Counted from the stretch's first letter, positions 1-38,853 are shown. The stretch is 38,853 nt of DNA from Candidatus Omnitrophota bacterium (GCA_043797665.1 JAZDPL010000020.1:1-38853), one strand, 5' to 3'. Numbers and translations are program-made. Notes: generated by a model from the letters alone, not told the origin.

Positions 1-203
1 TCGCCGATGCCTTTGATTGAGGTCAGATTTTTGTGTCCGTCCACCTTCTTGCCCCTTTCGGTTAATTCCTTGCTGATTTCTTCTATTACTTGATTGAGAT
101 TTTTGATCTGCCCTACGATAATCTTTAGTTCAAACATGTAAACAGAATCCAGGTTTAAAGCCAAGACTTTATGAAGCCCTTTTTCGGAGCTTAGCATCTC
201 GCC
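1..203 (-). pseudogene. IS110-family transposase internal fragment (5'-truncated, runs off the left edge)
   Basis: Hand translation of the minus strand gives GEMLSSEKGLHKVLALNLDSVYMFELKIIVGQIKNLNQVIEEISKELTERGKKVDGHKNLTSIKGIG. This is a coiled-coil followed by the LxSIxGIG start of the IS110 C-terminal domain. No DEDD domain is visible upstream. Confidence 0.7.
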
Positions 204-421
204 CCAGGTTCTAACGCAACCTATAACCTATCTACTCCGGACATTGGTCTTATTTTAACAGATATCCGGAGAGTTCACCATTTGACTGTTATCGTATCAT
301 CTGTCTGGTGAATAATCCTACCCCAATATTGCCTGTTTTTTCAATACCGGCCTGATTAAAACAAGTTTTTCGCCATCGGAAGGAGAGTTATAAGGAACAA
401 CCGGGAGATGCGTGTAAATTT

Positions 422-601
422 TCAACTTACACCGTAGTAATATTCGTCTTCGAGCGAAATTTCTTCTCTCTGTTCCTTGATTCTCGCATAGGAAAGAGAT
501 CGCGTATCAATCTTAGCGTATTTTCCTTCCTGTGTCTGCTTCAAAAATGTTAATAAACCTTTTTCTTGGTTTTCGTTCTCAACCTTCTTTTTATCGTCCA
601 T
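422..601 (-). CDS. Small hypothetical protein
   Basis: 59-aa charged ORF (MDDKKK...) starting just after the stop of the 623 ORF, with a GGTGGGGG RBS-like run upstream. No recognisable motif. Confidence 0.35.
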   Translation of the reverse strand: MDDKKKVENENQEKGLLTFLKQTQEGKYAKIDTRSLSYARIKEQREEISLEDEYYYGVS

Positions 602-622
602 CGCCCCCACCTCTTCAGAAAT

Positions 623-1387
623 TCATTCAGAAACGATCTTGCGCCCTGTTTGAATTTCAATGTTATTTCTTATGCCTGTCAAGTCCATTTGGAAACCACA
701 ACCACACGTAAGCTTTGCATCTTTGGGGAATGGTTTTAGCCCCCTCTTCTTAAAGTCTACATCAATTTGTGGATTTTGTGCAAGTTTACCATAAATTACA
801 TGTACAGCTCCGCATTTGGGGCACTTCTGTTTGATCTCTACTACGTCCGGAACTTGTTTTTCTGACATGATCTTGATAGGTGCTCCCACAGAAACAGCCT
901 GCCTGAATATCTTATTATCCTGAGTTGCGAAAATCTTAAATGTGGAGGTAGTTTCAAAAAGCAGTCGACACACTACTTGAATTCTATAAACGATATCAGC
1001 CAGTTTGGAATCTTTATCTACTTTTATAATCTTTAAACCGATATCTTCTAAATCGGTAATCTTTATTGATCGTCCATGCAGTCTCCATTTGGAGTGGTTG
1101 GTGAGCTCTTTCGCAATTTCTCCAGCCCGCTTTACCTTCATTTCCTGTGTGACTGGAAGTTTTCTGGTTTCTGTAACATCCCATCGCTTAAATTTATAGT
1201 TTGTCAGCCATTCAACAACTCGTTCCCGTGCGAAATTCAATGCATGAAGAACACTGCCCAACTCACCCGGCGATATTTGCGCGATCATTGTTGCGTCAAA
1301 CGGGTTCAAACTTCCACGTTCCTCTGCTTCTTTTCTCTTTTCTTCGACCCATTCTACGTAGTCATACGCCGAGACAATGGACCGGCC
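623..1387 (-). pseudogene. SDH-family Clp-fold serine protease-like protein, C-terminal portion only
   Basis: The frame stays open upstream of the called TTG: GRSIVSAYDYVEWVEEKRKEAEERGSLNPFDATMIAQISPGEL...KWRLHGRSI..., with a C-terminal CPKC...CGC zinc finger. The N-terminal catalytic part is missing and replaced by IS-end sequence. Confidence 0.7.
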
Positions 1388-1519
1388 ACTCCCATCGTCA
1401 GCCCCATAATAGACCGCCTCCTTTCCTTTATTCAGGAACGGTCTATTGTCTCATATTTTCGTTTAGATTCTTATATGAGGCAACGAATCAGTTTCGTACA
1501 GATTTTTCGTGAGGCAACT
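1388..1519 (-). mobile_element. Left end of an IS with the first codons (MGLTMG) of an integrase-core (rve-type) transposase
   Basis: Two GTTGCCTCA copies (plus-strand tgaggcaac at 1476-1484 and 1510-1518), an AAAGGAGG RBS, and ATG at 1407 giving MGLTMG before the junction. Matches from recall the 'MGLTM.ER.AVT' transposase family. Confidence 0.55.
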
Positions 1520-1526
1520 CGTTGAC

Positions 1527-1556
1527 TTGACAGAAGATAAGGAAGGCGGGTATAAT
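1527..1556 (+). promoter_or_regulatory. Consensus sigma70 promoter
   Basis: TTGACA (1527-1532), 18-nt spacer, TATAAT (1551-1556); both hexamers are perfect. Confidence 0.8.
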
Positions 1557-1562
1557 ATCAGC

Positions 1563-1628
1563 AGAATTGTAGAATCACGACGAAAAGGCCCTCATAAGGT
1601 TTCGTCCTTATGGGGTCCTTTTCTTTTT
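1563..1628 (+). ncRNA. Putative ~65-nt small RNA overlapping the NYN gene 3' end
   Basis: Starts just after the consensus promoter and ends in the hairpin gaaaaggccctcataagg-tttcgt-ccttatggggtccttttc (1582-1623) plus a T-run. No credible ORF in between. Confidence 0.5.
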
Positions 1629-1858
1629 ATACTCCAGTTTCTGCCTCAACTCATCCAGAAAGACAATCCTCTTCTCGGCGGGCTTTTTAAGCAGGGCTGA
1701 ATATTTCAGACTGTTTGGCACCAGAAGATTTCGGAGTTTACCTTTTTCGCTGAGATACTTTACCAAGCAAGCAAAATCGCCATCCCCTGAAACGATTACC
1801 GCCTGGTGATAATTGTGGTACTCAATCATTGCCTGCAAAACCAGTTCGGCGTCGCAAT
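1608..1858 (-). pseudogene. NYN (LabA/DUF88, PIN-like) nuclease, C-terminal half
   Basis: NCDAELVLQAMIEYHNYHQAVIVSGDGDFACLVKYL contains the NYN SGDGDF motif. The N-terminal DxxN strand is absent. Confidence 0.8.
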
Positions 1859-2159
1859 TAGTTACTGATACCGAATTGACTACCAAAAGAGAAGGTGGTA
1901 TCCTTTAACATGGTTGGGTTTAGGCATGGTTCATAGAAACTAAGTATTTTGAGGGTTAACGGTTAACGCTCATATAGGGAATTGAAATGAAACACCTACC
2001 AGAAATACATCAATTGCCTCCTGTATATCGAAAGACGAAGCATCAAACATTCAGGAAATTCGAGAAGATTCTACTTAAAATTCTACCCGGCAAGAGTCCT
2101 GAAGAAATAATTGAGATTCCAGAAATCAAGCGGTACTGGAAAAAATCTGCATGTTCTCG

Positions 2160-2320
2160 CAAGGAGATTGGCCAAGAATGCCTACAGTATTTATTCTTTG
2201 CAGGAACCCTTTAAAAGAAGGGGATTATTAAGATTTTTACTTTCGAACTGCACCTTCGATTCTGGAAACCTTTATCCTGCCTACCGAAAACCCTTCGATA
2301 TCCTGGCAAATCCTGCCATT
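2160..2320 (+). pseudogene. C-terminal tail of a large serine recombinase
   Basis: LAKNAYSIYSLQEPFKRRGLLRFLLSNCTFDSGNLYPAYRKPFDILAN resembles the ...KR.LL..L.SN.......L...YRKPFD.L ending of island serine recombinases and directly abuts a tRNA 3'-end remnant. Confidence 0.65.
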
Positions 2321-2331
2321 TGTTTCGTTAA

Positions 2332-2357
2332 GGGTGGCATACGGGATTCGAACCCGT
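2332..2357 (-). other. tRNA 3'-end fragment (T-arm plus acceptor strand, tRNA-His-like); probable att site
   Basis: The minus strand reads ACGGGTTCGAATCCCGTATGCCACCC, a perfect T stem-loop. No D or anticodon arm upstream. Confidence 0.7.
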
Positions 2358-2390
2358 TCTAAAAGAGCGACATTGAAACGGACATTGGAG

Positions 2391-2603
2391 GCGGGTAAAG
2401 AGGTTTAAGGCATCGTGAGGACCCGGACCGGACTCCGGGTGAAACTGAACGGAAAAGAACCGGTGTTCTTTACTCTTCATCCCTTCCAAACTCTTATTAT
2501 TCAGATTGACGTGGATTAGTCTGACCTCTGAAGGAAGGGTACTGGCATCCACACAGAACCCGTGGTTCTGAACGGTAATGAGAATCCGGCCGGTTTCCTT
2601 AGT
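2391..2603 (-). pseudogene. carA: Carbamoyl-phosphate synthase small subunit C-terminal fragment
   Basis: KETGRILITVQNHGFCVD...HVNLNNKSLEG...FFSVQFHPESGPGPHDA carries the CarA motifs QNHGF and QFHPE.GP.D. About 70 aa only; catalytic Cys region missing. Confidence 0.85.
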
Positions 2604-2632
2604 TGCAAAAAGAGCGGGAATGGTGCTACAAT
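2603..2632 (+). promoter_or_regulatory. Probable promoter for the ATPase subunit I-dnaJ genes
   Basis: TTGCAA, 18 nt, TACAAT with a TGn extension; ATG lies 8 nt after the -10 box. Confidence 0.5.
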
Positions 2633-2640
2633 TATAGGTT

Positions 2641-4734
2641 ATGATTGCCAGAATGGAACGGGTATACCTCTTGCTGCCGGAAGTCAAAAAAGAGGTACTG
2701 ATTAAAGAACTGGAAGAGGCAGGCCTGATGGAACTGACGGAAATTCCGGAGGAGGAATTCCCGGTTCTTTCAGTCCCATCCTCTTTCTCCGGACCCGAAG
2801 AGGTATTGAAGGAAAAAGCGAAAAAGGTGGAAGAAAATCTGGCACAACTCAATTACCTCCTGGAATTTCTGAAACCGGACAAGACAGAGACACAAATAAC
2901 TTCCCCTGGATTCCCGCTTACGACACGCGGGAATGACAGAGAGGGGACACGCGGGAATGATAAGTTCGCAGAGTTAGTTTCTTCGTTTCCGCTTCCGGAA
3001 TTTTTTACTGAAAGCAAATCTCTGGAAAGGCATCTCACGGAAATTCAAAATCTGTCTAACCGGCTTCAAAAGGCAGCGGAAGAAATCACCCCTCTCATCT
3101 CCCTGGACGTTCCGCTTAAGGATCTAAAACAGACTGACCATATCGGCATGCTACTCTGCCGGGTTGACACACGACAGTCTCCCTGCCATACGCCGAAGAA
3201 TAGAAGTAAGTCAATTGCTGGCAGGGTTCTGCGGCGTAATCTTTCCACCTTTTATCAGGAGTTGGATAACATTGAAGATATTCAGACCCTGTCCATTTCT
3301 AACCGGAAAAAGAGTGTTATTCTATTTTTAGCCTTTTGGAAAGATAATGAAAAGAAGATAAACGAAATCCTGGGCGGTCTGAAAGCGGAAATCATCTACC
3401 CGCCGGATTATCGGAAAACCCCAACCGAAGCGGTTGCTCGTATTCAACGTCTCCTGGAGAAAAATAGCCAACGTCTGGAACGTCTAAAGATAAAAAAGAA
3501 TACCCTGCGTAATAATCTGCCGCAGATTTTAACCCTATTGGACCTTTATCTCATTCAGAAAGAAGAAATTTCCGCCCAATATAAGATGCGGGCAACCGAA
3601 AGGGTGGCGATTCTTTCCGGCTGGATACGGTCAAAGGATTGGCAGCATCTGGAAACAAGGCTGAGGGATTCTTTTCCGGAAATCGGACTTATCCATAGAA
3701 AACCGAAAGAAGGAGAAACGGTTCCGGTCGCCCTGGAAAACGGCCCGGTGGGAAGACCGTTTGAAGCGGTCGTTGACCTTTACGGCCGAACCACCTACCA
3801 GGGATTTGACCCTTCTATATATCTTTCCGTCTTCTTTACCCTGAGTTTTGCCTTCTGTTTTTCCGACCTCGGTTACGGTCTGGTACTGGCTTCCCTTTCG
3901 TTATGGCTGATGCGCCGGTTCAAATCAGAATCCGCCCGGAAGATGCTCAAGGTCTTCGCGGCTTCCGGAATCGCGGCGGCTTTCGCCGGTATTATTACCA
4001 ACTCCTGGTTCGGGAACTTCTTCAGTCTTTTTCCGGCATTAAGTCATTTAGGTAAACTTCAAGCCAGGATTGCCCTCATCTCACCCACAGACAATCCGGC
4101 TGATACTATGCGGCTCTTTTACTTCACCCTAATCTTCGGGTACATCCAGATTACCACCGGAATCTTTTTGAAATTGAAAGAATCCATCCGCCGCTTTGGA
4201 ACCCGGGGTGCCTTAGAATCCGCTCCGCCGTTATTCTTCCAGATCGGGATACCCCTTCTGGCTATTCTGTTACTTTTGCGAACCAAATCAGCCGCCGCGG
4301 CTAATGCTATTCCGGTGGTAGGAATTCTTCTGGCGATTTCGGCTATCCTGATTATCTCTAACTCCTGGCGCAGTTACCGGGAAATAGTTTTAAAACTCTT
4401 CTGGTCTGCCAACACCATCTACGGTCTCATCGTGGGTAATCTTCTGGCTGACGTGCTCAGTTACGCGCGAATATTTGCCTTAGGGCTGACCAGCGGGCTG
4501 TTGGCGGTTACGGTAAACCAGTTGGCGGGAATGGCCAGGGTTTTCCCGATTGTCGGACCCCTGGCGTTCATCATCGTTCTTCTGGTCGGTCATACCTTTA
4601 ATCTTTTTATCAGCACCCTGGGTTCTTACGTCCATACCAGCCGGCTCCAGTACTTAGAATTCTTCACCAAGTTTTACGAAAGCGGAGGCAGAACTTTCAA
4701 TCCGTTCCGAAAAGTCTACCGGTACATCCAATAA
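2641..4734 (+). CDS. ntpI: A/V-type ATP synthase subunit I (a)
   Basis: Soluble N-terminal half, then DPS..SVFF..SF..CFSDLGYGL, LADVLSYARIFALGL (essential Arg) and HTSRLQYLEFFTKFYESGG. Confidence 0.95.
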   Translation: MIARMERVYLLLPEVKKEVLIKELEEAGLMELTEIPEEEFPVLSVPSSFSGPEEVLKEKAKKVEENLAQLNYLLEFLKPDKTETQITSPGFPLTTRGNDREGTRGNDKFAELVSSFPLPEFFTESKSLERHLTEIQNLSNRLQKAAEEITPLISLDVPLKDLKQTDHIGMLLCRVDTRQSPCHTPKNRSKSIAGRVLRRNLSTFYQELDNIEDIQTLSISNRKKSVILFLAFWKDNEKKINEILGGLKAEIIYPPDYRKTPTEAVARIQRLLEKNSQRLERLKIKKNTLRNNLPQILTLLDLYLIQKEEISAQYKMRATERVAILSGWIRSKDWQHLETRLRDSFPEIGLIHRKPKEGETVPVALENGPVGRPFEAVVDLYGRTTYQGFDPSIYLSVFFTLSFAFCFSDLGYGLVLASLSLWLMRRFKSESARKMLKVFAASGIAAAFAGIITNSWFGNFFSLFPALSHLGKLQARIALISPTDNPADTMRLFYFTLIFGYIQITTGIFLKLKESIRRFGTRGALESAPPLFFQIGIPLLAILLLLRTKSAAAANAIPVVGILLAISAILIISNSWRSYREIVLKLFWSANTIYGLIVGNLLADVLSYARIFALGLTSGLLAVTVNQLAGMARVFPIVGPLAFIIVLLVGHTFNLFISTLGSYVHTSRLQYLEFFTKFYESGGRTFNPFRKVYRYIQ
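2908..2960. repeat. REP-like GGATTCCCGC...GCGGGAATGAC element inside ntpI
   Basis: ggattcccgcttacgacacgcgggaatgac followed by a second gacacgcgggaatga. Same family at 8003 and 31245. Confidence 0.85.
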
Positions 4735-4739
4735 AATAT

Positions 4740-5840
4740 ATGGCGAAGAGGGATTACTACGAATTATTAGGGGTACCAAAGGACACCAGCAGCGAAACGA
4801 TTAAAGAAGCCTACCGGAATCTGGCGCTCAAATACCACCCGGACCGTAACCCCGGCGACAAAGGAGCGGAAGAAAAGTTTAAGGAAGCAACCGAAGCCTA
4901 CGAGGTCCTCAGCGACTCCCAAAAAAGAGCAACTTACGACCAGTTCGGTTTTCAGGGCGTGGAGAAAACCGGGTTCACCTGGACCGATGACCTGGGCCGG
5001 GTACAGAGAGAGTTCTCGGATATCTTCAGCCAGGGTTACGATGACATCTTTGACCTTTTTGGCATGGGTACCGGAGCCCGGCGCCGAACCCAGAGTTTTA
5101 ACCGGGGTGATGACCTCCAGGTAAATATCAGCATTTCCCTGAAAGAATCAGCCGAAGGAGTTCAGAAAGAAATTACCGTCCCCCGGCTCACAGCCTGTTC
5201 TATCTGCAACGGTTCCGGAACAGCGCCGGGCAGCGGAAAGAAAAACTGTTCCCAGTGCGGTGGAACCGGCCAGGTCCGTTATACCCAGGGATTCTTCTCC
5301 ATCAGTCGTACCTGCAACCGGTGCCAGGGAACCGGAGAAGTAATCGAAAATCCCTGCCGGAACTGCCGGGGAACCGGCCGGGTAAAGGAGAAAGAACGAC
5401 TTCAGGTTACCATCCCGGCAGGAATTGAAAGCGGGTCCAGACTGCGGATAAAAGAAAAAGGGAACGTCGGACCCCAGGGAGGACCCTCAGGTAATTTATA
5501 CCTGGGTGTCCTGGTAGAACCGGATGCGCAATTCCAGCGGGAAGGGACGGACATTCTTTACGACCTCTTTATAACCTTTACCGAATCGGCCCTGGGAACG
5601 GAAAAAGAGGTGCCCACCCTTAAAGGTAACGTGCGGATGAAAATACCTCCGGGCACCCAGACCGGTACGGTCTTGCGTTTGCGCGGCAGAGGGATGCCGG
5701 ACGTCTCCGGATACCGAAGAGGAGATCAGTTGGTCCGGGTAATCGTGGAAACGCCTCTCAACTTGGGCCGGGAAGAACGCCACCTCCTGGAAGAATTTGA
5801 AAAGCGCACCAGCCAGCGATCCTACCCGAAAAGCAAATAG
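4740..5840 (+). CDS. dnaJ: Chaperone DnaJ
   Basis: J-domain with HPD, four CxxCxGxG repeats, C-terminal domain. Confidence 0.98.
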   Translation: MAKRDYYELLGVPKDTSSETIKEAYRNLALKYHPDRNPGDKGAEEKFKEATEAYEVLSDSQKRATYDQFGFQGVEKTGFTWTDDLGRVQREFSDIFSQGYDDIFDLFGMGTGARRRTQSFNRGDDLQVNISISLKESAEGVQKEITVPRLTACSICNGSGTAPGSGKKNCSQCGGTGQVRYTQGFFSISRTCNRCQGTGEVIENPCRNCRGTGRVKEKERLQVTIPAGIESGSRLRIKEKGNVGPQGGPSGNLYLGVLVEPDAQFQREGTDILYDLFITFTESALGTEKEVPTLKGNVRMKIPPGTQTGTVLRLRGRGMPDVSGYRRGDQLVRVIVETPLNLGREERHLLEEFEKRTSQRSYPKSK

Positions 5841-5859
5841 AGACAGAGGTACCTGAAAA

Positions 5860-6426
5860 TTAGGTGCGGTTAAGGAAATTGCGCAAGAGGTTCATACCTT
5901 CCCGGGTCAGGACGGATTCCGGATGGAACTGAACACCAAAAACAGGCAGGTCTTTGTGTTTCAGCCCCATAACCTCTCCATCTTTGGTCCAGGCAGTAAC
6001 CTCCAGGACTCCGGGTAAACTCTTTCGTTCCACCACCAACGAATGATACCGGGTGGCTTCAAAAGGACTGGGCAATCCCTGGAAGATATCCTTTCCGTTG
6101 TGGTAAATGAGGGAAGTCTTGCCGTGCATCAGTCGTTTTGCCTGGACAATCTTTCCGCCGTAGGCATACCCTAATGCCTGATGACCAAGGCAGACACCCA
6201 GAATGGGGACTTTGCCGGCAAACTCTTTGATTGCCGCAACCGAAATTCCGGCGTTCTCCGGCCGGCCTGGTCCCGGAGAGATGATAATCCTTTCCGGCGC
6301 CAGGCGGGTTATCTTTTTCAAAGTAATCCGGTCGTTACGATAGACCAGAACCCGGGCACCCAATTCCGAAACTTCCTGAAAGATGTTGTAGGTAAACGAA
6401 TCGTAGTTATCAATTAATAAAACCAT
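5860..6426 (-). CDS. trpG: Anthranilate/aminodeoxychorismate synthase component II
   Basis: [28 protein letters not shown] and QFHPES motifs; adjacent to component I. Confidence 0.93.
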
Positions 6427-6434
6427 GGATTTAT

Positions 6435-6460
6435 GCGGGTCGGATAAATCCGACCCCTAC
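6435..6460. repeat. GTAG-type REP, single arm
   Basis: gcgggtcggataaatccgacccctac, matching one half of the 50-bp doublets. Confidence 0.85.
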
Positions 6461-6484
6461 GTAAAAATATTTAATTCGTCGGTA

Positions 6485-7999
6485 TTAAATTGTGCCGGAA
6501 GAGACAATCTTCAGAGCTTCCAGTAAAGCCTTTCCTTTATTAAGCGTCTCATCGTATTCCCGGTTGGGAACTGAGTCCGCAACGATACCCGCTCCCACCT
6601 GAAGGTACGCCCGGCCGTCCTTGATTAGAACGGTTCTGATGGTAATACAGGTGTCAAGGTTACCCGCAAAGTCAAAATAACCGACCGCACCTGCGTAGGG
6701 ACCCCGCCTATCCGGTTCCAATTCATCAATAATCTCCATCGCCCTGACCTTGGGTGCGCCGCTTACGGTTCCGGCCGGAAAGGAAGCCGAAAATAGGTCA
6801 AAAGCATCTTTGTCCGGCATAATCTTACCGGTAATATTGCTCACCAAGTGCATCACGTGGGAATACCTTTCCACCGTCATCAGTTCCGTAACCTGCACGC
6901 TCCCGGACCGGCAAACCCGGCCTAAATCGTTACGACCCAAGTCGACCAGCATAATATGTTCTGCCTTCTCCTTTTCGTCCCCTCTCAATTCTGCTTCCAG
7001 AGCAAGGTCTTCCCCTCCATCTTTTCCCCGGCGCCTGGTTCCGGCAATCGGTCTTAAGGTTGCGTCATCCCCTTCCAGACGAACCATCACCTCCGGAGAA
7101 GACCCGACCAGAGCCATTTTGCCGAAGTTGAGATAATAAAGGTACGGAGAAGGATTGATGGAACGGACCGCCCGGTAAAGGTCAAAACATCCGGTTTCTT
7201 TTGCGGAGTATTCAAGCGAGAGGCGTTGAGACAAAACTATCTGGATTGCATCACCTCGGGTAATGTAATCTTTTGCCTTTAAGACTGCGGATTCAAATTG
7301 GGGACGGGTGAAATTGGAATCAAACCGGTTCCGGTTGTCAGACAGGGGCATGTCCCTGCATGCATTAGGCAGGGATGGATTCCCGCTTTTTTGGCTAAAC
7401 CCGTTCCGCAGACGGCCGATTATCTCTTCTATATTCTCAACCGCTTTCTGGTAAGATTTCTTCAGACCTTCTTTGGGCCGGGCATAGGTAATCACTTTCA
7501 GCCGTTGCCGCAGATGGTCAAAAACCAAGAGGGTATCGGCCAGGAATACCTGGATATCAGGCACATCCAGAAGGTCCGGCTTATTATCCGGCAGACGTTC
7601 TAAAAACCGGACCACATCGTAGGCAAAATAACCTACCAGACCGCCGGAAAAACGGGGCAGCGTCGGGTCAGACGCGGATTTAAAATTTCGCAGGTATTCC
7701 CGTAAAAAAGAGAGCGGATTACCTTCTTTTATCAGGGTCCGTCCGTTTTCTTCTATCTCAATGCGGGTCTTCTTGGTACGGATGACCGCACCGGGATTGG
7801 CACCCAAAAACGAATATCTGCCTACCTTTTCGCCTCCCTCGACGCTTTCTAAAAGAAATCCCGGCTTTGAACCCACCACCTTCCGGTAGGCGGAAACCGG
7901 TGTCTCCAAATCCGCCAGTATTTCACAGGAAACCGGAATTATGTTCACCGTACCGTCTGCCAGACGTTTAAACCCGGCAAAAGAAGGATATATTTCCAT
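6485..7999 (-). CDS. trpE: Anthranilate synthase component I
   Basis: FLLESVEGG (Trp feedback site), NPSPY, GSSPE, PIAGT, EHIMLVDLGRND, FPAGTVSGAPK. Confidence 0.96.
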   Translation of the reverse strand: MEIYPSFAGFKRLADGTVNIIPVSCEILADLETPVSAYRKVVGSKPGFLLESVEGGEKVGRYSFLGANPGAVIRTKKTRIEIEENGRTLIKEGNPLSFLREYLRNFKSASDPTLPRFSGGLVGYFAYDVVRFLERLPDNKPDLLDVPDIQVFLADTLLVFDHLRQRLKVITYARPKEGLKKSYQKAVENIEEIIGRLRNGFSQKSGNPSLPNACRDMPLSDNRNRFDSNFTRPQFESAVLKAKDYITRGDAIQIVLSQRLSLEYSAKETGCFDLYRAVRSINPSPYLYYLNFGKMALVGSSPEVMVRLEGDDATLRPIAGTRRRGKDGGEDLALEAELRGDEKEKAEHIMLVDLGRNDLGRVCRSGSVQVTELMTVERYSHVMHLVSNITGKIMPDKDAFDLFSASFPAGTVSGAPKVRAMEIIDELEPDRRGPYAGAVGYFDFAGNLDTCITIRTVLIKDGRAYLQVGAGIVADSVPNREYDETLNKGKALLEALKIVSSGTI

Positions 8000-8002
8000 A
8001 AT

Positions 8003-8056
8003 GGATTCCCGCTTACCCCTGCCTCTTACATGCAGGGGCAGGCTAGCGGGAATGAC
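8003..8056. repeat. REP-like GGATTCCCGC...GCGGGAATGAC element with nested hairpin
   Basis: ggattcccgctta-cccctgc...gcagggg-caggctagcgggaatgac between nadB and trpE. Confidence 0.85.
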
Positions 8057-8065
8057 AAAGTACTT

Positions 8066-9640
8066 TTATCGCTGGTGGTCTATGTGTTTAAGCCAGTTCT
8101 TATCATCCCGGTCAGGGAAATCAGTACGGTAATGAGCACCGCGACTTTCGGTCCTCTTTAAGGCACTCCCGGTAATTAAACCGGCCAGCAAAAGCATGTT
8201 CTGCACTTCCCAACCCGCTGGTTCGGAAAAAGAGGTGGAGAGAACATAACCCTGCCAATCACTAATCTTTTTGAGGGCACCCTCCAGGCCCGACGCTTCC
8301 CGCTCAATACCAACCTGGCGCCACATCAACGTATTTAAAGAACGCCGCAAGTCGGATGCATCCAGCTGGGCGTTGTTCCAGCGCCGGGAAAATTTTATCG
8401 CGCCACGAAAGACTTCCGTCTTTTCTGCCGCAGACCGGCCTGCTCTGTTTCCAAAAACCAGACATTCCAGGAGGGAATTACTGCCCAGACGGTTGGCACC
8501 ATGTACACCGGAACAGGCGACCTCACCGCAGGCAAAGAGATTTTCCACGTCAGTTCTTCCCTCAGTATCGGTCCTTACTCCACCCATGGAATAGTGCGCC
8601 GCGGGCCTGACCGGAATAAGGTCGGACGCCGGGTCGATTTTAAAACGGCGCACCATAGCATAGATTGACGGAAACCGTTTCTTAAACTCCTGGCTCATCG
8701 TACGACAATCCAAATAGACGCAGTTTATCTGACGCCGCTTCATCCGGTCTAAAACCGCCTGGCTCACCACGTCCCGGGGAGCCAGTTCTCCTTTCGAATG
8801 GTAGGAAGGCATAAACCGTTCACCACGGTCATCAATTAGAATGGCGCCTTCCCCGCGTACCGCTTCGGAAATCAAAAAACGCGGGGCACCCGCCACGTAA
8901 AGAACCGTAGGATGGAACTGAATAAATTCTAAATCACGCAGATCCGCACCGCACCGATAGGCAGCGGACAGACCATCACCGGTGGAGATGGTCGGATTGG
9001 TCGTCTCCTGAAAAATCTGCCCGTTGCCGCCGGTAGCCAGAATGGTTGAGGCAGCCCGGATGAACAAAAACGCTTTCTTCTCCGCTTCATAAAAAATCCC
9101 CCCGACCACCGCCTTGCCGGACGTCACTAAATCAATCAAAAAATGTCGTTCCCGAATCTCAATCCGGCGGTTCTGGATAACCTGCGGAGAAAGGGTGCGG
9201 ATTACCTCGTTGCCGCTGCGGTCGCCGGCCGCATAAATAATCCGGGACACCGAATGGCCGCCTTCCCTGGTAAAAAGGAGTTGTTGCCCTTTCCTGGTAA
9301 AAAGCGCCCCGGTGGCAAGTAATTCCCTTATTCTCTCCGTTCCTTCCTCAACCAAAACTTTCACGGCGGCGGAATCAGCCAGTCCGGCCGAGGATTCCAT
9401 AGTATCTTTTAAGTGTTTTTCGGGAGAATCCTCCGGAGAAAGCGCTACCGCAATACCACCCTGAGCCAAATCAGAAGCACTCTCTAAAAGGCCCCCTTTG
9501 GTCACCAGGGTTACCCGACGCTGCCGGGCTGCGGTTAAACCTGCGGAAAGACCACCCGCCCCGCTCCCGATTACCAATACCTCGGTCTCTTCTTCGGGAA
9601 TGTTCTGGGAATCAAAATCAATTAAATAAGGCGCAACCAT
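8066..9640 (-). CDS. nadB: L-aspartate oxidase
   Basis: GSGAGG FAD motif, AQGGIA, REGGHS, QFHPT, LISEAVRGEG, LAPRDVV, HYSMGG, GVHGANRLGSNSL. Confidence 0.96.
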   Translation of the reverse strand: MVAPYLIDFDSQNIPEEETEVLVIGSGAGGLSAGLTAARQRRVTLVTKGGLLESASDLAQGGIAVALSPEDSPEKHLKDTMESSAGLADSAAVKVLVEEGTERIRELLATGALFTRKGQQLLFTREGGHSVSRIIYAAGDRSGNEVIRTLSPQVIQNRRIEIRERHFLIDLVTSGKAVVGGIFYEAEKKAFLFIRAASTILATGGNGQIFQETTNPTISTGDGLSAAYRCGADLRDLEFIQFHPTVLYVAGAPRFLISEAVRGEGAILIDDRGERFMPSYHSKGELAPRDVVSQAVLDRMKRRQINCVYLDCRTMSQEFKKRFPSIYAMVRRFKIDPASDLIPVRPAAHYSMGGVRTDTEGRTDVENLFACGEVACSGVHGANRLGSNSLLECLVFGNRAGRSAAEKTEVFRGAIKFSRRWNNAQLDASDLRRSLNTLMWRQVGIEREASGLEGALKKISDWQGYVLSTSFSEPAGWEVQNMLLLAGLITGSALKRTESRGAHYRTDFPDRDDKNWLKHIDHQR

Positions 9641-10255
9641 TCAGGGGTTGAAGTCCAAAACCTGGGGAGAAACATTGGGTGGCGCTGAAACGTTCTGGGG
9701 GTCGAATATCCAGATTACATGACCATCCATAAAGAGGAAATTGGTACCTCCGCTGTGCCGATTAGAGCAGATTTCGTAATAAAACGGAGGGTAGAGAGGC
9801 ACAGGGTCAGTAGGGGCTCCGACCGCGGCTACCGCATCTCCATCGGCATACACTTTAACGTCGTAAATTAATGGGAATGTGCTGGAATGGTTAACATCCG
9901 ACAGTTTCTGATTAGCCGCATTCCGATTGTAGGCGTAGTCATAGGAATTTTTCTTGTTCATATCCGTTGTACAGGAATAAATCGCTTCGTTATTAGCCAC
10001 ATACTCCATCGTCTGTTCAACCCAGCCGGTTTCACCGGGCAGAGTATCCTGATTATCCTGGCAGTACATACTGACCGCTATCCCCAACTGCTTCAGATTG
10101 TTGAGACAGTTTGTCCGGCGACCCTGCTCTCTTGCCCGGGAAAGTGCCGGCAGAAGCATACTCGCCAGAATGGCGATAATACCAATAACAGCCAAAACCT
10201 CAATTAACGTGAATCCCTGCTTAAAACATGCAGGGACAGGCCCATGCTTTCTCAT
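9641..10255 (-). CDS. Prepilin-type N-terminal cleavage/methylation protein with H-X9-DG motif (DUF1559-like)
   Basis: [30 protein letters not shown]...CLNNLKQLG and C-terminal [15 protein letters not shown]. Confidence 0.93.
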
Positions 10256-10260
10256 ATAGT

Positions 10261-10310
10261 GTAGGGGCTTGATTTATCAAGCCCGCGGGTCGGATGAATC
10301 CGACCCCTAC
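10261..10310. repeat. GTAG-type REP doublet (50 bp)
   Basis: gtaggggcttgatttatcaagccc-gc-gggtcggatgaatccgacccctac. Confidence 0.9.
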
Positions 10311-10340
10311 ATCAAATTATTTAATTGTATTAGTGATATT

Positions 10341-10892
10341 TTACTCTGAAAAAGCCCGCGGTGTCAAAGAAATACCGGCGGCACGTTGAAAACAGATGAG
10401 AAAAGAACCAAGGATGACACTGCGGCTGACCCGGTGGTTCAAAATTTCCTTGAGACTGACGGCGGGAATTGGCGAAGGAAAAAGGTCTGTCCGGCAGTTC
10501 ACATTAAGCCCAACACCCAGAACCGCTTTCTCGTCTTTTACCTCCAGGATGATGCCGGCTAATTTCTTATCTTCGCAGTAGAGGTCATTGGGCAATTTCA
10601 TCCGGGTCTTTAAACCGGTAACCTTTTCAATCGCCGAAGCGAGCGCCTGAGCCGATAAGAGGGTAACCTGGTTTACGGTTTCCGGAATGATAGGGAAAAT
10701 CAACAGAGAGAACCACAATCCGCCGACCGGCGAATACCATACCCTTCCCTGTCTTCCGCGACCGGCATCCTGGGTACGGCTGATTACCAAGGTCCCGGCA
10801 GGAGCACCAAGGGAAGCCAATTCCCAGGTTTTGTCCTGGGTGGAAGGAAGGGTGAGAAAAAAATAGGTGTTTCCTTTTTTCTTGGGCGGCAC
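10341..10892 (-). CDS. birA: Biotin-[acetyl-CoA-carboxylase] ligase, monofunctional (no HTH)
   Basis: STQ, QDAGRGRQGRVW, KLPNDL, KLAGILLE-like KLAGIILE and GVGLNV motifs. Start uncertain (GTG 10892 versus ATG 10925). Confidence 0.9.
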   Translation of the reverse strand: MPPKKKGNTYFFLTLPSTQDKTWELASLGAPAGTLVISRTQDAGRGRQGRVWYSPVGGLWFSLLIFPIIPETVNQVTLLSAQALASAIEKVTGLKTRMKLPNDLYCEDKKLAGIILEVKDEKAVLGVGLNVNCRTDLFPSPIPAVSLKEILNHRVSRSVILGSFLICFQRAAGISLTPRAFSE

Positions 10893-10897
10893 AAAAC

Positions 10898-11430
10898 TCA
10901 GACAGTGGCTAAATTTTTTATCCATCCACGAAAAAGAATATTGGTAATAAAGTATTCACCGTTGATTTTATCTATATAGTCATCAGCCACCAGTGACCCC
11001 AATATCCTTTGAACACTGGAAGGATAAGACAATTCGTTAGTATCAATAGATTCTTTTGATAACAGATTTTTACCGCCTTTATTTACCATAACTTGCAAAA
11101 TCTGCTTTTTGGAACTGGATAGTCTTCCCCATTCTTCTCGGAAGTTCTGATCGTACTGCTTAATGAGTTGATTGAGGGCACTTTCAATATCTTTCTCCTG
11201 GATTGATCTTTTGGTAGAGAGCGCTTGATCCCAGAGTTCATGAGAAATCATCTGAACATAATATGGAATATTTTCTGCTGTTTCAATAATTTTCGATATG
11301 GTGGGTTTTGTTATTTTCAGGCCTGTTGCATGGAATTTCTTATAAATAAATTCTTAATTTCTTCTTTGCGATTACAAAAGTCACTACCGGTGACTGCTTC
11401 CCCGTATACAAAAGGATTTTTCATTTTCAT
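10898..11430 (-). pseudogene. Archaeal-type AAA ATPase-wHTH gene with internal deletion and frameshift
   Basis: MKMKNPFVYGEAVTGSDFCNRKEEI joins out of frame near 11355 to EFIYKKF...IPYYVQMISHELW...SSVQRILGSL...LFRGWI. Walker A and B are missing. Confidence 0.8.
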
Positions 11431-11456
11431 AACGTGCTCCCTGTGAAATTACGCAT

Positions 11457-11504
11457 TTTTGCGTTACGCAAAATAGTGTAACATAAAAAAACCACCTTTT
11501 CAAG
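11457..11504 (-). promoter_or_regulatory. Promoter and palindromic operator upstream of the ATPase pseudogene
   Basis: TTGAAA, 18 nt, TACACT with a TGn extension on the minus strand. Palindrome TTTTGCGT-T-ACGCAAAA at 11457-11473 covers the expected start site. Confidence 0.55.
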
Positions 11505-11578
11505 TAGAAAATATCACGCTGGACACGTTGTTCCCAATGGTAAGAATATTCTCCGGTGGGGGGAATAACCCGACTTAC

Positions 11579-13546
11579 TTAGAAGACCAACTGGAAGACG
11601 GTCTTGGCGATCAGGGCGACCGCGACGGAGGCGGAGCCGATTAGACCCATTCCGCAGCCGTACCCGGCCAGAAGGAGCGGGGTCATCCTCCTCCACTCTT
11701 CCTTCCCGAAACGCCGTGCAAAGAAGAAATGTCCTAACAAAGCACCGCAGAACATCGGCAGGGCGGAATGGGGCAACATGGGAATACCACCGACGATTCC
11801 GTAGAAGAAAACAACGGGTAGTTTCAACAGATGTAAGAGGCCGGCCAGACCCAGACCACCGACTACCCCCCAGGTAATGAGTTGGGGCTTAACGGCCTCC
11901 AAAAGCCACCGGGCACCGCCGGGAACGGTGGAAGATGACCAGAGGGCTTTTTGAATCGCATACATAGGCCACATCCGCTGGACAAAGGGATAGGTAGAAG
12001 AAGGAATTGAACCCATGCGCCAGATAATGGACCAGAAGAGAAAACTGCAGAAGAGCATAATCCCTAAAGCGGTAAATTCTGCCTTGTACCAGGAGGTGAA
12101 CCGGGTCCGGAGCAGTTCCATCTGTTTAAACCCCTGGGTGGTACCGCCGTAGTTAAAGTACGGAACCGGCGCAAACCAGATATCCGCACCTTTATAACCG
12201 GAGAGGATAAACGTACCCTCGCGTAAATAGGGAAACGAAACCTGACTGGCCACACCGGTGATGCCGAACATCCGGGCCGAGATATAGGTTAAACCCGGCG
12301 TAAGAACAAAACCGTAAACAAAGAAAAGCCAGACCGGAAATCTGGGAACCAGAACAATACACAAAAGAATATAAAGAAGAGTAGCAATAATCCAGATTCC
12401 TAAAGCCAGAGATATGGGAACGTCTCCCCTGCCTTCGGGTAATTTTTCTTTTGGAACCGGGGCCTTATCTTTCCTCTTAGCCTTAAGAAAGAGAGGAGCC
12501 ACGCTCAGGATAAAGACCACAATACCCAATCCAATCATAATGCTGACCCAGAAATCAATGGTATTGGAAACCGAAGCGGGTATCGCACCCATTCCCGGCT
12601 GCCAGGTCTTAAGAAGATGGGTTTTATTATAAAGAATCGGGTTCATCACCGTCATCGCACCGATGGAACCGGCAAAGGTTCCCAGAACAACCCAGAAAGG
12701 CAAGACAAATCCAATTAAGATATTCCCCAGGTCGGTCATACACCCTAAAACCGCAGATGGAAGGATGGAACCCAACTGGCTGGTAAAATCCACCCAGGGA
12801 ATGGGAATAAGGGTGAACGGTTTTGCCATCACCAATCCGGTGAACGTAGGAATGAAGACATAGAACGCACCGTAAATAATACCAATCATCGCACCGATGG
12901 TAAAGATACGCCAGCGCGGGGTGTCTTTTTTGGCCGAACTGTCCGCCAAAGCCATTACGCCTTCCGCGGCTACCGGAGCCATCGGAAACTCCAGACGCTC
13001 CCGGTCGCTGGTTATCCGGAAAAAGGTATACCCTAAAGCAAAATTGTTAACCCGGTAAAGAAATTCGTGCCCGATGATAACCAGTATCGGCACCAACCAG
13101 GCGCGATGGAAGAAGGTGCGCTGGACAAGAGCGTCACTGCCGGCCGGCGGCACGACCCAGGCCGGAATAAGGTCGGTCAAGCCAAAGGCTTTGGCGTAAG
13201 GCGACTGGACGAAATACTGCTGCCAGATAGCGCTGCTGAAAGCACCTCCCTGAAGTATCATGTCACCGGTTCCAATCATCAGACCCGGTGCTACCAGAGA
13301 ACCCGCCACGATTAAGATAATATAAATCTCCTGACGCCGCAGTTGGACGAAGGAACGCTTGGCGACTTCAACAAACAAGATTAAAGTAACCCATTGGGCG
13401 GCACCGGCCAGAGAGAACCCGGCAATCAGACCCAGGTAAATGGCAGCCGGAAGCATAATCAATCCGATAAAGATTGCCGCGGCCAGGGTCTTGGTATTAA
13501 ACCCGCTTTCAAACGGTTCCGGAACTGAATTTTTTTGTGTATCCAT
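11579..13546 (-). CDS. OPT/YSL-like polytopic membrane transporter
   Basis: 655 aa with about 15 hydrophobic segments; PAAIYLGLIAG and ERLEFPMAPVAA are OPT-like motifs. Confidence 0.75.
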   Translation of the reverse strand: MDTQKNSVPEPFESGFNTKTLAAAIFIGLIMLPAAIYLGLIAGFSLAGAAQWVTLILFVEVAKRSFVQLRRQEIYIILIVAGSLVAPGLMIGTGDMILQGGAFSSAIWQQYFVQSPYAKAFGLTDLIPAWVVPPAGSDALVQRTFFHRAWLVPILVIIGHEFLYRVNNFALGYTFFRITSDRERLEFPMAPVAAEGVMALADSSAKKDTPRWRIFTIGAMIGIIYGAFYVFIPTFTGLVMAKPFTLIPIPWVDFTSQLGSILPSAVLGCMTDLGNILIGFVLPFWVVLGTFAGSIGAMTVMNPILYNKTHLLKTWQPGMGAIPASVSNTIDFWVSIMIGLGIVVFILSVAPLFLKAKRKDKAPVPKEKLPEGRGDVPISLALGIWIIATLLYILLCIVLVPRFPVWLFFVYGFVLTPGLTYISARMFGITGVASQVSFPYLREGTFILSGYKGADIWFAPVPYFNYGGTTQGFKQMELLRTRFTSWYKAEFTALGIMLFCSFLFWSIIWRMGSIPSSTYPFVQRMWPMYAIQKALWSSSTVPGGARWLLEAVKPQLITWGVVGGLGLAGLLHLLKLPVVFFYGIVGGIPMLPHSALPMFCGALLGHFFFARRFGKEEWRRMTPLLLAGYGCGMGLIGSASVAVALIAKTVFQLVF

Positions 13547-13559
13547 AATGTTGTAAAAT

Positions 13560-13609
13560 GTAGGGGCGACATTTATGACGCCCGCGGGCTTGATAAATCA
13601 AGCCCCTAC
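13560..13609. repeat. GTAG-type REP doublet supplying the stop codon of the 1458-aa gene
   Basis: gtaggggcgacatttatgacgccc-gc-gggcttgataaatcaagcccctac; the stop codon falls at 13598-13600. Confidence 0.9.
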
Positions 13610-16600
13610 GTTTATAATTTTTTCCCCTTCAGCCCGGTACTCGCGTTTCACTTTCGGACCAAGGGTACGCCAGACTAAAAACTGTTTGCGCATACCATCC
13701 AGGAACCGGCGGTTTAACCTCTGCCAGTCACTCTGTTCACCACTCTCCCTGTTTATTTGTACTTTTATTCCGTAGAAACCAAACTCATCCATCGGAACCG
13801 CCTTAAGGGTAGTATACTGACTCACCCCCAAATCAAACGGCGCTAAATAGACCCGGCAGGAAGTAATGTAGGAACGGCCCGCATCGCCGGATTCCACGGA
13901 AAGTTTACTGTCACTGGTATAGAAAGAACCAATCGCTTCGATGGAGTAAGAAGCGAAGTAATCACATAAAAAAGTCATCAGACCCAGAACCTCGTTTTCA
14001 CCCACCGTAAAGGGGAAATCAAAGTCCCAGACATCGCCACCCGGCTTGGGTAGAATCCAGCGCCGGGTAACGTCGGGAACCGATAACTGAGAAGCCTTCC
14101 GGGCGGGAAAGATGGTGGAAAGGAAGACCACAATCATCACGATTACCGTGGAAGTAACCGCGGAAAGAGACGAATAATTAAGAGTCAGACCTTTCAAGAG
14201 TCCTGCCGCCATCAAGATTTTGGTTACCACCTGCCCTAAGAGGTAACCGGCAACCGCACCGATAACCGCATAGACGCACGCCTCGGCAAAAAAGAGCGCC
14301 GCGATGTGACTGGGTGCCAGACCGACGCTTCCGTAAATTCCGATTTCCCGGATACGCTCATAGACCGCACCAAGCATCGTGTTGAGTACAATGAGGCTGG
14401 CGATGAGAATCGGAATAAAGAGGTTGCCGATGCCGGAAAAGGAGGTTAAACCCAACGAAGAATAGACCGAGGTCTTGCCGTCAACCCCGGCAAACAGGGT
14501 AACCGCCAGCCGGGAAACAAAGTCCTCGATCTCCTGCCGGATGCGGAATCCCGGGAAGAACTTAACCGCAATGGACTGGATGGTACCACCGCGGTCAAGC
14601 AGGAATCGGTAAGGCACGATAACCACATTGGCGGTCTCCTGGTGAGTAAAGGTTTCGGTCTTTCCCTCTCCTGCCATCACCTTGGCGGAGCGCTCCATCT
14701 TAAACTTTTGCATCTGCTGACTCGGCAGAACCGCAAAATCTACCGGGGTCAGACGTTCACCATCCAAATCCTGAAAATCGTTCATCTTTTTATCAGAGAT
14801 AATCCCCCGTACTATAAGACTCTCTCCAAAAATCTCCACATAACCCCGGCCGACCTCGGAAACCGGGAATTTTAAAGCTTCCGCCATCGTTTCCGAAAAG
14901 ATAACGGAGGGCTCGGAATCGCTCTCAAACCAGGTACCCGCACTCAAAAACCGGTCGAATCCGGTTACTGACTTCTCCTGGGGAGTTAAACCCAACAATC
15001 CGAAGGCAAAGGTTTCCTGATTTCCGCAAGCCACCCGGATAAAAGTCTTGTTCTCAAGAATAGGGTTGAGATACCACGCCCGGGGAGCCACAAAACCCTT
15101 CCGGATAAACTCACCCTTAACATAGTCGTAGGCGGGTGCTTCCAGGGGAGACCAGGTGCGGTCCCGGATAAGAAGCCCTTCGTAAGAAGCGGGATAGGAA
15201 CGGGCAATCTGGTTAAACCGGAGATAATTCTTGATGGAAGTGAAGGAAAGAACCGTAAAGGTCAGCAGAATCAAAGTAGATGCGGTTAGCGAGGTGCGCA
15301 GTTTCCGCCGTTTCATATTGGCAATGCCTAATCCGAAAGCGGTACCCGTAGCGGTGATTCTGCCCACGTCCGTTTCGTAGACTTTGGCGCGTTCACGTTT
15401 CAGACGCTGCATCAACTCTTCAAACCGGCCCGCCACTAAAAAGATTACCAGCACGGAAAGCGTCAGAATAATGAACGCTAAAAGAATCACCTCCGGACTG
15501 TTGCTCAGACGGAAGCCGGGGTGGACAAAACGCATCGCTAAATAGACCGCCAGAAAGAGACCGAATATTCCGGCAATCTGTTTCCGGATATCCGAATGAC
15601 CAAAGAAGAGCCTCTCGGTAAAGAAAGCGAAGGGCAAAAGGATGATGAAATAGAAGATAAGACCCTTAATCACGTCATTGGTAGTGGCACGGACATCGGG
15701 ATAGGCCCGGGATTCCAGTCCGACCGCACGGCGGCTGTTAACAAGAAATGAAAACCAATCCCGGTCAGCCAGATTCTGGGTCGCGGTCTTAAACCACTTC
15801 TTCGCTTCTTCGTGCAGGGCGGTTAAACGTTCGTTGGTAACTCCAAACCGGCTGAAGTTATTGATACGATACTCATTCAGATTAATCATGTCCTGACAGG
15901 CGCGGTAAGGCGTCCGGTTTAAAAGAAAAGGGTCGTCGGTAACCGCATATCCCAACCCTTCCGAACCGGCTTTACTCGTACCGTCCGGTGAGTTGAGCAA
16001 AAGAATCCGCTTACCTAAGGGACCAGCCTCACCGGCTACTTTCACCTCCATATCCGGCTGGGTATAGATAACCGCAACCGGCTCATCCTCGGAAGACCAT
16101 TCCCAGAGCCTGTTTTCCAGATAAGAAAAACCATACGCGGAGGGAATAGAATTGGCGGGATTGAAAAGGTCTAATTTATCCAACTGAATCAGGTACCGGG
16201 GGTCAACAAAATCATACAGGTTGGTGCTGGTACAATTAAAGAGTACTATCATCCAATCCTTAACCGATGCGTCCATTCTTACCCTCATCGGGAAATTTTC
16301 CGCGCCGTTGACTCCTCTATCGGGAGCCATGATGATACGACCGGTTTGAGGGTCCAGGTAATAAGATTCTAAATCCACTCCTGACTGACTCATCTGGGTA
16401 ATTTTAAATGACCCTTTTGCGTCGGTAAGGTCTAAATATTCTCCGCGAATTCCAAAAGCGCTCTTGCGATTTTGATAGGAGGAAAAATCCTTATTATACC
16501 CCCTGGGACAAACAATGGCATTTGGCACCGGTTGATTGGGTACAAAACCGGCTTTGGGGTCAAAGTAGACAATCTTTCCCTGCAGGGTTGCCATATTATC

Positions 16601-17974
16601 CTTAAGTTCCAGTTCTGCCTTCGGGAAGAAGTCCGGGTCAGTCAAGGCTCGGTAAAGTACGTTTCGCAGCAATTCAACCTGATTCGCCAATTTAGCGATA
16701 TTTAACCGGCTCAACGTATCCAGGGGTGTATCGACGTAGCGCCGGTTATCGTAAACGGTTACAAAGGAAAGAGCCGGAAGTCCGGCTGAAATAGCCAGGG
16801 AACCGTCGGTACGGATACTTTCCGGCAGGAAAGCCGAGAAGGCAATCCCCTTCTCCGGACTTACCCCGTTCAACAACTTTCCCTTATAGGCAGACGGGAC
16901 ATAATCCAGGAATTTTTTGGCAAAAGGCGCGAAATATCGCTGGGCATAGAGTTCGCTGCTATTGTGGTAGGAAGCAAGCAGGTCGGAATGACTGGAAAGT
17001 TCCAGTCCGATCATCAGTTTTATATCTATCGGTTCCGGAACCTTGGAAACGAACTCCCGGCGTTTCCGGTAATGCCGGTTGACAAAATCCCCCATTCCCC
17101 TCAAATAGGTAAAGTGACTGCCCACCGCGACAAAAAGTATTGTCCGTTTGGGAGGATACTGGCGGAAGTAATTGGCTAAATCAAGTAAGGCCGCGATACC
17201 GCTTGCCTGGTCTGCACCCGGAGCCAGAGATGGAATTACCGAAATAGAATCGTAATAAGCAGAGAGACAGACAATCTCTTTTTTTAAATCCGGGTCGGTA
17301 CCGGGGATATAACCCAAAATGTTGGCTGCCTCTGCCTTCTGCCAGTTCTGCCGGCAAAAGATAGTAGCCGATGGTAACGGCGCCTTAATCAAAAAGTTGG
17401 CATCTTCTTTCTTAATGTAAAACCGCGGGAGGTCAAGCGGAATACTCAAGAATTTCCGCCGGGCCTCAAAAAAAGTAGTATCAGTAGGTTCAATAAAGAC
17501 AATTGCTTTGGCACCTAACAGACCGGCGTCAAGCCAGCGGAAATCGCAGTTAAAGTCCAGAAGGACAATTGCTCCCTGTAATTCCTTCCCCTGATAATTG
17601 GCAACCGTTCCGTCACCACCGTAAACAACCGGCCCCTTGAATCCTTCCGGTGGCACCGTGGAAGTGCGCACAAAATTGGGCCAGACGGCCCGGATAGGAA
17701 ATTTTTTACCCTGACAGGCGATAAAAGCCCCCACCTCATCAACCGGCACCGCAACCGAATAAGTCTCCTTTTCAACTTCACGCAACCCCAGGGTTCTAAA
17801 CCTTGCTTCAATATAATCGGCGGCTGTCTGATTACCCGGATAACCAGGCATCCGGGAACCCAGGGAAGAGAGATAGGCAATATCTTCCTGAATCCCTGCC
17901 CAGACTACTTGAGAAAACAAAAGTACCACACAAAAAACAGCCCACTTACAGAATTTTTCTGCTTTCATATCCAA
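13598..17974 (-). CDS. Large membrane protein: PA + M28-peptidase-like domain fused to a MacB/FtsX-type permease
   Basis: Signal peptide; PA domain (GPVVYGGDG...GAKAIVFI); M28 fold (NILGYIPGTDP..KEIV..SAYYDS..PGADQASG..PKRTILF); LGIANMKRRKLRTSLT; FtsX motif ERIREIGIYGSVG...AE. Confidence 0.85.
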   Translation of the reverse strand: MDMKAEKFCKWAVFCVVLLFSQVVWAGIQEDIAYLSSLGSRMPGYPGNQTAADYIEARFRTLGLREVEKETYSVAVPVDEVGAFIACQGKKFPIRAVWPNFVRTSTVPPEGFKGPVVYGGDGTVANYQGKELQGAIVLLDFNCDFRWLDAGLLGAKAIVFIEPTDTTFFEARRKFLSIPLDLPRFYIKKEDANFLIKAPLPSATIFCRQNWQKAEAANILGYIPGTDPDLKKEIVCLSAYYDSISVIPSLAPGADQASGIAALLDLANYFRQYPPKRTILFVAVGSHFTYLRGMGDFVNRHYRKRREFVSKVPEPIDIKLMIGLELSSHSDLLASYHNSSELYAQRYFAPFAKKFLDYVPSAYKGKLLNGVSPEKGIAFSAFLPESIRTDGSLAISAGLPALSFVTVYDNRRYVDTPLDTLSRLNIAKLANQVELLRNVLYRALTDPDFFPKAELELKDNMATLQGKIVYFDPKAGFVPNQPVPNAIVCPRGYNKDFSSYQNRKSAFGIRGEYLDLTDAKGSFKITQMSQSGVDLESYYLDPQTGRIIMAPDRGVNGAENFPMRVRMDASVKDWMIVLFNCTSTNLYDFVDPRYLIQLDKLDLFNPANSIPSAYGFSYLENRLWEWSSEDEPVAVIYTQPDMEVKVAGEAGPLGKRILLLNSPDGTSKAGSEGLGYAVTDDPFLLNRTPYRACQDMINLNEYRINNFSRFGVTNERLTALHEEAKKWFKTATQNLADRDWFSFLVNSRRAVGLESRAYPDVRATTNDVIKGLIFYFIILLPFAFFTERLFFGHSDIRKQIAGIFGLFLAVYLAMRFVHPGFRLSNSPEVILLAFIILTLSVLVIFLVAGRFEELMQRLKRERAKVYETDVGRITATGTAFGLGIANMKRRKLRTSLTASTLILLTFTVLSFTSIKNYLRFNQIARSYPASYEGLLIRDRTWSPLEAPAYDYVKGEFIRKGFVAPRAWYLNPILENKTFIRVACGNQETFAFGLLGLTPQEKSVTGFDRFLSAGTWFESDSEPSVIFSETMAEALKFPVSEVGRGYVEIFGESLIVRGIISDKKMNDFQDLDGERLTPVDFAVLPSQQMQKFKMERSAKVMAGEGKTETFTHQETANVVIVPYRFLLDRGGTIQSIAVKFFPGFRIRQEIEDFVSRLAVTLFAGVDGKTSVYSSLGLTSFSGIGNLFIPILIASLIVLNTMLGAVYERIREIGIYGSVGLAPSHIAALFFAEACVYAVIGAVAGYLLGQVVTKILMAAGLLKGLTLNYSSLSAVTSTVIVMIVVFLSTIFPARKASQLSVPDVTRRWILPKPGGDVWDFDFPFTVGENEVLGLMTFLCDYFASYSIEAIGSFYTSDSKLSVESGDAGRSYITSCRVYLAPFDLGVSQYTTLKAVPMDEFGFYGIKVQINRESGEQSDWQRLNRRFLDGMRKQFLVWRTLGPKVKREYRAEGEKIINVGA

Positions 17975-17976
17975 CC

Positions 17977-19917
17977 CTAAATCCAGAAGACCTGGTTACT
18001 GGTCATATGGGTAAAAAAGTCTATGATAAACCAGACCGCGGCGGCGGAATACTGGCCTAAAATCAGTCCGAAGAAGAAAGGCTTGCCGTTTTCGTAGATT
18101 TTAGGTCCGCCGTAACGAAGCAGCAGAGTTTTCAAGAACCAGGCTAAGAAAATAGAAAGCCACAACTCGTTTACCAACCAGACCATACCCACGGTAAATC
18201 CGATGGGGTGGAGGGGCCACCAGATGAACCGGTTCCGTAAAAACATCAAGCCAACCATTACCACCGCCCCGGATAACCGGCAGAGCCAGCCCAACTTGTT
18301 TGGACCGGCCAGATTTTTAAGGTGGTCGGCGACATACTGATAAGGGGCCTGGGGACCACCGACAAAGTACCAGGAATTAAGGTTAATTCCACCTCGGGTG
18401 TAGGCTAATTTGAGGATAAGAAAAGAAGAAACCAGAAAACCGATCAGGATAGAGACAAGCATCAGCCAGAACAAAGGTCTAACCGAAGACGAAGACCCGA
18501 ATTTTTCGGCAATCTTCTCGCTGTGCATCGTTGAAGAAGCCGGAAAGGTTCGTATATCAGACGCGTAGACATAAGTAAGACCAAGGTTAGTAAGACTTCC
18601 TGGACCCACTACCTGACTCCCTAAGCCCGAAACCACCTGGGCCGAAGAGATGGAAGGAGCCACCAGAGTTGCCAAACCACCCTCCGCCACCAACCGGGTA
18701 AGACCGAGCCAAAAGACAAAAGCACCCAGAAGAAATAATAACGCCACCCAGTAACCCATTCCGGCAAGTCTCAACCATAAGATAAGACATATCATTCCGA
18801 TGATTAACCCCCAGAAGGCGTTCCGGTAGGAGAGTATTTCGTTAGAATCATCAATATCTTTTCTTCTTCCGGTCGCTTTGGAAAAAACTTCTTTCAGATG
18901 TCCCCGTGCCAGGAAGAATCCGAAAAAGACGAAGGACACAAAGGCGCCGGTTCCCAGGTTAGCCATAATGGCATTACCACCCGCTCCGTAAATCCCGATA
19001 TTCTCCGGACTGGAAATACCGGTAATATTGAACCAGCCTTTCAAAAGAAGAAAGATAAGATTAAAAAACCACAAAGAGAACGCGACATCCAGATTAATTA
19101 AATAAGAAAAGCCCAAAATAGGAAAACTGAGCCGAAAAGCAATATTAGTCGTCTGGCGAAAGACCGGGACGCTCCTCGCTAGTTGAGGATTGGGCACCAT
19201 AGGGAAGTATTTATGCAAGGCGACCAAACAGGAGATAACAAACGGTATAGCAAAACCCAACCAGAAAATTTTGCTTTTAAAGAGCGCCGGCACTTTCCCC
19301 TTGCCCGGCTGAACCATGGCCACCGGAAGTTGCGCCAGAGGAAAGGCAAGCCGTTCCCGTTCCACCCACTCCTTGCGCAGAATGGAGACGGCGCAGATAG
19401 TGACGAAATAAAGGATGAGCAAAAAGATGCCCCAGGAAAAAAGAGGCAGTGCCCAGGCGGACCAGGGGATGGCGGCGCCTTTGGGCAGGCCTTCGAAGAA
19501 GGTACGGGTAACCTCAATATCCTTCGGAGCCACCCAGGTCTTGATGTGAGGCAGAATTAGTTCCGCCCACCGGTTTTCCGGCGTGGCATAATAACTGGGT
19601 GCAGCCAGCATCGGCAGTAATTGACAACCTAACCCCATTTCCGCCACGGAAGCGGTTACCAGAATCATCGTATAGATAACAAGAAGTTCTGAAGGACTAA
19701 AGGAAAGATGATTTTTGGTAATCAGCCGCAGGAGAGGATTTAAGCAGAGAACTAAAAGGAGGAAGAGAAAGATGCCGCCGGCCGGCATGTGGTCAATCGC
19801 CATATAAGAACCTAAGACCACGTTGACCGAATACGCCGACATTATCACCAGAAGAACGGAGAAGAGCATTCCGGTCAGGACCGTCTTGAAGTTAAATGGA
19901 CTTTTTGTTTCCTTCAT
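17977..19917 (-). CDS. DUF6785/DUF6784-like polytopic membrane protein
   Basis: ELLVIY, LRKEWVERERLAFPLAQLP, R..AEGG, WWPLHPIG and LLRYGG..Y...KPFF.GLILG. ATG 19917 has a GGGAGG RBS. Confidence 0.8.
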   Translation of the reverse strand: MKETKSPFNFKTVLTGMLFSVLLVIMSAYSVNVVLGSYMAIDHMPAGGIFLFLLLVLCLNPLLRLITKNHLSFSPSELLVIYTMILVTASVAEMGLGCQLLPMLAAPSYYATPENRWAELILPHIKTWVAPKDIEVTRTFFEGLPKGAAIPWSAWALPLFSWGIFLLILYFVTICAVSILRKEWVERERLAFPLAQLPVAMVQPGKGKVPALFKSKIFWLGFAIPFVISCLVALHKYFPMVPNPQLARSVPVFRQTTNIAFRLSFPILGFSYLINLDVAFSLWFFNLIFLLLKGWFNITGISSPENIGIYGAGGNAIMANLGTGAFVSFVFFGFFLARGHLKEVFSKATGRRKDIDDSNEILSYRNAFWGLIIGMICLILWLRLAGMGYWVALLFLLGAFVFWLGLTRLVAEGGLATLVAPSISSAQVVSGLGSQVVGPGSLTNLGLTYVYASDIRTFPASSTMHSEKIAEKFGSSSSVRPLFWLMLVSILIGFLVSSFLILKLAYTRGGINLNSWYFVGGPQAPYQYVADHLKNLAGPNKLGWLCRLSGAVVMVGLMFLRNRFIWWPLHPIGFTVGMVWLVNELWLSIFLAWFLKTLLLRYGGPKIYENGKPFFFGLILGQYSAAAVWFIIDFFTHMTSNQVFWI

Positions 19918-20368
19918 CAGCCTCCCGAATCTCTTTCCAGGCACGCGGGTTGCCCGGATTAAGGTTCAGTTCCCGGATGAACTCTGCTTTAGCCTCAGTG
20001 AAATTCCCTTCGGCGCGATAAATCAGACCTAAAAGATAATGGACATCCGGGTAATAAGGAGCAATAGCCGACAACGTCCTGAAAGTAGTTTTGGCCTGAT
20101 TATAATTGCCGGAAAGGTAGTAACTCAAACCCAAATTGAAGTAAAGATTAGCACATCGGGGCGAATGTGTCAAGCCTTCGCAGATTACCTTCTGCGCCTC
20201 CAACCATTCCCCTTTCAACAGATGTTCCGCTGAGGTTTTGACATAATCCTTTTCTATCTGAGCCTTTTGCCGGCTTTCTACGGAAGGAAAGGCAAAGTTA
20301 ACGAGCAAACCTGTCCAGATAAGTACCCCGCAGATTACTAACCATTTAACCAAACGATTAAGGTCCAT
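19892..20368 (-). CDS. Membrane-anchored TPR protein
   Basis: N-terminal TM followed by about 3 TPR repeats (LYFNLGLSYY, VHYLLGLIY, ELNLNP). Overlaps the next gene. Confidence 0.85.
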   Translation of the reverse strand: MDLNRLVKWLVICGVLIWTGLLVNFAFPSVESRQKAQIEKDYVKTSAEHLLKGEWLEAQKVICEGLTHSPRCANLYFNLGLSYYLSGNYNQAKTTFRTLSAIAPYYPDVHYLLGLIYRAEGNFTEAKAEFIRELNLNPGNPRAWKEIREADEGNKKSI

Positions 20369-20385
20369 CGTTTACCCGCAGTTTT

Positions 20386-20448
20386 GTCATTCTGAGCGTA
20401 GCGAAGAATCTCCTCTTTTATTAGACCCTTCGTTTCCCTCAGGGTGAC
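20386..20448. repeat. GTCATTCTGAG-type palindromic repeat
   Basis: gtcattctgagcgtagcgaagaatct...agacccttcgtttccctcagggtgac. Confidence 0.85.
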
Positions 20449-20638
20449 ACCTTATGGTGTCATTATGCATCAAACGGCGCCAGCGCCGGTGAAAGATTAT
20501 CACCATCGCCGCCAGAGCAACTACTAAAACAGGCAGGGTAACTGCTCCGGGCCAGCGCAGAATCGCAGGCCAGAGCGCGGCAATCGCCAGAATAATGAGC
20601 CCGTTCTCCACCCAGATCGCTCGCGTCTCCTTATCCAT
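20387..20638 (-). CDS. Small two-TM membrane protein with a repeat-derived C-terminus
   Basis: Two hydrophobic helices, basic HRRWRR, then a tail encoded by the repeat. Confidence 0.65.
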   Translation of the reverse strand: MDKETRAIWVENGLIILAIAALWPAILRWPGAVTLPVLVVALAAMVIIFHRRWRRLMHNDTIRCHPEGNEGSNKRGDSSLRSE

Positions 20639-20651
20639 ATTACAAATATTG

Positions 20652-20683
20652 AGATCCTTCGCACTAAGTGTGCTCAGGATGAC
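20652..20683. repeat. GTCATCCTGAG-type repeat, half unit
   Basis: agatccttcgcactaagtgtgctcaggatgac. Confidence 0.75.
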
Positions 20684-20695
20684 AACCTGCGGTTG

Positions 20696-22114
20696 TCATT
20701 TTTCCGGACGTAAAAGGGGAAATAGAACGACCTCCCGGATAGAAGCGCATCCGGTTAAAAGCATCACCAGCCGGTCAATGCCGATGCCCAACCCCCCGGC
20801 CGGAGGCATACCGTAAGAAAGGGCCATAACGTAATCTTCATCAACCACCTTCAGCCGGTCCGGGCGATTCTGCATTACCTTCTCTTCGAAACGCCGGCGT
20901 TGTTCCTCCGGGTCATTTAACTCGGAATACGCATTACCGACCTCTAACCCACCGATAAATAGTTCGAATCGCTCTACAACACCTTCATTATCCGGCTTAC
21001 TCTTTGCCAGCGGTGAAATCTCCCTGGGATAATCAAGAACAAAGGTGGGTGCAATCAGGTCCGGCTGAATTCTTACCTGGAAAAGAGAATCCAGAAGGTC
21101 AAAATTAGTTTCTTCGCCGGTTAACGGAATACCTTCTTTCGTGGCCGCCATAACCAATTCTTCCTTATTATACCAGTTATTAACCCCTAAATATTCTTTA
21201 GACAATGCCCTTAAAGTAACGCGCCGCCAGGGTGGAGTTAAGTCTATTTCTTTTCCCTGATAAATCGTAGACTTTGTGTCCGGCACAAGAGAGAGAATAA
21301 GATTCTGGGCAATCTCAGCCATCGTTTCGTAGTCGCCGTAAGCTTGATATAGTTCTAACATCGTGAATTCCGGGTTGTGAAGCGGCGAGATGCCTTCATT
21401 CCGAAAGGAGCGGTTAATTTCATATACCTTCTCCAATCCTCCCACCAAAAGCCTCTTTAGATATAACTCCGGCGCAATTCGCAGATAAAGGTCCATATCC
21501 AGGGTATTGTGGTGGGTAATAAATGGTTTGGCTTCAGCGCCGCCGGCGATCGGATGCATCATCGGGGTCTCTACTTCTAAAAAACCCTGTTCGTTCAGGT
21601 ACTGCCGCATCCGGCTTATGACGGAACTGCGGGCAAGAAAAATATTCCGGACATCCTGATTGGCAATCAAATCCAAATACCTTTGCCGGAACCGTGTTTC
21701 CACATCCTTTAACCCGTGCCACTTCTCGGGCAGCGGCCGGTTAGATTTAGAAAGGAGAATTAATTTGGTGACCTTTATGGTCATCTGACCGGTCCTGGTC
21801 CGGAAGGGTTCTCCTTCCACGCCGATAATATCTCCAATATCCAGCAAAAGGAAGACCTCAAACTCAGAACCCAGGACGTCTTTCTGGAAGTAGATCTGAA
21901 TTACACCGGAAATGTCAGACAGGTCACCGAAGGCTGCTTTGCCGTGGATACGGAGCGCGGTAATCCTTCCGGCGAGCCGCACCGGACCGGAATTATCATT
22001 CACTTCCGCAGCCCGGGCAGTCCGGTCAAAACGCCGACCGTAGGGATAAATACCGCGGTCATACAGCGCCTTCAACTTCCGCTGCCGTTCCGCAATCAAA
22101 TCTTTTTCCGCCAT
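20696..22114 (-). CDS. lysS: Lysine--tRNA ligase (class II)
   Basis: OB-fold, PLPEKWHGL, RFRQRYLDL, YLRIAPELYLK, FRNEG, HNPEFT, GLGIGIDR. Confidence 0.98.
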   Translation of the reverse strand: MAEKDLIAERQRKLKALYDRGIYPYGRRFDRTARAAEVNDNSGPVRLAGRITALRIHGKAAFGDLSDISGVIQIYFQKDVLGSEFEVFLLLDIGDIIGVEGEPFRTRTGQMTIKVTKLILLSKSNRPLPEKWHGLKDVETRFRQRYLDLIANQDVRNIFLARSSVISRMRQYLNEQGFLEVETPMMHPIAGGAEAKPFITHHNTLDMDLYLRIAPELYLKRLLVGGLEKVYEINRSFRNEGISPLHNPEFTMLELYQAYGDYETMAEIAQNLILSLVPDTKSTIYQGKEIDLTPPWRRVTLRALSKEYLGVNNWYNKEELVMAATKEGIPLTGEETNFDLLDSLFQVRIQPDLIAPTFVLDYPREISPLAKSKPDNEGVVERFELFIGGLEVGNAYSELNDPEEQRRRFEEKVMQNRPDRLKVVDEDYVMALSYGMPPAGGLGIGIDRLVMLLTGCASIREVVLFPLLRPEK

Positions 22115-22136
22115 CGTTAATATATCGGTCTACGTA

Positions 22137-22201
22137 TCATTCTGAGGCGTTTTTTACCGAAGAATCTCTCTTTTAGATCCTTCACATTCGTTCAGGATGA
22201 C
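22137..22201. repeat. GTCATTCTGAG-type palindromic repeat
   Basis: tcattctgagg...cgaagaatct...agatccttc...tcaggatgac. Confidence 0.8.
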
Positions 22202-22359
22202 AAAGGACGTCATTTATTTTACTTGAACCTACAGGAAATTATACCTTTTATACTTCGTAGGTTCAAGGGGGGATTGCCCTTGCCCTCCCCCAGTTTTTGT
22301 TTTAACCAGAGGTTTGGATGGTTTAGAGGTAAAAAACGTTGTAAAATATGGAGGGGGTC

Positions 22360-22944
22360 TTACTTTATTTTGCGCAATTGCCGGTTGATTTTCTCTAGAT
22401 CAAACTCTTCTGGGTCAAAGTGGCCACCTATCCATCCTAACCTGTCCTGATGTTCAGGGTGGTTAGGATTTTGGATGGCTTCTAAGAAGTAATAGTAGCC
22501 ATGGATACCACCCACATCTTCTGGGGGACAGGCTTGTTCACCTCCCAGACAAACCGGATAGAAGGTTTCCTTTTGAATCGGGAGAACATTCTCTACCAAC
22601 AAGAGGTGTTCCCAACTATCTCCAAAGTCATATTCGTATTTGAACTTAACGCCTTCACCTGTTATTACCTGGTTAAGTCTGTATTCTCTTTCATCTTCGG
22701 TCTCAACCAAGCCATCGTATTCCTCGCCAGGAACATCATAGAGAATACCGCCAATGATGAATTGGTGCAGGTGGTCATCTTCCCAGGGCATAACAATCTG
22801 CAGAATTTGGTGGAGTTTGTGTAAGGTAATATTACTTTTTACCTGAATGCGGCGCCAGATAGGTGGCTGGGAATCCTTTAGGGTGACTTTTATCTGGTAG
22901 ACTGAAACCGGTTTTGAGATTGTGGTGGCATCCATAGGTCTCAT
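22360..22944 (-). CDS. Plasmid pRiA4b ORF-3 family protein
   Basis: VYQIKVTL..PPIWRRI, LH..LQ..M.W...HLHQF, YEYDFGDSWEH, ACPPEDVGG. Confidence 0.93.
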   Translation of the reverse strand: MRPMDATTISKPVSVYQIKVTLKDSQPPIWRRIQVKSNITLHKLHQILQIVMPWEDDHLHQFIIGGILYDVPGEEYDGLVETEDEREYRLNQVITGEGVKFKYEYDFGDSWEHLLLVENVLPIQKETFYPVCLGGEQACPPEDVGGIHGYYYFLEAIQNPNHPEHQDRLGWIGGHFDPEEFDLEKINRQLRKIK

Positions 22945-22978
22945 TCTTTTCTTATAAAAGATACCACATTCTTATCTG

Positions 22979-24097
22979 TTAAGCAAAACAGCACCGAGAG
23001 TGCGAAACGAGGTTTGTCCCGCCGGAAGAAAAGTTATCGGTAATTTTTCTGAAACATAAAACCAGGGTTTTAATCAGGTCAGTCCGGGTAAGCAGAAAGG
23101 TGTCGGTTATCGCCATTAAGGCAATGGAAAGAACACTCAATGTCCGTGTTGTTCCGTGCCGGCACTTTTTGCGTACAATCTCCACTTCTTTACGCAGACT
23201 CTTACCTATGTCGCTGGCTCCAAGACAGGATTTGAAGTCCCGGAAATTGACCTCAATATTCATTCTGGCCCGGTAATAATCCACCACCGATTCAGTCGGC
23301 AGGATATCTTGGCTGTCAGCCGGAACCAGAAGAAACCAGGGCTCCTTAAACCCTTTCTCCCGGTAGACAATAACGTCTATCTTTTCCTTCCCTTTGTCCT
23401 GATAAAGAACCCCGCAATAACGGATGACTTTCCCCTGACGGTGTTTCAATCTGCCTAAACTCTTCCGGCAAATCTTACCATTTTCTTTATACTCAATGAT
23501 TACTTCTCTTCGGCCCCGGATGATAAAAAACCATTTATTCTTCCGGCAGGTTTTCAAAAGGGAGACTCTGGCGTATCCTCTGTCCATTATCCACAAAAGC
23601 CTTAAATCTTTTGGTAGAGAAGTAGCCAGTCTTTCAAGAAAGGCATCCTCCAGGAGAGTCTGGCTTTCTTTAATCTTTCCGTATTCAAAGGTGGTTGTGG
23701 CTACTGGAATGGCTCGGCCGTCGGTGGGACAACTGGCGGTAATCACCTGCACATCACCCACCGCAGTCTGGTCCACAATCAAAGGCAAAAGAGACGGATT
23801 TTCCACCCCGGTGGCCAGCTTTATCAGATAAGGAGAAAGATCGGCCATCTTAAATTGAGAGTTATCCAGAAATCGGGAGAGTCGCTTATACCGGCTCTTG
23901 GGACTGCCTTCGGTAGCCAAAACCCTGGCAATACCGCTTAAGGAAATCCTGCCGTACCAGCCCCGGGGTGTCCGCAACAACATCACCAGAGCAATGGTAA
24001 GGTGAGCAAGATTCTTCACCACTGAAAGGCGAAGAGTGGGAAATTGTTGTTTTAGAATTTCTTTGATTTGCTGATATCCTTCTTGGTAATCATCCAT
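22979..24097 (-). CDS. IS4-like DDE transposase (possibly internally deleted)
   Basis: IVDQT, IMDRGY, KEPWFL and the YREK motif YYRARMNIEVNFRDFKS. Confidence 0.85.
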   Translation of the reverse strand: MDDYQEGYQQIKEILKQQFPTLRLSVVKNLAHLTIALVMLLRTPRGWYGRISLSGIARVLATEGSPKSRYKRLSRFLDNSQFKMADLSPYLIKLATGVENPSLLPLIVDQTAVGDVQVITASCPTDGRAIPVATTTFEYGKIKESQTLLEDAFLERLATSLPKDLRLLWIMDRGYARVSLLKTCRKNKWFFIIRGRREVIIEYKENGKICRKSLGRLKHRQGKVIRYCGVLYQDKGKEKIDVIVYREKGFKEPWFLLVPADSQDILPTESVVDYYRARMNIEVNFRDFKSCLGASDIGKSLRKEVEIVRKKCRHGTTRTLSVLSIALMAITDTFLLTRTDLIKTLVLCFRKITDNFSSGGTNLVSHSRCCFA

Positions 24098-24488
24098 TCT
24101 TTTTCATCCTCCCCTGCCTGCAGGCCGAAGCCATGGCAGCCGAAGTCTTGATGTAGGCAGCCTTTCGACGGGCGTAAGCCTGACTTTTTAAAAGCGAAAA
24201 AAGAATTTGTGTGTGTTGGTTAAGAAGAAATTTAAACTTTTTGTAATTGGCGGACCAGGACAGGGCTTCTTCCTGTCTGGCCTTGTCCACATAGACGGTT
24301 TTAGTTTTCCCTCTTTCCTTGTAGGTGATGCAGAGAAAGGAATGTGGCTTTCCTCTGGTACAGGTACAATTGGGTTTACCACACTTCATTTCCCTGAATA
24401 CCAACGAACCTTTTAGTAACGGCCCCAGTTTGCGCATCTGTGACCTCAAATTTCTTGCCTTTTCCCATAGCATTTCCCTTTCACCCAT
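24090..24488 (-). CDS. DUF6788-family protein
   Basis: GPLLKGSL....KCGKPNCTC..G.PH......GKTKTVYV. ATG 24488 has an RBS; overlaps the transposase start. Confidence 0.85.
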   Translation of the reverse strand: MGEREMLWEKARNLRSQMRKLGPLLKGSLVFREMKCGKPNCTCTRGKPHSFLCITYKERGKTKTVYVDKARQEEALSWSANYKKFKFLLNQHTQILFSLLKSQAYARRKAAYIKTSAAMASACRQGRMKKNG

Positions 24489-24510
24489 AATCTTCCTCCT
24501 TTCTAACAGT

Positions 24511-24539
24511 ATTATAACTGTAAGAAAAAGAAAAGTCAA
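24511..24539 (-). promoter_or_regulatory. Sigma70 promoter for the DUF6788-transposase pair
   Basis: TTGACT, 17 nt, TATAAT on the minus strand. Confidence 0.7.
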
Positions 24540-24639
24540 GGGGAAGGATTAAAAAAGTTTGATTGCAAAATGTGCTTAGAAAGCAGGCCTGTTAAGGGTT
24601 TTCAAAAACTGGGGGAGGGCAAACCACTTTGTCAAGCCG

Positions 24640-24980
24640 TTGAATGAGAGAGGTTTGCATTGGCTTCTCTTTCCAGCCTGAAATTGGTCCTGGTTTCTTC
24701 TTTATCTCCCTGTAGTTAAATCCTGTCCTGGTAATGGCTCCCTGCCAACTACCGTAATAGTAATTAGCCATACTGACTACTACGTCATAGCCTTGCCGGA
24801 ACATCGCCTTCCAGGAAAGGTCTTTTCCTTTCTGTTTTAAAGTACGGATTCTTTCTTTTACTCTCTCTTTGCTCCACCTTTCTAATTTTCTTACCGCCTG
24901 GTAGTTCACACCTATGGCTGAGAGGGTGTTTTTCCATCCACCAAAGTGGTAGAGGCTGGCTGCGAGTAGTTTGGGGTGCC
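24640..24980 (-). pseudogene. Fragment of a helical-repeat protein (homing-endonuclease-associated-repeat-like)
   Basis: Two repeats, L.AA...HFGGWKNTL..IG.NY and MANYYYGSWQGAI...G.NY, with WSKERV between. No credible start; the ORF runs into the inverted repeat. Confidence 0.55.
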
Positions 24981-25114
24981 GGCGGCCACCATTCGGGGAC
25001 GGGAGGGGAGGGGTTGTATCCCCTCCCTCGGGAAGCGACGGAGAGCCTCCCCTACAAAAAATCATTTCTAGAAATCTGTGTAATCAATAAAAATGCAAGT
25101 ATTTAATGCGTTTC

Positions 25115-26203
25115 TTATAGTTCATAATTTACTTTGACTCGTTCCCCTTTTCTTTTAAAAGATTCTTCACAGGCAAAAACAACTGCCATTGTTTTCCAGC
25201 TGTCAAACGCACTCATAAAGGGTCTTTCGCCTGCTAATATTCTCCGGGCAAAATCCTGTAAGAATCCATCTGCATCATGAAAGAGTTTCCCGTGAGGGAT
25301 TCCTTTATAACTCTCGGTTCGTTTCAGAACCGGGTGACCGGCCGGTCCTTCAAATTTAAATAACTGGATATATCTTTCCCAGAAATCCGACCTGATACTT
25401 CCTTCAGAACCCATTAAACTTGCGGCGTATTCATGGCCTAATTTTGGTTCCATGCCAGGTTCAAGAACCGGATGAGCTCCCCGGTGTTGGAGTGTTACCA
25501 GTGTTGCCAGTTTACCGTCCGGAAAGAAACAGAGTGTACAGGCTGGTTCTCTATATCCCCGATGCCAGCCATCTGGTCCCCGGAGACCTGGCGCAGGGAT
25601 TGATTCAACTTCTTCAATTTCCACACCCATCCATTTCCGGAAGATATCCAGACGGTGGCATCCTTCTTCAAAATAATACCCGCCTACTTTGGAAGGGTTT
25701 GCACGCCAGTCTCCATGCTTTTTCAGAAATCCTGGACCTCCAGAGCAATGAATAAAAAAGATGTTTTTCACCTCTCCCAATTCTCCGGCATCAACCAGTT
25801 CTGTTATCCATCTACCCATTATAGAATATCTCGTTTCAAAATCAATCTGGAGATATTTCTTGCTTTCCTTTTCCGCGTTAAGCATCCCTCCTATTTCTTC
25901 GCGAGTTAGTCCCATCGGCTTTTCAGAGAAAACATGTTTTCCTGCTTTCAGCGCATCCGTAGCTACCCGGGCGTGGAGAAAATTAGGAGTTGCATTATAG
26001 ACCAGATAGATATCTTCATGTCTCAAAAGTTCCTGATAATCTCTGTAGCCTGGAATCTGTAATTTCTCGCATATCTCTTTTCGCCTTTCATCATTAGTTT
26101 CTGCAATGGCTACCAGTTCCATATTTGGAGATGATTTAACTATACTACATAGACCAGACCCAGCACCACCTGTTCCAATAATACCTATACCGATTTTTTT
26201 CAT
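25115..26203 (-). CDS. Gfo/Idh/MocA family oxidoreductase
   Basis: GIGIIGTGGAG, ATPNFLH, GKHVFSEKP, EEGCHRLD; GGAGG RBS. Confidence 0.93.
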   Translation of the reverse strand: MKKIGIGIIGTGGAGSGLCSIVKSSPNMELVAIAETNDERRKEICEKLQIPGYRDYQELLRHEDIYLVYNATPNFLHARVATDALKAGKHVFSEKPMGLTREEIGGMLNAEKESKKYLQIDFETRYSIMGRWITELVDAGELGEVKNIFFIHCSGGPGFLKKHGDWRANPSKVGGYYFEEGCHRLDIFRKWMGVEIEEVESIPAPGLRGPDGWHRGYREPACTLCFFPDGKLATLVTLQHRGAHPVLEPGMEPKLGHEYAASLMGSEGSIRSDFWERYIQLFKFEGPAGHPVLKRTESYKGIPHGKLFHDADGFLQDFARRILAGERPFMSAFDSWKTMAVVFACEESFKRKGERVKVNYEL

Positions 26204-26233
26204 TTTACATCCTCCCATTTTTCTATAAAGTTA

Positions 26234-27229
26234 TTACAAACTATCTTTTAAAAATTGGATAGCATTTGCCATCATCTTTCCTGTTATTTCATGTCCGTGC
26301 TCAGGTTCTTCGTGTACAAAAACAGATTTCGGTAAGGTTTCCTTTTTGCATCTATTTTCAATGGTCTTGATAAATGCACGGTACATCGGTTCCGGACTGC
26401 CTTCGTCCTTTGCCCCCCAGCCGAAAAATAGTTTGCGCGGGGCGGCCAAGGCAACTACCTGGTCCCAATCAATGCCTGCTTTTATCATGCCGGAAATAAA
26501 ATGATAGAGGCAATGGCCAAGTCTATACTGATAGAATTGGTGCCGAAGAGTCATAAAACTGAAGAAACAAACAGCCGCTTTAATTTTTGGGTTGACCGCA
26601 GTAAGGATATAGTTCTGAGTACTTCCGCCTGACCAGCCAATAGAACCAATGCTCTTTGCACCGAGAAATTCCAGAGATTCAATGGCCCGGGAATTATCCC
26701 AGACAGATTTCCAGCATAAACTTTTTCCACGGGCTGACAACTCCATATGGGTATTAATCTCATCAAAAAAAAATTTAGTATATCCCCATTTAGCCCGCCT
26801 TTCACCAAAGCATAGAGCATCAGGAGCAAGTACCCGGAAACCGGATAATGCTGAGATATAACTATACTGACCTGGGTCATTGGGATTTGGTTTACAATGG
26901 TATTCCTTGCCAACAGGGAATATATCATCTCCTCCGTGTGCATGTATTGAGAGAATCCCTGGTGCATCACTCTTTAGTCCTTTGCGAAACAGGTGAAAAG
27001 CCGGGACTGTTTCTCCAGAAGCTACATCGTACTCTACCCTCTGTTTAATAATTTCACCCGGTAGTTCTTTTTCATTTATAATCTTGAGGTTTAAGGGAAC
27101 CAGAGGTTTTTCAAAATTACCCAGAAGGTTAAGAAATCTATGCTTAACCTCTTCAATTGAAAGGTCTTCCGGATAATTCTTCGGTTTATTAATGAAATTT
27201 CCGGGAATAGTAACTGGAAGGTCAGCCAT
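26234..27229 (-). CDS. Alpha/beta hydrolase (dienelactone hydrolase-like)
   Basis: HAHGG, APDALCFGERR, nucleophile GWSGG, probable Asp (KDE) and His (GHE). AAAGGAGG RBS before ATG 27229. Confidence 0.88.
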   Translation of the reverse strand: MADLPVTIPGNFINKPKNYPEDLSIEEVKHRFLNLLGNFEKPLVPLNLKIINEKELPGEIIKQRVEYDVASGETVPAFHLFRKGLKSDAPGILSIHAHGGDDIFPVGKEYHCKPNPNDPGQYSYISALSGFRVLAPDALCFGERRAKWGYTKFFFDEINTHMELSARGKSLCWKSVWDNSRAIESLEFLGAKSIGSIGWSGGSTQNYILTAVNPKIKAAVCFFSFMTLRHQFYQYRLGHCLYHFISGMIKAGIDWDQVVALAAPRKLFFGWGAKDEGSPEPMYRAFIKTIENRCKKETLPKSVFVHEEPEHGHEITGKMMANAIQFLKDSL

Positions 27230-27297
27230 ACCGCCTCCTTTTACCTTGTCCTCTGATTCCGCTTGAGGGCGCCTCCGTTTCCCAGAAGAAAGCAGGA

Positions 27298-28299
27298 TCA
27301 TTCGATATGCCGAACCGGCGGGTTGCTTTCTTTATGTAACGCAGTACCAAGAATCATCAACTGGCGAAAAAATGGCTCAGGAATTAAACCTTCCTTGGTA
27401 ATCGGTACGTCCCAGGTCACCACGCCACCCCAGGAGTTCACGTAGCGGGTGTAGACAGGGGGAAAATCGTCGGGGAACCTCGGCATCCCCCTGCACCAAC
27501 ATCCGCCAAGGAAGGTGAGGATGTGGTATTGTGCGCCGTTGACCCAGCGGTTGAGGGGGGTTACACAGGGTTCCACACCGTTGACCGGCAGGGTGTTGGA
27601 AATCTCACCGGAGGTGTAGTCCTCGAACTCCGTGAGGGAGCTTACCGGGTTTAGGACCCCGGGGTTAAACGCAACAATAGCCTCCGGATTCCCGGCCTTG
27701 AGTGCGGAGGCAAAACTCTGGAAGTTCGGCGGGTCAAGATGACGGTACATCCCATCCGCAAAGTAACAACCGTCAATCCACCAGCCAGACACCTTCTTTC
27801 CCCAGCGTAAAGACCATTCTCTTATGATTGCCTCCCATTTAACCTGAAACTCAGCCAGACGTTCTCCGGTACGTTTACCAGTACTGTCAAATCCCCACTT
27901 CCACTCCAGAGCCGAGACCGCGACCGCATCATCCGCAGGCGCACCACTGGGAGAATAAACCAGAAGTCTTATTCCTTTTTTCTGTAGTGCATCGGCAAGG
28001 TCACTTATTAAATCCCGCCGGGAGCATTTGCTGGGTTTAATACCTACAAAAGAATCGTAGGTAGCGTTTGGGGAGCAATAATGACCTGAGTCTTGGCCGA
28101 TGGTGAGAAAGAAATACCTGGTACCAATTGATTCCAACTGTTGAACCAGTCCAGCGAGGTTAAATGCGTCCACGCGTCGGTTCCAGTCATCTGCGGAGAG
28201 TCCTTTACCGAGGGAATTACTTAAACCCGGCAGGTCCGCAAGATAATGACAAAATACTCCCCAGCCTGCATCCTTAAACCACTCTGTATCTGCCCGCAT
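27298..28299 (-). CDS. GH29-like (alpha-L-fucosidase family) glycoside hydrolase
   Basis: WFKDAGWGVFCHY, RDLISDLADAL...GIRLLVY, GWWIDG, IVAFN. Catalytic barrel only, no signal peptide. Confidence 0.75.
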   Translation of the reverse strand: MRADTEWFKDAGWGVFCHYLADLPGLSNSLGKGLSADDWNRRVDAFNLAGLVQQLESIGTRYFFLTIGQDSGHYCSPNATYDSFVGIKPSKCSRRDLISDLADALQKKGIRLLVYSPSGAPADDAVAVSALEWKWGFDSTGKRTGERLAEFQVKWEAIIREWSLRWGKKVSGWWIDGCYFADGMYRHLDPPNFQSFASALKAGNPEAIVAFNPGVLNPVSSLTEFEDYTSGEISNTLPVNGVEPCVTPLNRWVNGAQYHILTFLGGCWCRGMPRFPDDFPPVYTRYVNSWGGVVTWDVPITKEGLIPEPFFRQLMILGTALHKESNPPVRHIE

Positions 28300-28378
28300 A
28301 TCCCCCCCCTCCCCTTTATTTGAGTATATCCAGCCACCCAGGTATTTTACCACCAATTACCAATAGTGTCCACGCGAC

Positions 28379-28408
28379 TTGACCTGAGGGAAAAAAGCAA
28401 GGTAAAAT
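28379..28408 (+). promoter_or_regulatory. Probable promoter giving a near-leaderless transcript
   Basis: TTGACC, 18 nt, TAAAAT; ATG at 28418 with no SD. Confidence 0.5.
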
Positions 28409-28417
28409 ATATAAATT

Positions 28418-29395
28418 ATGCCGCGCATACTGATTGAAGAAAAAAAAACCAGCGACCTGGAAAAAATCCTGGAGACCAGGGAAAAGACAAATACGATTAC
28501 CCAGGTTATGGTAATCATCATCTTAGCCATCCTGATTATTGGGCTGATTGCCGGCATCGTTTATTTAGGTCTTAACATCTCCCGGAAGACAAAAGCGGAA
28601 AGAAAAGGTTCTCCGGCAGACGTAGGAGAATTACCGGGTGAAACACCGGAAACATCCGCAAGATATTCCCGTCCGGCCGGCAGCGGAAGCCCGGCGCCGG
28701 GTCCGGTAAATACCGGTGCACCCGGAACAGTACCCCCGGGTAATATGGTCCTGATTCCGGCCGGTGAATATATCCGGGGCTGGAGTGAAAACGGTCAGCC
28801 GATAAAAGGTTCTCTACCCGCTTTTTATGTTGACCAGTATGAAGTAACCAACCGGGAATATTTCTTGTTCGTTCGCGCCACCGGACACAGGGCTCCCACT
28901 GACCCGAGAGGAGCCGAATACAACATCTGGCGTAACAATACCTACCCCCCGGAATTAGCTGACCACCCGGTGGTCAATGTCTCTTATCAGGACGCGGAAA
29001 CGTATGCCGCCTGGAAAGGAGGCCGCCTTCCCACCGAAGACGAATGGGGGAAAGCCGCCCGAGGCACGGAAGGATTTACTTACCCCTGGGGAAACCAATT
29101 TAAGCCAATCTTAGCCAATGTCCTGGCTAACTGTGCGGAAACCTCCAGCGGTAGCGGCGGTACGATGCCGGCAGGAAGTTTTCCTTCCGGAAGAAGCCCT
29201 TACGGTATCTTTGATCCGGCGGGCAACGTCAAAGAATGGACCGCTACCCCTTACGAAAGCGGGAACAGCCGCTGGAAGGTGTCTAAAGGCGGCTCTTTTC
29301 AGGACAGCCTGGAAAACGTCTCTACCTTTGCCAGGTCTAAAGGTGTTCTCCCGGCACCGGACTTAGGCTTCCGCTGCGTCCGGGACGTAAAATGA
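28418..29395 (+). CDS. Membrane-anchored FGE-sulfatase (SUMF1/EgtB/PvdO) domain protein
   Basis: TM, Pro/Gly linker, YEVTN, HPVVNVS, RLPTEDEW, YPWG, GNVKEW, GFRC. Confidence 0.9.
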   Translation: MPRILIEEKKTSDLEKILETREKTNTITQVMVIIILAILIIGLIAGIVYLGLNISRKTKAERKGSPADVGELPGETPETSARYSRPAGSGSPAPGPVNTGAPGTVPPGNMVLIPAGEYIRGWSENGQPIKGSLPAFYVDQYEVTNREYFLFVRATGHRAPTDPRGAEYNIWRNNTYPPELADHPVVNVSYQDAETYAAWKGGRLPTEDEWGKAARGTEGFTYPWGNQFKPILANVLANCAETSSGSGGTMPAGSFPSGRSPYGIFDPAGNVKEWTATPYESGNSRWKVSKGGSFQDSLENVSTFARSKGVLPAPDLGFRCVRDVK

Positions 29396-29404
29396 CACAA
29401 AGTG

Positions 29405-30115
29405 TCATTTTTCCCGGAAACGCACACTTACCTGAAGACTCTCTTTTCGCCAACTGCGCGGCAGCGGTGGAAAATAGCCGCAATCAGATACCGCCGTAAA
29501 TCCGGAACGGTCAAACCGCACGTCACCCGATGGTCTGAGGAGAACAACATTATCTATTCTTCCGTTATCGTAAATTGTGAAAGAGACCATCACCTCACGT
29601 TTCAGAATACCGATACCGTCACGATACGGATTCCACCTTTCCGAAAGACGCTGGGTAAGAAGGGTCAGATACCAGACATCGGAAAAACCCGCTTCCGGCA
29701 TGACCATTGATTTTTCATCTGCCTTTTCGGTGCGGTCTGATTCAATCGGCTTTTTCTGAATAGTGGTTCTTTCGCGGTTAAGACGGGGAACTGCTGTCGG
29801 TAGATTTTTAGGAATATTAACCTCGATTAGTCTTGCCTGAAGCCGTTCCGCAAGACTCTCTCCCGGTTCCATCGCCTCCGGCTCCATAATTTCTTCGGAT
29901 GGTGGTTCGAAAGAACGGGGGGATACTGCTTCGAAAACCGGTGCCGGTACTGATGGAGGTAACGAAACCAAAAAGACCGGTTCCAGCCAGTCGGTAGGTC
30001 TAACCCGGGCAGGCAAGAATGTAACTAGACACACCAGAACGGCCGCGACCAGATGAAGTAGTATCGAGGTTCCATACGCCCTGACCATAAGGGTTATTAA
30101 AAATGTCGGGCTCAA
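29405..30115 (-). CDS. TonB/TolA-like energy transducer
   Basis: N-terminal TM with S..LH, Pro/Glu linker, TonB_2-type C-terminus (SGD..FD...FPPLP). Confidence 0.85.
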   Translation of the reverse strand: MSPTFLITLMVRAYGTSILLHLVAAVLVCLVTFLPARVRPTDWLEPVFLVSLPPSVPAPVFEAVSPRSFEPPSEEIMEPEAMEPGESLAERLQARLIEVNIPKNLPTAVPRLNRERTTIQKKPIESDRTEKADEKSMVMPEAGFSDVWYLTLLTQRLSERWNPYRDGIGILKREVMVSFTIYDNGRIDNVVLLRPSGDVRFDRSGFTAVSDCGYFPPLPRSWRKESLQVSVRFREK

Positions 30116-30183
30116 TAAACATGTCCCTGTATGAATTAAACAGGGATTGAGCCCTTGCCAATCCTATGGCAAGGGGACCCGCC

Positions 30184-30600
30184 CTATTTTTTCTGTTTTT
30201 GAGGGGGTGGTGTGGTAGCCAGACCAACCGCAGAGATTCCGGATTGGCGCACAATATCCAGTACGTAAACTACCCTTTCGTAGCAAACACTACGGTCCGC
30301 CTGGATGATAACCCGCAGGTCCGGATTGGATATCTTCAGGTTTTGCAGGTCAGTTCCGAGAAAGACCGGATTGACCGGCTTATTCCCCAGGAAGATGGCA
30401 CCTTTATTGTCAACCGTCAAAACAACGGTTGTGGTAACGGGCATCTTTTCACCTTTGGCGGTCGGTAACTTCACCGCAATTCCCCGGCCGATGATGGGCG
30501 AGATAATAACAAAAATAAGCAAAAGAGTCATTGCGGTATCCAGCATCGGAGTGATATTAATCTGGTCCACCAGAGGCGGGGTAAATCTAATTCGTCTCAT
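30184..30600 (-). CDS. ExbD/TolR family protein
   Basis: INITPMLD...LLLIF, VKLP, IQAD...Y..V..VLD. Confidence 0.92.
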   Translation of the reverse strand: MRRIRFTPPLVDQINITPMLDTAMTLLLIFVIISPIIGRGIAVKLPTAKGEKMPVTTTVVLTVDNKGAIFLGNKPVNPVFLGTDLQNLKISNPDLRVIIQADRSVCYERVVYVLDIVRQSGISAVGLATTPPPQKQKK

Positions 30601-31210
30601 CTGATTCCAAATAGATGGTCCGGCTGGCGTAGTTTTCCACCTCGTTGGCCAAGTGACTTAAAATCATCGTAAAATAATTGTAGAAAAAGAGCGCCGGAAT
30701 AGCCACCACCAGACCACCAATCGTGGTAATCAAAGCCTGGGCAACCCCTGGAGCGACCATCTCCGAAATGCCGGCAACCTGTCCGTGCAGTTTGGAAAAG
30801 ATAAGCATTATACCCCAGACCGTACCCAGAAGCCCTAAGAAGGGAGCCACGCTGGTAATGGTAGCCAGAATAGGCAGTCCGCTGTTCAACCCCTGGAAAT
30901 AGTCATTCAGGCCGACCTTAACCGCCTCTTCCAACCTTTCCCGGTCCTTCTCCTCTCTGGCCCGGAATTTTCTTTCGGTTCGATAAACTAAGTAGAAACC
31001 GGAAAGAGATAAAAGAGAGGTATCGCTGCCAGAAACTCCCTTCCCGGAAAGATTGCGGAAAAAAGCATCCGCCCGGCGTACCCGGCGGAAGAGAGCTAAT
31101 TTCTGAAAGATGAGCGCCCAGGAAACCAGGGAAAGTATAACCAGGACGATATAGATACCGCCGCAGAACCAGCCGGTCATCTGAAACGAGAGCAGCCACT
31201 TAATATCCAT
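30587..31210 (-). CDS. MotA/TolQ/ExbB proton channel protein
   Basis: APFLGLLGTVWGIM and ALITTIGGLVVAIPA. Confidence 0.94.
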   Translation of the reverse strand: MDIKWLLSFQMTGWFCGGIYIVLVILSLVSWALIFQKLALFRRVRRADAFFRNLSGKGVSGSDTSLLSLSGFYLVYRTERKFRAREEKDRERLEEAVKVGLNDYFQGLNSGLPILATITSVAPFLGLLGTVWGIMLIFSKLHGQVAGISEMVAPGVAQALITTIGGLVVAIPALFFYNYFTMILSHLANEVENYASRTIYLESDETN

Positions 31211-31244
31211 AAATTTTTTGACCTCTTTTCACAAATCTCCTGCT

Positions 31245-31334
31245 GTCATTCCTGTGTGTATTTAACAGGAATCCAGCCTGTCCCTGTATGTAGTAAACAG
31301 GAACGGATTCCCGCTTGCTGCATGCGGGAATGAC
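31245..31334. repeat. REP-like GTCATTCC...GGAATCC / GGATTCCCGC...GCGGGAATGAC full unit
   Basis: Both arms are present, with inserted cctgt...acagg hairpins. Confidence 0.85.
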
Positions 31335-31346
31335 ATTAAATGTTGT

Positions 31347-32822
31347 CTATTCCTCTTTTTGGATGTTCCCTTTTTTTCCCAAATACCGTAAAAAGGCTTC
31401 GACAACCCTGGGGTCAAACTGTCGGCCGCTTTCCCGGTTTATTTCTGCAAGCGCTTCCTCCGGGGAGAGCGCCTTGCGATAAGGTCTATCAGAAGTCATC
31501 GCCTCAAAAGCATCGGCTAACGAAAGGATACGGGCGGTTAACGGTATCTTTCCATTTCTCAGGTTATCCGGATAGCCGTTGCCGTCAAATTTTTCGTGGT
31601 GGTGGTAGACTGCGGGCAGGATATCTTTAAAGAACTTGACCTTTCCCAGAATCTGGGCTGCTAATTTCGGATGTTTCTTCATCACCACCCACTCCTCTGT
31701 AGTTAGAGCCGTCGGCTTATGTAAAATCCTTTCAGATATGGCGACCTTACCTAAGTCATGGAGTACTGCGGAATAACGAAGAACCCGCAACTCTTCCGGA
31801 GAAAGACCTAACTCCTCACCAATACCTAACGCATATTTAGTGACCCGCTCTGAATGGCCACCCGTATAAGCGTCACGCAAATCAACCACACCGGCCAACG
31901 TCTGTACCAGGTCAAAAGTCAGACTGCTCATCTCTTCCAATAATTGGTTATTACGGACCGCCACCGCCACCTGTCCGGCAAAAATTTCCGCTTCTTCCGC
32001 CACCCCCTTGTCTAACACGTCCGGTGAGTGGAAAAAAAGTGAGAGAGAACCAAAATGGTGGCTGCCAACTTTCAAAGGGACCGCACAACCACAGGATAGA
32101 TGCAAACTTTCCTTGAGACGTTCAAAGGTCGGCCAGTTACAAAAGGCATTGTCATCTAAACGGCGGCAGGTAATCAGGCGGGACTGGGTCCAGAACCGGT
32201 TATCTTCTTCACAGAGGGTAAACCCTTCCATCTCCTGACGAATCTCTTCCGGAACGCCATAAGAAGCAGCAACCTGAAAACCCTTCCCGTTGGTAATGCA
32301 GATAATGCCGACATCTGCAGACAAAGATTCCGAGACCAGTTTTATTATTTCCGGAAAGAGTGAATATACGTCAACGTCCTGGACAATCGCTCTATCTATT
32401 GTCCGTAAAGAAGCCATCTCCTGAAGTTTGGCTTGGAGTGATGCGTATGACGTTTCCCTTTCCTTCGTCTCCCGGCGCAGACGCTGAGCCATTATACCGG
32501 CTTCCACACCCACCAGACCCATAATGGCAAACCGGACAAGGAAATCATCCAGGAGGGAAGGGGTAAAAGAGATACCGGTGGGAGAAAGCAGGAAAGTGGC
32601 CACAAAAGATGCCGCGGTAGTAGTTAAAAGCGCCCAGGCCCAGCCGTAAACAAAAGCCACCGCCAGGATGGGCATAAAAAAAAGGTAGGCGTAGACACTG
32701 GGTGCACCGCCGTTGAGTTTAATAACGATGCTGACAAAGATAAAGAAGAGAACGATACATATAACCTGGCCGGTTCTGGTTTTCCGAAGGTAAGAAACAA
32801 CAACCTCTTCCGGTTTTTCCAT
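31347..32822 (-). CDS. Membrane-bound GAF + HD-GYP phosphodiesterase
   Basis: About 4 N-terminal TMs, GAF domain, HSERV, HDLGK, HHEKFDGNGYP, DAFEAMTSDRPYR. Confidence 0.94.
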   Translation of the reverse strand: MEKPEEVVVSYLRKTRTGQVICIVLFFIFVSIVIKLNGGAPSVYAYLFFMPILAVAFVYGWAWALLTTTAASFVATFLLSPTGISFTPSLLDDFLVRFAIMGLVGVEAGIMAQRLRRETKERETSYASLQAKLQEMASLRTIDRAIVQDVDVYSLFPEIIKLVSESLSADVGIICITNGKGFQVAASYGVPEEIRQEMEGFTLCEEDNRFWTQSRLITCRRLDDNAFCNWPTFERLKESLHLSCGCAVPLKVGSHHFGSLSLFFHSPDVLDKGVAEEAEIFAGQVAVAVRNNQLLEEMSSLTFDLVQTLAGVVDLRDAYTGGHSERVTKYALGIGEELGLSPEELRVLRYSAVLHDLGKVAISERILHKPTALTTEEWVVMKKHPKLAAQILGKVKFFKDILPAVYHHHEKFDGNGYPDNLRNGKIPLTARILSLADAFEAMTSDRPYRKALSPEEALAEINRESGRQFDPRVVEAFLRYLGKKGNIQKEE

Positions 32823-32848
32823 CTTTCTCCTTGTCCTTGCCCAAAGTA

Positions 32849-32877
32849 ATTATATAATAAATGATAAGTCCGGTCAA
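32849..32877 (-). promoter_or_regulatory. Sigma70 promoter for the HD-GYP gene
   Basis: TTGACC, 17 nt, TATAAT. Confidence 0.7.
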
Positions 32878-32891
32878 ATTCGACGCAATGT

Positions 32892-32959
32892 GTCGTTGCG
32901 AGGAACGTAGTTTGTAACGTGGCAATCTCGAGATTGCTTCGGCTTTGCCTCGCAATGAC
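32892..32959. repeat. GTCATTGCGAG-type palindromic repeat
   Basis: gtcgttgcgagg...gcaatctc-gagattgc...cctcgcaatgac, lying between the two divergent promoters. Confidence 0.8.
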
Positions 32960-32962
32960 AGT

Positions 32963-32991
32963 TTGACAGAAAAACCAAAATAGAATATAGT
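32963..32991 (+). promoter_or_regulatory. Sigma70 promoter for comEA-trk
   Basis: TTGACA, 17 nt, TATAGT. Confidence 0.65.
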
Positions 32992-33022
32992 AGAGGGATA
33001 ATTTTCAAGTCAATGAACCCGC

Positions 33023-33475
33023 ATGGTCGCACTGACCCGGACAGAACGTACCGGACTTCTCTTTATCGCGGTAAGCCTCCTTGTCGGAGAAGGAGTGGTC
33101 ATTTACCACCGGACCGGCGAAGTCAATTACCGCTACTACACTTCAGACAGCCGTTATCTGGCAACGGTTTCCCAGGAAAAGTTTTTCATTGAACGTCAAC
33201 GGTTAAAAGAACAGAAAGTTCAGGCAAGATTAGACCCGAATACCGCATCCCAGGAAGAACTGGAAACTCTGCCTGGAATCGGTCCGGCACTGGCGCAGAG
33301 GATTAGAGCGCAGCGAAACAAAACCCCTTTCCGCCGAATCGATGACCTTCTTGAGGTCCCGGGGATTGGACCCAAAAAATTAGAAGCAATGAAGCGTTAC
33401 CTGAAAGTGACCGCCTCTGTCATCCTGAGCGGTAGCGAAGGATCTAAAATAGATTCTTCGTTGCACTCAGAATGA
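33023..33475 (+). CDS. comEA: ComEA-family helix-hairpin-helix DNA-binding protein
   Basis: N-terminal TM, NTASQEELETLPGIGPALAQRI, DLLEVPGIGPK. Confidence 0.88.
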   Translation: MVALTRTERTGLLFIAVSLLVGEGVVIYHRTGEVNYRYYTSDSRYLATVSQEKFFIERQRLKEQKVQARLDPNTASQEELETLPGIGPALAQRIRAQRNKTPFRRIDDLLEVPGIGPKKLEAMKRYLKVTASVILSGSEGSKIDSSLHSE

Positions 33476-33476
33476 C
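33419..33476. repeat. GTCATCCTGAG-type repeat forming the 3' end of comEA
   Basis: gtcatcctgagcggtagcgaaggatct...agattcttcg...ctcagaatgac. Confidence 0.85.
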
Positions 33477-33500
33477 AATAGACTTTTGGAGTAAACCCCT

Positions 33501-33902
33501 ATGTATATAATCGTTGTCGGTTGCAGCCGGGTGGGAATTACCTTAGCCCAGTCCCTGGAAAGTGAAGGACACAACGTTGTGGTTATCGACCGTGACCGCG
33601 ACAGTCTCCAGCGATTGGGTCGTTCCTTCAGCGGGATAACGGTGGTGGGAAATGGTTTCTCTCCGGAAATTCTCAAAGAAGCGGGCGTGGAACGGGCAGA
33701 CGCCCTGATTGCGGTTACGGATAACGACAACGCAAATATTGTAACCGCCCAGGTAGCCAAAAAAATGTTTGATCTGGAAAAAGTATTCGCCCGGATTTAC
33801 GACCCGGCCCGGGCACAAACCTACCAGAAATTAGGCGTGAATGCAATAAGTGAAACCGCCCTGGTAGTGGATAGCCTCAGGCAGCTATTATTTGAAAAAT
33901 GA
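33501..33902 (+). CDS. trkA: TrkA-family K+ uptake protein (RCK N-domain only)
   Basis: IIVVGCSRVG, VVVID, AGVERADALIAVT, ARIYDP. Confidence 0.9.
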   Translation: MYIIVVGCSRVGITLAQSLESEGHNVVVIDRDRDSLQRLGRSFSGITVVGNGFSPEILKEAGVERADALIAVTDNDNANIVTAQVAKKMFDLEKVFARIYDPARAQTYQKLGVNAISETALVVDSLRQLLFEK

Positions 33903-33910
33903 CGTAGTGT

Positions 33911-33936
33911 GTCATCCTGAGCATAGCGAAGGATCT
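33911..33936. repeat. GTCATCCTGAG-type repeat, half unit
   Basis: gtcatcctgagcatagcgaaggatct. Confidence 0.75.
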
Positions 33937-33940
33937 GGAC

Positions 33941-34603
33941 ATGTATGTAATTATCGTTGGTGGCGGAAACGTAGGTTACTATCTGGCTCAACGCCTCTTT
34001 CGGGATAAACATACGATTGCTCTGATTGAAAAAGACCGCCGGACCTGCGACCGGATAAGTCAGGAATTAGACATCCTGGTTATCAACGGAGATGGTTGTG
34101 AAATACAGGCCCTTCAGTCCGCCGGAATTGAGCGGGCGGACGTCCTGGCTGCGGTAAGCGGAAGTGACGAAGATAACCTGGTAGTCTGCCAGTTAGCCAA
34201 AGAGATATTTCATATCGACCGGACCGTTGCCCGGGTTAACGACAGCCGGAATGAACACATATTTAATGAATTAGGCGTTGACGTGCCGATTGACAGTACC
34301 GGAATACTGGCCCGAGTAATCAAAGAAGAAGTTTCCCTCTCTGACTTTGTTAATCTGGTCACCTTTCGCAAAGGGAAGCTGGCTCTGGTCCGGTTTGACC
34401 TGCCGGAAGAATCACCGGCTATCGGCAAGACCGTCTCTGAAGTCAACCTGCCTGCCGAATCGGTACTGGTGGCGGTTATCCGGGGTGACAGCGTGTTTAT
34501 CCCGCGGGGTAACACCATATTCAAACCTCAGGACGAGATTGTGGCTTTAACCCGTATCGGTGAAGAAAACAGCGTCATCCAGACCTTTTTAAAAGAAATG
34601 TAA
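33941..34603 (+). CDS. trkA: TrkA-family K+ uptake protein (RCK-N + RCK-C)
   Basis: IIVGGGNVG, GDG, DEDNLVVCQ, C-domain IPRGNT. Confidence 0.93.
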   Translation: MYVIIVGGGNVGYYLAQRLFRDKHTIALIEKDRRTCDRISQELDILVINGDGCEIQALQSAGIERADVLAAVSGSDEDNLVVCQLAKEIFHIDRTVARVNDSRNEHIFNELGVDVPIDSTGILARVIKEEVSLSDFVNLVTFRKGKLALVRFDLPEESPAIGKTVSEVNLPAESVLVAVIRGDSVFIPRGNTIFKPQDEIVALTRIGEENSVIQTFLKEM

Positions 34604-34609
34604 CTTTAA

Positions 34610-34753
34610 ATGCAGAAACGCATCCGCAGGACTTTAGTCGCATTTGGTAACGGTTTTTTGGGCATCGGATACACCCTTCTCTTACCTTTATTAATCCTTG
34701 CTGTAGTCCTGGTGACTTTAGGACTCACCGTCATATTTACCGAATTTTTTTAA
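34610..34753 (+). CDS. 47-aa small membrane protein (below the ORF-track cutoff)
   Basis: MQKRIRRTLVAFGNGFLGIGYTLLLPLLILAVVLVTLGLTVIFTEFF; it fills the gap after trkA exactly. Confidence 0.55.
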   Translation: MQKRIRRTLVAFGNGFLGIGYTLLLPLLILAVVLVTLGLTVIFTEFF

Positions 34754-34803
34754 GTAGGGGTTCGATTTATCGAACCCGCGGGTCGGATGAATCCGACCCC
34801 TAC
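34754..34803. repeat. GTAG-type REP doublet
   Basis: gtaggggttcgatttatcgaaccc-gc-gggtcggatgaatccgacccctac. Confidence 0.9.
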
Positions 34804-34826
34804 AGCAAATATGATTCTCCTCTCTT

Positions 34827-36326
34827 ATGTTAATTAAACCTCAAAAAGAAGACTTCAAAATAATCAGTTATTACTTAGGGGAAATCTCCGGCGGCTTAGC
34901 CATCACGATGTTTTTGCCTCTGATAGCCGCTTTTTGCTACCAGGAATGGGTCCCTGCCCTTGACTTTATTTCCGGAGCAGGTGTCGCCCTGATTGTAGGC
35001 TGTCTCTTAACCATCAACCGGCCGAAGCGAACCGACCTCTCCTGGTCAAACGGTATCGTGATTGCCGGCCTCTCCTGGCTTCTGGCGATGGTACTGGCTG
35101 CGGTACCCTTATATCTATCCGGTCACTTCGGTTCTTTTCTGGACAGCCTCTTTGAAACGATGAGCGGTTTTGCCACCACCGGTCTTTCCCTGACCAGAGA
35201 TGTGGACCATATGGCGCAGAGTTATAACCTCTGGCGCCATTTCACCCAGTTTCTGGGGGGACAGGGAATCGTGGTTATTGCCCTGACTTTTTTCGTGGCC
35301 AAAACCAGCGGTGTTTTTTCCCTCTACGTCGGCGAAGCCCGTGACGAGAAAATTTTGCCAAACGTAGTTTCCACCGCCCGGTTTATCTGGTTAGTGACCT
35401 TTACCTATCTCTTCCTGGGGGTTGCGTCTTTAACGATTATCGGCTTGCAGTTAGGACTCTCCACCATGCGTTCTTTTTTTCACGGGCTTTGTATCTTTAT
35501 GGCGGGCTGGGCTACCGGCGGTTTCTCACCCCAGGGTCAATCAATCCTTTACTATCATAGCATCTATTATGAAATAGCCACCTTCTTCATCTTTTTTTCC
35601 GGTTCAATTAACTTCGGTCTGCACTACCTCATCTGGAGCGGCCGGCGCCGGGAACTGTGGCGTGATATAGAAATCAGAACTTATCTTTTCACTGCGGCTA
35701 TTACGGTCTTTTTGACCCTGGTGGGTTTAACCCAATTAGACTTATTTCCCAACATGTCTTCGGTCTTCCGAATCGGTTTTTATCAGGTCCTTTCCGGTCA
35801 TACCGGCACCGGATTTATGACCGTCACCGCCAACCAATTCAGCCAGTGGAATGACCTGGCGCTCTTAGGAGTAATTATGGCAATGGGATTTGGGGGATGT
35901 GCCTGTTCTACTGCAGGTGCCATTAAAACCCTGCGTATCGGGGTAGTAGCCAAAGGTCTATGGCGTCAGGTAAAAACCGTCTTTACACCGGAACAGGGCA
36001 TGGTAATAGAGAAAGTTCACCACTTCCGCGACACGGTACTGGAGGACAAACAGGTACAGGCAGCCGGTTTGGTGGTTATTGCCTACCTCTCTATTTACCT
36101 TTTGGGCGCGGTTATGGGCATCCTCTGCGGATATCCATTTCTGCCCGCGCTCTTTGAATCGGTCTCTGCGGCTGCCAACGTTGGTCATACCATCGGCATT
36201 ACCTCACCGGCAATGCCGGCTCTTCTTAAAATCACCTATATTCTGGAAATGTGGGTCGGCCGGTTTGAATTTTTAGCAACCTTTGTTATCTTTGGTTTCA
36301 TCGCCTCCCTGTTCAAAGGGAAATAG
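34827..36326 (+). CDS. trkH: TrkH-family K+ uptake membrane protein
   Basis: Four pore loops (SGFATTG, GWATGG, GHTGTG, AAANVG) and MWVGRFE. Confidence 0.93.
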   Translation: MLIKPQKEDFKIISYYLGEISGGLAITMFLPLIAAFCYQEWVPALDFISGAGVALIVGCLLTINRPKRTDLSWSNGIVIAGLSWLLAMVLAAVPLYLSGHFGSFLDSLFETMSGFATTGLSLTRDVDHMAQSYNLWRHFTQFLGGQGIVVIALTFFVAKTSGVFSLYVGEARDEKILPNVVSTARFIWLVTFTYLFLGVASLTIIGLQLGLSTMRSFFHGLCIFMAGWATGGFSPQGQSILYYHSIYYEIATFFIFFSGSINFGLHYLIWSGRRRELWRDIEIRTYLFTAAITVFLTLVGLTQLDLFPNMSSVFRIGFYQVLSGHTGTGFMTVTANQFSQWNDLALLGVIMAMGFGGCACSTAGAIKTLRIGVVAKGLWRQVKTVFTPEQGMVIEKVHHFRDTVLEDKQVQAAGLVVIAYLSIYLLGAVMGILCGYPFLPALFESVSAAANVGHTIGITSPAMPALLKITYILEMWVGRFEFLATFVIFGFIASLFKGK

Positions 36327-36355
36327 TAAAATTAGCGCACCTTCGGTGCGAACTT

Positions 36356-36405
36356 GTAGGGGTCGGATTTATCCGACCCGCGGGCGTCATAAATGTCGCC
36401 CCTAC
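36356..36405. repeat. GTAG-type REP doublet
   Basis: gtaggggtcggatttatccgaccc-gc-gggcgtcataaatgtcgcccctac. Confidence 0.9.
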
Positions 36406-36417
36406 AATACATAAAAT

Positions 36418-36897
36418 ATGTTAATTATTTACTTTTTAGCGCTGGTTCATTCCGCCTCACTTCCGGTAGTATCGGTATCCGACCTTATCAATCAGAACAA
36501 TTTTTACGACGGAAAGACGGTCGTGGTAGAAGGAGAAGCGATTGGTGATTTAATGTTACGGGGAAAATCCGGCTGGGTGAATATCAGTGATGGAAGTAAC
36601 GCTCTCGGAATCTACGCAGACAGTTCCCGACTGAGTCAGATTAAAACTTTAGGCCGATACCAGACTAAAGGCGATATCGTCCGGGTAGACGGAACCTTTT
36701 ATAACTATTGTCCGGTTCACTCCGGAGAAACTGACCTCCACGCAGTAGACTTAAAAGTAGTAAAAAACGGGGAGATAAAAAAAGAGATACTTAACCCGGT
36801 CCGGCTGCATTTAGCCTGTGGTCTTGCTTTTGCGGCAATGGCTATTCTTCTCCTCCGGCAGATACTCCGTAAAACAAATGGCGGTCAGCCCGGGTAA
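36418..36897 (+). CDS. Exported OB-fold-like protein with C-terminal TM anchor
   Basis: Signal-like N-terminus, YDGKTVVVEGEAIGD, GDIVRVDGTF, C..H.GE.D.H, C-terminal TM. Confidence 0.7.
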   Translation: MLIIYFLALVHSASLPVVSVSDLINQNNFYDGKTVVVEGEAIGDLMLRGKSGWVNISDGSNALGIYADSSRLSQIKTLGRYQTKGDIVRVDGTFYNYCPVHSGETDLHAVDLKVVKNGEIKKEILNPVRLHLACGLAFAAMAILLLRQILRKTNGGQPG

Positions 36898-38197
36898 TCT
36901 CAACTGGTAACAAATAGCCTGCTCTTACATCTTTATGTGGTAGGGACAGTCCGCGACCTGTCCCTGCATTTATCAAAATATTCTTCTCCTCTTTGGTCTT
37001 CCCCACCATATACCCGGGTCGTTTATTACTCTCCCTTAAAATTAGCACCTCGGACACTTTACCCACCTGCGTCTTATTCTTTTCTAACGAAATCCTATCC
37101 TGGACTTCCCACAAACTGCGTAACCGCTCTTCCTTAAATTCTTGCGGGACTTTTCCACCTATGCTTTCGGCTGCAGTACCCGGACGGTCTGAATATTTGA
37201 AGGCAAAGAGGTCGTCAAACTGCGCTTCTTCCACCATCGTTAAAGTATCCTGAAAATCCGTCCCGGCCTCACCGGGAAAACCCACGATAACGTCTGAGGT
37301 AAGGGAAAGGTTCGGAATTAGACGCCGTGCCTCAGTTATCATTCGCAGATAATGGTCAGCGGTGTACTTCCGATTCATGGCGGAAAGAATTCTATCCGAA
37401 CCGCTCTGGAGAGGAAGGTGAAGGTGTTTGTATATATTCTTATTCTCCGCCATTACTTCAAAAAGCCTTGTTGAGACGTCTTTAGGGTGAGAAGTCAAGA
37501 AACCTAACCGAAGCAGACCGGCAATCCTGGATACTTTATCCAGAAGGTTTGGAAAATCCACGCCATTCTGCAAATCCCGGTAGGAATTAACGTTCTGGCC
37601 TAAAAGGGTTATTTCTTTGACGCCCTGCCCAACCAAATTTCCTGCCTCAGCCAGGACTTCATTCACCGGCCTGCTCTCTTCTGCTCCGCGCGCATACGGT
37701 ACCACGCAGTAACTGCAGAAATTATTGCATCCGGTAATCACCGGAAGAAAAGCGCTGAGCGCCCCGCCTTTCTGCGGACAAAAATATGGCTTTTGGGCGG
37801 CGGCGAAAGAGTAGGCTTTCTTCTTGCCCGGAGACGGGCTGGTCCGGCAGATTCCAATCAGGGAAGGAACCTCAGCCAGGCTTTCCGGTCCGGCTAAGAA
37901 ATCAAGGTACGGAAAAGAAGAAAAAAGTTTTTCCCGGTGCAGCGCCGGTACGCATCCCACCAGACCAATTATTAATTCGGGATTCTTCTTCTTTAGATGA
38001 CTGGTATCCTGGAGGTTCTGAAAGAGGCGTTCCTCGGCGTGCTCCCGGACGCTGCAGGTATTGAAAATAATAATGTCCGCCTCCTCCGGACGGTCCGCCT
38101 TCCGATAACCCGCCTTATCTAAAAAAGCAGTTAAGTAAGCGCTATCCGCCTGGTTCATCTGACACCCAAACGTCCGGATAAAATATTTTTTATTCAT
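36842..38197 (-). CDS. miaB: tRNA-2-methylthio-N6-dimethylallyladenosine synthase
   Basis: TFGCQMN, NTCSVRE, radical-SAM GCNNFCSYC, LLGQNVNSY, TSHP, TRAM domain. Confidence 0.95.
   Translation of the reverse strand: MNKKYFIRTFGCQMNQADSAYLTAFLDKAGYRKADRPEEADIIIFNTCSVREHAEERLFQNLQDTSHLKKKNPELIIGLVGCVPALHREKLFSSFPYLDFLAGPESLAEVPSLIGICRTSPSPGKKKAYSFAAAQKPYFCPQKGGALSAFLPVITGCNNFCSYCVVPYARGAEESRPVNEVLAEAGNLVGQGVKEITLLGQNVNSYRDLQNGVDFPNLLDKVSRIAGLLRLGFLTSHPKDVSTRLFEVMAENKNIYKHLHLPLQSGSDRILSAMNRKYTADHYLRMITEARRLIPNLSLTSDVIVGFPGEAGTDFQDTLTMVEEAQFDDLFAFKYSDRPGTAAESIGGKVPQEFKEERLRSLWEVQDRISLEKNKTQVGKVSEVLILRESNKRPGYMVGKTKEEKNILINAGTGRGLSLPHKDVRAGYLLPVEITRADRHLFYGVSAGGEE
36940..36967. repeat. GTAGGGACAG-type REP inside miaB
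   Basis: gtagggacagtccgcgacctgtccctgc; a sibling copy lies at 38204-38231. Confidence 0.75.
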
Positions 38198-38203
38198 AAA
38201 TTT

Positions 38204-38231
38204 GTAGGGACAGGTCGCGACCTGTCCTTAC
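38204..38231. repeat. GTAGGGACAG-type REP
   Basis: gtagggacaggtcgcgacctgtccttac. Confidence 0.75.
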
Positions 38232-38234
38232 ATG

Positions 38235-38591
38235 TTAATTCGGGACGGAAGGAAAAGAAAAACTTGACAGTAAAGAGGCCAGGATTTTACGGAAAAGCAG
38301 AATCTGGACTATAAGGGAGACAGTGGTCAGCACTATACAGATAATGGCGGGTTTTAATCTCTCCTCACCGTAGCGTAAGAGGTAGCGGACGCCGATAAAG
38401 TAACCTAAGGGCGGAAGAAAAATGCTGGTCAGGTACGCGCCGATATTGCGGGCTCCGGAATTTCCCTGCTGATTGGCGGATTGCTCAATTAACTCGCCGA
38501 TCAGGTGGTCCCGTTCCGCCTCATTCAGATGTCCCATCTGATTGACCCGGCGAATCTGTTCCGCTAAATCCGGCCTATCCTGTTTGACCAT
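38235..38591 (-). CDS. Hypothetical membrane protein (2 TM)
   Basis: YLTSIFLPPLGYFIG and a second TM. The likely ATG at 38591 abuts the tRNA 3' duplicate. Confidence 0.65.
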   Translation of the reverse strand: MVKQDRPDLAEQIRRVNQMGHLNEAERDHLIGELIEQSANQQGNSGARNIGAYLTSIFLPPLGYFIGVRYLLRYGEERLKPAIICIVLTTVSLIVQILLFRKILASLLSSFSFPSVPN

Positions 38592-38616
38592 AGTCGGGGC
38601 GACTGGATACGAACCA
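38592..38616 (-). repeat. Duplicated 3' end of tRNA-Pro (att-like direct repeat)
   Basis: agtcggggcgactggatacgaacca versus agtcggggcgactggattcgaacca at 38773-38797; 24 of 25 positions identical. Confidence 0.9.
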
Positions 38617-38774
38617 CTTCGTTTCGTCAGCACGAGTTTAGCTCAGTCGCTACAACTCGTGGACGCTGACTTCACTCGTTTTAAGAGAGGGCAAGCCCCC
38701 TCTTAATTTTCTCCCCCAGACGTGAAGGGAACTTTCCCTTCACACATCCCTGGGTTCGAATCCCTCCAGGGAAG

Positions 38775-38848
38775 TCGGGGCGACTGGATTCGAACCAGCG
38801 ACCACCTGAACCCCATTCAGGTGCGCTACCAGGCTGCGCTACGCCCCG
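38775..38848 (-). tRNA. tRNA-Pro(GGG)
   Basis: CGGGGCGTAGCGCAGCCTGGTAGCGCACCTGAATGGGGTTCAGGTGGTCGCTGGTTCGAATCCAGTCGCCCCGA; anticodon loop ATGGGGT; CCA not encoded. Confidence 0.97.
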
Positions 38849-38853
38849 AAACG

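Follow-up and report, generated by a model that had tools for sequence, protein, structure and literature searches.

A conserved operon with a pseudo-peptidase/FtsX fusion and an OPT-fold permease as a candidate substrate-handling half of a type VII ABC machine

Downstream of lysS in a Candidatus Omnitrophota bacterium (GCA_043797665.1) lies a tightly packed set of genes for membrane proteins, four of which, encoding a small peptide, a TPR protein, a 1458-aa fusion and an OPT-like protein, make up the conserved unit in the phylum. The reading we favour, with a probability of roughly 55%, is that this phylum-wide operon provides the substrate-handling half of a type VII ABC machine, and that the motor is supplied in trans by genes on another contig of the same genome, C86. 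The system probably moves an oligomer across the cell envelope. The first-pass annotation of this DNA had proposed a membrane complex that has no ATPase and includes a DUF6785 protein; the genes proved real, coupled and lineage-conserved, while the absence of an ATPase and the place of DUF6785 as a fixed subunit were not supported.

Gene layout at the locus

Five tightly packed minus-strand genes follow lysS in the window (the whole 38,853-nt stretch that was analysed), and all five reading frames are present where they had been placed (Table 1), with lysS upstream of the set. The products are those named earlier: a peptide with two predicted transmembrane (TM) segments, an anchored TPR protein, a DUF6785/DUF6784 protein, an M28-like/FtsX fusion and an OPT-fold protein. 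These genes are far beyond chance, since hundreds of homologues exist for each of the large proteins. The spacing, too, is as first described: with the ATG at 19917 as start there is an overlap of 26 bp, and the gaps measure 2 bp and 51 bp. That ATG is probably the start of the DUF6785 gene, because relatives align from about residue 10.

The element earlier called a REP, and said to fill the 51-bp gap, corresponds roughly to what is there, a 20-nt perfect palindrome that recurs in the genome. It has 338 matches at no more than 3 mismatches in the 2.69-Mb genome with both strands counted, and thus about 169 sites, because each match to a palindrome is scored on both strands. A scan for terminators was uninformative on the ends of the operon, with 19 terminator-like sites against 18.6 in shuffled sequence. 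One further reading frame, of 117 aa (10898-11251), was considered as a sixth component and rejected, as Pfam gives no match for it and the sister genus has no conserved counterpart.

Table 1. Positions of the genes, protein domains and palindrome, numbered from the first nucleotide of the window
Feature	Position	Strand	Basis
83-aa peptide, two predicted TM segments, first gene after lysS	20387..20638	-	ORF and hydrophobic segments
Membrane-anchored TPR protein, 158 aa	19892..20368	-	Pfam TPR_2 and N-terminal hydrophobic segment
DUF6785/DUF6784 polytopic protein, 655 aa from GTG	17977..19944	-	Pfam PF20581 and PF20580
Pseudo-M28/FtsX fusion, 1458 aa, TTG start	13598..17974	-	Pfam M28 and FtsX
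M28/PA-like extracytoplasmic head of the fusion, residues ~30-470	16565..17887	-	Pfam M28, alignment to 2ek8
Three-TM bundle before the FtsX module, residues 768-847	15434..15673	-	Hydrophobic segments 768-786, 800-818, 829-847
FtsX/MacB permease module: TM1, MacB-type periplasmic domain ~923-1169, TM2-4	14081..15415	-	PF02687, model
C-terminal domain of no known family, residues 1299-1458, predicted to be cytoplasmic	13601..14080	-	Alignments, model
OPT-fold polytopic protein, 655 aa	11579..13546	-	Sub-threshold Pfam OPT, AF2 model and Foldseek
20-nt perfect palindrome, REP-like	13586..13605	.	Sequence reading; straddles the fusion stop codon and the 51-bp gap

The fusion protein

From its N terminus the fusion consists of a signal or anchor segment, a pseudo-M28/PA head, an unassigned region, three TM segments, an FtsX/MacB permease module and a conserved C-terminal domain, with eight hydrophobic segments in all. 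Among 7995 scored candidates, 1666 homologues were found at E ≤ 1e-5, and 719 loci in species genomes were confirmed.

The head falls within the M28 fold family (Peptidase_M28, PF04389, E 2e-12, 47.6 bits against a cut-off of 21.3). When it is aligned to the aminopeptidase 2ek8, the first His is replaced by Tyr, the Glu-Glu pair by His-Phe and the last His by Gly. Similar losses run through the family: the first-His motif is recognisable in 74 of 79 distinct homologues, 73 of which have Tyr or Phe and one His, and the Glu-Glu motif is recognisable in 58 of the 79, none of which keeps the pair. With its canonical metal-binding and catalytic residues missing, the head looks inactive and should not be filed as an active M28 peptidase.

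The three-TM bundle that precedes the FtsX module is strongly conserved in the fusion alignment. The permease module itself is recognised by Pfam (FtsX, PF02687, E 4e-14, residues 1186-1298), and its hydrophobic segments (896-914, 1174-1192, 1224-1242 and 1270-1288) follow the TM layout of type VII systems. Its predicted fold is MacB-like, with matches to MacB in the PDB both by sequence (E 7.7e-8) and by Foldseek (E 5e-10). The predicted periplasmic domain (residues 70-316 of the modelled fragment, pLDDT ~80-90) matches the periplasmic domains of MacB, LolE and LolC at Z 11.2-13.4, the top match being 3ftj (Z 13.4, rmsd 3.7 Å, 182 residues aligned).

The C-terminal domain is densely invariant across two homologue alignments and is modelled as an alpha+beta structure (pLDDT about 80-90). 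Its fold matches are borderline: KA1 (Z 9.3, rmsd 2.9 Å, 104 residues aligned), a Bet v 1-like domain (Z 8.8, rmsd 3.2 Å, 119 aligned) and StARkin domains (Z 8.3-8.6). A START/Bet v 1 lipid-binding assignment was not adopted, as these scores (Z 8.3-9.3) lie within the range of common arrangements, where a spermine-synthase N-domain and KA1 match equally well. A protein atlas gave only scores below 0.8 for this domain, to SnoaL-like clusters. Pfam at E ≤ 5 gave no match for it or for residues 440-770, and none separately for the periplasmic domain.

OPT-fold partners and the conserved unit

The OPT-like protein falls just below the Pfam threshold for OPT (PF03169, E 1.9e-5, 24.0 bits against a cut-off of 25.8), with an alignment that covers profile positions 133-616 of 623. 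Its AF2 model (pLDDT 72, pTM 0.78) predicts an OPT/YSL fold: the best Foldseek match is barley Yellow Stripe 1 (7wst/7wsr, E 2.5e-9, probability 1.00, TM 0.61/0.65), and the next reaches only E 0.1. The DUF6785/DUF6784 protein has thirteen hydrophobic segments and scores above the gathering threshold for both of its domains (PF20581, E 3.9e-125, 418.6 bits; PF20580, E 1.9e-30, 105.4 bits). The two proteins are distant relatives (hhalign E 9e-6, probability 83%). When PDB sequences were searched with a profile from the alignment of either one, nothing meaningful was returned.

The expectation that the locus is lineage-conserved was borne out, with a strong fusion match in 60 of 65 genomes of the phylum and an OPT-like gene in 59 of them. 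In the gene-neighbourhood survey that had been suggested as a check, all 20 loci fetched from the phylum had the TPR gene directly upstream of the fusion and the OPT-like gene directly downstream, often with overlapping stops and starts; a TPR homologue also precedes the fusion at L074, L075 and L105. The TPR protein (TPR_2, E 3.6e-13) has one N-terminal hydrophobic segment, at residues 9-27. The 83-aa peptide (hydrophobic segments at residues 8-26 and 31-49) has a BLAST-detectable homologue in 5 of the 20 loci, an ORF of 58-108 aa with two TM segments adjoins the TPR gene in 11, and one or other criterion holds in 13.

DUF6785 did not keep its place in this unit. In no genus of the phylum but that of the window does it separate the TPR gene from the fusion: the arrangement is seen in G054, of the same genus, and in none of 20 other phylum loci. 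On these comparisons, the DUF6785/DUF6784 gene is best regarded as a genus-specific insertion into the operon that adds a second OPT-superfamily permease. Searches for longer proteins that might join the fusion to DUF6785 gave only P0121 (1237 aa, with DUF6785/DUF6784 alone) and P0123 (1411 aa, with PF13360 and PF13570 added among its listed Pfam domains), a negative result of little weight for this kind of search.

Outside the phylum 78 loci were examined, 54 of them genome loci with at least 1 kb on both flanks. An OPT-fold gene is directly adjacent to the fusion in 41 of these 54 and lies within the flanks in 53, and OPT-fold partners can be said to recur because DUF6785 genes adjoin the fusion elsewhere; the order DUF6785, fusion, OPT-like, as in the window, is found in 4 of the 54. 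The partnership thus persists across phyla even where the OPT-fold family is swapped, and this recurrence strengthens the central idea of the first-pass annotation, that the fusion works with OPT-fold proteins. Among seven annotated loci of a second phylum, TPR proteins are the commoner neighbours of the fusion (L103, L121, L130), and polysaccharide-lyase-like neighbours occur only at L114.

Candidate motor genes elsewhere in the genome

A search of Pfam matches and neighbouring genes found no ABC ATPase in the operon of the window, and there is none in the operon at most of the 20 phylum loci fetched. The first-pass annotation accordingly described a machine that runs without one, and the extra conserved C-terminal domain of the fusion might then replace the nucleotide-binding partner. 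We consider this highly improbable. The absence of an ATPase is most likely wrong for the genome as a whole: the orphan LolD/MacB-type ATPase that was to be sought has a candidate at C86:10970-11710, where it forms a trio with a PqqD-like gene and a short FtsX gene (C86:9933-11710).

The link between this trio and the operon comes from other lineages. At six of the 78 loci examined (L074, L075, L091, L093, L097 and L099) the fusion/OPT-like operon runs on into a short FtsX gene and an ABC ATPase gene, and a PqqD-like gene is present at both of the six that were checked for it, L074 and L093. With these operon-linked counterparts the ATPase on C86 shares 73-75% identity and the short FtsX 47-49%; the C86 trio is orthologous to the genes that continue the operon. 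In the phylum of the window, G061 and G063 have a short FtsX divergent beside the peptide-TPR-fusion operon; in G061 an ATPase lies beside it, and the G063 contig ends just past it.

In the ATPase, the motifs that we read as Walker A-, signature- and Walker B-like look intact. Its best NCBIfam match is LolD (TIGR02211), at 235.8 bits against a cut-off of 307.75, and its sequence places it in the MacB/LolD/FtsE/YbbA-type group, where it fits no named equivalog. The PqqD-like protein passes the Pfam cut-off (PF05402, 26.0 bits against 23.4), the copies at L093 and L074 score 42 bits, and matches to the NCBIfam lasso and GeoRSP PqqD models are weak and below their cut-offs. The other type VII systems of the genome, a MacAB-like set on C22 and a Lol-like set on C92, each have their own adjacent ATPase.

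The distribution of the short FtsX, which has no periplasmic domain, also argues against a machine independent of ATP. It is single-copy in 61 of the 65 phylum genomes, the same number that have a matching ATPase operon. Among 141 genomes of the second phylum, 130 have both fusion and short FtsX, 10 have neither, and one has the fusion without the short FtsX, while the converse does not occur; the 10 double absences have consecutive handles and may belong to a single clade, which would make them one loss event, and related genomes are not independent observations. In this second phylum there is one short FtsX per genome, yet some genomes have two or three fusion paralogues (G099 and G117, for example, have the fusion in three places each). 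These gene counts suggest that one energising module is shared by several substrate-specific cassettes.

How the parts might work together

What the analysis shows directly is which genes are present, how far they are conserved, that the M28 catalytic residues have been lost and that the motor genes co-occur with the operon; the MacB-like and OPT folds are seen in predicted models. From gene order and co-occurrence we infer a physical assembly of these proteins; stoichiometry, substrate and direction are likewise inferred. The fusion would contribute its FtsX module to an asymmetric dimer of LolC/LolE type, with the short FtsX as the other half and two copies of the ATPase beneath. Binding and hydrolysis of ATP would then move the MacB-type periplasmic domain and, with it, the attached dead M28/PA head. 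Head and anchored TPR protein would together hold an extracytoplasmic oligomer, peptide or glycan, which would be passed on to the adjacent OPT-fold permease, much as the first-pass annotation had a captured substrate handed to OPT-fold subunits. The short FtsX could instead form a homodimeric transporter of its own, which counts against this scheme.

The genes might also be linked by function without forming one complex. The fusion, short FtsX and ATPase would then act as an FtsEX-like periplasmic regulator in which the dead head controls a hydrolase of the cell wall or surface; the OPT-fold proteins would be separate, ion-driven importers that recycle the fragments, and co-transcription would reflect a shared pathway. 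FtsEX does work through a catalytically dead peptidase-fold partner, EnvC, and the M28 head appears to be dead in the same way. DUF6785 proteins also occur with no fusion nearby, at C72 and C79 in the genome of the window and in G057, so the OPT-fold part can work alone. On the other hand, the OPT-like subfamily is single-copy in the genome of the window and sits solely beside the fusion in all the phylum loci fetched, and a partnership that holds across phyla despite a swap of OPT family is tighter than is usual for pathway neighbours. We regard a purely functional link as improbable, and retain the in-trans ABC machine as the preferred reading.

Direction of transport

For that machine, import is weakly favoured. 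The hint comes from neighbouring genes: the DUF6785 paralogues of the same genome sit among GH2, GH42, CBM9, F5/8 type C and sugar-oxidoreductase genes, a glycan-catabolic type of neighbourhood, and the sister-genus DUF6785 orthologue adjoins a GH77 gene. To our knowledge, no characterised type VII ABC system is an importer; all of them work outward or inside the periplasm.

Export or envelope assembly is accordingly a rival to be weighed. A peptide or a hydrophobic product, lipid-linked or not, would reach the outer leaflet through the OPT-fold protein. Its extraction would fall to the MacB-like domain, driven by the ABC engine, and its transfer towards the outer envelope to the pseudo-M28 head together with the TPR protein, with the PqqD-like protein as chaperone of a cytoplasmic peptide substrate. 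LolCDE and YbbAP are models for such outward or periplasmic action. The near-universal and mostly single-copy occurrence of the system in the phylum of the window, where housekeeping genes and not catabolic ones surround the operon, points the same way, as does the borderline likeness of the C-terminal domain to KA1, Bet v 1 and StARkin, folds that bind lipids or membranes, although those scores lie within the range of common arrangements. PilZ or GAF-GGDEF genes directly follow the ATPase at L074 and L093, and because of these neighbours and the PqqD-like peptide chaperone within the motor operon, export or surface assembly fits at least as well as import. The characterised members of the OPT family, however, are importers, DUF6785 paralogues lie in glycan-catabolic loci, and beside the operon the loci examined have no conserved genes for the synthesis of an exported product. 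Taken as a whole, export seems to us rather unlikely, if less so than a link without a complex.

About as tentative is a broader version of the import reading, a hybrid class of transporter in which a shared ABC engine, a LolD/MacB-type ATPase with a minimal FtsX, would power interchangeable cassettes of pseudo-peptidase/FtsX and OPT-fold proteins for oligomer uptake. In such a class the secondary-transporter fold of OPT would be driven or gated by ATP through mechanotransmission.

Comparison with known systems

LolCDE offers a parallel in architecture, with FtsX-type four-TM permeases that carry a MacB-type periplasmic domain (our model matches LolE and LolC at Z 11.2-13.0) and with two different permeases under one ATPase, the asymmetric pairing proposed here under a LolD-like ATPase. 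The differences are considerable: the ATPase is below the LolD cut-off, one permease is without any periplasmic domain, and the fusion has about 850 extra N-terminal residues (head and three TM segments) along with the 160-aa C-terminal domain. Moreover, the OPT-fold neighbour is obligatory, and the genome has its separate Lol-like system. MacB is the best match of the permease module in both sequence and fold, whereas MacAB-TolC differs in that the operon has no MacA-type adaptor, the ATPase is unfused to the permease, and a MacA/MacB-like set is present separately.

FtsEX with EnvC or PcsB likewise combines a type VII ABC engine with a catalytically dead, peptidase-fold extracytoplasmic partner. 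Here the dead domain is M28/PA and covalently fused, in contrast to LytM/M23 or CHAP; there is no conserved amidase partner, and the OPT-fold partner is without counterpart in FtsEX. YbbAP-TesA couples a type VII ABC system to a periplasmic accessory with an enzyme fold, and each of its permease chains contains more than four TM helices; the fusion model matches YbbAP at Z 11.2-11.4. A single YbbP chain, however, holds two FtsX modules and works with an active esterase, whereas here one FtsX module is joined by a separate short FtsX, and the head looks inactive.

The OPT-like model resembles the OPT/YSL family (TC 2.A.67) over its whole chain, and the sub-threshold Pfam match spans most of the profile, but identity is only 14-15%, and in the loci examined the protein is always beside an ABC-type permease. 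Known OPT proteins are stand-alone, ion-coupled importers. For the head, a precedent is nicalin, a weak match (E 0.013) in which the M28/PA-type fold has lost its metal ligands but serves on as a binding scaffold, and the transferrin receptor is another pseudo-M28 protein whose fold is retained as a scaffold. Both are eukaryotic and single-pass, whereas the head described here is bacterial and fused to an ABC permease. The resemblance to ECF transporters is one of analogy, not homology, with a shared energising module suggested by the gene counts given above.

Significance

At least two phylum-level groups of mostly uncultured bacteria carry the system almost universally, one of Ratteibacteria type and one with records labelled Latescibacterota or Gemmatimonadota. 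Its homologues number well over a thousand, yet, as the first-pass annotation had supposed of its functional characterisation, the system is not described in the literature searched. It may be testable at the bench, because records labelled Gemmatimonas carry it and cultured Gemmatimonas strains exist.

Joining a type VII ABC mechanotransducer to an OPT-superfamily permease would bring together two kinds of transporter not known to cooperate, with a dead peptidase head and an unassigned cytoplasmic domain added to the pairing. Were the hybrid class real, it would be the first type VII ABC system to act as an importer, and its modularity would be ECF-like. The identity of the substrate would give a function to DUF6785, DUF6784, the OPT-like subfamily, the short FtsX and the C-terminal domain, and the outcome could be either a new route of peptide or glycan uptake or a new step in envelope assembly.

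The operon and its conservation

Downstream of lysS, whose product is recognised as a lysine-tRNA ligase (614 bits), five open reading frames follow one another on the minus strand. All five tightly packed genes described in the first-pass annotation are found in the window, and the spacings reported for them (a 26-bp overlap, a 2-bp gap and a 51-bp gap) are correct, the overlap assuming a start at the ATG at 19917, where relatives of the DUF6785 protein begin to align. A perfect 20-nt palindrome has 338 matches in the 2.69-Mb genome (up to 3 mismatches, both strands counted). Since this amounts to about 169 sites, the palindrome is a REP-like element; the REP assigned to the 51-bp gap is broadly borne out, and it also spans the stop codon of the fusion gene.

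Features of the operon, of the putative motor genes and of related loci
Feature	Location	Strand	Description
lysS	20696-22114		lysine-tRNA ligase
2-TM peptide	20387-20638	-	83 aa; two hydrophobic segments
Anchored TPR protein	19892-20368	-	158 aa; one N-terminal hydrophobic segment, TPR repeats
DUF6785/DUF6784 protein	17977-19944	-	655 aa; DUF6785 419 bits, DUF6784 105 bits
Fusion	13598-17974	-	1458 aa; Peptidase_M28 residues 218-437, FtsX residues 1186-1298
Palindrome	13586-13605		across the fusion stop codon
OPT-like protein	11579-13546	-	655 aa; OPT match 24 bits, sub-threshold (cut-off 25.8)
PqqD-like gene	C86:9933-10319		
Short FtsX gene	C86		four hydrophobic segments, ~37 residues between first two
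ABC ATPase gene	C86:10970-11710		
PilZ gene	L074:9909-10334		overlaps ATPase stop codon by 4 bp
GAF-GGDEF gene	L093:17165-18268		15 bp after ATPase
DUF6785/DUF6784 paralogues	C72:19097-27017 (L004); C79:66287-77664 (L005)		coordinates of the glycan-type loci that hold them
DUF6785-like ORF	L105:4464-4778		104 aa
311-339-aa protein	L125:16117-17127; L128:16068-17087; L129:10642-11652; L132:16095-17090; L075:15474-16409		after ~800-aa OPT-like gene

Near-identical proteins are publicly named 'Candidatus Ratteibacteria' or 'Omnitrophota', and 65 genomes of the window's phylum were searched. Strong matches to the fusion (E <= 7e-79) occur in 60 of them; the other five have weak FtsX-domain matches only, and four of these five are 62-83% complete. 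The OPT-like gene is present in 59 genomes. All 20 loci fetched, which represent five families, share the order TPR, fusion, OPT-like, in many cases with stop and start codons that overlap; in at least 13 of them a 2-TM peptide gene lies ahead of the TPR gene. The parts list and its conservation are direct observations, and the suggestion of lineage conservation is upheld.

The DUF6785 gene follows a different pattern. It occurs in multiple copies: 60 of the 65 genomes have between 1 and 10 matches each, and none of the 20 loci has it between TPR gene and fusion. A second genome of the window's genus (G054) carries lysS, peptide, TPR and DUF6785 genes in the window's order, while in the sister genus a 72%-identical orthologue adjoins a GH77 4-alpha-glucanotransferase gene on a different contig. 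Because the window's genus has it in this position and the 20 other loci do not, the DUF6785 gene is an insertion, specific to this genus, into an older operon of four genes. Among the loci of the phylum, the co-occurrence expected of the large proteins holds for the fusion and the OPT-like protein and, outside the window's genus, fails for DUF6785 within the operon.

Some 6 kb (22360-28356) separate lysS from a divergent FGE-sulfatase-like gene (28418-29395) and contain a PRiA4_ORF3-like gene, a DDE transposase, DUF6788, a GFO/IDH/MocA oxidoreductase and a weak fucosidase-like gene. This stretch looks like a recent, partly mobile insertion, since the FGE-like gene directly adjoins lysS in G054 and in the sister genus. 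Elsewhere, a 697-aa open reading frame beside dnaJ (2641-4734) partially matches V-type ATPase subunit I (residues 194-465, E 3e-25).

A pseudo-peptidase fused to an FtsX permease

Hydrophobic segments of the fusion fall at residues 8-26, 768-786, 800-818, 829-847, 896-914, 1174-1192, 1224-1242 and 1270-1288. From these and from MacB topology we infer a signal or anchor, an extracytoplasmic head of ~740 residues, three extra TM helices, a short cytoplasmic linker, a canonical FtsX module (TM1, periplasmic domain, TM2-4) and a cytoplasmic C-terminal domain of ~160 residues.

The head aligns with PA-domain aminopeptidases (2ek8, E 2e-8). Relative to 2ek8, the first metal-binding His has become Tyr, the Glu-Glu pair His-Phe and the last His Gly. 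Across 79 distinct full-length homologues, the first-His position holds Tyr or Phe in 73 of the 74 with a recognisable motif and His in the remaining one, and Glu-Glu is kept in none of the 58 in which that motif is recognisable. Because this directly observed loss of metal-binding and catalytic residues extends to nearly all homologues examined, the head is, on sequence grounds, a pseudo-peptidase; the residues that define an active M28 peptidase were looked for in the fusion and are missing, so it is not assigned as one. Conservation extends to the remodelled site, and Tyr241, Asp242 and His287 never vary in an alignment of 15 sequences that crosses phyla.

Residues 854-1458 were modelled with AlphaFold on the basis of 19 aligned sequences; the mean pLDDT is 69, with domains at 80-90 and poor TM helices. 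The predicted periplasmic domain resembles those of MacB, LolE and LolC (Z 11.2-13.4), the best match being 3ftj (rmsd 3.7 A over 182 aligned residues). The C-terminal domain is among the protein's most conserved stretches and has no Pfam match. In the predicted model it gives borderline matches to KA1 (Z 9.3, rmsd 2.9 A, 104 aligned), Bet v 1-like (Z 8.8, rmsd 3.2 A, 119 aligned) and StARkin (Z 8.3-8.6) folds, a likeness that serves as a lead only.

OPT-fold partners

Modelled from 15 sequences (pLDDT 72, pTM 0.78), the OPT-like protein resembles a transporter of the OPT/YSL family with a solved structure, barley Yellow Stripe 1 (E 2.5e-9, TM 0.61/0.65); the second-best structural match has E 0.1. 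By this predicted model the protein has the OPT fold, although it falls under the Pfam threshold. In profile-profile comparison the OPT-like and DUF6785 families align over the first ~230 columns (probability 83%, E 9e-6), and they are probably distant relatives.

The fusion extends well beyond the phylum: of 7995 candidates scored, 1666 are homologues at E <= 1e-5, and at least 719 loci were confirmed in species genomes; many of the records bear the name Latescibacterota or Gemmatimonadota. The best 78 loci were annotated with custom profiles, and arrangements were counted at the 54 flanked on each side by at least 1 kb; many of these belong to the window's own phylum, and they do not count as independent. 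The fusion is followed by the OPT-like gene at 32 of the 54; the window's order of DUF6785, fusion and OPT-like occurs at 4, DUF6785 then fusion at another 4 and fusion then DUF6785 at 1. At 12 loci DUF6785 lies a few kb away, and a single locus (L133) has no OPT-fold neighbour. These arrangements indicate that an OPT-superfamily neighbour is retained despite change of subfamily, and they are the strongest support, from non-independent loci, for the original central idea that the fusion goes with OPT-fold proteins.

In L105, from a record labelled Caldisericota, the TPR gene and the fusion are separated only by a short DUF6785-like open reading frame (63% identity over the BLAST match), which may be a decayed copy of the window's arrangement. 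At five loci the ~800-aa OPT-like gene is followed by a 311-339-aa protein; the three scanned (L075, L128, L129) belong to no Pfam family, and tblastn with those of L075 and L128 found no homologue in the window's genome.

Taken together, the two DUF6785/DUF6784 paralogues elsewhere in the window's genome have GntR/LacI-type regulator, F5/8 type C, GH2, GH42, CBM9 and GFO/IDH/MocA genes around them, which points to sugar or oligosaccharide transport for the family. Each of these loci also has a DUF1559 (SBP_bac_10) N-methyl pilin-like gene, and the arrangement may be a binding-protein-plus-permease uptake scheme. Two long DUF6785/DUF6784 proteins were also seen, one (P0123, 1411 aa) with added PF13360 (PQQ_2, BamB-like) and PF13570 (beta-propeller) domains and the other (P0121, 1237 aa) with an N-terminal half of ~680 residues to which no domain is assigned.

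A probable motor encoded in trans

No ABC ATPase gene occurs in the operon or anywhere else in the window. The claim in the first-pass annotation of a complex with no ATPase is not supported on a wider view. At 6 of the 78 loci (L074, L075, L091, L093, L097, L099) the OPT-like gene is followed in the operon by a short FtsX (214-220 aa) and an ABC ATPase (243-260 aa), and a 122-aa PqqD-family gene was found at both loci checked for it (L074 and L093). The window's genome encodes such a trio on contig C86. Its ATPase is 73-75% and its short FtsX 47-49% identical to the operon-linked copies, the fusions of those loci being about 48-49% identical to the window's. The spacing of its first two hydrophobic segments implies that the short FtsX lacks a periplasmic domain. 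In our reading the Walker A-, signature- and Walker B-like motifs of the ATPase look intact, and it belongs to the LolD/YbbA/MacB/DevA group, below every equivalog cut-off. The genome's other type VII systems, MacA/MacB-like (C22) and LolCE/LolD-like (C92), each adjoin their own ATPase.

A single copy of the short FtsX is present in 61 of the 65 phylum genomes. In two genomes of one family it divergently adjoins the peptide-TPR-fusion operon; the ATPase lies beside it in one (G061), and the contig of the other (G063) ends just past it. Among 141 genomes of a second phylum, all at least 85% complete, the fusion is present in 131 and the short FtsX orthologue, always as one copy, in 130. Ten genomes are without either gene and show 410-480-aa MacB/LolC-type matches alone; one genome (G091) has the fusion alone and none the short FtsX alone. 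The ten may form one clade and hence record a single loss event. The proposed search for an orphan LolD/MacB-type ATPase thus yields a candidate on C86 whose short FtsX tracks the fusion in the second phylum. The trio, its operon-linked homologues and the matching presence and absence, a co-occurrence observed directly, argue for a motor encoded in trans, so the apparent lack of an ATPase most likely reflects dispersal of the genes.

Comparison with known systems and possible mechanism

The permease module belongs to the MacB/FtsX fold class. The whole system matches none of LolCDE, MacAB-TolC, FtsEX-EnvC and YbbAP-TesA; it has no adaptor and no second periplasmic domain. A dead M28 head is fused on where a separate partner would stand, and the extra 3-TM bundle, new C-terminal domain and OPT-fold partner set it further apart. 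Within the literature covered, which leaves subscription journals outside, no mention of DUF6785, DUF6784, PF20581 or PF20580 was found; the best matches for FtsX, M28 and OPT together included no relevant paper, and the best-matching type VII and mechanotransmission papers do not mention the 'OPT family'.

Functional links between the parts are drawn from gene order and co-occurrence among related genomes. The FtsX module of the fusion would pair with the short FtsX in the fashion of LolC and LolE, beneath two copies of the ATPase, and ATP-driven movement would reach the periplasmic domain together with the attached pseudo-M28/PA head. An extracytoplasmic oligomer would be held by this head and by the anchored TPR protein, and the OPT-fold permease would be its path through the membrane. 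A looser link, in which the proteins merely share a pathway, seems improbable.

Import is the direction weakly favoured, at a probability of about 0.4, because characterised OPT proteins are importers and DUF6785 paralogues lie in glycan-catabolic loci. A serious, if rather unlikely, rival is export or envelope assembly: all known type VII systems act within the periplasm or outward, in the window's phylum the operon has a housekeeping-like character, and PqqD-like, PilZ and GGDEF neighbours fit secretion. The PilZ and GAF-GGDEF genes that follow the ATPase at L074 and L093, respectively, also hint that c-di-GMP controls the system in certain lineages. For the motor, the presence in some second-phylum genomes of two or three fusion paralogues (for example three places each in G099 and G117) alongside a lone short FtsX suggests that one shared engine serves several cassettes.
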